Shown here: positions 1 through 57,107 of the stretch, piece after piece
Position numbering within the stretch: the stretch's first letter is position 1
Layout: each line of letters opens with the position of its first letter
DNA from: Rhizaria sp. SCN 62-66
Lineage: Eukaryota
Length of the DNA: 57,107 nucleotides
NCBI GenBank assembly: GCA_001724265.1
Contig: MEDY01000402.1
Coordinates: 1-57,107, forward strand
Direction of reading: 5' to 3'
The notes under the pieces: generated by a model
Databases searched by the model: none
What the model was told of the DNA's origin: nothing
What the model saw: the letters and a program-made list of their open reading frames with translations, nothing else
Made by a program: the position numbers and the translations under genes

Positions 1-1
1 C

Positions 2-2118
2 GGCGGCGGCGGCGCGCTCGTCAGCGCCATGAAGGGCAGCAAGACGGGCGCGGCCTCCCCGCCCCCGCCCGCGCAGGCTAACAGCGGCGGCGGCGGGGCC
101 AGCGGCGGCGTCACAGGGCTCAGCGCCCGCACCCCCCGGCCCCCGCTCGGCTCCACGGCAGCTACCGCGAATACCAGCTCCAGCTCTGGCTCCGCTGCAG
201 CTGCGTCTGCGAATGCGAGTGCAAGCGCGGGCGCCGAGGAGAGCGGCAGCGGCGGCGGTCTCGGCTCCTTCCGCAACCGCGAGGGCCACCGCGACAGCAC
301 GGGGCTGGGCTCGGCGCGCGGGCCCGGCGCCGCGGGGCTCGAGCGCGGCTCGCTGCTGCGCCTGCACTCGCGCGAGCCGTCGCTGGCCTCTCCGGGCAAG
401 CTCCTCGGCTCCCTCGGCGCACTGGGCTCCGGTCCTAACTCCGCGCGCGGCTCGACGGGCTCCAGTGGCGGCTCTAGCGGCGGCGCTGGAGCGGGACTCG
501 GGGCTCTGTCGCTCCATGTGCCCCCCAGCAGCCATGACGACGCGGGCGCAAGCGCGGGCGCGGGCGCGGGTCGCCACCAAAGCAGCAGCAAGAGTGAGGG
601 CGACGGCGACGCGCTGCCCTCTGTCGACGACGATGACGACGGCGACGACGACAGGGCCAAGGCCAAGGCCAAGGCGTCGAGCAGCAGCGACTACGGCAGC
701 AACAACAACAAGGCCCCTGGACAGAGTGCTGCGCCCGCGACGACCGCTGCGACTGCAGCTACGCGGGGAGTCGTGTTCACTGCTCCCGAGCACGACAACG
801 ACGACGAAGACGACGACGACGACGACGAAGCGGCCAACAGCGCCGCCTCTGCTGCTGTCCCCAGTCACGTCTCGACGAGAGACTCGACCACTGCCTCTGC
901 CTCTGCCTCCGCTGCGGCCTCCCCAGCGCCCTCGCCGCCGCAGCCGGCGAGCCACGTTGCCATTGCCGCCAAGAGCAGCAAGGACGACGACGAGGACGAT
1001 GACGAAGACGACGCTGCCCCCGAAGCCAGCTCTGGCTCCGGCTCTGCCTCTGCGACGGAGCCCCCCGCGCCGCAGCCGCTGTCGCCGAGTGTGCCGGCCC
1101 CCGCCGCGCTGCCCGCGCTCTCTCTGCCCTCCCCGGCGCCCTTTCCCGGCTCCGGCTCGGACCCCGCGACCGCGACAGCGGCGGCCAGCAGCAGCAGCGC
1201 GAGTGCGAGTGTGAACCCCAGCCCCCGGGCCGCGGACGGCGCGGGCGGCGCGCGCGCGGCGCTGGGTGGCGCCGACGAGGGCCTCTCGGTGTTCCGGGGC
1301 CAGGCCGCGTACGCGCAGAGGCTCAAGACGGGCGACACGCCTCACGGCCTCGGCCACGGCCGCAGCAACAGCAACAGCAACAACACGGGTGCCGGTGCCG
1401 GGGCCAGTGCCGGTGCGCCGCCGCCGCCGCCACCGCAGTGGCTGCTTGCGCTGTCGTTCGCGGCCTCGGCCGGACCCGACGACGCGGGCGCCGAGGCCGC
1501 GGCCACCGCGGCGATCCTGCAACGCTTGGGCATCGCGGCCGAGACGGCGGTCCTGCAGCGGCCGCCCTTCGCCAAGCTACACCCGCTGCTGCGGCAGCTC
1601 TGGGAGGCCGCCAAGGACCGCGCCGGCGCTGCGGGCGCGGCCGCCGTGTTCCCCAACGAGGCGGCGCTGTTCCCCGACGACGCAGAGACAAAGTACGCCA
1701 TATATAATGCATATAGTAACATTATCATCTATCATCAAAGTATATTGCTCAATTAATCATGTTATAGAATTTTATTTCAATCAACTCACATATCACTCAT
1801 ATCCCTCTTGATGTTTTGTGTTTCACTCACTGTAGACTGTTCGCTAAGGACGCCAAGGACGCGCGCGTGTCCGTGCTGTCGCAGTGGGCGGCGCACCTGC
1901 TTGCCTTCGTCGTCGAGGAGCACAGCAGCGACAGCGACGGCGAGGGCGACGGCGCGGGCGCCGGCAGCGGCACCGTGCGGGGCCAGGTGCGGCGTTGCCT
2001 GTCGCCGCTGCGGCTCGAGCCGCCAGCGCGCGTGGCCAGCAACATCGTCGTCGGCAAGGAGCCCGGGCACACGAACCGGCTCATCCAGGCCGCCGCGATG
2101 CTCGTCGCTGCGCTCTAA
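2..2118 (+). CDS. Low-complexity protein with C-terminal IFT54/TRAF3IP1 (MIP-T3)-like CH domain; 5' end outside the window; exons <2-1692 and 1836-2118
   Basis: The frame is open from the window start. Intron 1693-1835 (GTACGC...TGTAG) joins 'LQRPPFAKLHPLLRQLW...LFPDDAETK' to 'LFAKDAKDARVSVLSQW...ASNIVVGKEPGHTNRLIQAA', matching the MIP-T3 motifs (KPPFRFLH, KIVAGxEPExTNxLLQ). Stop is TAA. Confidence 0.7.
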
Positions 2119-4364
2119 GTCCGCGGCCGTGGTGGCGCACTGCCGCTGGCTTCACACTTTGATTCACTCACACTGTCACATCACATCCAGGCGCACACGC
2201 GGCCGGCCGAGGCACAGCTTCTGAGCAGTCTGTGTGCGCCATTCACGCTCTTTTTATTTGTTTTCTTTCCTATTAAGCAAAATCCTCCGTGAAACCATCA
2301 ACATGCACTTCGATTTCACAACCCGTCTGAAACTAATCAACCTCTTTTGTCGCTGTCAAATTGTCTTGTGTCACAGAGTCGCTCCCCTGTCCCGACTCAT
2401 CTCTTCTCTCACTTCCAAGTCAGATCTGAGTTGGATTGGAGCCGCATCAGAGTCCGCGGGCTGGCCAGCTTGCAGCGCCAGCCGAACTGCGACGCCGCTT
2501 CCGGTCTGCGACTGCTTTGTTCTCCTCCTTGGTCTTTTTCTGACTCTATGTGTCCTCTCAATTGACTGCTGCTCTCATTAATGCTCTGTGGTACTGCACT
2601 GACTCCTGCGTTGTCGTGCTTGTTTTATGGCTTGTGCTTTTTGCTAATATACCGCTCTCCTTTCTTCATCCTGTACGAAGTTGTGTGTTTCGCTTTGTTT
2701 CATACTTGGCTTGTTTGTTTTTTCCGACATATGCAACTCGTATTATTGTTAAACATTTCATTTTCCTTCTATATTTTTTTAAAGATTCCATAAGGCATAA
2801 GGCAATCTTTCCTTTCGCTAGTCTCTGATCAGCAGCGTTAGCTCTGTCTTATTCTCGCTCTGTCTTTGTCTCTGTAAGTCTCAGTCTCTGCCTCACTGTC
2901 TGCCCCTCCCGCACGCATGCGGCACCACGTTAGTCTGTCTTTTTGCTTCAGTACCCCGTCTTTGTCTCGTTCTCAGTCTCTCTGCTCCTTGTGCGGAGAC
3001 GGCTCACGCGCGCAGACATCCCCTCGCCTCCCCTACACACGTTCACACTGGCAACTGGCATGCGACGACTGCCCATGTCACACTCGCGCTCACGCTCGAC
3101 GCGACTGCGACTGACTGTCGCTCGATCGGGTCTGCCGCTGACTGGCAGTTACCGATGCAGAGGCAGTTGGCGGCGACAATCCAAGCAACAATTCACGTTT
3201 TCTTTTTATTTCAGCAATTTGCTTCTTCTGCCATCAATAAACATCCCAAATATCACTCGTGTCAGAGACTAATCAAATCGATTTAGATACTGATAAAGTT
3301 ATGTATAGTATTATTAATACGAATGATAAATATACAAGGAAAGTATATTAAAACTTAATGAACTGCGATAAAAGAACATATATACTGTTTAACAACGGGT
3401 ATATACAAGTACATGTACAAAGTACTGCTATGACAACGACACTGACGCTTAAGCTACTGTGTGAAAAAGACATAAACGAGTACGACAACCACAAGCATTA
3501 CGTCACAAACACCAGTCAGTTTCCGTGTAAGCGTCCAGCGTCACACAGCGATTGCTGTGCTGCTGCTGCGGCGGCAGTGTTGCATTATGATGATCAGCGT
3601 AATTGTCCACATTAGTCGTGTCTGTGTCAGTGTGCGTGCGAGGATGAGTACCAGTGCTCATGCAAGTGCCCATGACTATGTTGCTGCTGCCAAAGTACCA
3701 TCGGTAACAACCGACACGTAGAGTAGCAATCAACACAGAGCAGCACTCGCAGCGAAACACACGGCACATCACAACACCGCGCGCATATACACATTAGCGA
3801 CACAAAACGCAGCAATAACAGCATGACAGCAGCACGGCCCAGCAGTGCCAGTAAGGACAGTAATACACTGGCGACACAAAGACACGGGGACACGGGAACG
3901 AAGTGGCGTAACGGTAAAGCGGCCATTAGTACGAAGAACGAAAGACCTTGAAGCAGCGCAAACCAAATTCCAAATAATCAACTGAAAGAGCAAACAAATG
4001 AGACAGAAAAAAAAAACATATTGAAAACAAAAGGCGATCAGAAATGAACAGCAAGGGAGTACGTTTGAAATTGACTCAGCACTACAGTTCTCAAAACTCG
4101 AAAACGGTGGCTTATCTCTTTACACACTTCACAAAGTTCGTAGGGAACGAAAAGAAAAGAAAAGAAATAAATGGGGGAGATAAAAGAGACAGGTGCAAAA
4201 AAACAAATGAATAAAGGATCAAATACGTTGTGTTGTGGCGCCTCGACTCCTATTGGCAGCAATCTCAGAGCCCACAAGGTCAAACTTCCAAACTTCCTAT
4301 CTAACTTAAAAGACGAATTTCAACGAAAGTAGACGACTTTCTCGCATATTTGTCTGACGGTGGC

Positions 4365-7300
4365 TTAAAGCGTCGCAACGGGCACTCCTGTCACGCCAGC
4401 GTCAGCACCACCAGCAGCAGTAGCAGCAGTCGGGGCAGCGCCATTGCCGTGGCCGTTGTCGCCGTCGTCGTCGTCGTTGGCGGGCGTGGCGCCCGCGGCC
4501 AGCGCGGCCTCGCTGTCTGCCGCCGCCGCCGCCGCCGCCTCTTCCGCGCGCGCGCGCGCTCTGGCAGCGACCGCAGCCGCGACGGCCGCGGCGCGCACCG
4601 CCGCCTTGCGCCGGGCCTCGGCCAACGAGGTCGCGGTGACCGGCGGCGGCACATAGCCTGGCGCGCGCTTGCGAGCTTCGTCGGCCGCCATCTCGGCAGC
4701 GAGCGCGGCGGCGGCGTCGGGGCCCAGGGCCTCGGCGGTGGCCGCGATGGCGGCGGCCTCGGCCTCGGCCTCAGGGTCCGGCTCCGGCGGCGGCGGCGGC
4801 GGCGGCGCGGGCCCCGTGCGCGGCAGCTCCCACGGCGCCGGCTGCGGCAGCGCGGCCTCGAAGGCGCCCTGCAGGAGCCACGCGTAGTCCTCGGGCAGAT
4901 CCGCCTCCACGGCGTCGTTCACGCACGCGAACAGCTTGCGCCGGCCCGCCGCGGAAGACAGCCCGTACGCGGGGGTCGACGCCGCCGACGGGGCCAGCAG
5001 CGCTTGCACCTGAGAGAGCGAGTATGAAAGCAAAGATAAGAGGTAACAAGTGAGGTATATGCGCATTTTTTTAATAAAATGAATGAATTTACAGAAAAAA
5101 TACACAAGTAAACAATAAAACCATATCATTATTACCACATAAAAACCAAATTTGTCGTGACGATTTCGCGTGCGTACCTGTCGCAGCAGCGCGCCGGTGT
5201 CCTTGAGGTGCCTGTCGGTGACGCCCAGGTAGGCCGTCGAGTCTGCGTGCTGCGGCGTGTAGGCGTGGTAGAGCTGGCGGAACGGCAGGTGCACGTGCGT
5301 GAGCGCGGCACGGCCCAGCGACCATTCGAGCAGCTGGTCGGCCGTCATGACCGCGCCAGCCACTGCAGCGCCCTGGGCCGCCGCGGCCGAGGCGGCGGCG
5401 GCAGTGGCGGTAGCCATCTCGCGCGTGCGCCGCCGCAGCGCGCCGCGCATCAAGATGAGCTCCTTCGCTGCGGCGGCATTCCCGGCTTCGGTGGCGGCGC
5501 GCATGAGCCGCTCCTGCGTGGCCGGCTCGCCGGGCGCGTCGGGCGCGAACGCCCGCCACGGCGACGCGCGCAGCAGCGCCTCAAGCTACGCCGGCTGCAG
5601 CAGCGCGGACAGCATCAGCGGCATGCCGTCGTCGCCGCGCGCCGGCAGCGTGGGCGTCGCGGAGAGCGCGGCGTGCCAAGTTGACACGCGCAGACTGTCC
5701 TCGTCGTCGTCCTCCGAGACCTCGAAGCCGGCGTCGGCGTCGTCATCGGACGCAGCAGCAGCGCTGTGTCCGCCGCGGCTGCGGGGTCGGTAGACCGAAG
5801 GATCTGAGGCCGCGGCGGGGGTTCCGGGCTCCACGCAGGCCATGTCCCACACGGCCCGCGACCGGCTCGCGCTACTAAAGCCTGCCGCAGAGACGTTCTG
5901 GGGCCTTGCCGAGCGCGCGCGCATGGCCCGGCCGAGCGCGGCCTCGAGCGGCGAGCGGCACAGCGGGCGCGGCAGCGGCGCGCGGAAAGGCCAACGCGCG
6001 GCGCGCTCGCGGGCGCCGTTCTTCGAGTGCATGATCGGCGGCCGCGGTGTGAAGAGCTCGGTCAGCAGAGAAACCACCTCGGTGCCGCGCAAAACGCCGT
6101 CGCAGTCGCCGTCGTGTGACGCGACCATGGCGTGCGCCAAGGAACGCACGGACGGGTGCCTGGGCGAGAGAAGAGAAATTGTTATGAAGACTAGATGTGA
6201 GTACTTTGATTTTAGTGCAATAATACAAATGAAACTCATACAAAAATAAACATAATACTTTTATCTCGATATCGCGAAACACAATCGCGACAAATAGACT
6301 TTTGTTTTCATTGTCGACGCAAACTTCAAGTCGCTTCCCACTCACTGGCTGGGTGCGGTGTGTTATTATGTGAAGCATAGAGCACGTACCTTGCGCCGAG
6401 CGTGAAAGCGGCGAGCATGTAGCCGAACTGCAGGTCGTAGGGGTCACGGAAGCGGTGCGACTCCTGCGCCGCGTACTCGTGGGGCAGCAGAGACTGCAGC
6501 CGCGCGTAAATGTGTTTGTTGCCGACCTGCATTGGATAGCACAGAGCAAATGTGGGGGCAAGATGATATGATACACAAGTGAGATGGAAGTCAAATAGAA
6601 TAACACGGCTAATTAACAATATAAAACAGTGCGAATAACCAAAATACACTCACTTAGTTTCAAATACACCACATTTAATGTCTCAAAATCGTCTAATAAC
6701 ACGCAACGCACCTGCGGCTTGTGCGGGACGGGCATGCGGAGGGGTGCCGGGAGCAGCTTGCGCATGAGCGTCTGCGAGCGCGAGAGCACGAACATGTAGC
6801 TGGCGTCGGGCGGCCGCGCGGCGCGCGAGGCGACGAGTTGGCTGTGGTTGAGCGCGCCGGTGGCCGACAGCGCGGTCCACCAGCGGCCGCGCACGGGGGG
6901 AACGGCGTGGTTCACCGTGGGCGCCGCCGCCGCCGCGTCCACGGGCCAACGCCACGGCGGCAGCGTCGAGATGGGCGCCGCCGCGGCCGCGCTGGCAGCG
7001 GCGAACGCGGCCGCAAACGCCGACGCGGACAGAGACGTCGCCGCGTTGTCGTGGTTGTTGGCGCTACTGCCGCTGCCGCTGCTGCTGTTGCTGCGGCGCT
7101 TGGCGAGGGGCGTGAGCGACAAAGGCAGCGCCTGAGCCCGCACGAGACTGCTGAAGCTGTTCTCAGCGGCCTGGATGCTGTATCTGGCACTGCTCGTGAG
7201 CCCGGCGCTAACGGGGGCGCGGACGGAGGCGTCGGCGTCGGCGTCGGTGTCGGCAGTTGTGGCAGCCGTAGCGAATGAGACGTGGTGACGACTCTTCCGA

Positions 7301-10300
7301 CCGCTGCGACCGCCGTTGCCGTCACTCCCTTCGTCGTCGTCACCGTCGTCGTCGTCTTCGTTGTCCTCGTCAGTCTCCTCCCTGCGGTAGCCGTGCCTGT
7401 AGACACTAGAGCTCGAGGAAGTCTTCGCATTTCCGCTCACACTCGCCGTACTCTCGACACTTACACGCTCGGCACTTACCCCGTCTAAGGGGTCGCTCGC
7501 GCCGGCAATCACCGCGTGCATCGGCAGCGCGGCGGCCTCCTTGGCCTTTCGCCCAGACTTCTTCACACTGCTGCTGCTGCTGTTGTGGAGGTTGAGTCTG
7601 GCGCCCGCGCCGGGCCCCAACCCACCGCGGTTCGCGGCGTGCGTGTCCCGGTCATGGCGGCGCCCGCGGCGGCGCTGATGGTAGCCCAGCCCCAGCACGG
7701 AACCCGTCCACGCGGCCAGCGCCTCGCCCAGTACGCGCCGCGTCGACAGCGGCACGTCCGGCCGGTCCTCGGTGAAGGGCCCCGCCGCCAGTCGCACCGG
7801 TGGCGCCGTCGCCGCGTACGCCGAGTGGGTGGGAGAGTCAGGGTGGCCAGCCGAGTCGCGGTGGCGGCGGCGGCGCAGGTTGACCTCGGTGCTATCGCTC
7901 GACAAGTCGCCCTCCGCATCCGCCGTCGCAGCAGCGTCAGTTGTCTCGGCGTTGTCGTCCTCGCCGTTGACGTAGCCGAGGTCGTCGATGACCGCGAGCG
8001 CGGCCGGGACTGTGGCGTTGACCCACTGCGTCTCCCGGTCCAGTGTGGTCTGCGAGAGCGGCCGCATCGCGCCCGACGCGCTGGGCGCCGAGGCCAGCCC
8101 GACGCGCACTCCCCACGGCTCCAGGTCCCAGAGCAGCGCGGCCAGCACCTGCCGCAGGCGCCGCTGCTTGAGCAGCAGCCGCTCCGCGCGCGCCGCGACC
8201 AGGTGCCGAAGCGCCCACCGCCGCGCGCGCGCCGCCTCCGCGGGCGCGGCCTCGGTCGCGGCGCGCGCGGCGGCGCGGGCTAGGCGCTCTTCCTCGGACA
8301 CAGGACTCCTAGCCTTGCTACCGCCGTTACCGTTGCCGTCGTCTTCCTCGTCGTAGTCGTCGTCGTCGTCTTGCTTGGCCTCAGCCTCGGCCTCGGCCTC
8401 GGCGGCGGCATCCGCGGCATCCTCTGGATCATCGGCGACAAAGTTGGCGCCACTCTGCTGCTGCTGCTGGATGTTAAAGCCCCCAGCAGCAGCACCCGCA
8501 GCAGCAGCAGCAGTGTTTGTGGTGGTGGCGGCGGCAGCAGCCGTGTTGCTGTTGCTGCCGCGGCGGCGGCGGCGGCGGGGCCCTGCGGAGCGCGCGGCCG
8601 CAACGGCGGCGGCGTCGAGGTGGGGGCGAGCGGCGCGCAGCATCTGGCTGAAGGTGAGCGCGCAGTCGCCCCTGTCAAAGGCGCAGGCCGCGTCGTCGCA
8701 CGCGTCGTCGCAAACGCCGTCGCCCAGCCAGGCCACGGGGCAGCCGGGCGCGCAGAAGAGCGGCTCGGGCAGCTGTCGCACTGGATCCCTCCCGGTGGCG
8801 AAGGCGAAGCCGTGGTTAGAGCTGCTGTTGCTGCTGCTGCTGCTACTATTGCTGCCGCTACCGTTGTTGTTGTTGTCATTGTACTCTTGGCTGAGACGGC
8901 TGAGAGGGAACGAGTAGATCTTCTCCCCCTGGCCGCCGAAGCCGTCGTCCACCGCTGCGTGCTCGTACTCGAACGGGTTGCGGCCCGCAGCAGAGCCCTT
9001 GGCGCCCGCGAAGGCCGCGGAGCCGACGGCGCCGGGCGCGGTACGGCCTGCGGTGGCGAGCGGCAGGTGAAGCGCGGCCGCCGCGGCCAGCCGCCGCAGC
9101 ACGGGGTGCGCGCGGCTGCCCGTGACGGGGGGTAGCCCCTTGCCCAGCCGCAAGACCGCGGCGTCGGCGTCGAGGCTGGGGTCCGCCACGCTCGCGCCCG
9201 CGAAGTAGTACGAGCCGTCGCCGCCGTCGCTGCGGCCGCCGCCGCCGCTGCTGCTGCTGCTGCTATCACTAGCAAACTGGTTGTTGTTGTTGGTGTTGTG
9301 ACGCTTGTTGCGCCGGCGCAGCGCCCTGATCCGGTCCGGGTCGTGGCTGCCGCGGGCGAAGGCCCCTGCGGAGTAGAAGGGCGCGTAAGAGCCAGTGTAC
9401 TGCCACAGCGCGGGGGCCGGAACAGCCGCCGCCGCCGCCGCCGCCGCCGTGGCCGCCGCCGAGGCCGCGACGGCGGCCGTCGAGGCGGCGGCGGCGGTCT
9501 TGGCCGCGGCGACGGCCTCCGGCGAGTCGGGGCCTCCGGGGCCCGCAGCGGCGCCGTAAGCCACAGAGGCCGCGGCTGCGGCGCGCTCGTTAGCGGCGGC
9601 GGAGGCGGCGGCGGCGACGGCCGCGGCGGCGGCGGCGGCGGCCCTCTGCGCGCCGTTGGCGCTGCTGCGGGCGACGTAGGCGGCATCCGTGGCGAAGACG
9701 GTGTCGAGGTTGGGCGGCGCCGAGGCCGCGCCGGCGACGACGGTGGCCCAGGCCAGCTCCGAGGCCGTCAGCGGCGGCAGCTCGAAGCGCGGCAGACGCT
9801 GCGCCACGTGAATGCCATGCTGCTGGTGCTGCTGGTGGGTGGAGTAGGCCGACGATGAGGACGCTGTCGCGGTCGCGGGCAGCCCGCGCGTTTGCGCGGG
9901 CGGGACGGTGGGGCCCAATGCGAGCATCATGTCGTAGAGCTCCCAGGCCGCGGGCGCGCGGAGGTAGTTGCGCTCGCAGTCGCCCAGGTCCCAGAGACAC
10001 TCGGCCGACATGCACGCCGGGTGGCAGGCGCCGTCGCCGACGAGGTTCGCGTCGCAGCCGGCCGCGCAGCCGCGCAGCTCCCAACGCGAGCGCTCGAGGC
10101 GCAGCCCGGTCGCGGCGTCGAAAAACTCGGCCTGCGGGACTGGCCGCGAGAAGAAGACGTCGTCGTTGACGTAGACATAGTGGTCCGAGAGCCCCGGGAT
10201 GCGGTGCAGCGCCGACTCGATCGCGTTGGATGAGAAGGACGGCGCGTCGAGCGCGGGGCGGCGGAAGATGGCGCTGTGCGGCACGACCGTGACGGCCGGG

Positions 10301-12001
10301 TGCGACGTGTTAAGCCACGTGGGCGTCTCGCCCGACGTCACGAGGAAGATGCGGCGCACCCACGGCGCGTGCTTGAACACGGAGCGCATCGAGTACCGCA
10401 GCTCGCCCAGGTCGCGGAAGCGGTGGTCCTGCAGCGAGTGCAGGTCGGGCGCAGGCGCCGGGTAACCCTTGACGACGCTCTGTGCTCAGGTTAGGTTAAC
10501 ACGGGTGCAATAGTATTGCAAGGGAAATGTGTTAAGTGAGTACTTTACGACCGGATATAAACATGAAATAAAATATAGATCATTGCTTGATAAATAAGGA
10601 GAAATGTGATGAAAATATAATAAAAATATCTTGTTTCGTGTTTACCTTGTAGTTCTTGAGCGACTCGATGGCGAGCGGCCGTGCGGTCCTCACCGCGGGG
10701 TCCGAGCCGTTGATCCAGGTGTAGACGATGTCCATGGGCTCGACGCAGGCGGCCAGTCCGTAGCGCTCGCCCGAGATCGAGACCCAGCCCGCGGAGAGCG
10801 CCGCCGAGGCGGGGTCGGCGACAGCGGCGGGCACGGCGACGGCCGCGGCCGAGGCGCGGAAGCCCGGCCGGTACACGACGGCCCTGAGGGCGCGTAGGCG
10901 GGCCGCGGCGGCCGCGGCGGCCGCGGCGGCCTCGGGGCCCGACAGCAGAGCCTGTGGCGCAAAGACCGGCGAGACGCCCGCGGCGGACTCGGCGGAGGCG
11001 TTGGCAGGGGCCCGCGAAGGTAGGTACTCGCCCTCGAAGCGCGCCGCCGCGGGTGACACGCCCGCGGCCACGGCAGCCGCGGTGGCGGCGGCGGCCGCGG
11101 CGGCGTCGGCGGCCGCGATCTGCGCCAGCTGCTCCGGGCTGTGTCTCAGCGCCAGCGCCCCGCTCTGCCCCAGCTGGCTTTGGCCCTGCTGTTGCTGCTG
11201 TTCTTGTTGTTGCTCATCGAGCTCTAGCAGCGCGGCGGCGGGCGTGTCCGCCGGGAAAGAGCGGCAGCGCGGGGCGGCCAGGCACTGCGAGCAGAGCGGG
11301 CGCGGCAGCCGCAGCGCCGAGGGCCCGTAGGACGGCCCCAGCGGCGACGCGGCGGAGGGCGGGAGCCGGGACCAGGCGTGCGGGCCGCGCATCACGCCCG
11401 TGTGCGTGTGCCAGAACACGGGCAGGTCGCCGCCCGCGGGCAGCAGCGGCGCGGGCGCGGCGGGCAGCGGCGGTGGCGCCACGCAGCGCTCCTGCTGCGG
11501 CGCGGGCAGCGCGAAGAGCGCGGCCGTGGCGTCGCAGAGCGGACACACGTCCTGGTCGCGGCGCCACGAGGCGGGCAGGAATGACAGCACGTCGGTGGGC
11601 GACTGCGACTGCGGTGGCAGCACCGTGACGTTGTTGTGCTTCGTTGGGGTCGCTGGAGGCGTCGTTGTCGTTGTTGATGTTCCCGATGGGGAAACACTGA
11701 TGTTGCCGCCAGTACCAGACTGTTGGTACTGATGCGACTGTGATTGCTTTGATGTCGTTGTCGATTCAGATAGGGATTCAGAGAGCGACGGAAGGGCTGA
11801 AAGAACGACGAGTGAGTCTAGGGAAGGCGGGGCGGGGCCAAAGCCAAGGCTGGCGCCGAAGGCTGACGTCGAGGTCGAGGCAGCGAGGAGCAGCAGCGAG
11901 GCGGCAGCAACGCCCAGCAGCACCAGCAGCAATGCGCTGGGGCGCTGGCAGATGCCGCCTTCCCGGGAATCAGGCCGTTCCCAGGAAGGGTCGTCGAGCA
12001 T
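4365..12001 (-). CDS. GNPTAB: Stealth-family GlcNAc-1-phosphotransferase alpha/beta-like protein (~2,295 aa) with one in-frame TAG at 5586-5588; exons 12001-10646, 10479-6712, 6526-6390, 6159-5178, 5009-4365
   Basis: Domains appear in the expected order: N-terminal hydrophobic anchor, CR1 (PMDIVYTWINGSDP), CR2 (RFRDLGELRYSMRSVFKHAPWVRRIFLVT...FSSNAIESALHRIPGLSDHYVYVNDDVFF), two LNR/Notch repeats (GDGACHPAC..C.WDLGDC; WLGDGVCDDAC...FDRGDC), CR3 (PHKPQ...SHRFRDPYDLQFGY), EF-hand (DGDCDGVLRGTE), CR4 (KLFACVND...FEAALPQPAPWEL). Four GT-AG introns have consistent phases. Stop is TAA. Confidence 0.88.
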
Positions 12002-12419
12002 CGGACCGCTTCACTACGCGTGCAGGAGTGACAGTAAGACGCGGGAAGACGCGCGCAGGCCGAACAGACGGCAGGCGCGACCAAGAAAAGGGGAAGGTAA
12101 AGGGGAAGTCGGGAAAAGGTGCTGCTGGGTCGGGTGAGGGGAAACAGCTTGGCTGGAGAAGATGTTGGACGGATGGGAAAGTATCGCACTCTCTGAACCT
12201 GCGATATCGAGAACCGGGGTGAGAAAATTGAAAAGGAAAGAAAATAGAACAGAAAACACTCAATAAGCGCTGTTAAATGCGTGTCTCACAGTTCAAGTGA
12301 GTCGTATTAATGCATGCGAGGATACGCTCGAACACGCCCTCTACCTTCCCAGTCGAGGGCGGGCAGTAGGGAAGTGACCGTTGTGGTGTGGGAATTGATT
12401 TTCAGCGTGTTTAGTCATC

Positions 12420-13226
12420 TAAGATTGTGTTTTGAAAGAATTAACCCAAATAAATAAGTTTCTCACTTTAAATGTGGCGCTATTTACATGTATCATGTTT
12501 CATATGCATGTTTTCTATGCAGTGTCTTGCGATTCATTTCACATTATTGTCCGAAGGAGCAACCAATGTCATCAAACATCATGTTCATATCAGAAATGCA
12601 AGTTTTGAGTCAAAATAATATGTTTATTCTGCTTATCTAATATTATATAAAATAGTTAATAAGATTATATTTCTCATTAGTTATTTTAATAAAAACAAAT
12701 TATAAATGTAATTTTTAGATTTTATATATTAAAAATAAATATCAATACATTTTTGTACTGTTTTCAAGTAAAAATACTATTAGAAGTATACGCTAAAGTA
12801 ATCAATAATGATTTTTATTGTATCGAAAACATGACTAACATAAAACATTAAATACACATTAAACAATGTAGATGTATAAAATATTAATTAAAAATTGTTT
12901 ACTAAGTATTAAATTAAAAATGATATTATAAAATAAAAATCAAAGACTACTAACAGATTTACACTTAATATTTTAAAATACTATTTATTAATGTAACATT
13001 TATCATGTATTATTTATAATTAGGTAAAACGAGATATTCCTTGCAAATTGATGCTTTCACTGGATCAGGGTCACATGTATGAATGCTGTACACAGGTTAA
13101 GTATACACCACCGATGATTTAAAATGGTAGAGCGGTATAAGTAGGTATTTTATTCAATAATTAGATAGTTTTCAAGGATAAATATGGATAAAAATTTAAT
13201 ATAGTTCTGTTGTGGTTCTGTTGTGC
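12420..13226. other. Extremely AT-rich intergenic island
   Basis: Visibly the most AT-rich ~800 bp in the window, with no ORF-track entries; lies between the 3' end of the 2,668-aa gene and the 5' end of the GNPTAB-like gene. Confidence 0.7.
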
Positions 13227-16200
13227 TTACTTCACTCCACGTGCGTGGTTAGAAGCGTGATCGAAGCCGCTCATCACGTCCTCAGGCGAGATGATCACTG
13301 ATACAAATGAGCCCTCGCGCGACGCCCGCACATAAGCTGCAGCTGCAGTCCGCAGCGCCTTGGCATCCCAACTTCCCGCAGCAACCGTCGCACCTGCACT
13401 AAGACCGCTGACATCGTCGTCTTCGCCGAAGCTAAACAATTCGTCCTCGAACTCCTCCACAACCTCTTCGCTCTCATTGACGGATGCTATGGCACTCTGC
13501 TTCGAGTCTAAGCGCGCCACCGCTGTTGCAGCCACGAGGTCGAGTTTCTTGTCCACACTCAGGTGTCCTTCTCCAGCGACTGCAAAAGTTCCCTCACTCG
13601 CACCCCTCCCAGCGCCAGCCTCCGCTTCAGCTTCATCGCGCGCGCGCTCAGAGAGCGCGTCGAGCGCGTCAGTGACTGCGACAGGGAGCTCATCCAGCGC
13701 TGGCAACAGTGCACGCGCAAATCCGCCATAGCGCGGCGTTGCGGCGACGGACTTGACATCGAACACGGCGACGGCCACAGGCGGCGCACCCAGTGCCGGG
13801 AGCGAGTCGAGTGACACAGTGCGCGCACGCGCGGGGCCGTGAGCCGCCACAGCGACGGCCGCGGAAGGGAAAAACGCCCGTGCCGCAGCGGCCACGGCCG
13901 ACACAACCGCCCGCGCTGCTGCAGCAGCAAGCCCGCCGCCAGCAAGCCCGCCGCCAGTACCAGTGGTGCTACTGTTTGAGTTGGCGTTGAGCAGACGCGG
14001 CGGCAGCGGCGGCAGCTGCAGGACAAGGGCGACGCGTGGAGGCCAGATGACGGGCAGTGCGCCAGACGCAATCCTGACGCCGCTGCTAGCAACGGCCCCA
14101 GTCGCAGCGGTGGTGCGCGCGCTCGAGCTGACTGCCTTCGGAGCATCCGTATCCGTATTGGCCTCCGCGTCAAAGTCGTAGTCATAGCCGTCGGTGACAG
14201 GCTCGGCGACTGTTGCGGCGTCAACAGGCATCTTGGTCTTGTAGAGAGAATTTGCGGCGGTAGCGCTCACAGTGACCGCAGGGAACGCGACGACAACAAG
14301 ATCACTTGCGCCCGCACTTGTGCTCGCAGCGCTGTCGTTCGAGTGCGCGTTGTGACTGTTCGCGTTGTTTTGCGTGCGCGGGTGACGCTTGGCCCCGGCT
14401 TTATCAGTCTTCGCCCTGCCCGCGCTCGCCCTAACGCTGGTGCTTGCGCTGGCGTGCGGCGGCGTGGGCGTCTGCGGTGGCGCGAGCACCGCACTCAGCG
14501 CGGCCTGCAGAGAGAGCGAGGCCCAGAGCTCGGGCGCGGCCGCCGCGGCGTGCAGCCAGCGCGACAGACGCTGCCGCTCCAGCTCCGCCAGCAGCAGGTC
14601 AGACTCGGCCGCCAACAGCGACTGCGACTGCACCGGTAACGGCGACTGCGGCGGGGAACGCGGAAGGGCAGGAATGGGGCCGTCAGGGAGGGTGAAAGAG
14701 GGCAGCACCAGGCGCAGCGCCAGCATGCTCTGCTGCTACTGCTGCTGCTCAGCGCGAGTGCTGCTGTCGCTCTCGCGATCCTGGCCGCGGGCGCGGTGAG
14801 CGTCGTGCTGGTCCCAGTCAAACAGCGCGTCGCTGTCGTCGTCGGACTCGCCAGTCTGCGCCAGCGGGCGTTGCTGCAGCTGCAGCAGCGCCAGCGAGCC
14901 CAGCAGCCCTCCCAGCCGCGCCTCGGCCTCGCTCACCGCCTCACTCGCACCCACATTCAGACTCGGATTCGAACTCGAATTCGTGCGGGAGCGCGCGAGC
15001 GCGGCGGCGGCAAAGGTCAGCGCCGCGGCTTGCATGCGCGCGCCCAACACCACCAGCGTCTCGGCCGCGCCCGCCACCGCCACAGCACCGGCACCGGCGC
15101 CAGTGGCCGCGCTACTGACAGCGCGAGAAGGAGTGGGAGCATCAGAGTCGGAGCCGGAGTCGGCGCGAGCGACAGTGCCGGCAACGCCGGCGGAGGCCGT
15201 GACGGCGGCGACGTTGTTTGCGCAGATGGCGGGCGCGAGAGGGTGCGGCGCGGCGAGCGCAACGGCCAGGCCCCGGAGCGCGCGCCGCAGGGGCTCCGCG
15301 GCCGCCAGCGCGGGCCCCCGCAGCAGTCGCGGCATCGGCAGAGACACCGCGGTGACCACGCCGCCGCCCCCGCCGCCGGCGCCACTGCCGCTGCCGTCGT
15401 CGCTGTTGTCAGGCGCGTTGTTGCCGCTGTGGCTGCGCGGGGAGACTGGCACGCGCAGGAGCTCGCCGTTGACGCTCACGGTCACGCTGCCGCCGCCAGC
15501 TGCGCCGACTTGCGAGTGCGACAGCGAGTGCAAGTGCGCGTGCGGGTGTGAATGACGCATGTGGAGCTCGCGGCGGGACAGCGGCGACAGCAGACGGCCC
15601 GGGCGCGGCGCCCAAAGTAAGGCCTCGGGGAGCAGCGCCAGCGGCACCGGCGCCGGCTCGGGCGGCCACTGCAGCAGCGGCGGCGCGGCCGCGGCCGCGG
15701 ACGGGGGTCGGGACTGCGACAGAGACGGGGGCTGCGACGGTGATTTGAGGTGAGATTTCTTGTTGAGGCGAGCTTTGTGGAGATCCTTAGCTTTGCTGTG
15801 GTCTTGTTGCTGTTGCTGCGACAGATTGAAGCGCAGCACGTCAACGGCAGCCCCCGCGTTGGCCGCGCCGCTGCTGCCGCGGCCGCCGCCGACATAGTCC
15901 ACAAACGCATCCGCGCCGCCGTCGTAGCCCTCACTGTGGCCATGACCGTGAGCGTGGCCGTGGGCGTGACCGCGGGCGTCGTCGGCGAACAGGGGCCCGC
16001 GGAGACTGGCGGTGGCGGTGACGCGCGAGGTTAGCACAGCCAGCCGCCGCGCGGCGCCCAGCAGTCCCGCCACCGCAGCCGACGCCTGCAGCGGCGACAA
16101 CACGGGCGCAGTCAGGCGCGACGCAGACTGTGCCAGCTGCGACTGCCACAGATGTGCCTGCGACAGACGCTGTGACGGCGGCGGCGGCGGCAGCAGCAGC

Positions 16201-19200
16201 GGCGAGGGCGCCCAGTGCGCGCGCACGCAGTCGCCGACGCTGTCGAGCACGTCCCCCAACCACGGCCCGCGCGGCAGCGCCCGCAGCGACCACAGAGCGC
16301 CGTCAGCGGTGCTGCAAACGCCGGTGTTGTTGCTGCCGCTTGGGGCCGGGCTGGAGCGCATCGCGCGCACAGTGGCGTCCGCGCACAGACGCGTGGCCGC
16401 GGCCCACATTGCGGGGCCGTCTAAGTGCCCCTTAGACGCGTCTAAGTAGCCCTGGTTGCGGTGCACCGCGGGCGCGGCGAACCAGAGCGACTCGAGGTGC
16501 CTGCGCACGCGGCGCACGGCCACCGCCGACAGCGGAGACAGCGGCTGTAACTGCGGCAGATAGAGCGAGAGCAGAGGCGCGGGCAGCACACGGAGCAGCG
16601 CCAGCGCGCCGGAGTCGCTCGTGCCCGAGTCAGTCCTGTGAGCGCCAGCGCCAGCGCCGTTGTCGTATGACTGCGGCTGCGGCTGGGCGTGCTGGATCAG
16701 GGAGGGACAGGGCAGGCCGAGGCTGCGGGCGGCGGCGGGCAGCGCCAGCGCCAGCGCCAGCGCGGAGCCGCCGCCGCCAATCGCGACAGCAGCACTCGCA
16801 CGCCCACTTGCACTGACACTGGCGCTGGCGTTGGCGGCGGCACTGGGACGCGACTTCTGCTTAATCTCATGCTGTTGCTGCTGCTGCTGCACAAAGAGCG
16901 CGGCGGCGGCGGTGTCGTTGAGCAGAGCCAGCTCCAGCGCACCCAGTCCCCGCAGAGACTGCTGAGGCTGAGACTGTAACTGCAGTTGAGACTGAGAGTG
17001 TGAGTGCGAGAGCAGCAGCGCGTGCGCCAACGGCGGGGCCAGGACCAGCTGCGCCGCAGCACTCGCACTCTCGTTGTTGATGTGGGTGACCGTGAGCAGA
17101 GCGCTGGCGACCGTAACCCGCAGCGCCTCAGCGGCGGCGGCGGCGCGGCAGGGGGCGCCGAACAAGTGCGCAGCCACCCCAGTCGAAGCGGGCGCTGGCG
17201 AGCGGTCCGCAGCATCAAGCAAGTCCGAGGAGTCGGCGGCAGCAGCAGCATCAGCAGCGGCATGAGCGGCAGCAGCGGCGTCGGCGTCAGCGGCGGTGCT
17301 GAGGACCAGCGGCAGCGCCCGCTGCAGCAGCAGAGCGAACGCGGGCGTAACAGTTCCGCCCGCGGCGCCAGCAGCAACGAGGGTGAGCGGGAGGACTGAG
17401 CTGAACACGCGCACCGCGGCGACGACGCGCGCGTCTTGGTCGGCGACAGAGGCAGAGGCAGTGGCCCTACTATTTGCTGCTGCAGTTGTTGCTGCAGACG
17501 CTGACAGAGCTCGGTGCACTAAAGAGCGCGCGTGGTTGCGGGCCGCCGGGGTCGGCAAGGAGTCCACCAGCGTCGAAGTTAAGTCGCACTCGGAATAAGT
17601 TAAGCCGGAGTCAATGAACACAGCAGTCCCAAGCTCTTGCTGCTGCATTTGCTGCTGCTGCTGCTGGAGCTGCAGTGCGAGCGTCGCCAGCCGAGCGAGC
17701 TCGAGCGACTGAGCAGCGGTGACTGGCGCAGGCGCAGTCGTCATCGTCGTCGTCGCCGCGGTTGCAGCTGCGAGCGCGAGCGTGACAGCGCCCGCGTTGC
17801 TGCCGCTCTGAGAGGGAGGCAGCAGCCACAGCGGAGGCAGCCCACCGGCACTGTCATGGCCGCGAGCGCGAGCGCTAGGGTTCACGTGAGCGTGACTTTG
17901 AGTGTTCATGCTGATGTCGGATTTGGAGTAAACGGCAGCGACTGCGAGCGCTACTGCAGAGACGGGACTAAGGGGCTGGCTGCGAGTGTAAGTATCACTT
18001 AGACTCTCATACAGCGCGAGCGTAAGGGGCTCAGTCGCGCTCGTGACCAACCCGTTCAGACCCTTAGACTCGGTGTAAGTGCCGTCTTTGTTGTTGTCGT
18101 AGCGCGCAGGCAGCCAGTGACTGGGCCAGTGGTGGTGCGCGCTCAGAGCGTCTAGCGTGGTACTTAGACTGCTAATGGGGGCATTTAGATCCCCTGAGTG
18201 CTGAGAGAGGGCGGTCTCGTAGAGACCACTTAGATCCTTCTCCATCTCAGACCCACTTACACCGCACTTGTCACCGCTCTTGCTCGATGCGGCGACAAAT
18301 GCAGCGGCGGCGGCGGCAGAGGCCGAGACCGCTGAGTCTGTCACAGCCGAGGCAGACAGCGGCGTCATTAGCGCGACAGTGCGGCCCGCAGCCTCGCTGC
18401 CGCCGCCGCTCCCGCCTTCGTCGCCGTCGCCGTTGCCGTCGCCGCGATTCGTCGCAGTCGTGGCAGAAAGCAGCAGTGGCAGGCCTGCGTTCGCCGCGAA
18501 GACTGAAGCGAGCGCGCCGTTGGCGGCGGCCCGCGCGCGCGCCGCCGCCGCGGCCGCCGCCACAACCGCCGCCACACTAGGAGACTGCGACTGCGCCTGC
18601 AGTAGCAGGGAGCGCAGCGGCCCCCGGGCGGCCTCGCAGACGGCGGCGGCGGCAACGGCAATCGCGGCGTGGGCATCAGCACTCGCGCTCGCATCGGCGT
18701 CATACCGCAGGTTGACTGCAGCAGCGTCAGCGACATCGGTGACGGCATTCTCATTCTCGCATACATCAGCAGAGGTTTGCAGCGCACTCTGCAGCGATAC
18801 AACAGCTGCCTGCAGCCGCAGCCGCGCCGCCAGCAGAGCGGCGTCTCCTTCCAGTGCGTACGCAAAGACGGCGTCGTCTATGCCGTCTCCGCTGTGCCCA
18901 TCGCTGGTATTGCCGCCGCCGTCTGCGTCGTCGATCTCTGTGCCGTTTAGCGCGCCGTTTCGCAGGCGCGTGCCGAGACGCCGAGTCAGACGGGCCTCGG
19001 CCGCGGCCAGCGCGACTGCGGCCGCGACGGCGGGAACGGGGGGGTGCTTGGCCTGTGTAAGGGCTACGGCCAGGGGGTACTTAGAGCTGTTTGTGAAGGC
19101 CGCGACAAGTGCGTCCGCCTCCACCGCCGCGGCCGTCATAGCAGCAGCAGCAGCAGCGGCAGCAGTGTCAGCAGTATCGGCCAGAGCAAGAGCTGGGGCG

Positions 19201-21233
19201 CGAACAGTCGTTGTCGCAGCAATCAGGGCTTTCGCGGCCGCGGTCGCAGTGGCCAGCACCTGCAGCAGCAGGGCCTTGACGTGCCGCGGCGACACGAGCG
19301 CGCCCACGGTCACGAGGGGCGGCCTGACTTCACCGACACGCGGATTAACATCGAGCGCGGCGGCCACGTGAGCCGTGAGCGCGCGCAAAAGCGAGACTGC
19401 AGTAACAGCGTGACCAATCGCACACGCAGTCGCCGTCGCCGTCGCCGTCGTGCTTGTGTGGCGTTGAGCGTTGTCGGTGCTTAAAGAAGGAATCAAGTCG
19501 AGGTCGCCTGTGTTCGCTGTGTGATCACAAGCTTGCTTGATACTATTGCCAGCCGTGCTATTGTTCGTAATGCTGTTCAGACCTGCCGTCATCTGTCCCA
19601 TATCACTGACTAAAGTCCCCGGAACATCAGCAGCAGCAGCGGCCGCCGCGGCGACGAGCGCCGCCGCCGCCGCGGCCGTGGCATGCAGGCTGGCGGCCGT
19701 CACACGCGCCGCCGCCGCCGCAGCGGCCACGGCGGCGGTGGGCGCGCCGGGGCCAAGACTGACGACGCCGGTCCTAACAGTGCTCACGGTGCTTACCGTG
19801 TTTGCAGTCACTCTGTCGCTTGTAGAGCTATTCGAGCTATTCGAGCTATCATTAGCGTTACCGTTGCTGCGGCTGCTGCTGCTGCTGTTGTTGTTGTTGT
19901 TGCTGTGGGCAACTGTGAGCTCGAGGAGCCTGAGCGCAGGCGCGCGGTCCGCCGCGGCGCGCCCCCCCGCCCCTTCACTATGGGGGGAGGCGAGCGCGCG
20001 CAGCAGCGGCCACGCGACGGGAGCCGCCGACCGTGGCAGCAGCGGTGGCGGCCGCCGCCACGACTGCTGCCGCCCCGGCTGTTGCTGTGGCTGAGGGTGT
20101 GCCTCCACACGTTGCAGTTGTTGCTGTTCCTGTTGCTGCGAGAGGCTGGGGTTCGCAGCAGAGTCAGCGCCGAAGTCTAAGCAACTGCTGCTGCTGCTGC
20201 TGCTGCTGCCCGTTTTCACCAGTTGCGACAGCGCCAGCGGCTAAACTCCAGAGGAGTGACCGTGATCAGCAGCCAAGTAATCTCCGGCCGTGCAGAGGTC
20301 GCCGAAAGCGCGACCACGATTGCTCAAGGCAGCAGCGGCAGCGGAGTCAAAATAATCGTCACCATCGTAGTATTCAGCAGCGTTGTTGTCTTTGCTATAA
20401 TTGTCGCCGAAATCATCCACAAAAGCATTGCCGTCATGATCAATCCCATTGTGATGTTTCGTAGCGGCACGAATATCGTTATCGTTGCTCAACACAGGCA
20501 GGCTCGAGGCGTATCCACGCGCAGGGTGGGAGACAACCCTTACACTGGCAGCGGAGTCTCGTGGGTAGCAGTTCGAGTTAAAGCTCGAGATAGAGCTCAA
20601 CATTGAGCTCGAGCTAGTGTTCTGACGATGTGAGCTGTGACCAACGTCACTGCCGCCGCTGCTGCTGCTGCTGCTGCTGCTGAGGCTGCACCTGTCATTG
20701 GCGCTGCGCATGCTGCGAGTGGAGCAGGAGCTGGAGCTGGAGCACAAGTCGGAGACAAGGGCGGCGGGTCCAGCAGCGCGCGAGCTAAAGCTAAAGCTAG
20801 AGCTAGAGCTAGAGCAGAGCTAGAGCTAGGAGCTGGATACCCCAAATGCTGAGTTGCTAGGGGCGGAGGCGGAGACAAAGCAACACCACTGCGTCTGCTG
20901 CTGCTGTAGCAGTGCGCTGTGTGCGTGCGGGTGCGCCTGGGCGCGCGCGAGGCTCGGGGGCAGCGCCGGGCCCGCCACCGCAGCAGCTGCGGCCGAAGCA
21001 GCCGCCGCGACTGCAGCCGCTGACGTTGTTACCACCGTCGCCGCGGCCGCCGCCGCCGCTGCCGCTGTCGCAGCGATAGGGAGGCCCGGGGGCAGCGAGG
21101 CGCGGGGGGCTGCGCGCTGAGCGGCCACCGCGCCTGCTGCGGCGGCGCGGGGGACGCGGGGGGCAGCGGCGGCGGCGGCGGCGGCGGCCCGCGCGGCGCG
21201 GTCTGCTGCGCGCCGAGTCGCTGCTCGGTGCAT
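13227..21233 (-). CDS. Large, apparently intronless protein of unknown function (~2,668 aa) with four in-frame TAG codons and a weak PX-like segment near the C-terminus
   Basis: ORF-track pieces 20826-21332, 20241-20747, 14736-20219 and 13227-14726 share one frame and are separated only by TAG (20826, 20820, 20241, 14736). There is no TAA/TGA until 13227. ATG at 21233 directly follows a CAG. 'PIPALP...ELERQRLSRWLH...PELWASLSLQAAL' resembles the end of a PX domain (low confidence). Confidence 0.7.
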
Positions 21234-21968
21234 CTGGGCAGGCGCGGGCAAGGAAATTGGGGGCGGAGATCTCACTGTGAGCACATGAAATAGAAGTATA
21301 ACAGAGATTAGTGCGATAGATTTACCCGACATAATGTAAAAGTACTATTGACGGATGTTTGTGGGGTGAAATTCGATATCTTCGAAAGGCTTTGAGGACC
21401 AATGGACCGAAAAAAAGCTCCACCACAAACAGGTTCTGCCACAAGCAAGCCAGCATTGACCTCGAAAGCCCGCTGCTGCTGAGGTCGGGCAGGGCGGTCA
21501 CTGGCGCGGTGAGAGGGCATGCCAGACCCTGTGTTTCGGGTTATAGCCGCCTGGATCTGTTCACGATGTCGGTTGTTTATCTTTTCCCGAGTATTTCCAT
21601 TGCTTTTAGCGCTATTTGTTTTTTATTGTTGGTTGTCCGCGCGTTGTGTGCATGTCTAAAGGCGCGCCTCGCGCGTCAGCTCGGGGGGAGGATCTCCGTC
21701 GGCCCCCGAGCCCGCGCGCTCGGCTCGCTTCACCCGCTCCCGGCCCGCGCGCGATGCGCTCCAACCGCCCCTACCGCGTTTCTCCACATTTTCTCTCGCC
21801 TTTGCATTTGCTCACAGCCCGTTTCACTCATGTTTTGTTGTAGTTTTCTCCGTCCCCGAGCTCATACGTGGCAGTCCCCAAGCCTTCAACCCCAGTCCCA
21901 GCCCCCGCCCCGACGTCGCCGCCGCCGCCGCCGCCGCCGCGCCCCCGCTTCCGCCGCCGCTTGCCGCC

Positions 21969-24900
21969 ATGTCGCTGACCTCGGCCGTGGCCCGCAAGAC
22001 CCTGGCCGGGCTCCGTCCCGCCGCAGGTGCGTTATATATCCCCCCGAATCCCCCGTTTAGCTCCGATCTCTGGCCTTGCCCGATGCCACGGCCCACTGCA
22101 CGCGTCTTCCCGTGACTTCGCCAACGCTCACGCCGCGCTTCCTCCGCGCTCTTTCTTTCGCCTTTCTGCTTTTTTCCGCCCCCCTCTAGGCTCCGTTCTG
22201 GCCGCGCCCGCGCTCGCGCTGGCGAGCCGCGTCCCTGCCCACGCCCCCGCCGCCCCTACCCTCACCGGGCTTTCAGGACTTTCAGGGCTCTCTGCGCGCG
22301 CTGAGCTCTCTGCGCGCCCCCCCACCCCCAGCGCTTTCTCGCCGCTGCGGATGGCTGTGACGCGCGCCGGCTTCGCCACTGACGCGCCGGCCGCCGCCGC
22401 CGCCTCCGCCGCCGCCGCCGCCCACGCCCCCACGGCCGTCCCCGCCACGGGCTCCGGCTCCACGGCCGCCCCCGCCGCCTGCGCTGCCACTGCCGCCGCC
22501 GCCTCTGCGACCGAGAAGGCCGCCGCTGAGAAGGCCGCTGCTGACAAGGCCGCGACTGCTGTCACCAAAGATAAGATTCCCAAGCCCATCCTGAAGGGCG
22601 GCATCATCGGCGGCAGCAAAGACAAGGACGAGGCCAAGGAGGCCGCCAAGGAGTCCGGCAAGGACGCCGTGAAGGCCGACGCGACGAAGGATGCCAAGGA
22701 GGCGAAGGACGTCGCTGCTGCTGCCGCTGCCCCTGCTGTTGCTGGTGGTGGTGCGAACAAGGAGGCCAAGAGCGACGCCGCCGTGGCCGCCGCCGCCGCC
22801 GCCGCCACCGCGGCCGCGCACGCCGCCGTCGCCGCCTCGGCCACTGCCGCGCTCGCCGCCGCAGCCGCCCCCGCGGCCGCTGCTAAGCCCGCCGCCACTG
22901 CCGCTGCCGCTCCTGCCGACTCTAAGTCCACTGCTGCGGCGGCGGCCACGGCCAAGGACGCCGCTGCCGCTGCCGACGCCGCCGCTGCTAAGGATGCCAA
23001 GGAGGCCAAGGACGCGAAGGAGGCTAAGGAGGCTGCTGCTGCCGCCGCCAAGAAGCAGAAGCAGCAGGAACAGGAGCAGAAGGAGCTCAGGGCGCAGAAG
23101 GAGCGCGCGCTTAAGGAGCAGCGCGAAAAGGAGGAGGAGGACGCGCGCTGGGACTTTGACGACCCGAACATGCGCCAGTTCCTCGAGTGGGAGGAGAAGT
23201 TCCTGGCCGAACGCGCGATCCGCACGCGCGAGCTCATCGAGGCCGAGCTCGCCGCCACGGCCCCCGCCGTCGCTGCCACCGCGGCGGCCACAACCCCCGC
23301 CGCGGCGGCCGCGGCCACGCTCGCGGCGGCCTCGGCCTCTGCGGCGGCGCGGCGGCGCGCGCGCGCCAAGGCCGGCGTGGCGGCGAGCGGGCCCGAGGTC
23401 AAGGACGCGGCCACTGCGCTGCGGCAGGCGCGGCGGCTGACCGAGAAGCTGCTCGCGGGTGCCCGCAAGGCCGCCGTGGCAACTTGGGGGCTGTTGGGGC
23501 GGCTTGCGCGCTGGCTGCTGGCCGTGGCGCGGCACCCGGCCTCGTTGGGCCCGCAGCTGGCGAAGCTGGGCAGGCTCATCAAGCACGAGGCGAAGCACTA
23601 CTGGCACGGCACCAAGCTGCTCGCCGTCGACGTCAAGACAGCCACGCGGCTGATGCTGCGGCGCGTGCGCGGGTTGCCGCTCACCCGCCGCGAGTCGAAG
23701 CAGCTCACCCGCACGACAGGAGACATCCTGCGCCTGGTGCCCTTCGCAGTCATCGTCATCATCCCGTTCCTCGAGCTGTTGCTGCCTGTGCTGCTCAAGC
23801 TCTTCCCCAACATGCTGCCCAGCACCTACCAGACCAGCAGCGACGTCAGCTCCAAGGCGCGCGCCGAGCTCAAGGCGCGCATGGAGCTCGCGGAGATCCT
23901 CGAGGAGACGCTTGAGGAGGCCGCGCGCAAAAAGGCCGCACAAGCCAGGTACGATTACTTCAAAGCCAAAGTCAAATCAGGATGAGTATCTACCAAAATC
24001 TATATTTTTTTTCAATGAAAATTTCCTCTCACAATTTTATTTCTTGTTTTTGTTTTTGTTTCACTCAACTATCTATTTTAGGGCTAAGCGTGTCGCTGCG
24101 CAGATGGAGGCCGCCAACATCACCGTCTCCGAGGGCGCCACCGCCGCCACGGCCGCCACCGTGGCCGACGGCTCCGCCGCGCCCGTGCCTGCCGCGGCGC
24201 CTGCTGCGCCCGCGGCGAGTGCGGCCGCGACGGTGGCTGCGCACCTGGAGGAGGAGGAGCTGGACGAGGAGGAGAAGGCTGCCGAGCGCATGCTGGATCT
24301 GCTCAAGTCGGTCCACAAGGGCGAGCACGTGTCGAACCAGCAGCTGGTGGCCGTGGCGGCACTCTTCGAGGACAACGTGACGCTCGACCGGCTCGCGCGG
24401 CCGTATCTCGTCGCGATGTGCCGCTACATGAAGATCAACACCTACGGCACGGACGAGATGCTCCGCGCGCGGCTGCACAAGAAGGTCGAGGAGATCCGCG
24501 AAGACGACGCCGTGATTGAGGCTGAGGGCATCGCGAACCTGTCCCTGGCCGAGCTCAAGGAGGCCTGTCGCGACCGCGGCATGCGGTCCTTCGGGCTCAC
24601 GCTCGCCGGCTACCGCGCCAACATTGAGGCCTGGATCGACCTGTCCGTGCACCAACAGGTCCCCGCCTCGCTGCTGCTGCTGTCCCGCGCGCTGTCGATC
24701 TCCGAGCGGCCCACGTCCGAGTCCCTGCAGGCTGCGCTGAGCTCGCTCGACGCCGAGGCGCTGCAGGAGGCGATGGCTGACGCGGGGCTCGTCGAGGAGG
24801 ACACCGAGGAGCAGCTCGAGGCCGTGCTGCGCGAGAACGACGAGATCGAGCGCGAGGCCCGCGAGGCGCAGGACAAGGCCGTCCGGGCCAAGGAGGCCGC

Positions 24901-25135
24901 CGCGGCCAAGGCAGCAGTCGCCGCCGCCGCCGCCAAGGCCGCCGCCGAGGCTGCGGCCGCGGCCGAGCTTGCGGCCGCCGAGGCCGCGGCGGCGGTCGCG
25001 GCCGCAGCGTCCAAGACGGCCGCTGCCACCGCCGCCCACCACCACAGCTCCCACGGCCACCATGGCCACAGCCACACCAACACCAGCGGCAGCGGCAGCA
25101 GCGGCAGCAGCGCCAGTACCGGTCAGAACAAGTGA
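21969..25135 (+). CDS. LETM1: LETM1/Mdm38 mitochondrial inner-membrane protein; exons 21969-22026, 22190-23948, 24082-25135
   Basis: Signature sequence 'IKHEAKHYWHGTKLLAVDVK...LTRRESKQLTRTTGDILRLVPFAVIVIIPFLELLLPVLLKLFPNMLPSTY' and ribosome-binding domain 'TLDRLARPYLVAMCRYM...GTDEMLR...ELKEACRDRGMR...WIDLS...VPASLLLLSRAL'. The N-terminus looks like a mitochondrial presequence (MSLTSAVARKTLAGLR). Stop is TGA. Confidence 0.95.
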
Positions 25136-26016
25136 GTGAAGTGGCGTGATGTCGACAAGTGAGCTGGACTGGACTAACAGTGAGCTGAAATGAGCTGAAA
25201 CTGAAACACGGTGACAAAAAATGTTGTGTTTGTGTTTATTAGTTCGTTATGTGGTTGTATCTGCTGCTTCATGGTGTTTGTTAGTTATCTCTACGTAACC
25301 GTAAATTATAATTATTGTGTGTGCTCATTGGTCGATCGATCGTTCGGTCGAGAGTGAGGCATGCAGTGATGAGGCCCTGTTTATGCGTAGGGACTAACGC
25401 AATCAGTGATAACAGCAGCAGCAATAACAACAGCACAACAATACTTGCAACAACCACGAGCACAACGACCCAGCAATGCAGAAAAACACGAGCACGGTCT
25501 CTTGTTTCGCTTTGCTAATTATATATATTGATATAGAGTTTGAAGAGGCGAGTCTGAAGCTCGTCTGGTTATTAAACCCTAATAGATACACACAAAATAT
25601 TTTTTATCGACATTGCTTCTCTCTATCACTATGAAATGTAACGAAATAGCGACGTGACAGTTTTTTGTGGTTGTTTCTGCTTTGTGGGCGTGCGACTGCA
25701 GACTCGACTGACAGTGAAGATTTTGTGCAAAGGTTTTAGAGTGTACAGAGAGTGTTTCATCGTGAAAGTGCATTTAGCGCATATATTATGAAATAATACA
25801 ATGCTTTAAGCATAATTTTGTTTTTACACTTGCTTACATCGACATTATCATGTATATCCACCCCTGTAGGTTTTACACTTTTAAAGAGTCTCCGCCAGAG
25901 CAGAGCCACCGGTTGCCACACCAGTCCTTGCTTTTTCGCCAGACTCACTTGCGCCTTACCCTTTGCTCCAGCACAACAGTCTCTGATTTCCACCCTTCGC
26001 AGCCCTCTTAGCGACG

Positions 26017-27729
26017 ATGTTTGCGGCCGGCTCGGTGCTTTCGGCGGCTTGGTTGCTCTACGACCGCGCCGTGAAGGTCCGTTCCACTCTCTTTAAGAGC
26101 ACGGATTTTGCTATCCATTTTTTCCTTTGAAAACAAAACACGTGAGATATTACAGAACTCGCAACAAATATCTAATGTATTATCTCAATATTATCCTTTA
26201 TTTTGTTTTCCACGCCGTTTCAGGTCCGATCCACTGCCAAGACGATCGAGAAGTGGGTGCTTGGCAGCGGCGGGGGCAGCGGCGACACCGGCGCCGGCTC
26301 CCGCGCCGCCTCGGGCTGGGGCTACGACATGGTCCGGCCGCAGGGCGCGCTCTACCACCGCTTTCTCGCCCACGCCGGGCTCACCGACGCCGCCGCGCTC
26401 GCCGCCGTGGCCGCCAACACTGGCTCCGCCACCGCCGGCGCATGGCCCCCGCAGTCGCCGTCCTCGGCCGCGGCGGCCGCGGCGGCCGCGGCCGCCTCCG
26501 GCGCGGGCGCGGGGGCGGGGGCCGAGCCGGCGCTGCTGCAGTCGGCGGGCTCGGCGCTGTCGCGGCTGGACGGCGTCACGCGGCCGCAAGTGCTGGCTCT
26601 GGTGGCGCAGGTCAGCGACCGGCTCGAGGCGCTGCTGCCAGTGCTCCATCTCGCGCTGCTGCGCGTGCGCGTGCCGCTCGCCCCGGGGGCCTACTATGAC
26701 CAGGACGGCGACGACGACGGCGACCGCGACGACGACGATGACGAGGCTGACGGCGACCCCGATCGCCGCAAGTTCTCACAGCGGCGGCGTCTGCGTCAGC
26801 AGCAGCGGCAGCAGCGGCGTCTGTTCGCGGCCGCGGCCTCTGCCTCGGCGGCCACGGCCGCGCGCGCGTCTTTGCTGCGGAGCGCCGTGGACCGCGCGCG
26901 CGCCGCCGTGAGCGAAAGCGAGTTCTTCCTCTTCACGTACCTCAACACCGACTACGAGGCCGCGCTGCTCCGCACCAGCGACGCCGCCGCCGCCGCCGTC
27001 GCCGCAGTGGCCTCCGCGAACGCAGCGGCGGCGGCGGCGGCGGCGGCAGCGACGGCCGCTGCCAGCAACAGCGGCGGCAGCGGCGGTAGCGGCGGCGCCA
27101 GGGGGGCTCGGACGAGGGGGCATCGGTCTGTCTCCATCGCGACGCACACCGCAGTTTACGCCGGCGACAGCAACAACGACGACGACGGCGCTGCTGCGGG
27201 CGTCGTGACCAGCGCTGCGGCCGCGCGTGTTGAGGGCTTCGATGACGACCTCTGCGACGACAACAATATTAACCATAACACCAACAACATTCATAACACA
27301 ATGGGGGATGATGGCCAAGGCGGGTACAGCGGCAACATCAGCTACAACTTCAGCGGCGGCGGCGGCGGCGGGGGCCATACACAGGGGGACCTCAGCAGCA
27401 GCGGCGGCAGCGACTACGTTGTCCGGTTTGCCCCCGCCGCCTCCGGGCCGCCGACGTTCAGTTCTGGCAACACACCCACGCACCACGCTGGCGCTGGCTC
27501 TGGTGCTGGCATCAACAACGGCAGCGGCGCGATTGCGACGACGTTGGCGAGTGCAAGCTCCAGCTCCAGCTCCAGATCAACCGGCATCGGCAGCAGCAAC
27601 AAGGGCGCCTCTACCACCCCGCGAAACAGCGGCAACTCTGCGAGCGCTAGCAGCAGCGCTGGCGTTGGCGGCTTCCGCATCAACATCATCGAAAACGCGT
27701 TCGCCCCTCCCGATCCCTTTGAGAGCGTT

Positions 27730-27808
<79 letters not shown>

Positions 27809-30119
27809 CCGCGCCCGAACCCGTCGTCGTCGTCGCCGCCGCCCTCCTCGGCCGCCTCCGTTGCCAGCAGCAGCAGCCACACCCGCAGCCTCAGCCACAG
27901 CGGCGGCGGCGGCGGCAGCGGCGGAAGCGGGGCCGGGCTATCTCTGGCGCCGTCTTCGGCAGCCTTCGTGGTCTTCGCGCTCCGGGCCCTGGCCGCGGAG
28001 CTCGACGCCGCCGCCGCCGCGCTGGCTCTGGCGCTCTCGGCCGCCGCCAATCTGCTACCCCCGCCGCAGCCGCCGCAGCCGCCGCGGCGGTCACTGCGGC
28101 TGCGGGCGCCGCAGCCGTCACGCGAAGCAGGCTTGCACTGTCGTAACTACACGAACGCGGTGCTGCCGCTGTCCGCGTGCCTGTCCACTGCGGCGCTGGC
28201 GCGGGCCTCGCTGCGCCTGCACGCCATGGCCGCCGAGACCGGAGACCTGCTGCTGCTGCCCGGCGCGCTGCTGATCGCCTCCGTCGCCGCCCCCCCGGCA
28301 CTGCAGCAGCAGCAGCAGAGCGATGATGATGGTAGCAACGACGACGATGGCGGTAAGTATCGGAGTCGGCGGCACAGGGAGAGCGCACAGCAACGGCGGC
28401 AGCGGCGGCAGCAGCGGCGGCAGCGGCGCGCGGCGGCGGCGGCGGCGGCGCTGATCGCAACCAGCCCCCGTCTGGCGCTGCACCAGGCGGCCGCGGCGGC
28501 CACCACTGCGCGCTCAAGCACTCGAAGTGAGCGCCAGCGCAGTCACGATCGCGGTCGCGACGGTCGCGGCGCCGACGTTCTGGAGGGCCCTGAGGCGAGA
28601 ACAGGCTCCAGCTCGAGTGCGAGCGCGAGCGCTGCCCCCGAGGAGCTGCAGTGGTCGTTCGTGTGGTCCTCGGCCACGCTGGCGCTACGTCACTCGCTGT
28701 GCACGCACGCCGCCCTGGCTCACGCCATGAACACCGCCGCGCTTGCGCTCGACGCCGGCGCAGGCGTAAGTGCCGCGCGGGCGGGTACTTACATCGCCGG
28801 CGGCGGCGGCGTCAGCGTGTCGCGGGGCCAGTTGCCCTACTCGCATCTGGGGCCGGCGACTCTGCTCAACAACAACACCGACTCCAACATCAGCGCCTTC
28901 ACCGGCGCCGCTGACGGGGCAGCAGCTGCAGCCACAGCGGCGGCGGCAGCAGCGGCAGCAGGAGCGACGGCGTCGAAGCTGCCCCGGGCGGTTGCCGCCG
29001 CGGTCGCCGCCGACCCCTCCGCCGCGGCGGCGGCCGCGGCCGCCACGAGCGCCGCCGCCGAGGCCGCGGCCGCGCGCGACGCCGCCGCCGCCGCTGCGGC
29101 GTCTCTATCCGCGCGGCTCTCCTTCGCGGGGGACCCCGTGCGGCTGTATTCGATGGCCGTGGTCGACGCGGAGCCCTGGGGCGACGCCGCGCCCGCCGCC
29201 GCGGTGGGGGCCGCCGCCGCGGAGGCCGAGGCCGAAGCAGAGGCCGCGGCGGCGGCTGCGGCGACTGCGGCCGCGACTGCGGCTGCTGCGCACACTGGCG
29301 GTGTTGTTGGTTGGGATGATGATCTCGTCATCAACACGGACAACAACACCAATGACTTGATTAACAACAGTAGCGACAATTTCTACGGCAATATCAATAA
29401 CGGTGCATTTGCTCCCAACAATGTTCTCGACGACTGCGACTTACTCATGGACAACAACAATAACAATCTGAGCAACAACAACAACAACACCAACCGTGCC
29501 GCTGCCGCCGCCCACAGTCGCTCATCCGCCTTGGCCCCGGTCTCTGTCTCCGAGTCCCCCTCGTCCTCGTCGTCCTACAGAGCGGTGCCCGTGTCGTTGT
29601 CGCTGGGGCTGGGGCTGACGGTGGCGCCACTCTCGCCGCTGCTCTCGCGCCAGGCGCAGCGCGCGCTGGGGTTGCGGGCCTCGGCCGCCGCGCCGCTGCC
29701 GGTCGCCACGGTCGCCGCCGTCGCCTCAGCCCCGGGTGGTGGGAGCCGGGGGGGGATCAGGGGCGCCGAGGGGTCGATCTTCGTCTCCGACTCCGACTCG
29801 GGGCCGGAGTCAGGTTACGACGCCAGCGGCGACAGCGGCGACAGCGACAGCTGTGACGACGACTACAGTGATGAGAGTGGCAGTGGTGAAGTCGACGATG
29901 ATAGCTCTACTTCTGCTGCTGCAGCTGCAGCTGTGACCACTGGCTTCAAGGGCCTGCCGCGCGCGCTGTCCCGCGCCCGTCACCTGGAGGCCCTTGTCTG
30001 GCGTGGCCCCGCCTCCGCCTCCGCCTCCGCCTCAGGTCACAGCGGCGGCGGCGGTGCGGGCGTCGTGTATGCCTTCGTCCCGTTGCCCGCTGCCAATCCC
30101 TCCGCCCTCGGCAGCAACA

Positions 30120-30150
<31 letters not shown>

Positions 30151-30802
30151 GGGCGGTGGCAGCGGCAGCAGCGGCGGCGGCGGCGGCTTGCGCGACGTGC
30201 TGCACCTGATGTCCCTCGCGGTGTACGAGAACGAACTCAACGCACTCCGGGGGCCCGCCGCCCGGGCCGGCGGCGAGGCATGGTGCGCTGCTGCCGAGGC
30301 CGCTCTTTCGGTCAACAACAACAGAGGCAGCGGCAGCGGCGGCCGCGGTGGCAGCGGCGGTGCTACTATGCCGCAAGCGGGGGGGCCGTTCAGCCGGTCG
30401 CTGAGTGGCGGGGGCGGTGGCACCGGGAACGGCGTTTCCGGGGGCGGCGGAGTGCCACTGTTTTGGCACCCCGCCGCGGGCGACTGCGAGCTGCAGGCGC
30501 TCTTTGGGGACGCGCTGCCGCCGCTGCCGCAGCCGCACAGCAAGAAGAACGCTCAGAACAAGACCGAGAGCAAGAGCAAGAGCAGCAGCTCTGTGAACTC
30601 GAAGGCTCAGGCTGAGGCGGAGGCGGAGGCTGCGACGCTGCGGAAGCGTGTGGCCGAGCTCGAGGCCGAGCTTGCCGCGGCCAAGTCTGCGTTGTCGTCG
30701 CCGTCACCATCACAGTCTCAGTCATCATCATCGTCATCATCATCATCATCGTCGTCCTCGTCTTATAGTAGCAGTAGTAAGAGTGGGAAGAAGAAGTACT
30801 AA
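26017..30802 (+). CDS. Large protein of unknown function; exon 26017-26076, intron 26077-26223, with a +1 frame break at or near the (AAC)26 tract
   Basis: A 60-nt ATG exon splices in phase into ORF 26203-28146. Protein-like sequence then switches to ORF 27227-30802 at about 27808. Segments 'DRLEALLPVLHLAL' and 'LSTAALARAS...GD' faintly recall fungal Yrb30/Ran-binding proteins (unverified). Short C-terminal coiled coil; stop is TAA. Confidence 0.6.
27730..27807 (+). repeat. Perfect (AAC)26 microsatellite within coding sequence
   Basis: Directly visible; coincides with the reading-frame switch. Confidence 0.97.
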
Positions 30803-31264
30803 GTTCTGCAATGTGTAACCACACCTTTAGGTTAAACACGGAAGATATTATATAGATTCAATTACAATACATACAATAGTTTGACAGCAGATTGAGAGGT
30901 TATTGTTTTAATGTTATATCAAGTATAATACGATGTTATAATATCGACGATCGACCTCGTTGGTTCCTAAAAAAGTTGCGGTGCTGTCCGTTGGCGGGTA
31001 GAGACGACGAGAAGGCCTTGCTAGCAACGCGAATAATGCCTTACCCGATCGTCATTACGGGTTATGCTTGATATATTTAGAAACACGCACTACTTTTGCG
31101 TTTACTTACAAAATTGGCCGTCCGTGGTCACGCCTTATCACCCCCCACAAGCCATCCTCATTCCTCCCCCCAACCTGCCGCACTGCCTCGCTTCCCCTCT
31201 CTCGATCATCTCTGTACTGTCGTCCTCCTTAACACCGCGCACTTATCTACCGCGCCGTGCAGTC

Positions 31265-33455
31265 ATGTCCACCGAAGACATCTCCCAGCTTGAGGCTGAG
31301 CTCAAGAAGCTTTCCGTCACCGAGGCCCCCGCCGCCGCCGACAAGACTGATGGTGCCGCCGCCGACGCCAAGGCTGATGCCAAGGCTGCCGAGACTGCTG
31401 CCGCCGTCGACAGCACCATCGCGCCCGAGGACCACTCGATTGCGGTGCCGTTCGACCGCTCGATGCCCAGCTTCGCGCCGTTCGTGGAGGACCCCGCGTT
31501 CCTGGCTCTCGAGTACCACTCGCCCATCGCGCTCGTCAACAACAACTTCCTCCAGGTACGCGCGCGCGCACGAAAAGAAATCGCAACATCCCGCAAATAT
31601 ATTTTAATATAACGTGATATATATCTTTTATAACGTTGTACATTATTTTTATATTGATTTGAGCCGTTTATATGCCAGTCGTGTCACTTAAGTATTTTTT
31701 CTATAAAACTTGACTCACAAACAATCCCCCCGTTCATCTCGAATCCCCAAACTCGCCCCCTGCGTTCTCCTCATCCCCTCCCAGGACGAGCAGGCGAGGG
31801 ACAACTACGCCTCTGTCAAGGTGCGCGCGGCGGCCTGGGCGCAGGGCGCGGGCGTGACGGCCGAGATGGTGGCGGCGATGACCGAGAAGTACACGGCCCA
31901 CGTCAAGGCCTTCTGCGCGCAGGCCGAGCCGGCGTTCGAGCGCATCTTCATCCGCGACGGCGAGCGCTCTTTCAACACGCCTGTGCGCCGTACCGCGCTC
32001 TGCCACATGCTCACTTTCCTCCAGGTATGTCCTCCGCCACTTCGTAGCAACCAAATCGAAGCAGTCGTGTTTTAGCATGGCGATAGTTTGAAGGCATATA
32101 AGTTCGTGTTTTGAGTCTAAATTATCGTATGTTGTGAATGAGTTATATATATTTCATTTTAGTTTCGTTTCAATAAGTACTCATATGATGACTCTACATA
32201 TCATCTTGTATATCAATTTTATTTTTAACAGGCCACCACTCTCGAGAATGACTACCACCAGGTACGTAAAGCATCACTCATCGAAGTTATGACACTAAGT
32301 TATGACACTTCAAATCTATCAAATTTCTTAAGTTTATCAACATATATACTCCAAGTAGTAGTCTCTTCACAACTCACGCCACGCACTCCCCACATCTCAC
32401 TCCGCACACTTCTATCACACACACAGGGCCTGTCGATGATCGTGTCGTTCCTGTCGCTCTTCCTGGACACGCCGACGGTGCTGTGCATGGTCGTGGCGGC
32501 CAACACGGACCCGCGCTTCATGCCGGGCGTGTGGAAGTCGCAGTCGCTCTTTGCCGCCACCGACGGCTACATCTTCGACGCGCTGCTCGCCAAGCACTAC
32601 CCCGCCGTGGCGGCGCTTTTCGCCAAGTGGGGCATTATCCCCACGCTCTACATCGCCAAGTGGTGGTGCTCGCTCAGCATCCACGTGCTGCCCTTCCAGT
32701 CCCTCGCCGTGCTATTCGACCGCTTCTTCGCGCAGGGTGCCGGCTCGCGCGCGTGCTTCGAGCTGGGCCTCCTCGTCATCGGCTCCCAGGAGGGCCTCAT
32801 CACCAGCGCTAAGGCCATCGACCGCGTCCTTGAGTACGTCGAGTATCGCGATTCCATATCTCATAATAACAATGTCTTGATGAATGGTAGTTTTAGAGTT
32901 ACATTGAAGAAGTAGTCTAACTTTTCAGTTCTTTCTTTCTATTTCTTTCTTCTTTCCTTGTGTTATCTCTGTTATCTCATTCCCTTTGACTTGCTCTCTC
33001 GCAGGTACCTGCGTCTGGACCCCCTCGTGGCGTCCCCGGCCGCCATTAACGCGCTCGTCTACGGCCTGGACCGCATCGCCGCGCTTACGGCCGCGGGCAA
33101 GACGCCCGCCGAGGCCGAGGCCGCGCTGCTGGACGAGCAGCCCTTCCGCAAGACGGTCGCCGCGGCCGTGGCGTCGCTCGGCTCGGTCGAGGAGCTGACT
33201 GCCCTCCGCGCCAAGACTTATGATGAGAAGCTTCGCTCTGGCGTCGAGCGCGCCAACAAGGACTTCGAGGCGGACGCCGTGCCCGACTGCGCGCGCGCCG
33301 ACTGCGAGTCGCCCAAGGAGACGGGCGACTACTACTGCCTAGACTGCAAGAAGCACTTCTGCGACGACTGCGCCTACGGCAGCTGGCCGGGCCACTCGCG
33401 TGCTGAGCACCGCGTCATGTGCAACATGGACCTCGAGGACGAGGATCTCGAGTGA
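31265..33455 (+). CDS. TBC (Rab-GAP) domain protein with C-terminal B-box-type zinc finger; exons 31265-31555, 31785-32024, 32232-32261, 32427-32833, 33005-33455
   Basis: Arg-finger motif 'IRDGERSF', Gln-finger 'DYHQGLSMIVSFL' formed by a 30-nt micro-exon, and 'LYIAKWWCSL...LFDRFF'. The C-terminus 'CARADC..YYCLDCKKHFCDDC...H....H' fits a B-box. Stop is TGA. Confidence 0.85.
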
Positions 33456-34024
33456 GCGGCGAGACGCCACCACCACCAACAGCAGTAGCAGCAGCAGCAG
33501 TGCAACAATGATGCACATGTACGTAGCTGCCAACGCGTGCTTATCAGAAAGCGAGCCAACGTTAACTTTGGAAGTTCTTGAAGTGGAGTTTATTGTTTTG
33601 GGACGATAAATGCAAATAAAAGAGAAGTATATTTATGCTGAAGTTTTGTGGTTTTGTTTTAATTTCTGTAAGTGCCTATTTAGAAGAGATGTCGAGCGTT
33701 TTGTTAGTTTTGACTTCTGAAAGCGTACACGTAGGACCGAAAAAATCCGCCCACGCACGGTCGAAAAACCACAAAGGGCAAATTGCGCAAGCGAAGTCAA
33801 TCTTTGACGAGCTTAGGAGGTCTTGTTATCCGTGTTGGAGACACAGGGATTATATTATCTGCTTTGATCTACATTTTTTTATTCCGATTTGTTTCTTGCA
33901 TTTCTCCCCAATCCCTGCATCATGCTCCCCGTACCCTCCTCCATTCTGCTCTCTCGTCCACGCTGACTTTTGCCTCCCCTTCTCTGCTCTTGCTTCTATC
34001 TCTCTCTCTCTCGCTTGTAGTCAG

Positions 34025-34464
34025 ATGCCCTTCACTCTCGCTGCTTCCGAGGTCTCCTCCACCGCCTGCGCCCTCGCCGCCCTCATCCTCCAGGACGGCG
34101 CTGCCCCCCTCACGTACGTCTCAATCCCAGTCATAGTCCCAGTCCAGGAACAACTTTCTCTCCCATTCCTTTTCCTGTATTCCCTAGACACCCAGACTCA
34201 CTCCACCCATGCTTTATTTACTTTTACCCTACTCTTCTTCTTCGTGTCCGCCCCCGCAGCGCTGAGAACATCACCGCTGTGATCTCCGCTGCCGGCGTCA
34301 AGGGCGTCGATGCCACCACCGCCGCCATCTTCGCCACCGCGTGCGAGGGCCGCGACGTCTCGTCGCTCATCTTCTCCGGCTCCTCCTCCTCCTCCGGCTC
34401 CTCCTCTTCGGGTTCCTCCTCCTCCGGCTCGTCCTCCTCCGACTCCTCCTCGGACTCCGATTAA
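34025..34464 (+). CDS. RPLP1: 60S acidic ribosomal protein P1-like (97 aa) with atypical Ser-rich tail; exons 34025-34113 and 34260-34464
   Basis: 'TACALAALILQD...LTAENITAVISAAGVK.VD....IFA.A.EGRDV..LI' matches the P1 N-terminal domain. Intron is GTACGT...GCAG. Stop is TAA. Confidence 0.8.
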
Positions 34465-35215
34465 GCGCGCTTACCGGCCGCAAAGCTGCGACAACCATGC
34501 CAGCTCATCTTCAGCAAGTTGCAATCGCAGTAGCCTGAGCGTTGGCGGCTGCAAAGCTGCTGTTGCGCCTGCTGCTGCGACCGCAACGCGCGTTGTCCGC
34601 CGGGCTGGCGTTGTGTGCGCACGTAGTTGCTCTTGGAGACAGGATGGACGCTCTCCATGACAGTGCAGAGCTCTGTAGGTGGCCTTGGACTTGCGCAGTT
34701 TGAGGGAAAAATGTGACAAAACGAATAAAATAAAGGCATTTTTATTCTTCCGTATTATTTTAGGTTGCTTTTGGATCGTACTCTGCATCGAATATTCTCA
34801 TATCTGTTTTGTTTATATTATTGTAATCCTCAAAATGGCGCTTGCTGCGGTCAAGCTTGACTGTGGACCGTCCACGCCAGATATAGCCGTTGGCCCGTCG
34901 GCTGGAGGCAGCAACGGCGTTTCACTAGTCGTTAGTATGAGGTGGATTGTCAGACGATTGTTTGCGATGGTTAGCTCATGTAACGGAAATCAGTTAGTAA
35001 AAGCAAATAGTTTCACTTTCATTAAATCAGATAATTTTATTATATTCTGCAAAAAGAGCGTTTTATACTGTCTTTTTCTACCTTAAAATCCGCGCATGGC
35101 AAGAGCATTCAAGCCTCACCCAACGAACTTTCTCTCACGCCTTCTGCTACTTTCTTTTCCATTTAATCATCGTCAATTCTTCTACCATCTGATGTCCCAT
35201 ATGCTAAGCTTCAGA

Positions 35216-37227
35216 ATGAGTAGCGGCGATTTTGGCGCTCTGGCCATTCAGACGCGCGACCGTCTCAACGCCCTCTGGTCCGAGGTCGGCCTGTCTGAGG
35301 ACGAGCGCGATGCCGAGCTCGAGATCATCGTCGCCAGCGTCCGCTCTGTGTACAACAGCCGCCTGCAGCACGAGGAACGCCACGTTGAGGAGCTTCGCAG
35401 CTCTATCTCGACCGTCACGGCGCAGCTCAAGGCGATCCTCACAGTCCTGGAGGCGCCCGCGAGCGAGGTCGCCGCGGTCGACTGCAAGCCCCGCGGTGTG
35501 TCTCTGCGCGACAAGGTGTCGTCGCTCAAGCAGGACCTGGCCGCCGTGGCCGAGCGCCGCGACGCGCGCGCCGCCGCCGTGACGGCCAAGCACGCAGAGC
35601 TGCTGGCGCTGTGGTCCGCGATGGGCTTCCCCGCCAAGGCCGGTTTCGAGCCCGAGTCCCAGACCGAGGACAACATCGGCGCCGCCCGGCTCGCGGCACT
35701 CACCGAGGAGGTCGCCGCCGCCAGCGCCGAGCAAGCGCGTCTGCAGAGCGCCGTACAGGAGCTCTGCCAGGAGATCAACGACCAGTTCACCGAGCTCGGC
35801 ATCGCCAGCGAGATGGACGTCCAGGCCAACGATAGCATCGGCGCCGTCATCAGCGCCAACCCGCGCGTGGCGCCAGACGTGGCCTCTGTGCTCGTGCGGC
35901 TCAACTTCAACGAGCTGGACACGAAGATCACGGAGCGACGCTTCGAGCTCATTGGCGTGCACGCGGCGACGATCAAGGCGCTGCAGGAGCGCACGGTGCT
36001 GTTGGCCGAGATGCGGACTGAGCGCACCGAGAAGCTGCACGAGTTCGCGCAGGCCATCATGCCGCTCTGGCGCCGCCTCTCGGTTCCCGCCGAGGAGCAG
36101 CAGGCCTGGGTCAAGAACAACGGCGGGCTCTCGATCCAGGCGCTGCGCTCGTGCCAGCTTGAGATCATCCGCCTCCAGCAGCTCCAGCAGGAGGCCCTCG
36201 GACCCATGCTCCAGGTATGGCTGACAAAAACAACGAACTTCATCTCTCAAGCGCTCTAACATCTTCCAATTTTGATATATCGCACTTTTGTTTAATTTAG
36301 AAATGTTTTACTGCTTAATGATGCTATATGTTCCATTTTATCTCACGAATTGCACTCTTTGATGCTATATCGCTCTCCTTGTTCTTTCAGGCCGCCCGCG
36401 CCAAGGTGGAGGAGCTGTGGGACCACCTCATGGTCTCGGCCGACGAGCGCGCGCTCTTCAAGGACTTCACCTCCCCCGAGCTCTCTGACGAGCTGCTGCA
36501 GTCGCACGAGCAGCACATCTCGCTGCTCACTGCGCGCGCGAACGCGATGCGGCCCGTGCTGGAGCTGATCGCGCGCCGCGATGAGCTTAAGCGCACGACG
36601 CTGGTGCTGGCCGAGATGGAGACGGACCCGGACCGCTACAAGAAGCCGCGCCACCTGATCGAGGAGGAGCGCCTCCGCAAACAGCTCCGCGCCATGCCCA
36701 AGCTCGAGGCCGAGCTCCGCGCGCAGATCCCCGCCTGGGAGGCCCAGTACGGAGAGTTCCGCGTCGTACGTCCCCTACACTTAAACAAATGAGCTTGAAA
36801 ACTTGACGTGACATTTTACACTGGATCATTGAGTACTTAAATGTTTGTTTTTTGCTCTTGTACCATGCATTCAGTCCACACATTATAATCTGACCGTATA
36901 TCTATTTTCCCCTTTCTATTTTCATCAACACTAAACGTAATACGCGTGTTTATTAACTTACAGGACGGCGTGCGCTTCCTGGACCTGATGGAGGAGGACA
37001 TTGAAGCCGAGCACGCGCGCAAGGAGGAGGACCGCCTCGCCAAGGAGCGCGAGCGCGACGCCAAGCGCGCCGGCAAGGCCGCCGGCGCCGCCGGGGCCAA
37101 TGCCCAGCCCTTCGGCCGCACCAGCACTGCCAAGGCCGGCGCGGCTGCGGCCGCAGGCGGCAACGGCACCCGCAAGGGCACCGCCAAGGGCACCGAGGGC
37201 AAGAGCAAGGAAAACGTGTGTGCGTAA
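35216..37227 (+). CDS. PRC1: PRC1/Ase1/MAP65-family microtubule cross-linker; exons 35216-36214, 36391-36765, 36964-37227
   Basis: 'LNALWSEVGLSEDERD', repeated L..LW helices, 'SDELLQSHEQHI', 'DPDRY...LIEEERLRK...PKLEAELR..I.AWE..YG.F.V.DG..FL'. Stop is TAA. Confidence 0.9.
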
Positions 37228-38634
37228 GCACAGATCATAGTTAAGTCGCACACAGAGATTTGCTTTATTTCCAGCAATGAGAAGAGAAGAGAAAGTACGA
37301 TCAAAAAGAAAGAAAAAATTAAGAAGAAATGAAAGCAAGAGCGGAGAGCAATGTTTGAGCGATATTGCTTTTTCTCGATCTTGCTTCAGTGTTCCTATTC
37401 GTTGCTGCTGCGAGCTCTCTAACAATACCATTCGACTCAATGTTTTGATGTGCGAATCTAATTGGAGAGAGAAAAGATGAAGAATGTGGTATTTTTCATT
37501 TTCGCGAGCAGAAACGATTGCAACACCACAGCTTGCACAGCAATAGTAGTTACCGGTTACTTCGTAACACTGTCGTTGTACTCGTTTTGTTTTATATAGA
37601 TGTGACGCAAACATTTTCGACAGCGTTAGTTACAATTCAATACAACTGATTTTCATTAAAATATACTCACACTCATTCCGCACTTGTTTATTTGTATGTC
37701 ATCATCATAATGTCAGACGAACTGCATACTGTCGCGCATACGAGAAAAAATAATTCTCACGGGGAAGCATTGCACATTACATCCATTTCCCATTAGATTT
37801 GATAATTTTGCGTCAACATCTCTATGTATATCGGATATCTTCTTGAGTTTTTCTCAAAGGTACCGTGAGCACAAACAGTTGTAGCGGAATCGCGTCACTG
37901 TTGGAGCGATGAGTGATAATGACAAGACAGAGAGACATTGGACTAATATTTCAATGATGACGGAGCCACGATAGACCATCAGTGGCAAACTAAGCGCACA
38001 GAGCTGGGCCAAGCTGGGCAGATACAGACGAACACATGCACAAAGGAAGAACAAATCAAATACATCAGTGACGCGATGATATCAAGATGACAATCAAGGG
38101 CATCGTTCACAGTGCGGCGGAGCGTTGTTGCTCTGATGGAAAAATAGAAAGTTGTGCGATTAAAGCATAAAACATGAATAGTTATGATTCATGTGAACAA
38201 CACCAGGAAAACAAATCAGAACAAAATCAAATCAAAGCGCACCAGCCAAGAAATTCACAAAGTGTCATTTTCGTCAATACGTTCACACACACCAACAGTT
38301 GGATAGTGTTACTCGCGCTTGCGTGTTGGATATACGGAGGCTGGGTCACATCACACGACACACGGGTACGGACAGTAATACTTTTGGCAGAAGCAGGACA
38401 AAGAGAGCATCGAACATGAAGAACAGAACGACGGTCACTAAAACAACGACACGTAGTCAATCGTTTTCTGTTCCTGTGAGAGTATGAATCAAGCAAAGTA
38501 TAAAGACACGGTTAAAAGTTCGGCTGAAAGCGACGACTAATGAACGTTCGCATAGCTTTGACAGTAAGTATGCCATCGCTCAGTCAACACAAGCAAGTTT
38601 TTCGTCTCGACAATTCAGTCAGACAGCTGTGCCG

Positions 38635-41600
38635 TTAGAAGAAGAGCTTCTTCTTGGCGGCCGCGTTCGCCTTCTCCAGCTCCTCTTCCTCGGCCGCCTT
38701 GGCGTTGGCGCGCGCCTGCGCCGCCGCGGCCGTGTACGCACCCTGTGCGCCCAGACTCTCCTTGGCGACGTCCTTGAGGCGGTTCTTTGTGTTTGTGTCG
38801 AAGTTCTTCTTGGCCTGATCCGCCTTCAGCTTGGCGGCGGCCGCCTCCTTCTCGGCCTTAGCCTTGGCCTCGGCGGCCGCAGCCTTCTCGGCCTTGGTCT
38901 TCGCGTCAGCCTTGGCCTTGGCAGCCTTCTTCGAGTCGCTCTGGCTCTGCTTCTTGGAGCCCTTGCCCTTGGCCGTGCTCTTGCTCTGCCCCTGCCCACC
39001 GTCGCCCTTGCTGTTGCCGTTCGGCTTCTTGGCCGGCGTCGTGTCCTTGGTGTTAGAGACAGGTGTCTTCGAGTTGGTGTTGGTGTTGGACTTGGCAGGC
39101 GTCGTCGACTTCTTGTCAGCGGTGCTGACCGCCGCCTTCTTGTCGGCGGCGGCCTTGTCGGTGGACGGCTTCACTGGGGGCTTGACAGGCGTAAGCTTCT
39201 TGTCGTCGGTCTTAGCAGGCGTCTTGTTGCCGTCAGTCTTAGCAGGCGTCTTGTTGCCGTCAGTCTTAGCAGGCGTCTTGTTGCCGTCAGTCTTAGCAGG
39301 CGTCTTGTTGCCGTCGGTCTTAGGCGTCTTGTTGCCGTCGGTCTTGGCAGGAGTGTCATTCTTGCCCTTGTTGCCGCCACTGTTACTGCCACCGTTGTTG
39401 TTGCCGTTGCCCTTGTTATCAGGCGTGACCGGCTTATTGCTGTTATTGTTGCTGCTGGGAGTGGCCGCCTTGCCCGTGTTGCGAGTACTAAAATGCAAAA
39501 AATAACACACACAAAAAATATTAAAATATAAACAAGCAAGGCGTGAGTAATGACGAAAATGAAGTTGATGTGATGTTTACGTAACTCAAGCTATAACAGT
39601 TACTCATTGATGTTGCCTTCAAGCGTAGTAAAGATCGTGGAGTTATGGAGCCGTACCTGGAGCTGGCGTGCGTATTGCTGTTGCTGGAGCCGCGCGAGCC
39701 GCCCTTGCCGCCAATCAGGTCGCCGACGGCGCTGCTCGCCTTGCCGCCGACCTGCTTGCCGTACTTGGACTAAAAGTGGAAGCCACAAAGGGAAGAGTAA
39801 ACAAGGTGAGTTCAGTTCGTGAACGGATGAAGTCGACACAACAACAGCGAAAATCAATCATATCAACCAATTTTAAAAGTTAAAAACCAACATCACATTT
39901 GAGCAATTCAGTCACATGCAAGCTCATAATAAAACAAGAAGCTCGTCACAACAACTTGTCGTCCGTTGTCGCGCCCATTCTGAGTCGACGCACCTGTCCG
40001 TAGTTCTTGGCCATGCTGCCGGCCGTGTCAACCGCAAGGTCGCCAACCGTCTTGACCTTGTCGGCGACGGCGCTGTTGACCTTGGCGCCGGCCTGCTGCG
40101 CGCTGGCGTAGCCCGCCTGGCGCACCTGGTCCGCGCGCGCCTTGTCGCCCTTGAGGTCGATGGCGCCCGCCTTGAGGTCGGTGAGGAGGCGGCCGGTGCC
40201 CGTGGTGACCGCGCCGGCCGCATTGCCCGCCGCCGTGGCCGCGTAGTCGACGCCGACCTTGCCGACCTTGACGGCCTGGTCTGCGGCTGCGTTGATCACG
40301 CCGTTGACCGCGCCCGTGACAACGTTGCGCGTCGTCGCCGTGACGATCTTGCGGCCCACCTGTGTCCCGATCTCCTTGCCGGCAACCTTGACAGTCTCGC
40401 GCACCGCGCCCTTGACGTCGCCCGTAAGCAGCTTCTTGCCGCCCGCGATGAGCGCCTTGGCGCCAGAGACGCCGAGCCCGGTGACGGAGCCCAGGAACTC
40501 GTTGACCATGGCGTCCGTCATCGCCGTCTTGATCTCGCCCGCGATGATCTTCTTGTGGTACGCGATCTTTTGCTCGCGCGTCATGCGGCTCACGATCTGC
40601 TTCTCAAGCTCGCGCTTCTTGGCCAGTTCGGCCTCTTCTTGCTTGACGAGCTTCTCGTGCGCGGCCTTTTCCTCTGGGGTGGAGCCGATGCACTGGCCGG
40701 GACGCGTGGGACACACGGCCCCGATCGCCACAGAGCGCGCGGGCGAGGAAAAGAGCGTCGCACCCAGCACCTCAAACTTGGTCGCGGGCACGTTGAAGCT
40801 GGGGATGCGGAAGCCACAGAGGCAGTCGTCAGTGAGGCCGGCCTTGGCGAGGATCCAGTTCAGGCCCTTGACACACCACTCGCCGAAGATCTTGCCTATG
40901 TAGAGCGGGAACCGGCAGAAGAAGCGCTGCGCCGCGACGGCCGCGCCGCCGCTCATGAGCGCGACCATGGCCGTGCACATGGCCTCTCCGGCCAGGTCAC
41001 ACGCACCCTTCTTGAGGAAGTTGACCACGGCCTTGCACCACGTGCACTTGTACACCGTCACCTTGGCGATGACCCAGTCGAAGGCCTCAGCAAGCCAGTC
41101 GCCGAGTCCGAACATAAGCGCGTCCTGCACGAGCAGCGCGTGCAGCGTCGCGCGGCCCTGGAACAGGTGCTTGTGCTGGTGCAGCGCCGCCACGGCCACG
41201 CGCGCCTCGACGAACGACGCCGCGGCGGCGCCCTTGGGCGCGCGGCGCTCGCGCACGGCCAGCTCGGCGTCGACGCGCCGCAGCAGCGAGTCAAACGAGT
41301 CGCCGTGGGTTGTATAACGCACCTGCAGCGAGTCGGCGAGGCCGCAGAGGTTGTCGCGGTGCGTGCTATACAGTGCGCTATAGTCCGCATGCTCCATGTG
41401 GTAGACGTTGCGCGCGAAGTTCTCGCGCCAGGCCTTGAAAACCGGGTTGTTGATGCCGCCGGTGATCTTCTCGATGAAGTCCGCGTCGGCGGGCACCGCG
41501 AGATCGAAGGGCGTGGCGAGGAAGTCGTCGATGGTGTACATCTGCTTCATCGCCGTGAAGGCCTGCGTCATCTCGTGCGCCTCCGCCGACGAGGGCGCCA

Positions 41601-42070
41601 GGAATGGCTGCGGATTCGTCCCGTTCGACGGCGGCGCCAGCAAGGACGCGTCCGAGGACGCGCGGAGCGATACCGCCTGGCTGTGGGCGGCGCACAGTGG
41701 CAGTGACAAAAGACCAGGAGGTGAAAGCAGTGACACGGTGAGAGCATGACAACGGACAGGGGGCGACGGGCGAGTTGTTGTTGATGAGCGGTATGAGGTC
41801 ATTACGAGCACGAACGAGAAAAGGAAGCACATTTACATAATCAAACTGAGGTTTTTGCTAAAATACAGGACAACCAGCCCCTTAGCGCCAAGATTACAGC
41901 GCACAGAGGCGATTCAAGAACGCGGAAGGGTATCTGTGTGCGAACAGAGAGGCACAGCCTCGTGTTTGGGGATTGACGTACACACCAGAGGTGGCCAAGG
42001 CGAGGATCGCCATCACCAGGGCGCCAAAGAAGACCGCAAGACGTGCTAGAGTAGCATGCCTCAAGTCCAT
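38635..42070 (-). CDS. Predicted secreted protein with Cys-rich saposin-like domain and Lys/Thr/Pro repeat tail; exons 42070-41982, 41680-39994, 39769-39657, 39487-38635
   Basis: Signal peptide 'MDLRHATLARLAVFFGALVMAILALATSGVQA'. The Cys pattern is 'CTWCKAVVNFLKKGACDLAGEAMC...C...WC...DDCLC'. Three GT-AG introns have consistent phases. Stop is TAA. Confidence 0.72.
39199..39357 (-). repeat. 27-bp coding tandem repeat (KTDGNKTPA), about 5-6 units
   Basis: Units cttagcaggcgtcttgttgccgtc(a/g)gt start at 39211, 39238, 39265 and 39292, followed by a 24-bp variant at 39319. Confidence 0.92.
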
Positions 42071-42826
42071 TTGACACCGATCTAAGAGGAGAAAGTGGAC
42101 AGAAAAGGATGAGACGGGGACAAGGAGTGAGCTGGACACGATCCCACAAAAGGAGGCAACAGGGGGCGCAAAAAGCAAGTTGCAGATCTAACTGGGATAA
42201 TAAAGAAGACTACACAATCGCGTCTCTTCGAAAAATGCGGTTATCCGGCGTTCACTCGATATTGGAGCTCGATCTTTGCTTCAATTGGAAAGCGCGTGAA
42301 GGAGGGGATCTGAGGTCGATTTCGAGCAATACCAATTTCCGTTTCTGTACACGCACGTAGATGCGGTGAAACGCTCTGATTGAAAACGGAAATTATATTA
42401 CTACTCATTGCAAATCAATTTTACTTTGATTTGCAGTGATTTTTCCAGTCACAGCTGCGTAGTGACGTGGATTAGATTTCTCAAGACAAATTTTGGTCCT
42501 TCTCGATCGCCGGCACGAAAGTGGAGAGGCCGTAATTTTTTCGTACGCATCCACTGGTATTCTGCAATATATTTCATCAATTTTAAGTGTACAAACACAC
42601 ATTCAAGAAAAAACGACGCGATACAGAAGCTAGCACGCTAATTAGCGAGCTATTGTTTATTGGTATAGCTATTGTTCCACCTGTTGATATACCTTTCCAA
42701 ATCTCAATAAAGCTGGACGAGCTCCGTTGACGGCAAGCAACAAAATACAAGATATCTCGCAATTCTGCGCTTCATTCCCCGTTGGCACTGCCTTCTCGCT
42801 CAACATATTGCGTTATTCCTCCGTAT

Positions 42827-45652
42827 TCAGAACAGCGTGCCGGTGTTGTAGAGCGAGACGAAGGCGTTCTTGTACCACACGTCGTTGCCGAGCGTGGCGC
42901 TCTGCAGAGGCTGCAGCGCCGCGAAGGGGTTCAGCACGGCCTTGCTGCGGGCCTCGCAGCCGCACTGGCCGGTCAGGATGTCGGCCTCCTTGAGCGCTTC
43001 CTCGCTCGAGCTCGACGTTGTCAGCACCCACCGCCGCCGCGCCTCGTCCGAGAGCGCGGCGCAATCGTTAGACACGCCCCTGCGGCCCAGTTGCAGCGCG
43101 AACGCCTCCTCCCCCTCACTCAACGGCTGCTGAGGCTGCGGCTGCATAGGCGGCGAAGCAGCAACAGCAGCAATGGCGTTTTGCCGGGCCTTGGCGGTGG
43201 CTCCAGGGAACTTTTGCTCCCAAAGTTTGGCCATGACGTGCTTCTTGGCCCGGCTAGTGCCCGAGATGCCCCTTAGACAGGTAAGGGTCTGTCCCCAGTC
43301 ATACTCGGGGACAGTGAGGCCCATCTGGAAGCCCGCGATCAAGTCAGGCCGCGCGTCCCAGAGCGAAAATGTGCTGCCCGTACCGGCCACGGGACCCTTG
43401 GCCAGTGGGGCCGGCTCGTCTGAGGGGGTACTTACAAGAGGGTTCTTCTTCTTCTGCTGCGGCGCGATCGGGGTGGGGCCACGGAGCGACTGCGGCAGCG
43501 GGGACAGCGCCGAGTCTAAGTACCCCAGGAACGCGTCGTAGGTGCCGCGGTAGAAGGCCAGCTCCAGGTGCGGAGACCCCGCAGGCAGCAGCGTCGAAAA
43601 GACAGTGGGACTTTGACTTAAACTCGAACTCGAACTCGAAGCGCAGTTGTCCTGACTTGAAGTGGAAGGGGAGGTGGCGGGGCGGTCAGGAATTTCAGGG
43701 CCAATGAAGATAATGCGAATACGCCAATCAACGCTGCTCGACACAGTGGCAGCAAAACGAGACAACTCAGCAGCATCAGCATCAGCTTCACTGCCATCGC
43801 CCATGCTCTTGTTGCTTCCCTTGTCCCTGTTGTTGTTCTTGCTCTTGTCCTTATGACTGCCCAACTTAACATCACTATTCGCCGCGTCACTACTCTTGTT
43901 GTCATTATTGTCCTTATTGTCCTTGATATTGCGGTTGTTGTGTTGCAGCAGCGGCATTTGTTCCAGCGGCAGGTCCAGCAGCCGCGCCACGGCCTGCGGT
44001 AGCGCGGACCAGTACGCCACCGTTTCGGCCACGGTCTCCAGGTCGGCAGCGCCGATCACGTGCAGCAGCAGCGTCCGCGCAGGCTTGTCCACGCCCGCGA
44101 CGTAGCCCATCTCAGCCTTGGAGTCACTAGCACTTGCACTTGCAGTCTCGGTCTCGGTCGCAGTCTCTGCGTCACTCTTCTCCTCCCCGCAGAGCACCGC
44201 GCGCACGCCGGCCTCGAGTCCCGCGTCGCGCGCAATGGCGTGCGCGATCGTCAGCGGGCAGCAAAACCGCGCTGTGAGCGCGCGCTGCGCGGGGGCCGCG
44301 GCGGCCCACGCGAGCGAGCCCGCGGGGCGGGCCAGCAGCGCGGCCGTGGCGGCGGGGATGTCGATTGCGCCCGTGGCGTCGCCGCCGCCGCCGTCGCTGC
44401 TGCTGCTGTTGTTGTTGCGGCTGCTGCTGCTGCTGCTGCTGTCGTTCGCGCTGGCGTCGCAGTTGCCCGTCGCCGCGCCGCCCATAGTAGCGAGGCGGGG
44501 GGCCGGGAGCGGTCCCTCGTTGGTGCGCGCGGCGAGGCGCATGGGGGCGAAGAGCACGCTCTCCCAAGTCCAGTGGGTGCGCACGACGCCGAACGACAGC
44601 GGGAGCAGGTGCGGCCACACTAGGGCGGGGTAGTTGGACGCGCTGAGGGGGTACTTAGCGCTGGCGTAAGGGTCGAGCCCGCGGAGACGTGACTCGTGGA
44701 CGGACGCGAGCAGCAGAGCGCGCCAGAGCAGCGCGGCGGCGGCGGCCGAGCCGTGGATGTCGTTGGGGTCGTACAGAGCGGGCGGCGCACTCGCTGCGTC
44801 CGCCTCCGCAGCCGCAGTACTTGCAGGCGCAGCTGTTGTGCCACTGCTGCTCGTGTTGCTGTCACTGCTCCGTTGCGCAGCGAGAATGACGGCGCAGTTG
44901 CGCGCAAACGCGATGTCCTGGCTCAGCTGCATCAGCGCGTCGCACACTGCCGAGTGGATTTTTCGGTCCTTGCGGCGGTGCAGCTGGCTGCAGTACTCGA
45001 CGCGCTGGCAGCGCGGACACTCGACGTAGCCGCTGCCGCACGCCGCCGCCGCCGCCGCGGCCGCCAGCGCAATCGCGCTGTTGGCGCCGGCGCTGTTGCC
45101 GCTGTTGTTTGCGGAAGAATTCAGCAAAGCCTCCGCCTCGGCCTTGGCCTTAGCTTTGGCCTCTGCGGCGGCGGCGGCGCGCGCGCGGGCTTTCTCCTGC
45201 TGCGAGGCCGAGACGCCGCAGACGGCGCAGCACGTGAGCCCCAGCCCCAGGCTGTGGCCGGGCGGCAGCGCGCGCAACCGCGGCTGGGCCTCGGCATAGA
45301 GCTCGGCGACGGCGATGGGGTAGAGCAGCAGCGGCACGGTGCCGACGCCGTTCAGGAAGGGGTCTGTCACGCCCAGGCTCAGCGGCTGCAGCGACTTGGC
45401 CTCGGCGGACGCGGCCGAGGCGGCGCCCGAGCCCGAGCCGTGATGGTGCTGGTGCTTGGGGGCCGCGAACGACGCCGCGGACGAGTGCTGCGAGGGGAAC
45501 GCTGCGCCGAACTTGGTGCTCACCATGGGGCCGCTGCCGTTGCCGCCCTTCTCGTAGCGCGAGCGCTTGTTGTTGTTGCTGTTGCCGCCATGAGAGCTGC
45601 CACCGTGGCCGCCGCCGTGGTGGCCGTGACTCCCGCCGCTGGAACGCTTCAT
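42827..45652 (-). CDS. MYND zinc finger plus MSS51/ZMYND15-like C-terminal domain protein (~941 aa, intronless)
   Basis: MYND 'CAVC...CPRCQRVEYCSQLHRRKDRKIHSAVC'. The C-terminal motifs 'LHVIGAAD.E', 'IIFIGPEI', 'PDLIAGFQMGL...WGQTL', 'NPFA..QP...N' are typical of MSS51-like proteins. ATG at 45652 is where GC-rich coding composition begins. Stop is TGA. Confidence 0.8.
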   Translation of the reverse strand: MKRSSGGSHGHHGGGHGGSSHGGNSNNNKRSRYEKGGNGSGPMVSTKFGAAFPSQHSSAASFAAPKHQHHHGSGSGAASAASAEAKSLQPLSLGVTDPFLNGVGTVPLLLYPIAVAELYAEAQPRLRALPPGHSLGLGLTCCAVCGVSASQQEKARARAAAAAEAKAKAKAEAEALLNSSANNSGNSAGANSAIALAAAAAAAACGSGYVECPRCQRVEYCSQLHRRKDRKIHSAVCDALMQLSQDIAFARNCAVILAAQRSSDSNTSSSGTTAAPASTAAAEADAASAPPALYDPNDIHGSAAAAALLWRALLLASVHESRLRGLDPYASAKYPLSASNYPALVWPHLLPLSFGVVRTHWTWESVLFAPMRLAARTNEGPLPAPRLATMGGAATGNCDASANDSSSSSSSRNNNSSSSDGGGGDATGAIDIPAATAALLARPAGSLAWAAAAPAQRALTARFCCPLTIAHAIARDAGLEAGVRAVLCGEEKSDAETATETETASASASDSKAEMGYVAGVDKPARTLLLHVIGAADLETVAETVAYWSALPQAVARLLDLPLEQMPLLQHNNRNIKDNKDNNDNKSSDAANSDVKLGSHKDKSKNNNRDKGSNKSMGDGSEADADAAELSRFAATVSSSVDWRIRIIFIGPEIPDRPATSPSTSSQDNCASSSSSSLSQSPTVFSTLLPAGSPHLELAFYRGTYDAFLGYLDSALSPLPQSLRGPTPIAPQQKKKNPLVSTPSDEPAPLAKGPVAGTGSTFSLWDARPDLIAGFQMGLTVPEYDWGQTLTCLRGISGTSRAKKHVMAKLWEQKFPGATAKARQNAIAAVAASPPMQPQPQQPLSEGEEAFALQLGRRGVSNDCAALSDEARRRWVLTTSSSSEEALKEADILTGQCGCEARSKAVLNPFAALQPLQSATLGNDVWYKNAFVSLYNTGTLF

Positions 45653-46331
45653 ATGAACTGAGGGAGAGTTGGGAACGAAGGGTTTCTGGAGAGCAAAGCT
45701 TGGATGGGTCTTGTCGAGCTTTGAAAGAGGCATAGATAGGAGAGGAGAGCAGATGGAGAAAGAATTATAAAAGGAAAGAGCATTTATGCCATTTTTACTT
45801 TGTTTTATGACGCAATCAGAGAGTTTGACGATCAATCCATGCTGATATCGGAAGCTTGCGAACACGCAACAAAGCACCAAGCCGACTGCCCTCTGAGCGA
45901 GCACAGCAGCGAAACGTTTCTTCACATTTCAAAAGATAGATCTCGGTGTGGTCTGAGCGAGTTCAAACATGAAAACAAGGGTGACAATAGCATTACGCTT
46001 GCAATGCACAATTAGCTTGTTGTTTTACTTGAGTAGGCATAGTCTACTGAACTGTGACCCAGTAGATGATTCGTGAAAAGCTTGTAAAATGATTATTGTT
46101 CTTTTGATTGTTCTTTCGCAAATAATGTATTTCGGAGCAGTAGCATCTCTCTCGCACACATAGACAACGTAAGAATTCAGTCTTGACACATATATCGCTG
46201 CGCAAGTCTGAGTCGTTCTTTACACTTACAGTCGACTGCTGTGTAGCGAGAGCTTAGTTATTATACGATGCGAGACGCTTGCCACCCCTAAAGTTCTGAC
46301 ACAGCCAGTTAAGACAGAAACAGCGCGTCAC

Positions 46332-48517
46332 TTAGTTCTTGCCGCCCATGGTGGGGAAGTTCATGGTGACGTTCTTGACGGTCTCGCCGTCGAACTTCCA
46401 GGAGGAGGAGATGGTCTTGATCTGGGTGTTGAACGAGACGCCCTCCTTGCCGTAGAAGTGCTGCGCACCGCGGAAGGAGCCGCGGGAGCCGGTGAAGGAG
46501 AACATGGGCAGCGGCACGGGGATGGGGAGGTTGATGCCGACCTAGACACAGATAGAACACAAGAGAAACAAGAGAAAAGATTCGAGGATATTAGAAAACG
46601 AGATATATGTCGTTGAGATAAAGACGTATTGAGATGACATTTTGACATTTAGTTAAATAACAAAATATTATACATCTACGCAACATATTGTTTGATTTCA
46701 TCATAAAACCAACGCGCATGTCGATGTTTTGCGTGAGTGTGTGTGTGCGTACCTGGCCAGCGTCAATCTCGTACTGGAACTTGCGGGCGGCGGCACCGGA
46801 CTTAGTGAAGATAGCGGCGCCGTTGCCCCACGGGTTGGCGTTGGTGAGCGCGATGGCCTCCTCAAGCGAGGCGGCCTCGAGGCACACGAGCACGGGGCCG
46901 AAGATCTCCTCCTTGTAGCAGGTCATGTGCGGCTTGACACCGGTGATGATGGTGGGGCCGACCCAGTTGCCGTCCTCGCAGCCAGCGGGGGGAGTGACCT
47001 TGCGGCCGTCGAGCAGGATCGTCGCGCCCTCCTTCTCCGCCGACGCGATGAGCGAGAAGATGCGGTCGCGCGACTGCCGCGAGATGACCGGGCCCAGGTC
47101 CGAGGTGGACTGGTGGCCGGGGCCGGCGCGCAGCTTGGACGCCTTGGCCACGAGCTCGGGCAGCCACTCCTTGGTCTCGCCGACGAAGACGGCCGTGGTG
47201 AGCGCCATGCAGCGCTGGCCGGCGGCGCCGAAGGCCGCGCCAGCGAGCTGGTTCAGGGTCGCCTCCTTGTCGGCGTCGGGCATGATGGTGCCGTGGTTCT
47301 TGGCGGCCATGTTGGCCTGGGGAGAGAGAGGGGAGCAAGAGAAAAAACAACACCGAAGACAAGAGTCGAGCAAAAGATTAGATGGAACAGGAGAGAGAAG
47401 GCAGCCTTCGAAAGTAGTAATCAAGTTGATAAAGAGACAGGTAAAATTAATCAATGCAGGTTTAATTTCGTATCCATAAATAAGTCGGCATACCTGGACG
47501 CGCTTGTTGGTCTTGGAGGCACGGGCGTGAATGTACTCGCCGGCGACGTTGGAGCCGACGAAGGAGACACCGCGGATGAGGGGCTCGTCGCAGAGGTAGT
47601 TGACGGTGTCGTGGGCGCCGTGGACGATGTTGACAACGCCGTTGGGCATGCCGGCCTCCTTGGTGAGGCGCGCGAGCACCATGGCCGCGGAGGGGGTCTT
47701 CTCGGAGGGCTTGAGGACCATGGTGTTGCCGCACATGGTCGACACGGGGAACATCCAGAGAGGGATCATGGCGGGGAAGTTGAAGGGGCAGATGCCGGCC
47801 ATCACGCCGAGGGGCTGGCGGTACGAGTAGGTGTCGACGTCGCGCGAGAGCTGCTCGAGCGTCTCGCCCTTGAGGTCGGACGAGAGGCCGGCGGCGTACT
47901 CGACGACCTCGAGGCCGCGGAAGATGGAGCCCTTAGCGTCGGCGACGACCTTGCCGTTCTCAGCGACGACGGCGTCGATGAGGTCCTGCTCGTTGTCGCG
48001 GATCAGCTGCTGCAGCTTGAACATGTAGCGCTGGCGGACGGCAACAGAGGTGTTGCGCCACTCGCCGAAGGCGGCGTGGGCGGCCTGAGCGAGGGCGAGG
48101 GGGACGAGGGAAGGAGGGGGATGGGAGAGAACGGAAGGCCGAGGGATGGGGGAAGTTAGAGGTGGAGATATAGGCATCAAGGTACGATTCTTTTGGGGTG
48201 AAAACAAGTTAATCAAGTAATTCGAGTGATATAGTGTCTATATATGAAAGCTTTATGGTTCAGTAAAGGGTGATGTGTGGTGCAAATGAACGTACCTGGG
48301 TGGCGGCGGACAGCTCCTCGGGGGTGGACTGGGGCACCTGGGCGATGACCTTGTTGGTGGCGGGGTCAAAGACATCGATCCACTGGTTGGTCTTGGACTG
48401 GACGAACTCGCCGTTGATGAAGTTAGGGATGCGCTTGGGGGCGGCGGAGAAGGCGCGGGCGGCGGGGGTGGCGACCGTGGACAGCTTGGAGGCCGTCTTG
48501 ACGACAGAACGGAACAT
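46332..48517 (-). CDS. ALDH6A1: Mitochondrial methylmalonate-semialdehyde dehydrogenase (528 aa); exons 48517-48296, 48084-47494, 47316-46753, 46541-46332
   Basis: Presequence [16 protein letters not shown], then '[17 protein letters not shown]', 'LKPSEKTP', 'SFVGS', '[13 protein letters not shown]', 'YKEEIFGPV', '[32 protein letters not shown]'. Stop is TAA. Confidence 0.97.
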
Positions 48518-49471
48518 CGTTGCGAGTCGAACTGAGGTGGGGATTTAACAATGATACCGCACAGGAAGTCGACAATAAACATCAGAGCAAGACAGAACCA
48601 AGAGAAAAAGAGCAAGAAAGCGGGGGTGAGAGAGTTGGGTGAGGTGAAGATGAAACAGGCAGAGTGTACAAAGGGAACGAACGTTGCACTAAAGGGGAGT
48701 GTGTTTGCGAGGTCGGAAACAGAGAACAAAAATAACAATATTGCAGGTATCAGGGATATCGCAAACCGCAATGCGCGGGTAACCAGCATCATAGGCATGA
48801 GCCTAGCACACTGTCAAGCGCGGAAGAGCGCTGTGGTGAGGTGAGAGATCGTGTTTTGTGGAGGTGGCGGCATCGAAACGCGGGCACAGCCCGAAATATC
48901 AGAAGACAGTTTTACACCACAAAGGCTTTCCTGCTTCGCTGTCGATATATTACCAATAGCAAGGCCACCACTAAAAGTGTCTGAATACCCTGCCACACAG
49001 CCGGAAACGAGCAAGATATGCTCCATCCAGCCGATGATTTATCCCTTCCTGGCCCTCCAAGGTCCAACGGTGCAATCGTGACTGGGCTCAGCTCTCAGTC
49101 AGCGGCTTGCTTTTCAGCTCGACCACAAACGAGATTCGAGCGGTCGCTGCCAAACAGCTCCCAGGAGACAAGAGGACTTGGCGCTCTCTCTTGCAGGGGG
49201 TATATCTCGGGCTGTGCATTTTCTTTTCGAAATGTAATTTAATTATAAGGTGTTAATTTGCTGTGGGCTTTACGGATTTCAAGCTTATTTGCGAATGACG
49301 GACTCTTCCATGTTTATTTTTATATTTTCTCCTTCCCACCGTCTATAGGCACAGCACGCGCTTGGCGTCCCTTCCAGCAACTCGCTCTCCCTACAAAACA
49401 CAACTAGAGCTATCTTACCAGCGCAACTGAGTTTACTGCTTACTGTTGTACCGCCCAAGCGCCCCGCGAGG

Positions 49472-52400
49472 ATGCCAGTGCGCCCCGCTGCCGCGTCAGA
49501 CAGCGCTCCCGCCGCCCCCGCCCCCGCTGCCGCTCCAGTTGTCGCTGCGCCTTCAGCAATGAGCGCGGGCGCGGGCGCGGGCGGCGCTGCTGTGGCGACC
49601 ACGAGAAGCGCTGCGGCGCCTGTCTTCGGTGCTGCCGCGACTGATGCCCCGCAGCAGCAGTACCAGCACAGTGCGATGCCGGCGCTCGCAGATACTGCGC
49701 CGCAGCCGCTGACCGCTAGCACAAGCAGCAACGGCAACGGCAACAGCAACAGCAACAGCAGCGTTCCTGCCGGCGGCGCGAGCTCGAGCGCAAGCTCTCC
49801 CGCCGCCGCCGCCGCTGTCGCTGCCAACATCGCCGCGACCGCCTCCCCCGCGGCCTCCCTCGACCACGACGGGGGAGACAGCGCTGGCGACTTCGAGAAC
49901 GCGGCGGCGTTTCTGCGCAGCTTGGCCGACAAGGGCTACGACGACGTCGACGACTACAACGGCGGCAGTCACAACGACGTGAGCGTGAACGGCAGCACAG
50001 AGACCGACCTGTCGAGACAGCAATCGCGGATACAGCCGCTGCAGCAGTTGGAGCCAGAGCAGGGCCAGGAGCAAGACGGTGTTGAGAGCGAGAGTGACTT
50101 TACAGTGCACTCAGCCGCTCACTCGACCACGCACCACAATGGTATCAACAATAACGCCAATAATGGTTACATTGCAGAGGGCAACGAGAGCCTCGTCGCT
50201 GCACCTGCCGTCGCGGACATGACCGAGACGATTGTCGCCACTCCGGTCAAGCTCATTCAACAGCAAGAGGCGCAAGCACAAGCACATGCGCAACTGCTCC
50301 AGCAACAGCAGCAGCAGCAGCAGCCGCAAGGTGAGCTTGATATGGAGCTCGACCTCAACCTCGACACCGACAGCGAGCCCCGATTACAGCCGTCCCAGTC
50401 CCAGTCGCAGCCCTCCCACCACCAGGACGCCGCTTTGCTGCTGTCGCCGGACCTGCCGCGGACGTTTTCGACACGCGCTCGCCCTATATCAAACAGCAAC
50501 AGCAACACGAATCCCGCGGATGCTGACGCTGCTGCTGCTGCTGTTGCCAGCGCGCGGGGCGATGACGCCGCCGCCGCTGCTGCTGCTGCTGCTGCTGATG
50601 CCAGTGCCAGTGGCGAGGGTCTCAGCTCGCTCACTCTCGCTATGGCCCTCAGCCAAAACGGCAGCAGCAACGGCTCTAGCGGCGGCGGCGTTGGGGGCGG
50701 CGGCAGCGTGATCTCCCGTCTAAGTACCCCCTTAGACCGGCTGAGCACGCCCTTAGACGCCTCACACTTGCCCCTCACGGGGGCTCTCATCTCTGACGAT
50801 GACGACGATGATGATGACAATCACGGCGGTGACGACAATGCTGGCTCTAAACTGGGAGGCGTGTTTGGCACAACCGCGCCCGCCTTGGTGCCACCGATGA
50901 GCAACAGCAACAACAGCAACAACAGCAACAACAGCAACAATGGCAACAATAACAACGCTCCCTCGAACACGGCGGCCGCTGTCGGTGATAGCGGAGACAT
51001 GCTTCTGTTCGACGTGAAGCAAATCGACGCCCTCTTGGCCTCTGCCGCGCTGGATCTAAGTGGCGCCGCGCCTGGGGTCCTTACATCTGCCCGCGAGGAG
51101 CCTGACAGCTCTCGCTCTCTGAGTAGCAGCGCCAACGCGCACTCGACTGCAACTGGGACTGCGCCGGCGCTGACTGAGGCCGCCACCGCCGCGACTGCAG
51201 CGGAGGCGGCGGAGGAGGCCTGGGCCCGGTTGCTGCAGCAGCAGCGGGAGTCGTTGGCCACGCGGCAGCCGCAGCCGCAGTTGCAGTCCCAGCTGCAATC
51301 CCAGACTCAGTTGCAGCAGTCTCCCCCTCAGCCCCTCGAGTTGGAGCAGGGCGCACACCCGCCCTTCTACCACCCCTATAGCAGCGCCGCTGGCAGCGAC
51401 CACACGGGGGGCATGAGTCCCCTGAACTCCAGCATGAGTCCGCTCACGGCCGCCGCAAGTCCCTTGGGTACCCCAGGGGTTCCCGGCGTCTCCGGCGGGG
51501 TGGGGTCAGTTACCGGCGCGAATCTGCTGATGGCCCACATTACGGAGGCCGACGAGGAGGAGGAGGAGGGCTTTCCCTTGCAGCAGCAGCCTCATAGCCA
51601 GCAGTCTCAGCAGCAGGGTCAGCTGGGTTACCGCGTGGACGGGCTCAGCCAGGCCGACTCCCCGCTCTCGGCGGCGTTGGCCCGGCTCGGCCACCAGCTG
51701 GAGGCGTCTCCGCTGGCCGTGTCGACGACGACGACGGCGGGCGACGCGGCGACGGAGAGCTCTCCGTATTTGGCGACGCCACTGTTCCACGCCATGAACT
51801 CGTCAATGACAACAATGACCAGCACCACCAACCCTGGTACTGCTACTGGCCCTGGCACTGCGACGACGACACCGCTGTATACGAATGTGGCATACGCAAT
51901 CGCGGGCGTGCCCGCGCCTCTCAGCAACACCAGTGCCAGCCCCAGCGCCAGCGCCAGCGCGAGTGCGAGTGTCAATGCGACCGCCGCGGCCGTCACTGAC
52001 CACGACGACGACGACGACGACGATAATGGAGTGAGTGACGGCCCCACAAGCAACACGCGCACCCACACCAACGTGAGCGCTTACACTGGCGGCAATGGCA
52101 CCGAGCCGTACGCCAAGACTGCTCCCGTTGCAAGTGACTCGCATGTAGCAGCAGCGGATGTGTCTGCTTATGACCCGAACAACGGCTTTGACTTTAGCGC
52201 CAGCTCTAACTTCCCTGTTAGTAACAACAATAACAACAATAACAACTACGCTAACATCGCTGGTTATGACACGGAGCCCGGCAACGGCTACTATGCGCAA
52301 GGCTACGACGACGACGACGCTAACGCTTACGCCAACAATAACAATCACGCGAGTCTGCTGCCGAGTGGCAGCTACGACCTCTCGCTCGGCCGCGTAAACA

Positions 52401-53667
52401 CGGACGCTGACAATACCGTTGCTGTTGCCGTTGGCCCTCCCGCAAACGCCGCCGAAACACCCGAACATCATCCCCAGCAGCAGCATGAGTCTCAGTCGAA
52501 GCCAAAGACCAAGGGAAAGCATTCTAGCTCAAAGAAAACTCCTGCTTCTAGCAACAGCAACAGCACCGCTGGAAAGCGTTCTGTCAACTCGATTTACGCT
52601 GTTCCCATGCACAATGCCGGCTTCACCGGTGTGTTGTCGCCGTTAAGTGCGCGCGTGCCGACCATTTATAACGCGAACCCTTACATGCCCGGCGCATACG
52701 CCCCGCCAGCTGCGGGTACTTACAACCCGACCGCTTACATGGTCGACAGCACCTTGGGCTCTGACGCGCACTCCAGCCTCGCAAGCGCCACCCATAGTCG
52801 CGCTGAGCCGGGGCCGCTGCAGTCGCCGCAAATGCAGCGCCAGAGCAGCGGTGACAGTGGGGGCGGTGGCAGCTTCGATGCGCTGTCCCAGTCCATTTCC
52901 CTCTTGCTGCAGCAGCAACAGCAACCCTTCCAGCCTCAGCCAGAGCAGACAGAGCAGAGCCAACCACACGGCGAGAGCGTTCGCCCTGACGTTGCCGCTG
53001 CCGCTGTTGCTGCGGCCGCTGCCGTTGCAGCGAACGCGAGTGCGAGTGAAACGGAGCTTCTGGCCGTGCTGCGCGCTGCCATTGCGAACCACAAGCATCA
53101 GCAGCAGCAACAGCTACAGCAACAGCAACAGCTTGATCAGCGCGGTGTAAGTGTCAGCCTCCCTTTCAATGTAAGTACCCAGGCTGCCGCCCACTTTTCT
53201 CCCTTCGCGTCGCCCCTTACACACTCGCTCTCACAGTCGCAGACACACGGGCGCTCACCCTTACACATGCTGCCGCTGCCGCAGCCTCAGTTCGCTCACT
53301 CGCATGCCAAGTGCCGCCGATCTAAGTGCTCGGCCCGTGGCACGAGAGCGTCTAAGGGGGGCAAGTGGAGGGGTGGCCGCGGCCGGCCATCTAAGCACGC
53401 AGTGAATCTCAGTCGCGGCGACATTGCCGGCAGTTCTGTCGGCCACGGCGAGCATTCGCTGCTGCTGTCGCCGATTCCGCAGGCTCCGGCTCACGGTCAC
53501 TTCGCCCACAGCCCCAGCCCTGCTCACGGTCACTTTGCTCACAGCCACTCTGCTCACGGTCACTCTGCTCACGGTCACTCCCACGGCCATGCGTCGGGCT
53601 ATTTGTCGTCGACCGACAACAACCACACCGACAACGGCCACGGCCACGGCCACCACCGTGTCGGCGG

Positions 53668-53764
<97 letters not shown>

Positions 53765-56700
53765 CGTCAGTGACGGTCACCTGATCACAACTGACAGTAA
53801 CGAAACGCCGACCTTCGGCGACAACTACACCCGCACGAACGGCGTCGAGACTGACGGCGATGATGACGACGACGACGACAGTACGTTGCAGCTCAGTCTT
53901 GCTCGCTCCGGCTCTAAGTACCCGACCTCTAAGCACCACAAGTCCAAGTACCACTCCGCGGCCAAGGGCGCTTCGAAGGGTGCCGTAAAGTCTAAGGGCC
54001 AGCACCGCCTAAGTACCTCTGATGCCTACACTCTTTCTCTGCCGCAACAGCAGCAGCAGCAGCAACAACAGCAACAGCTGCACGGCCACGGCCACAGTCA
54101 GGGGCAGCGGCGGCTGCGGCGGGCGCAGCGCTTGCTGCAGCTCACCCAGCACCTCAACAACAGCAGCCCTCCTGCGGCGAACCTTCACGTGAACAACGTC
54201 GCCGGTGCTGAGGACGACTCTGCGAGCCTCGCTGCCGCTGCCCCTGCCGATGCCAACGACGGCGTTTCAGCTGTGGGCGGCAACGCTACGAACGCTCGCT
54301 TCCACATCGGCCTGCTGGCCTCGCCGTTGAGAACCCCTGACTCGACGACGATGACGACTAGCAGCAACATCAGCAGCAACAGCAACAGCAATGTTAAAGT
54401 GGCAGCGGCGGCGAGCTCGGCCAATTCACACCGCAACAACGCGTTTGCGGCCGCGGTGAACACTCGCAGCGCCACAGCGACAACCGCCCAGACTCCTGCT
54501 ACTGCGACTGCGCGCGCGCTTCCCAGCAACAGCAACAACAGCAACAGCAACAGCAACGGCAACAACGGTGTTCACGGTGCTACGCAGTCGGCTGTCAGTG
54601 CTGACGGCCCGGGTGTTAGCGTTCGGGGTGTTGTCGCCACAGACGCCAGCAGCAGCAACAGCGGCTGCAACGGCGTCGGCAGCGGCAGCGCCAGTGGCGG
54701 CGGTGGTGTCGGCAACAGCAACAGCAGTGCTGGCGGTGTGCAAGTCAATATCTACACTAATAACCCACAGCAGCAGTCGCAACAACCTCAGCGCCAGCAA
54801 CAGAAAACGCAGTCTAAGAAACAGAGCTCTCCGTCTCGGGCTACGACTCAGTCTAAGTGCTGCTGCGGGGGTACTTACCCGAGCGACTGCACCGACTACA
54901 ACGACAACGACTGCGCCTGCTGCTGTGGCAGCCGCGCCGCTCGCGTTCACAACACTCATAGCGGCGTTAGCGAATGCGAGAGCGACGACGCTGGCGCCAC
55001 GCATGTTTCGTACCGCAATCGGTGTAACAACAATAACAACAACAGCAACAACAATAGCCACAACAACAACAACGGCAATAACACGCATAGCGCTGGTGTT
55101 CATCACAGTGACTGCGCTCACAGTCGCGGTCAGAGTCACGCGAAATCGTCGTCTTTGCGCACCGACGCGAAGCTTGTGAAGGCGGCGGCGGCTCAGAGCG
55201 ACTCAGTCACCGCCCGCAACCCCTCGTATGTGAGCGACAACAGCGACGACGACGACGACGAGGACGACGGCGACGACGGCTACAATGACAACAACGCTGC
55301 CGCCGCCGCCGCCGTCGCCGCCCTGAGCACCTTCACCCCTCCCGTGTTCACGAGCTATCACGAGACCAGCGACAACGACACCGACAACGACGACGGCGAC
55401 GCCGACAACGGCAATCACGGCGTTCGTGCGATCGCTGGCGCGTACCCGCCTCAGTTTGAGTGCCCGCAGTCGAGGCACGCTGCTGCCAACAAGGCTGCTG
55501 CGCACGGTCACTCTGCTCGCGGTCAATCCGCTCACGGTCACTCTGCTCATGGTCACAGTCAAAGCCACCGCTGCGGCCATAAACACGCGCATACGGCGGC
55601 GCGCAATGCTACCACTCGGTCCGGCGACCGCGCCCGCGCCCGTGGCGGCCCAGCGGGCGAACGCGAGCGGCTGCTGGCGGTGAAGAAGGAGCTCCGGGCC
55701 GCGCGGCGCGAGCGGGACCTGGGGGCCGTGCGCGTGCTCGCACTTGAAGACCTTGCGCGCGCGCAAATGCAACAGGTACGTCGCTCACTCTCGCCTTTAA
55801 ACAAATCTTATTGGTGATATATTAGTTTTCTATCTTTTAATCATACTTCATTCTTTCTCATAATTCTATTTATATCATGCAATTCCTGCGTTTTCTCGTA
55901 GATCACCGAGCTGCTTGGCGACGATTCTCTCCCAGTCGCCGAGAGCAACGGCGACAACAGCCTTAACGACTCAGCTCTTCCGCATCAACAGCAGCAGCGT
56001 CCACAGCAGCACGACGCTGTGGCGTACTGGCGCGACGCCTCATTCCGCCTGCTGCTGCGCATCCACCAGGAGGCCGAGGCTCACGCGCAGGAGACCGCCG
56101 GCCTCCGCAAGTCGCTTCAAGTCCGTCCCCCGATCTCAATATCTCGCAATATCTTTGTAATGACTTCACATTATACGCTGTTGACAATTAAAATACTTAA
56201 AATACCCGTATTTAACTCCGAAATAGTGCTCACTTTTTCTCGTGCGTTTGTTTTATTGCCTTGTTATGTCCCAACCCAACAGCAATCCGAGGCGCTGACC
56301 CGCGCCTCCCAGGCCGAGTCCTCCTCCTCGGCGGCCTCTCTGCTCTCGCTCCGAGCGGCCCTCGACACCTCGCTCGACTCGCGCGTGGCGGACCGCGACC
56401 GCGTCTCTGCCTTAGAGGCTTCGCTGGCCGAGTCCCGCGCCGAAGCGGCCGCCGCGCGTGCCTCCGTCCGCGCCGCCGAGTCCGCGGCCTCCGCCGCCGT
56501 GGCCGCTGCGAAGCAAGAGCTTTCACAGCGGCTCACGCGCCAGGCTACGGCCGCGCGCGCCGCAGCCGTGGCCACCGAGCGCGCGCGCCTCGTGGACAAC
56601 ACTAGCTCTGCGCGCGCCGCCGCCGCGGGCCAGGCGGCCGCGCTGGAGCAGGAGCGGGCGCGCCACGCAGCCGCGCTTTCCGCCGCGCTCTCCGCCGCCG

Positions 56701-57107
56701 TTGAGGCCGCTAACGCCCGCGTCGCTGCAGTCGAGAGCGCCGCGGCCGCGCGCGTGACCGCCGCAGAGGCCGCTGCTGAGGCCGCTGAGACGGAGAGGCT
56801 TACTGCCTCGGCCGCCGCCGCCTCGGCCGCCGCCGCGGCCGCCGCCAAGGCGCACACCGACCTCGCCGCCGCCGCGGGCGCGCTGGCCACCGCCGACGCC
56901 GCGGCTGCCGCGCTGCGCCGGGACCGGCAGCAGCTGCAGCTCGAGCTGGCCACGGCCGTGGCGGCCGCCGAGAACGGCCGCCGCGCCGCCGCCGCCACCG
57001 CCGCGGCCGCAGCTGCGGCCTCGCAGGCCCGCGAGAGCGAGCTTCGACAGGCCGCGGCTGCTGCGGAGGCCGCGGCGGCCGCGGCGGCGACGGCGGCGCA
57101 GCTCGAG
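49472..57107 (+). CDS. Very large low-complexity protein with C-terminal coiled coil, 3' end outside the window; frame break at (CAG)31; introns 55776-55901 and 56121-56282
   Basis: ORF 49472-53773 continues in ORF 53424-55817 after the repeat. Two phase-0 GT-AG introns lead to exon 55902-56120 (ITELLG...YWRDASFRLLLRI...) and an Ala/Glu/Arg coiled-coil exon from 56283 to the end of the window. Confidence 0.68.
53489..53590 (+). repeat. His-rich coding repeat (AHGHS/AHGHFAHS units); a second cluster lies at about 55498-55560
   Basis: Repeated gctcacggtcac(tct) units. Confidence 0.8.
53671..53763 (+). repeat. Perfect (CAG)31 microsatellite within coding sequence
   Basis: Directly visible; coincides with the reading-frame switch. 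Confidence 0.97.

What the first reader, a model, noticed from the sequence alone, without database searches (positions are those of the whole stretch)
5586..20828. Alternative nuclear genetic code: TAG appears reassigned to a sense codon (probably Gln) while TAA and TGA remain stops
Seen: five in-frame TAGs on the minus strand (5586-88, 14736-38, 20241-43, 20820-22, 20826-28) split two genes, and each frame resumes with no indel and no intron-like sequence. No internal TAA/TGA occurs in these exons. All 11 visible gene ends use TAA (8: 2118, 4365, 13227, 30802, 34464, 37227, 38635, 46332) or TGA (3: 25135, 33455, 42827), never TAG. The contexts EQQQ*QQS, SS*L*LC, GV*PLA and PA*LEA all fit Gln. 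Known: UAA and UAG are almost always reassigned together in eukaryotes. Uncoupled cases are few: the fornicate Iotanema (UAG=Gln), an uncultured rhizarian (UAG=Leu) and some ciliates. Inference: this GC-rich organism with aerobic-mitochondrial genes resembles neither a fornicate nor a typical ciliate, so it may be an independent origin. TAG is rare relative to CAG and absent from the compact housekeeping genes, which suggests a young or low-usage reassignment.
Basis: partly seen in the sequence, partly recalled or inferred. Interest (0 to 1): 0.95.

Follow-up and report, generated by a model that had tools for sequence, protein, structure and literature searches.

The report
TAG read as a sense codon
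An uncultured, GC-rich eukaryote from wastewater bioreactors carries the stop codon TAG inside otherwise intact, conserved genes and ends its genes only with TAA or TGA, so it most likely reads TAG as an amino acid, a rare kind of change to the genetic code.

Summary
Two are secure: 5586-5588 and 14736-14738 lie in GC3-rich exon sequence with the same coding frame on both sides and nothing intron-like within 400 nt. TAG 5586 lies in an exon of a Stealth/GNPTAB-like gene. Full-length relatives align colinearly across it, and 13 invariant residues plus the CR4 region follow it. TAG 20241 is ambiguous, because it could be the 3' end of an in-frame 303-nt intron. The pair at 20820/20826 sits in a (CTCTAG)n microsatellite of uncertain coding status.

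New independent support: two related metagenome contigs (L002, L003) carry an in-frame TAG in the conserved CR2-LNR block of the same gene family, and the differences between them are mostly synonymous.

I verified 11 gene ends: 7 TAA, 4 TGA, 0 TAG.

Caveats:
- TAG usage is very low (2 of 7017 codons).
- 68% of one-step nonsense mutations here would give TAG anyway.
- No tRNA, eRF1, genome or spliced RNA could be examined.
- The taxon is unresolved.

Verdict: TAG as a low-usage sense codon, probably Gln, with TAA and TGA kept as stops, confidence about 0.7. It is a new member of a known kind.

The parts
5586..5588 (-). In-frame TAG no. 1 (secure), inside an exon of the Stealth/GNPTAB-like gene A, between the EF-hand-like stretch and conserved downstream motifs plus CR4
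   Evidence: GC3 is 0.88-0.96 on both sides. It aligns to T of P0007/P0155 in a colinear alignment.
5178..6159 (-). Exon of gene A that holds TAG no. 1. Acceptor AG is at 6161-6160 and donor GT at 5177-5176. The frame is fixed by the upstream CR3 exon.
   Evidence: Thirteen invariant residues (W279 to G312 of the exon) lie downstream of the TAG.
5010..5177 (-). AT-rich intron (168 nt, GTACGC...CTCAG, GC 0.32). It is absent from relatives P0007 and P0009.
4365..5009 (-). Last exon of gene A, with the Stealth CR4-like region and the TAA stop at 4365-4367
   Evidence: CR4 at 24.0 bits, below the 27.4 cut-off; aligns to the C-termini of P0007 and P0009
6390..6527 (-). CR3-like exon of gene A (…ESHRFRDPYDLQFGY…)
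   Evidence: aligned to P0007 and P0009
6613..10485 (-). Long open frame of gene A with Stealth CR2 and two Notch/LNR modules. It has no internal stop of any kind in 1290 codons.
   Evidence: (CR2 1.5e-39, Notch 1.9e-10)
10580..12010 (-). 5' open frame of gene A, with a CR1-like motif near its end
   Evidence: (CR1 at 23.9 bits, below the 27.2 cut-off)
14736..14738 (-). In-frame TAG no. 2 (secure), inside a CAG run (gag cag cag cag TAG cag cag agc) of gene B
   Evidence: There are 1834 open codons upstream and 502 downstream in the same frame, with a coding GC signature on both sides.
13227..20240 (-). Gene B main reading frame: a low-complexity A/S/Q-rich protein with no Pfam family, ending in TAA at 13227-13229
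20241..20243 (-). In-frame TAG no. 3 (ambiguous). It is either a sense codon or the 3' end of a possible in-frame 303-nt intron running 20543 to 20241.
20780..20830 (-). (CTCTAG)n microsatellite holding TAGs 20820-22 and 20826-28. Its coding status is uncertain.
   Evidence: One search shows a 1-nt length variant after 20815 in DNA runs, at depths inflated by repeats.

Best explanation
The organism is an uncultured eukaryote from bioreactor and wastewater metagenomes. It has GC-rich exons and AT-rich GTACG...YAG introns. It most likely decodes UAG as an amino acid, probably glutamine, at very low usage, and keeps UAA and UGA as its terminators.

Shown:
- In-frame TAGs sit in exon sequence that is colinear with relatives.
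- A further in-frame TAG sits in a conserved block of two related contigs.
- All verified gene ends use TAA or TGA.

Inferred:
- The mechanism. By analogy with published UAG-only codes, this would be a tRNA with anticodon CUA, derived by one anticodon change from tRNA-Gln(CUG), together with an eRF1 that no longer releases at UAG.
- That UAG never terminates in this organism.
- The identity of the amino acid.
For: 1. Gene A (Stealth/GNPTAB-like: CR2 1.5e-39, LNR 1.9e-10). The frame is fixed by the CR3 exon and runs through an EF-hand-like stretch into TAG 5586. It continues in the same exon through 13 residues that are invariant in 4 of 4 aligned sequences, then into the CR4 exon. Relatives P0007, P0155 and P0009 are colinear across the TAG with no gap.

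2. GC3 is 0.88-0.96 on both sides of TAG 5586 and 0.85-0.87 on both sides of TAG 14736. GC over the 200 nt after these TAGs is 0.78 and 0.72, against 0.33-0.53 after the 11 verified stops.

3. Eight of 8 mapped introns begin GTACG or GTATG. They are 126-230 nt long and 27-41% GC, and each has a 60-nt window at or below 27% GC. No 60-nt window within +-400 nt of TAG 5586 or TAG 14736 is below 65% or 58% GC.

4. Relatives L002 and L003 are 69% and 66% identical to the window protein in CR2+LNR. Both carry TAG in the block LERAAWKL-TAG-NCNSGCDTQFLGDGVCHP, aligned one to one with the window and 17 homologues.

5. L002 and L003 differ by 7 synonymous and 3 non-synonymous codons in the 128 conserved codons around that TAG. 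The binomial P of 3 or fewer of 10 non-synonymous under neutrality is 0.0035. In the conserved blocks downstream of the TAG the counts are 5 synonymous and 3 non-synonymous.

6. Gene ends: 0 TAG of 11 verified (7 TAA, 4 TGA).

7. No in-frame TAA or TGA, and no frame break, occurs in the window's coding frames.

8. DNA contigs of run X3 (a different sample and study than the possible source run X1) match across 5586 and 14736.

9. For Gln: the nearest relative P0005 has Q at the L002/L003 TAG column. The other relatives have R, T, G, R and H, and the 14 more distant sequences in that alignment have P. None has Leu. TAG 14736 lies within a CAG run.
Against: - Few sites: 2 secure TAGs in the window plus one shared site in relatives. 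TAG is 2 of 7017 counted codons, against CAG 203 and CAA 42.
- Both secure window sites lie in weakly conserved or low-complexity stretches.
- With this codon usage 68% of one-step nonsense mutations give TAG, so 'only TAG' is expected in about 1 case in 5 under a nonsense null.
- Only 11 termini were seen. P(0 TAG) is 0.02-0.17 depending on the assumed TAG share.
- L002 has a 1-nt gap in a C-run relative to L003, about 520 nt after the TAG. This shifts its frame, so it is either an assembly error or a decaying copy. Only L003 is clean.
- CR1 and CR4 score below Pfam's cut-offs.
- No tRNA is in the window, no genome is held, and no eRF1 was seen.
- The RNA-library contigs over gene A also cover the 5010-5177 intron, so they are unspliced. 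They say nothing about mature mRNA.
- Three of the 4 sites have C after TAG, the leakiest termination context by my recollection, which also fits readthrough.
Confidence: 0.7

Rival explanations
1. The code is standard or ambiguous, with efficient or leaky readthrough. UAG is still a terminator in this organism but is read through at these sites by a near-cognate tRNA or a natural suppressor. UAG would then have a dual meaning depending on context.
For: - Very low TAG usage: 2 of 7017 codons.
- Three of 4 sites have C at +4: tag ctt, tag cag, tag ccg; the fourth is tag aac.
- Only 11 termini were seen, so TAG terminators elsewhere are not excluded.
Against: - The L002/L003 TAG sits in the middle of the enzyme, between CR2 and the LNR. 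TAG 5586 precedes conserved motifs and CR4, so low-efficiency readthrough would give mostly truncated protein.
- 0 of 11 termini use TAG.
Confidence: 0.13
2. Nonsense alleles or young pseudogenes under the standard code. The TAGs are recent C-to-T or similar mutations in genes that are decaying or are truncated in this population.
For: - 68% of one-step nonsense mutations would be TAG here.
- TAG 14736 is one transition away from the surrounding CAGs.
- Gene A belongs to a family with several copies in relatives: P0005 and P0155 are both recorded on contigs of 151,102 bases.
- L002 also carries a frame-shifting gap.
Against: - Apart from the TAGs there is no frame break and no TAA or TGA in the two long frames (2706 and 632 codon positions translated).
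- The coding GC3 signature is undiminished after the TAGs.
- The TAG is shared by L002 and L003 with mostly synonymous divergence around it (7 to 3, P = 0.0035).
- Two of roughly 13 genes in one window, plus a relative, would all have to be freshly broken by the same codon.
Confidence: 0.07
3. The TAGs never reach the ribosome. They are removed by atypical GC-rich introns, or changed by RNA editing such as UAG to CAG.
For: - TAG 20241 could be the acceptor of an in-frame 303-nt intron beginning GTAAGG at 20543.
- Introns here often end in TAG|.
- No spliced RNA was seen, so this is untested.
Against: - Relatives align residue for residue across TAG 5586 and across the L002/L003 TAG, so nothing is missing there.
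- Eight of 8 mapped introns are AT-rich with GTAYG donors, and no such sequence lies within 400 nt of 5586 or 14736.
- An RNA-library contig (5328-6110) carries the genomic letters at 5586-88, although it may be pre-mRNA or DNA.
Confidence: 0.05

Closest known systems
Iotanema spirale (Fornicata) nuclear code: UAG = Gln, UAA and UGA stops (PMC5304391; abstract and passages read)
   Same: Only UAG is a sense codon, and UAA and UGA terminate. UAG is scarce in that organism's coding sequences too. Gln is the favoured meaning here.
   Different: Iotanema is an anaerobic metamonad. This contig encodes mitochondrial-type proteins (LETM1, methylmalonate-semialdehyde dehydrogenase, an MSS51-like protein) and is 62% GC. 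No phylogenetic link was shown.
Rhizarian exLh (Sainouroidea): UAG = Leu, with termini 56 UAA and 15 UGA (PMC5304391; passages read)
   Same: A UAG-only reassignment in a non-ciliate, with UAA preferred over UGA at termini (here 7 to 4). Sainouroids such as Rosculus occur in sewage (PMC8827150; passages read).
   Different: UAG there falls on conserved Leu positions (82 of 86 hyperconserved sites). Here the aligned residues are Q, R, T, G, R, H and P, never Leu. The only sainouroid genome I found described, Rosculus vilicus, is 37.7% GC (PMC10770858; passages read), against 62% here. exLh has 384 in-frame UAGs in 71 genes, far denser than here.
Phyllopharyngean ciliates and Protocruzia tuzeti (UAG = Gln or Leu, UAA stop), Scotinosphaera (UAG = Ser), Oligohymenophorea sp. 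PL0344 (UAA = Lys, UAG = Glu) (PMC11687900, introduction and discussion passages read; PMC10553269, search listing and abstract only)
   Same: The meanings of UAG and UAA are uncoupled, and UAA is the preferred stop.
   Different: This is not ciliate-like. It is a 57-kb multi-gene contig at 62% GC with 126-230 nt AT-rich introns. No chloroplast-related gene was seen. Those reports rest on whole genomes or transcriptomes with suppressor tRNAs identified, which could not be done here.
Programmed stop-codon readthrough at leaky UAG contexts in standard-code eukaryotes
   Same: UAG followed by C at 3 of 4 sites, and low frequency of sites.
   Different: Known readthrough extends C-termini at modest efficiency. 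Here the TAGs interrupt the body of the proteins, ahead of conserved domains.

Membership tests
Nuclear code variant with UAG as sense and UAA/UGA as stops (UAG-only reassignment) | In-frame UAG within coding sequence that is homologous and colinear with orthologues | tested here: met
   TAG 5586 in the window exon against P0007, P0155 and P0009. TAG in the conserved CR2-LNR block of L002 and L003 against 18 other sequences.
Nuclear code variant with UAG as sense and UAA/UGA as stops (UAG-only reassignment) | UAG absent from bona fide termination sites genome-wide | tested here: inconclusive
   0 of 11 verified ends in the window. No genome is held. P is 0.02-0.17 under the standard code.
Nuclear code variant with UAG as sense and UAA/UGA as stops (UAG-only reassignment) | UAA and UGA function as terminators | tested here: met
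   7 TAA and 4 TGA ends, each with a coding signature upstream and an AT-rich sequence downstream. The TAA end of gene A follows the region aligned to the C-termini of P0007 and P0009.
Nuclear code variant with UAG as sense and UAA/UGA as stops (UAG-only reassignment) | A cognate tRNA with anticodon CUA | not testable with these tools
   ARAGORN found 0 tRNA genes in the window and Rfam found 0 families. No genome is held.
Nuclear code variant with UAG as sense and UAA/UGA as stops (UAG-only reassignment) | eRF1 domain 1 altered so that UAG is not recognised | not testable with these tools
   No eRF1 gene is in the window, and no further contigs of the organism could be fetched.
Nuclear code variant with UAG as sense and UAA/UGA as stops (UAG-only reassignment) | UAG retained in mature mRNA and translated (RNA reads, peptides) | tested here: inconclusive
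   An RNA-library contig covering 5328-6110 is colinear across TAG 5586, but sister contigs also cover the 5010-5177 intron, so the RNA is unspliced or the material is DNA.
UAG = Gln specifically | UAG falls on columns occupied by Gln in relatives | tested here: inconclusive
   One column has Q in the nearest relative (P0005) and R, T, G, R, H and P in others. One column has T in P0007 and P0155. One site lies in a CAG run. No hyperconserved column was available.
Stealth / GlcNAc-1-phosphotransferase-like proteins (gene A, the host of TAG 5586) | Conserved regions CR1 to CR4, with LNR modules in the eukaryotic form | tested here: met
   CR2 at 134.9 bits (cut-off 39.4) and Notch/LNR at 41.4 bits (cut-off 21.2). 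CR1 (23.9 against 27.2) and CR4 (24.0 against 27.4) are below their cut-offs but align to full-length relatives. CR3 was seen by alignment only.

The most novel reading that the evidence does not exclude
This is a previously unsampled eukaryotic lineage with no named sister in a methylmalonate-semialdehyde dehydrogenase tree. It has independently turned UAG into a glutamine codon and is caught at an early stage. UAG has already vanished from gene ends, but it has re-entered coding sequence at only about 0.3 per 1000 codons, mostly by CAG-to-TAG drift in unconstrained stretches. That would be a natural snapshot of the codon-capture route to reassignment in a GC-rich genome, where loss of UAG terminators is not what mutation pressure would predict.
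Probability: 0.35. Interest if true: 0.85.

Novelty: new member of a known kind. Interest (0 to 1): 0.7.

Why it matters
Codes in which UAG and UAA mean different things are rare. From the passages I read in PMC11687900 and PMC5304391, the known cases are one rhizarian, Iotanema, Scotinosphaera and some ciliates. They bear on why the two codons are usually coupled.

A further non-ciliate case would add an independent data point. This one has a GC-rich genome, very low UAG usage and a preference for TAA as stop. It would also offer a way to tell codon capture from an ambiguous-intermediate route.

There is a practical side too. Gene callers using the standard code will truncate or split this organism's proteins in wastewater metagenomes. 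The collection's entry for gene B (P0156, 1789 aa) matches only 40% of the queried part at 100% identity, which fits a model that ends at TAG 14736.

Tried and rejected
- No whole genome is held for the window, so Codetta-type inference and tRNA or eRF1 searches were impossible.
- RNA evidence (the single read-laying run). Only assembled contigs were available. The poly(A) metatranscriptome run X5 gave a contig (5328-6110) colinear across TAG 5586. Other X5 contigs (4837-5113, 5073-5293) cover the 5010-5177 intron. I therefore do not count this as evidence that the TAG is in mature mRNA. X5 had zero or near-zero depth over the AT-rich intergenic stretch 12294-13435, but its coverage is patchy (0.18 of sampled words). 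Most joints and loose ends in that output come from GC-rich simple repeats.
- The X4 contig 20218-20644 has only 23 letters beyond TAG 20241, so I did not count it as bridging.
- The search for homologous proteins with the gene A C-terminal part found nothing, because full-length relatives fell outside the length window. With gene B residues 1500-2337 it found only the organism's own entry, P0156. No orthologue evidence exists for TAG 14736 or TAG 20241.
- Scans for more DNA of the lineage. Metagenome contigs gave only 3 short loci. Two genome-contig scans and one viral-contig scan gave none.
- Taxonomy. The protein atlas, cluster look-ups and a 31-row methylmalonate-semialdehyde dehydrogenase tree gave no named close relative. 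These 31 rows were picked from the 120 listed hits: the best-matching unnamed sequences, four MMETSP entries and every one I could name.
- I considered a sainouroid (Rosculus-like) origin because of habitat and the exLh precedent. Nothing supports it, and R. vilicus is 37.7% GC (PMC10770858).
- TAG 32913, an apparent fourth in-frame TAG in the TBC gene, is rejected because it lies in an AT-rich intron.
- The apparent TGA end at 55815 is rejected as a gene end because it is intronic.
- I did not see the supplementary tables of PMC5304391 and PMC11687900 (supplements are closed). They may hold composition and codon-usage data that would sharpen the comparison with exLh and Iotanema.

Full report
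**What the window is.**
The window is 57 kb at 62% GC. Its long GC3-rich reading frames are separated by AT-rich stretches. Pfam finds eukaryotic proteins: LETM1, a RabGAP-TBC protein, MAP65/ASE1, an MSS51/zf-MYND-like protein, an aldehyde dehydrogenase of the methylmalonate-semialdehyde type, and a Stealth/GNPTAB-like protein with Notch LNR modules.

I mapped eight introns by eye and by homology. They are 126-230 nt long and 27-41% GC. Seven begin GTACG and one GTATG, and all end YAG.

The same DNA occurs in bioreactor, wastewater and activated-sludge runs. No whole genome is held.

**The observation.**
Read with TAG as X, the minus-strand frame 13227-21344 has four TAGs and no other stop. 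The frame 4365-6260 has one TAG and no other stop. So the coordinates are right, but the five sites are of unequal value.

**TAG 5586-88 is secure.**
Gene A runs on the minus strand from about 12010 to 4365.
- A CR3-like exon (6527-6390) ends ...GCA AG|gtacgt.
- The next exon starts after the acceptor AG at 6161-6160 and runs to the donor GT at 5177-5176.
- A 168-nt AT-rich intron (5177-5010) follows, then the last exon with the CR4-like region and a TAA stop at 4365.

The CR3 exon fixes the frame, which runs straight into the TAG. Three spliced full-length relatives from the protein library (P0007, P0155, P0009) align colinearly with this exon. The TAG column pairs with T in P0007 and P0155. 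Thirteen residues invariant in all four sequences (W279 to G312) lie after the TAG in the same exon, and CR4 follows. The relatives lack the 56 residues that the intron would encode, which confirms that intron.

GC3 is 0.88-0.96 on both sides of the TAG. The exon has no GTAYG, and no 60-nt window within 400 nt falls below 65% GC.

**TAG 14736-38 is secure by composition only.**
It lies in gag cag cag cag TAG cag cag agc. There are 1834 open codons before it and 502 after it in one frame. GC1/2/3 is .83/.45/.87 before and .75/.50/.85 after. GC over the next 200 nt is 0.72, whereas it is 0.33-0.53 after the 11 verified stops. I found no orthologue of gene B, so there is no alignment evidence for this site.

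**TAG 20241-43 is ambiguous.**
The 192 codons before it are open but only about 50% GC, with weak GC3. A GTAAGG at 20543 with the TAG as acceptor would excise 303 nt in frame. Against this, the stretch is less AT-rich and longer than the eight mapped introns, and it lacks their GTAYG donor.

**TAGs 20820-22 and 20826-28 are not secure.**
They lie in a (CTCTAG)n microsatellite with a one-base irregularity. The frame upstream has no coding signature.

**A systematic check.**
I scanned all six frames for stops with at least 60 open codons on both sides. In true coding frames, the sites with a coding signature on both sides were 5586, 14736, 20241 and 32913. All are TAG, and none is TAA or TGA. 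The 32913 site lies in an AT-rich intron of the TBC gene, so I dropped it.

**New evidence from relatives.**
The one metagenome scan returned an identical 2.6-kb contig (L001) and two short contigs, L002 and L003. Their products are 69% and 66% identical to gene A's CR2+LNR part. Both carry an in-frame TAG (L002 344-346, L003 226-228) in LERAAWKL-TAG-NCNSGCDTQFLGDGVCHP. This aligns one to one with the window's LERSRWEL-R-GCAAGCDANLVGDGACHP and with 17 library homologues. No intron can be hidden there.

L002 and L003 differ at 10 of the 128 conserved codons around the TAG: 7 synonymous and 3 not. The binomial P under neutrality is 0.0035. In conserved blocks after the TAG the counts are 5 synonymous and 3 non-synonymous. 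So the TAG-bearing gene has stayed under selection.

One result cuts the other way. L002 has a 1-nt gap in a C-run relative to L003, about 520 nt after the TAG, and this shifts its frame. It may be an assembly error in a 1.2-kb contig, or it may be decay. L003 has no such break.

**Gene ends.**
Seven TAA ends (2118, 4365, 13227, 30802, 37227, 38635, 46332) and four TGA ends (25135, 33455, 42827, 39946) have a coding signature before them and AT-rich sequence after them. A TGA at 55815 is inside an intron (donor at 55776, acceptor ending at 55901), so that gene continues to the window's end. The count is 0 TAG of 11.

**How much the statistics are worth.**
- In 7017 codons of secure exons there are 203 CAG, 42 CAA and 2 TAG.
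- Most codons end in G or C, so 68% of all one-step nonsense mutations would create TAG. P(4 of 4 TAG) is about 0.21 under a plain nonsense null.
- Zero TAG among 11 ends has P of 0.02-0.17.

The case rests on three things instead: the position of the TAGs ahead of conserved, selected sequence; the absence of any frame break or other stop in the long frames; and the shared TAG in L002 and L003.

**Sequencing error and RNA.**
DNA contigs of run X3 match the window exactly across 5586 and 14736. X3 comes from a different sample and study than X1, the possible source. X1 matches across all five sites, and no alternative letter was listed at any TAG.

The poly(A) RNA library X5 has a contig (5328-6110) colinear across TAG 5586. 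Other X5 contigs cover the 5010-5177 intron, so these contigs are unspliced RNA or DNA. They do not show what the mature mRNA holds.

**Which amino acid.**
At the L002/L003 column the nearest relative (P0005) has Q. Others have R (the window), T, G, R and H, and the 14 more distant sequences in the alignment have P. None has Leu or another hydrophobic residue. At 5586 the relatives have T. TAG 14736 sits in a CAG run. This favours Gln and argues against Leu, the meaning in the rhizarian exLh. But no hyperconserved column was available.

**Who it is.**
A 31-row tree of the dehydrogenase puts the window in a strongly supported clade of eight unnamed sequences (100/99 support). That clade has no named sister among Amoebozoa, Rhizaria, Hemimastix, Neobodo, Corallochytrium, animals or rice. 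Rosculus, a sainouroid common in sewage (PMC8827150, passages), has a 37.7% GC genome (PMC10770858, passages), unlike this contig. The taxon is unresolved, so an independent origin cannot be claimed or denied.

**Comparison with what is known.**
UAG-only sense codes with UAA kept as stop are published for:
- the rhizarian exLh (Leu) and Iotanema spirale (Gln) (PMC5304391, abstract and passages);
- Scotinosphaera (Ser), Protocruzia tuzeti and several phyllopharyngean ciliates (PMC11687900, passages).

PMC5304391 proposes that a tRNA(CUA) arises by a single anticodon change from tRNA-Gln(CUG) or tRNA-Leu(CAA). PMC11687900 notes that a CUA anticodon should read only UAG.

Two literature searches listed no report of a GC-rich non-ciliate from sludge with this code. 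That is not proof that none exists.

**Verdict.**
TAG is most likely a low-usage sense codon, probably Gln, in this organism and its relatives, with TAA and TGA as stops (confidence 0.70). The rivals are context-dependent readthrough or dual meaning (0.13), fresh nonsense alleles (0.07), and removal by splicing or editing (0.05). It is a new member of a known kind. It is interesting because such uncoupled codes are few, and because the very low usage may show an early stage of reassignment.

Noticed in passing
window 11723-12293 (especially about 12140-12215): In the poly(A) RNA run X5 this bin has a summed contig depth of 8607, against 0-70 elsewhere. The DNA contigs of X1 and X3 all break at 12169/12186, and there are loose ends at 12181 and 12215. 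Some very abundant RNA or repeat shares words with the region just upstream of gene A. Rfam finds nothing there.
   Followed up: partly
window 5010-5177 (-) and about 47316-47492 (-): Two introns, one in gene A and one in the dehydrogenase gene, are multiples of three or nearly so and have no in-frame stop. Stop-to-stop ORFs therefore run straight through them. The likely cause is their pyrimidine-rich coding strand, which holds few A's.
   Followed up: partly
window 55776-55901 (+): An intron (GTACGT...CTCGTAG) joins ORF 53406-55775 to ORF 55902-57107. The TGA at 55815 is therefore not a gene end, and this gene runs off the window.
   Followed up: yes
window 20780-20830 (-): A (CTCTAG)n microsatellite. 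DNA runs show a variant with one extra base after 20815, which would make the repeat perfect, at 20-36% of a depth that other repeats inflate.
   Followed up: no
window 5562: One contig of the RNA-library run X5 has an extra G after 5562, 24 nt downstream of TAG 5586, at depth 3.6 of 8.1. The DNA runs do not show it. It is a strain variant or an error.
   Followed up: no
L002 about 860-900 against L003 about 740-790: Relative to L003, L002 has a 1-nt gap in a C-run and a further gap of about 6 nt, which shifts the frame. The second LNR module continues intact in the new frame.
   Followed up: yes
proteins P0005 (564 aa) and P0008 (712 aa): These gene-A relatives in the protein library end abruptly in the middle of regions that continue in P0007 and P0009. 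They may have been cut by the gene caller at an in-frame TAG or at a contig end. Their DNA could not be fetched.
   Followed up: no
protein P0006 (1703 aa): A more distant homologue carries two complete Stealth CR1-CR2-LNR units in tandem in one protein.
   Followed up: no

Follow-up and report, generated by a model that had tools for sequence, protein, structure and literature searches.

In the stretch of DNA analysed here (57,107 nt at full length, hereafter the window), an in-frame TAG lies inside a GNPTAB-like Stealth gene (GlcNAc-1-phosphotransferase, an enzyme of the lysosomal-tagging type), and coding crosses this TAG beyond chance, on the evidence of both homology and codon statistics. 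We regard the translation of UAG as an amino acid in this organism as the best reading of this observation, and as a probable one. If so, the TAG would be translated within an intact five-exon phosphotransferase gene, and a GC-rich, intron-bearing, aerobic eukaryote would end translation at UAA and UGA only.

Structure of the Stealth gene

The gene lies on the minus strand and comprises five exons and 2,295 codons, from ATG 12001 to TAA 4367-4365 (Table 1). The spliced exons (6,885 nt) contain one internal stop, the TAG at codon 1945, and the terminal TAA. The gene is otherwise intact, as the original prediction had it, with its domains in canonical order: CR1, CR2, LNR and CR3 before the TAG and CR4 after it. 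The sequence that had been quoted around the interruption is present on the minus strand (CTG CTG CAG CCG GCG TAG CTT GAG GCG CTG, TAG at 5588-5586), the frame runs 27 codons from the TAG to the first ATG (5504-5502), and a GT...AG intron (5177-5010) and the CR4 motif KLFACVND...LPQPAPWEL were both found in the downstream frame. The TAG joins two open stretches of the same frame, 6260-5586 (224 codons) and 5585-4365 (406 codons), and the raw ORF runs through intron 4 because this intron is in frame and stop-free. Exon 2 also contains long low-complexity inserts, and the protein shows large inserts rich in Ala, Ser, Gln and Asp.

Table 1. Features of the Stealth gene and in-frame TAGs of the neighbouring gene (gene 2), in window coordinates
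Feature	Position	Strand	Remarks
Exon 1, 452 codons	10646..12001	-	ATG 12001-11999; hydrophobic N-terminal anchor, residues 23-41; CR1 at 10741-10694
Intron 1, 166 nt	10480..10645	-	AT-rich; GTAAAC...CACAG
Exon 2, 1,256 codons	6712..10479	-	CR2 at 10422-10108; first LNR/Notch repeat at 10068-9973; second LNR beyond
Intron 2, 185 nt	6527..6711	-	GTGCGT...TGCAG
Exon 3, 137 nt	6390..6526	-	Phase 2 at its end; CR3 at 6520-6401
Intron 3, 230 nt	6160..6389	-	GTACGT...CCCAG
Exon 4, 982 nt	5178..6159	-	EF-hand-like loop, acidic low-complexity stretch, TAG, then 136 conserved codons
EF-hand-like loop	6113-6078	-	DGDCDGVLRGTE; in exon 4
In-frame TAG, codon 1945 of 2,295	5586..5588	-	Middle of exon 4; next base C (TAG CTT)
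First ten post-TAG codons	5556..5585	-	LEALLRASPW; conserved in homologues; upstream of first ATG 5504-5502
Intron 4, 168 nt	5010..5177	-	AT-rich; GTACGC...CTCAG; in frame, stop-free by chance
Exon 5, 214 codons	4368..5009	-	CR4 at 4943-4818, RRKLFACVNDAVE...LPQPAPWELPR; tail Ala/Pro-rich
Terminator TAA	4365..4367	-	Next base G; 3' region AT-richer
Gene 2, same-frame TAG	14736..14738	-	In a CAG run (CAG CAG CAG TAG CAG CAG); then 502 open codons to TAA 13229-13227
Gene 2, same-frame TAG	20241..20243	-	Near the 5' end; preceded by 156 codons from ATG 20711, followed by 213 open codons that lack an ATG
Gene 2, two more same-frame TAGs	20820..20828	-	(AGCTCT)n repeat flanked by ATG 21233 and ATG 20711; coding uncertain

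All four Stealth regions were matched by their Pfam profiles, CR1 and CR4 below the cut-offs. CR2 (PF11380), the largest conserved Stealth region, gave E 1.5e-39 and 135 bits with respect to a cut-off of 39.4 (exon 2 residues 20-124), and CR3 (PF17102), in exon 3, gave E 2.4e-6 and 27.8 bits (cut-off 24.2). The CR1 match (PF17101; motif DIVYTWINGSDP) is partial, covering profile positions 1-16 of 29, with E 3.3e-5 and 24.0 bits against a cut-off of 27.2. CR4 (PF17103), taken alone, falls below its cut-off of 27.4 (E 2.6e-5, 24.5 bits); its columns correspond one to one with those of the CR4 in the homologue P0005, which itself passes the Pfam cut-off (46.1 bits) and matches residues 1111-1162 of human GNPTAB (7s05_B), minimal active constructs and bacterial CpsY (E 0.005-0.1). 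Two stretches matched the Notch/LNR family (PF00066; E 1.8e-10, 41.5 bits). The EF-hand label of the original prediction is not supported by Pfam, with no family found at E<=10, though in the loop D-x-D-x-D-G...E the residues D16, D18, D20 and E27 are invariant in 5/5 aligned sequences.

In structural comparisons, the homologue P0004 matched 7s05_B with E 2.4e-51, and the sole PDB match of the window's own post-TAG piece was a chance low-complexity one (E 0.87). An AlphaFold2 model of the homologue P0002, built on a six-row alignment, was unusable (mean pLDDT 41.6).

CR4, which lies behind the TAG by 350 codons' worth of sequence, is on the same precursor as CR1-CR3 only if the TAG is read. 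Termination at this point would discard a conserved catalytic segment, as had been claimed. If the TAG is translated, one type-II-anchored precursor would be made, carrying CR1, CR2, two LNR, CR3, the EF-hand-like loop and CR4.

Homology and codon usage across the TAG

Among 1.84 billion representatives searched, there were five matches, namely the window's own pre-TAG ORF and P0002-P0005. The four homologues from other organisms are all uninterrupted across the TAG column, and are single chains there. The BLASTP alignment to P0002 crosses the TAG with E 2e-14, is ungapped from 19 residues before to 18 after it, and places L opposite the X that stands for the TAG; P0005 has I opposite X, and MAFFT places A (P0003) and T (P0004) in this column. 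This is the only TAG column that is comparable with homologues, and Q never occurs in it, so that the reading of TAG as Gln, which the original prediction had adopted, is not established.

After the TAG, the block LEALLRASPW corresponds to LSELLRATPW in P0002 and to FQRMILASPW in P0005, and exon 4 has 13 invariant columns, six of which are found there. Identity to the four homologues was 38, 42, 38 and 24% upstream (range 24-42%) and 32, 42, 33 and 32% downstream (range 32-42%), and the relaxation after the TAG that had been named as a sign of pseudogenisation is not seen. GC3 was 0.90 downstream with respect to 0.86 upstream, and the codon model placed the true frame ahead of the next-best of six by 28 log units downstream and 25 upstream. 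Neither conservation nor codon bias declines past the TAG. An opposite-strand gene was considered and rejected: three ORFs overlap the site on the plus strand, and these matched no Pfam family (best E 0.93) and had a worse codon-model score. The homologue search with the exon 4-5 piece gave no match, the one with P0004 returned P0003 and P0004 only, and a scan of bacterial and archaeal genome contigs with a single protein gave 601 pattern matches and no relatives.

The TAG might be removed or changed in the mRNA, by a micro-intron, a non-canonical intron or U-to-C RNA editing. A GTAG does overlap the TAG codon, and stop-codon editing is known in some organelles. However, the micro-intron, which had been foreseen as a refutation, is excluded because the homologue alignment is ungapped across the TAG, and excision would delete conserved residues. 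Moreover, the surroundings of the TAG are 74% GC, as opposed to the introns inspected in the window, which are AT-rich, 125-230 nt long and mostly start with GTRCG (also GTAAAC and GTATGT), and nuclear U-to-C editing is unsupported here. We consider a change in the mRNA very improbable.

Slightly more improbable still is a split enzyme, in which an N-terminal chain ends at the TAG and a C-terminal chain starts at ATG 5504, in the manner of GNPTAB alpha/beta. This ATG is 27 codons past the TAG, and vertebrate GNPTAB is described as a two-chain enzyme (PMC9388126). Yet the vertebrate cleavage takes place before CR3 and not between the EF-hand and CR4 (PMC9388126), and the conserved LxxLLxAxPW block contained in the 27 codons would stay untranslated. 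All four homologues are single chains here, and a split gene is excluded because they are contiguous and ungapped for about 19 residues to each side. In eukaryotes, reinitiation after a very long ORF is not expected, and here it would have to follow an ORF of 1,944 codons.

In-frame TAGs in the neighbouring gene

The Stealth TAG had been presented as independent, second-gene support for TAG decoding. A second, independent gene with same-frame TAGs does exist, and it is the neighbour of the Stealth gene. Its frame (21344-13230, minus strand) contains four TAG, no TAA and no TGA in 2,668 codons from ATG 21233, while each of the other five frames has 41-97 stops. What does not follow is decoding at the scale of the genome, the material being three solid TAGs, two neighbouring genes and 10 gene ends. 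We counted as solid the in-frame TAGs at 5588, 14738 and 20243 and left out the pair at 20820..20828. Since the 213 open codons after TAG 20243 contain no ATG, translation must start upstream of this TAG.

Among the three solid sites, homologue backing is limited to the Stealth TAG. The two pieces of gene 2 gave nothing in Pfam but a chance Tox-WTIP row (E 0.02), and its post-TAG part had no usable match in the ESM Atlas (TM <= 0.22). In public protein sets, the Stealth gene is represented by its pre-TAG ORF only and gene 2 by its post-TAG ORF only.

Two long genes with in-frame TAGs could also carry true premature stops. The standard code would then hold, each TAG being a recent null allele, the mark of a young pseudogene or an assembly base error, and an inactive Stealth protein would end at residue 1,944 without CR4. 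TAG is the commonest product of random nonsense mutation in these GC-rich genes (41% of cases in the Stealth gene, 62% in gene 2), so the fact that only TAG is found is weak evidence for decoding. The two genes with TAGs are neighbours, long and of low complexity, and both could be dispensable; the other nine genes have no TAG. Against this, the two genes, with about 5,000 codons between them, would have to have taken three to five nonsense hits and no frameshift, TAA or TGA; given that stops arise from 2.0-2.6% of substitutions, the four TAGs of gene 2 would imply about 200 neutral substitutions and many indels. The undiminished conservation and codon bias downstream of the Stealth TAG also speak against a premature stop, and ORFs that run for 1,256-1,834 codons without interruption point to few errors in the assembly. 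An apparent frame switch was observed at a (GCA)31 repeat (53670-53763); it suggests that the sequence may be imperfect, which favours the premature stop. On balance, we consider a premature stop unlikely.

Stop codon usage in the window

The 10 gene ends in the window comprise seven TAA, three TGA and no TAG, and the next base is G in eight of them. Under an assumed TAG share of 20-30%, the lack of TAG terminators among 10 ends has p of about 0.03-0.1. Across the 11,019 codons counted, the three solid TAGs compare with 360 CAG and 86 CAA, which puts TAG at about 0.7% of Gln codons, whereas the TTG/CTG ratio of 0.15 predicts about 54 TAGs if TAG were a neutral synonym. In-frame TAGs are confined to two adjacent genes out of 11, which make up about one third of the coding sequence, and all are followed by C (3/3 solid, 5/5 in total), a base that occupies 26% of first codon positions.

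To survey stops, GC-rich blocks were defined by composition and each was read in its best frame. The mid-exon stops in these blocks are the in-frame TAGs; the other flagged stops are gene ends, the TAA just after an intron of gene 1, splice sites, a block of ambiguous strand and the frame switch at 53.7 kb. The TAGs at 46544-46542, 39772-39770, 32075-32073 and 32915-32913 were discarded, being at 3' splice sites or within AT-rich introns, and TGA 55815 was rejected as a gene end because it is inside an intron. Scanning codons in all six frames for stops with coding sequence on both sides was too crude, giving false calls from antisense frames and AT-rich stretches. No tRNA gene was found in the window by ARAGORN, there was no Rfam match in it, and eRF1 is not among its genes.

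The window also contains LETM1, MSS51-like and methylmalonate-semialdehyde dehydrogenase genes, which point to an aerobe. The closest relatives of the aldehyde dehydrogenase are at 73-76% identity.

The uniform C after the TAGs would fit a standard code with leaky or programmed termination at these sites, a stop followed by C being the leakiest termination context in standard-code eukaryotes. The rarity of TAG would likewise suit a tolerated but disfavoured codon. In yeast, the QXQ context is reported to raise readthrough of premature stops by tRNA-Gln (PMC13192750), and TAG 14738 of gene 2, which lies between CAG codons (QQQ-TAG-QQ), is exactly in this context as described there. However, QXQ occurs at one of the three sites, and a Gln context is lacking at the Stealth site (Q-P-A-TAG-L-E). 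RNA structure downstream of the three TAGs does not exceed that of shuffled controls (z -0.07, -0.02 and -0.39, with respect to 0.09 and -0.76 in two control stretches), and if the catalytic core depended on readthrough, most of the product would be wasted. The Stealth TAG is 408 nt upstream of the last intron, and mRNA decay would be expected under the exon-junction rule known from mammals. The fact that TAG ends none of the 10 genes also argues against readthrough, which we consider less probable than a premature stop.

Interpretation of UAG as a probable sense codon

With UAG translated, our preferred reading, Gln would be slightly more likely than not as the amino acid, and Leu a possible but clearly weaker candidate. 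TAG 14738 lies in a CAG run, which suggests Gln. Decoding would probably involve a CUA-anticodon tRNA that arose from tRNA-Gln or tRNA-Leu, and an eRF1 with poor recognition of UAG. The rarity of TAG, its clustering in two genes and the uniform C at position +4 stand against reassignment, and the last of these hints at readthrough rather than free use.

More tentatively, the window may come from a GC-rich aerobic protist lineage at an early stage of a UAG-only code change, in which UAG has already been lost as a terminator and is reappearing as a sense codon. In such an early stage, UAA-G and UGA-G would terminate, and sense UAG, at about 0.03% of codons, would so far occur within long genes of weak bias and before C without exception. 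This would be a living example of the transition postulated by the codon-capture and ambiguous-intermediate theories; a GC-rich lineage with very rare sense UAG would show an early stage of reassignment, and it would offer a system to test whether UAG is lost as a terminator before it is captured. Standard-code gene callers truncate both genes at the TAG, and the annotation of the organism would be systematically wrong if UAG is sense. A null allele would make the finding an ordinary one.

Few nuclear-code departures are known outside ciliates. A change of UAG only, with UAA kept as a stop, is described as unknown until 2017 (PMC5304391), and precedents in which UAA and UGA still act as stops are reported (PMC5304391; PMC11687900). 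In our literature search, made without the organism name, the described cases of UAG-only decoding were Iotanema, the rhizarian exLh and ciliates; no GC-rich non-ciliate was found in addition.

Comparison with known systems

The protein shares with GNPTAB (human and zebrafish; PDB 7s05, 7s6n, 9bgg) and the Stealth family the common order of N-terminal anchor, CR1, CR2, two LNR, CR3, EF-hand-like loop and CR4. It is about twice as long as GNPTAB (2,295 with respect to 1,256 amino acids) and, unlike GNPTAB, has no DMAP1-binding domain detected by Pfam and no C-terminal hydrophobic segment, while its CR1 and CR4 are slightly below the cut-offs. A further difference is the single TAG that stands in frame after the EF-hand-like loop and before CR4.

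As for the yeast QXQ effect, the alleles studied are mutant ones of an organism that uses the standard code (PMC13192750), and the Stealth TAG (A-TAG-L) and TAG 20243 of gene 2 (V-TAG-P) have no Gln context. In the ambiguous stop/sense codes described for Condylostoma, Parduczia and Blastocrithidia (PMC4967479; 10.1101/2022.04.12.488043; PMC12153298), a stop codon has a sense meaning within genes, as would be the case here. In those codes, as described, the same codon also ends genes near their 3' end, whereas here TAG ends none of 10.

Among UAG-only variants, UAG is reported to encode Gln in Iotanema spirale and Leu in the rhizarian exLh (PMC5304391), and either Leu or Gln in phyllopharyngean ciliates, where UAA is the preferred stop (PMC11687900). 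UAG is far rarer in the window, with three solid cases in two of 11 genes as compared to 384 in 71 genes reported for the rhizarian exLh, and its share of Gln codons is likewise below the approximately 8% given for Iotanema (PMC5304391). The window also differs from these variants in being GC-rich with AT-rich introns, in its aerobe-type genes and in the C that follows every in-frame UAG. As in the UAG-only variants, UAG is found in frame within conserved coding sequence, and UAA and UGA still terminate, with UAA the commonest (7/10).

Structure of the Stealth gene

The Stealth gene, a GNPTAB-like gene on the minus strand (12001-4365), has five exons (see table) separated by four introns of 166, 185, 230 and 168 nt, all bounded by GT...AG, with a GTRCG donor in three of them and GTAAAC in intron 1. 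The spliced coding sequence measures 6,885 nt (2,295 codons) and contains a single internal stop, the TAG of codon 1945. The original prediction had described this site correctly: the sequence quoted around the TAG is present as written, the next ATG (5504) follows 27 codons later, and the intron and the CR4 motif lie behind it. Since intron 4 (5010-5177, minus; 168 nt) is in frame and without stops, the raw ORF 4365-5585 runs through it, so that naive ORF callers add 56 spurious residues.

Positions of the exons, in-frame TAGs, gene ends and frame-switch ORFs
Feature	Position	Strand	Remark
Stealth exon 1	12001-10646	minus
Stealth exon 2	10479-6712	minus
Stealth exon 3	6526-6390	minus
Stealth exon 4	6159-5178	minus
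Stealth exon 5	5009-4368	minus	then TAA 4367-4365
Solid TAG, Stealth gene	5588-5586	minus	codon 1945
Solid TAG, gene 2	14738-14736	minus	CAG run: CAG CAG CAG TAG CAG CAG
Solid TAG, gene 2	20243-20241	minus	156 codons from ATG 20711 precede
Uncounted TAGs	20828-20826, 20822-20820	minus	in (AGCTCT)n repeat, gene 2 frame
TAA gene ends (n=7)	2116, 4365, 13227, 30800, 37225, 38635, 46332
TGA gene ends (n=3)	25133, 33453, 42827
Frame-switch ORFs	49349-53773, 53406-55817	plus

The Pfam search showed, in this order, Stealth_CR1 (E 3.3e-5), Stealth_CR2 (1.5e-39), two LNR/Notch repeats (1.8e-10), Stealth_CR3 (2.4e-6) and, downstream of the TAG, Stealth_CR4 (2.6e-5). CR1 and CR4 fell slightly below the cut-off. 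A hydrophobic segment near the N-terminus (residues 23-41) would fit a type II membrane anchor. Among the homologues, full-length P0004 matched human GlcNAc-1-phosphotransferase alpha/beta (7s05_B) with E 2.4e-51; the CR4 of P0005 scored 46.1 bits, above the Pfam cut-off, and residues 1111-1162 of GNPTAB, the minimal active constructs and bacterial CpsY all align with it. The structure model of P0002 (pLDDT 41.6) was too poor for use. The EF-hand proposed in the original prediction gave no Pfam match, but a canonical-looking loop, DGDCDGVLRGTE, is present, with D, D, D and E invariant in all five sequences. This domain has been described between the third and fourth segments, so a protein stopped at codon 1944 would miss part of the catalytic core.

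Coding across the Stealth TAG

Homology, constraint and codon statistics indicate that coding continues past the TAG. The exon 4-intron-exon 5 read-through gave five matches among 1.84 billion representative proteins. P0001 is the window's own ORF, ending at the TAG, and therefore provides no independent support; P0002-P0005 are homologues at 24-42% identity, without interruption at the TAG column. Where the Stealth gene has PLMLSALLQPA-TAG-LEALLRASPW, P0002 has PVLMTALTQEP-L-LSELLRATPW (BLASTP across the site, E 2e-14) and P0005 ...EQLLTEP-I-FQRMILASPW, and the column is A in P0003 and T in P0004. The alignment shows no gap around the TAG and leaves no room there for an intron, however short, which rules out the micro-intron considered in the original prediction. 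A separate C-terminal polypeptide is untenable, because a conserved block starts immediately 3' of the TAG, ahead of the first ATG.

Against the four homologues, the Stealth sequence shows 38, 42, 38 and 24% identity on the 5' side of the TAG and 32, 42, 33 and 32% on the 3' side; six of the 13 invariant exon 4 columns lie downstream. With a codon model trained on 4,974 codons drawn from elsewhere in the window's coding sequence, Stealth exons 1 and 2 among them, the true frame outscored all five others, with a margin over the nearest competitor of 25 log units before the TAG and 28 after it; GC3 was 0.86 and 0.90, respectively.

In public protein sets the two genes are represented by prokaryote-style ORFs truncated at TAGs (5589-6149 and 13230-14726, minus): the first is P0001, the pre-TAG Stealth ORF with a GTG start, and the second, an ESM Atlas entry, is the post-TAG ORF of gene 2 from the first ATG after the TAG.

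Other in-frame TAGs and gene ends

The Stealth TAG is not alone. Gene 2, the upstream neighbour of the Stealth gene on the minus strand (about 2,500-2,700 codons, rich in low complexity, no Pfam family found), also has same-frame TAGs. From 21344 to 13230 all stops of its frame are TAG; the 2,668 codons from ATG 21233 contain four TAG, no TAA and no TGA, against 41-97 stops in each of the five alternative frames. TAG 14738-14736 is followed by 502 open codons to a TAA exactly at the onset of the AT-rich spacer. After TAG 20243-20241 there are 213 open codons with zero ATG, so the coding start of gene 2 lies upstream of it. The two uncounted TAGs, in the (AGCTCT)n microsatellite at 20780-20830 (minus) between ATG 21233 and ATG 20711, may be coding, 5' UTR or a 21-nt excised piece. 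The spacer between the Stealth gene start and the gene 2 end (12300-13200, about 1 kb) has 34% GC.

When composition-defined GC-rich blocks across the window were surveyed, each in its best frame, the mid-exon stops were these Stealth and gene 2 TAGs. The other flagged stops were gene ends, a TAA just after an intron of gene 1, TAGs at splice sites or within introns, a block of ambiguous strand, and the change of frame at a (GCA)31 repeat.

None of the ten genes with a 3' end in the window terminates with TAG. The stop is followed by G at eight of the ten ends, and every in-frame TAG by C. TAA dominance and TAG absence are unusual for coding sequence with GC3 >0.8, though the sample of ten is small.

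The sequence of the window is nuclear and eukaryotic, with 65-78% GC in exons and AT-rich introns and spacers; so sharp an intron/exon contrast is unusual. Introns (e.g. 10480-10645, 6527-6711, 6160-6389, 5010-5177, 55777-55901) are about 125-230 nt long and around 30% GC, with a donor mostly GTRCG and a CTCAC-like element 20-40 nt upstream of YAG. Inside one long gene the reading frame changes at a perfect (GCA)31 repeat (53670-53763, plus), which is poly-Ser in the first frame, with a stop at TGA 53771, and poly-Ala in the second, where coding statistics carry onward. No donor-like GTRCG was found near the repeat; the switch is either a repeat indel error, a genuine frameshift or recoding. 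Tandem arrays of the 15-nt unit CTGCTCACGGTCACT (His/Gly/Ala/Ser repeats; 53489-53580 and 55498-55556, plus) flank it in the same gene.

Interpretation of the TAGs

UAG reassignment or efficient suppression is the probable explanation, and reassignment accounts for the data most simply. The observation behind the TAG decoding originally claimed is confirmed and decoding is its best available interpretation, proof of which lies beyond the window alone. That the TAGs are true stops (nonsense mutations) or base errors appears unlikely. In the Stealth gene 41%, and in gene 2 62%, of random stop-creating single-base changes would yield TAG, and three solid stops would all be TAG with a chance of about 0.16, so this pattern is mildly informative at most; the frame switch at 53670-53763 also warns of a possible sequence flaw. 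Against this, only 2.0-2.6% of substitutions create stops, and the gene 2 TAGs would imply heavy neutral decay in a gene free of frameshifts, TAA and TGA over 2,668 codons; conservation of the Stealth gene is undiminished. Both findings speak against pseudogenes, and uninterrupted ORFs of 1,256-1,834 codons against sloppy assembly.

Context-dependent readthrough under the standard code is less likely still. The C after all three solid TAGs (p about 0.02; C makes up 26% of first codon positions) and the QXQ context of TAG 14738, reported to boost readthrough in yeast (PMC13192750), would suit it, but the Stealth TAG has no Gln context, no RNA structure downstream of the TAGs exceeded shuffled controls, and TAG never acts as terminator in the window. 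The remaining readings together carry very little weight.

The weak point of reassignment is TAG rarity: 11,019 codons include three TAG, 360 CAG and 86 CAA, where about 54 TAG would be expected of a neutral synonym (TTG/CTG ratio), and all three are confined to two adjacent genes. A young or still costly reassignment would fit. As for the amino acid, the CAG run around TAG 14738 favours the Gln originally assumed, under which one C-to-T substitution would leave the protein unchanged; the homologues, with L, I, A or T at the Stealth column, do not point to Gln and would suit Leu.

Neither a tRNA gene nor an Rfam match was found in the window, nor relatives among bacterial and archaeal genome contigs; the best-matching relatives of the window's aldehyde dehydrogenase share 73-76% identity with it. 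UAG is reportedly reassigned, with UAA and UGA still stops, in precedents (PMC5304391; PMC11687900), as Leu in rhizarian exLh (PMC5304391) and some ciliates (PMC11687900). Beyond the cited cases we found no described GC-rich non-ciliate with a UAG-only code in the literature, which does not by itself prove novelty. If true, reassignment here would add a new case to the known UAG-only nuclear code variants, notable for the rarity of the reassigned codon.

Follow-up and report, generated by a model that had tools for sequence, protein, structure and literature searches.

The question raised by this locus is whether a TAG codon that interrupts a short glutamine run in a long open reading frame ends translation there or is read as an amino acid and, in the latter case, as which one. 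The window, that is, the whole analysed stretch of 57,107 nucleotides, is contig C402 of a eukaryotic assembly (34.9 Mb, 714 contigs). Its minus strand reads GAG CAG CAG CAG TAG CAG CAG AGC ATG at 14750–14724. The TAG at 14738–14736 closes a stop-to-stop frame of 1834 aa (14736..20240), and past the TAG the same register continues as a frame of 502 aa (13227..14735). Counted from the start codon, these frames fit the two ORFs of 1,827 and 499 aa which the first-pass annotation had described as joined in frame by a TAG within a CAG run, and both the run and the junction were confirmed. The coding score supports the TAG frame on both sides of the site, and it is the best coding frame on each of them. 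If this TAG is decoded as sense, as we propose, both ORFs would encode one protein.

The letters of the TAG were compared with contigs from other sequencing runs. Contigs of run X4 (study P3, 14531–14846) and of runs X2 and X3 (14678–17509) span the site with no differing letter, and the TAG is therefore not an assembly error; note that X2 and X3 are equal in size and contigs and are perhaps one data set filed twice. No intron candidate that would excise the TAG was found, there being no low-GC GT..AG pair within 150 nt of it (local GC 0.69). The features discussed here are listed in Table 1.

Table 1. Positions of the TAG codons and genes considered in the analysis (window numbering unless a contig is named).
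Feature	Position	Strand	Basis or remark
In-frame TAG at codon 2166 (proposed ORF of 2,668 aa)	14736..14738	-	Sense-codon reading
Short run E-Q-Q-Q-[TAG]-Q-Q-S in a low-complexity linker	14727..14750	-	Sequence
Proposed single intron-less gene, 2,668 aa, 4 in-frame TAG	13227..21233	-	ATG 21233 to TAA 13229-13227
Second in-frame TAG of the 2,668-aa ORF	20241..20243	-	
TAGCTC microsatellite with two more in-frame TAG (reading frame less secure)	20820..20828	-	
Exonic in-frame TAG, adjacent Stealth-family (GNPTAB-like) gene	5586..5588	-	
tRNA gene, anticodon CUA	G000:C84:76008-76080	-	ARAGORN; RF00005

The TAG codons of the read-through ORF begin at 20828, 20822, 20243 and 14738 on the minus strand. 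Upstream of 20240 the coding scores are weak, and this part of the ORF is less certain. The predicted product is rich in Ala and Ser, and a search for a Pfam family returned no match to it. Matches in the ESM Atlas to its C-terminal 324 aa all scored <0.9 and serve as a lead only.

Throughout the genome, UAG is very likely a sense codon, and a rare one. The first-pass suggestion that a TAG can be tolerated as sense was thus borne out beyond the window by the counts of internal TAG, by the gene ends and by conserved domains. With a coding filter applied on both sides, 38 internal TAG, 0 TAA and 3 low-scoring TGA were counted in 256 records (1.0 Mb with overlaps, of the ~35-Mb genome), a count that leaves out the TAA- or TGA-bearing profile matches on C147, C520, C178, C66, C183, C78, C64 and C317. 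At loci not picked by their TAG pattern, the same filter gave 15 TAG, 0 TAA and 3 TGA, some of these 15 TAG sitting in kinase loci that had been retrieved for their TAG. The clear gene ends (n = 41) comprise 32 TAA, 9 TGA and no TAG, which rules out a TAG share of 16% (P 0.0008) and not one of 4% (P 0.19).

Conserved domains gave the same picture. TAG was the sole kind of stop in 9 of 142 kinase-domain matches; in four of these it proved to be a splice acceptor and the matches were dropped, and in the other five it is exonic. Exonic in-frame TAG were also found in an ASCC3-like helicase, an AAA ATPase, a small GTPase and an Smr-domain protein. Profile scans for DEAD, kinesin, SNF2, myosin, dynein AAA_6, ABC, AAA, Ras and tRNA-synt_1c yielded one new exonic TAG, that of the small GTPase, and the other TAG matches retrieved by these scans were rejected as splice acceptors or intronic. 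Candidate GluRS and GlnRS loci of this organism lie on C207 and C27. In an enriched sample, TAG makes up 34 of the 113,161 codons framed with confidence; incidental UAG sites are roughly estimated at ~1 in 8,000 codons, and no TAG was found in about 30,000 codons of dynein coding sequence. For the whole assembly, 500–1,500 UAG sites are estimated. Starting from the confirmed TAG in the window, the analysis arrives at a genuine nuclear code other than the standard one.

A tRNA gene with the matching anticodon is present in the assembly. A class I tRNA pattern with a CTA anticodon has 20 matches, of which ARAGORN called one as tRNA(CUA). This tRNA scores 58 bits against RF00005 and has a full cloverleaf; its MFE folding is not significant (z -1.5), the evidence being the covariance model. 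The gene lies downstream of a TAA-ended gene of eukaryotic type, and a T run comes after it. One copy was found, in searches that scored 63 of 506 tRNA candidates and used a CUA pattern for intron-less tRNAs. Compared with 39 other tRNA sequences of its own genome, the CUA tRNA is identical to tRNA-Glu(CUC) at 47 of 73 positions, to Glu(UUC) at 40, to Gln(CUG) at 33 and to Gln(UUG) at 27. Its acceptor pairs 1–5 (UCCCA/UGGGA) are those of both own Glu tRNAs, its T stem is that of Glu(CUC), A46 is as in Glu and the discriminator G73 is as in Glu(UUC); both own Gln tRNAs carry G1-C72 and U73. Of the 25 matches to the CUA tRNA listed for a phage collection, 11 are annotated as tRNA-Glu and none as tRNA-Gln; among plasmids a tRNA-Glu(UUC) matches best, and a viral scan with its 5' motif returned nine matches (7 Glu, 1 Gln, 1 non-tRNA). 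The CUA tRNA is only 64% like the own Glu(CUC), and the CUA tRNAs described for the ciliate Oligohymenophorea sp. PL0344 are 69–93% like tRNA-Glu (PMC10553269). As presented for E. coli, the determinants of GluRS are U11-A24, U13-G22:A46 and the lack of residue 47 (PMC9976931).

These data allow us to assume that the Glu-bodied CUA tRNA probably inserts glutamate at UAG, with UAA and UGA still serving as stops. The tRNA may have been derived from tRNA-Glu(CUC) by a C36-to-A change, and glutamyl-tRNA synthetase would charge it via A46 and the acceptor and T stems of Glu type. It is proposed that the CUA anticodon pairs with UAG alone and UAA therefore stays a stop, and that UAG, served by a single tRNA gene, is consequently a poor codon held at its low frequency (~1 in 8,000) and largely confined to permissive positions, on the surface or of low complexity. 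The window TAG itself could be a CAG-to-TAG transition, that is, a tolerated Gln-to-Glu change in the poly-Q linker, or a GAG-to-TAG change.

The residue was further evaluated from protein alignments. Of 117 homologs of the release factor eRF1, whose gene carries an in-frame TAG, 106 have E in the corresponding column, 10 have D, one has V and none has Q; the V is that of the nearest relative (84%), and the column is therefore relaxed in the clade. The TAG of the AAA ATPase falls on E in three of four distinct domain alignments, and the models PRK03992, TIGR01242 and CDC48 favour E over Q there by 2.7, 2.4 and 2.0 bits. At the site of a Sel1-like protein, the closest own paralog has E and two others have D and Q; at one kinase site, both paralogs have D. 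The ASCC3 column did not discriminate (N 23, E 23, D 14, Q 14; n = 150), and PDB searches gave no useful alignment for two further loci (L218 and L046). One TAG site has W in three paralogs, which indicates that TAG also arises from other neighbour codons in relaxed genes. Overall, two TAG sites favour E and two favour Q, the Q-leaning columns being variable, and the rest are permissive.

Pfam bit sums over six sites were E 455.0, Q 453.5, K 453.0, D 450.2, S 448.7, Y 444.0, L 442.3 and W 439.0, and thus Leu, Tyr and Trp are excluded and Glu is not separated from Gln; at two further sites Q leads by 0.1 and 0.9 bits. The neighbour context was more E-like than Q-like at 19 of 28 TAG sites. Its median at TAG sites is 0.51 with 68% positive, against 0.54 and 71% at true Glu codons and 0.03 and 51% at true Gln codons.

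Glutamine, the residue named in the first-pass annotation, is an unlikely alternative, and that call is probably wrong. It would imply either that a tRNA-Gln(CUA) was missed or that GlnRS charges the CUA tRNA through U35; U35, U1-A72 and G73 are Gln marks too and can favour GlnRS in bacteria (PMC9976931). The TAG in the poly-Q run is real, and TAG also occurs in poly-Q at three other loci (L063, L166 and L179). In addition, the TAG of a CAMK-like kinase corresponds to Q in an 81%-identical ortholog, the closest one, and to Q 18, K 14 and E 3 in the top 52 homologs; in a ubiquitin-like piece, the TAG stands where the own ubiquitins carry Q. A naive-Bayes sum of the context likewise favours Q by 6.2, owing to three poly-Q sites. 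Against this, the sole CUA tRNA found is Glu-bodied, and no Gln-derived one came up in a non-exhaustive search, queries with both own Gln tRNAs giving identical copies only. The lack of Q in the eRF1 column and the preference for E at the AAA site also speak against Gln. The best fit to the context is a mix with about 0.6–0.7 E-like sites, and pure Q fits 5.7 log units worse.

The run that drew attention to the locus does not by itself show the residue, and the balance of the other evidence is toward Glu. Counting TAG in (CAR)n runs had been put forward as a test of Gln, but this count turned out to be confounded. The pattern CARCARTAGCARCAR has 462 genome matches, and in the first 30 of them the best frame is the +1 frame (poly-Ser/Asn) in 20, antisense in 6 and the TAG frame in 4. 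An acid-run pattern gave 21 genome matches, with the TAG frame best in five, four of which look coding; TAG is thus in frame inside poly-Asp and acidic runs too. Both kinds of run are near-neutral, and neither can decide the residue. As CAG-to-TAG is a transition, the easiest mutation, unconstrained poly-Q would be expected to gather TAG whether the codon means Gln or Glu, and the transition by itself would predict an enrichment of TAG in poly-Q.

The eRF1 gene, located on contig C63, is the only one found. Its TAG lies in domain 1, upstream of the catalytic GGQ, and the gene ends in TAA. An identical eRF1 sequence (L230), with 0 differences in 1626 and the TAG present, came out of a metagenome scan; it may come from the same sample and is not independent. 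The scan yielded no DNA of a close relative. The protein shows the changes T32S (0 of 117 homologs), M34V, G57S and T58K and retains E55, NIKS, L69 and S70. With these four changes, it has probably undergone a partial loss of UAG recognition under the glutamate reading. In Iotanema, Gly replaces T32, the residue in contact with the G of UAG (PMC5304391), and G57S and T58K are shared with Tetrahymena eRF1, T58K occurring also in ciliates with the standard code (PMC5304391 supplement 6). As a cause of reduced UAG recognition, T32S is unsupported by the corresponding human mutant, which is nearly neutral for termination in vitro (PMC3632111). The L69A change is described as affecting UAG slightly more (PMC4381064).

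Ambiguous decoding should also be considered, in which UAG would be read mainly as Glu and in part as Gln, by mischarging or by the near-cognate tRNA-Gln(CUG), with residual termination by a near-canonical eRF1. The split between E-type and Q-type columns and the fit of a mixture to the context are consistent with it, as are the rarity of the codon, its absence from dynein, the single suppressor gene and the residues retained by eRF1. However, mutation from several neighbour codons at permissive sites accounts for the mixed columns just as well, and none of the 41 clear gene ends is TAG; ambiguous decoding is rather unlikely.

A related and similarly doubtful idea is that the in-frame UAG of eRF1 is a feedback switch in a code caught in mid-change, in which UAG means Glu, UAA and UGA are stops and a lone tRNA-Glu(CUA) competes with a near-canonical eRF1. 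Plentiful eRF1 would cut short its own synthesis, and scarce eRF1 would let the suppressor read the UAG. Bacterial RF2 is regulated likewise through an internal stop. At the observed rarity, the chance of a UAG in a housekeeping gene of 430 codons is a few in 100, and the codon that follows the TAG is the rare AAA. On the other hand, the Val in the nearest eRF1 relative speaks against this idea. No report of an in-frame UAG in an eRF1 gene was found in the literature search.

The standard code, with TAG as a nonsense mutation or leaky stop (a pseudogene, two genes, low readthrough) and the CUA tRNA as inactive or a weak suppressor, is already largely refuted and is very improbable. TAG is rare, many of its sites lie in fast-evolving genes and one gene holds three or four of them; at the window site, an ATG is found three codons downstream, and the RNA run X5, which has a small share, is without a listed contig that bridges the TAG. 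These points are outweighed by the TAG ahead of GGQ in the only eRF1 gene found, by the intact cloverleaf of the CUA tRNA and by the gene ends free of TAG. Nonsense mutations should moreover include TAA and TGA, of which 0 and 3 weak cases were seen against 38 TAG. An artefact (assembly error, TAG-bearing intron or wrong frame) is hardly credible for the window site given the agreement of other runs, the lack of an intron candidate and the Q frame being the best coding one on both sides, even though many TAG in profile matches are 3' splice acceptors and most TAG motifs in CAG runs are poly-Ser in another frame. Leucine was rejected, scoring 12.7 bits below E over the six Pfam sites (442.3 vs 455.0), and the variable loop of the CUA tRNA is short in comparison with that of a Leu-type tRNA.

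To place the organism, several markers were considered. The genome has GC-rich exons and AT-rich introns and 18 dynein AAA_6 matches (a dynein family of axonemal size). Its SSU rRNA is very divergent, with several long inserts, and the best named match of the CAMK-like kinase is Plasmodiophora brassicae (55%). Ser precedes MQIF in several ubiquitin genes, whose junctions are not assembled; such a Ser would fit the polyubiquitin junction insertion described for rhizarians (PMC6133090). The signature region of Rpl1 (SK/NK insertion) is missing from the assembly. This long-branch, GC-rich organism is likely a rhizarian.

Reassignments of UAG alone are described to Leu in the rhizarian exLh and three phyllopharyngean ciliate MAGs, to Gln in Iotanema, Hartmannula and Trochilia and, cited second-hand, to Ser in Scotinosphaera (PMC5304391; PMC11687900; PMC9161772). 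UAG means Glu together with UAA as Lys and UGA as stop in PL0344 (PMC10553269) and together with UAA as Glu in peritrich ciliates and Blastocrithidia (PMC11687900, PMC5304391, PMC12153298). No report of UAG as Glu with UAA kept as a stop was found in a literature search of mostly open papers, and an earlier mention is possible.

The closest parallel in decoding is PL0344 as described, where UAG is likewise read as Glu by CUA tRNAs nearest to tRNA-Glu and UAA and UAG are uncoupled. In contrast to PL0344, UAA is the main stop here (32 of 41), UAG is very rare and the genome is not AT-rich in the manner of ciliates; ten CUA tRNA genes are given for PL0344 (PMC10553269), whereas one was found here. 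Iotanema spirale, Hartmannula sinica and Trochilia petrani resemble this genome in that UAG alone is reassigned and UAA is the dominant stop, and T32 of eRF1 is changed both in Iotanema (T32G) and here (T32S) (PMC5304391). Unlike in these ciliates, where UAG means Gln, the decoding tRNA here is Glu-bodied; the portions of PMC5304391 and PMC11687900 dealing with them report no CUA tRNA. exLh (Sainouroidea, Rhizaria) shares the reassignment of UAG only and may be a relative, since the best named kinase match is Plasmodiophora and the SSU rRNA is very divergent here. However, Leu is excluded here, and L69 of eRF1, retained here, is replaced by Ala in exLh; the 384 UAG in 71 genes described for exLh are far more than here. 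In the peritrichs and Blastocrithidia UAG is Glu as here, but UAA is also Glu (or dual), whereas internal TAA number 0 in this genome.

Few nuclear codes treat UAG and UAA differently, and UAG as Glu with UAA as the main stop, if true, would be a new variant, one for which both the tRNA gene and eRF1 are known. It looks like a missing step before a code with UAR as Glu or with Lys and Glu. The rare UAG in a GC-rich genome offers a test case for codon capture versus ambiguous-intermediate models, and, in a probable rhizarian, a second change of UAG would indicate a further hot spot beyond the ciliates. In practice, annotation under the standard code splits several percent of the genes of this genome, that of eRF1 included.

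The CUA tRNA, the proposed reader of UAG as glutamate, shares exact matches of 20 nt in the D-arm and 18 nt in the T-arm with the tRNA-Glu(UUC) of an actinobacterial plasmid, where the latter sits in a tRNA array. The acceptor stem of the CUA tRNA is of the host Glu type. A bacterial contribution to this tRNA is possible. Elsewhere in the genome (L002-L030, L057-L064), identical tRNA gene copies are grouped in small clusters, frequently close to contig ends, and the assembly may therefore have collapsed or lost some tRNA genes.

The eRF1 gene itself contains an in-frame TAG, followed by AAA, a rare Lys codon; feedback control of termination through this TAG is possible. The nearest eRF1 relative (P0004, 84% protein identity) has T58K and M34V in common with the source organism and retains T32 and G57.

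Three in-frame TAG codons were found in one member of an expanded family combining a kinase with Sel1-like repeats (L050, L051, L052, L208), and one of these TAG columns is occupied by Trp in three paralogs. A further in-frame TAG lies in the Stealth-family gene of the window.

Location of the features described

Feature	Location	Strand	Remarks
Stealth-family (GNPTAB-like) gene	window 4365-12001	minus	CR1, CR2, LNR and CR4 matches across introns
TAG in Stealth-family gene	window 5588		in frame
LETM1	window 22351-25135		ordinary eukaryotic neighbour
TBC-domain protein	window 32289-33455		ordinary eukaryotic neighbour
MAP65/ASE1	window 35096-36259		ordinary eukaryotic neighbour
MSS51-like MYND protein	window 42827-45733		ordinary eukaryotic neighbour
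Methylmalonate-semialdehyde dehydrogenase	window 46591-48177		ordinary eukaryotic neighbour
tRNA sequences compared	L066:1489-1561 and L226:300-373
TAG in eRF1 gene	L031:1594-1596 (G000:C63:103463-103465)	minus	in frame
Ubiquitin-like piece	L191:1186-1965 (G000:C681)		in-frame TAG
SSU rRNA gene	L251:1501-5945 (G000:C706)		4.4 kb span

Ubiquitin (L189-L193, L200) departs from the canonical sequence to an unusual degree, and in several of its genes Ser precedes MQIF. The ubiquitin-like piece in L191 is surrounded by an AT-rich frame of 629 codons; it may have been captured by a mobile element. The SSU rRNA gene is also very divergent and is interrupted by several long inserts resembling group I introns; the first insert is large enough to accommodate a coding stretch.
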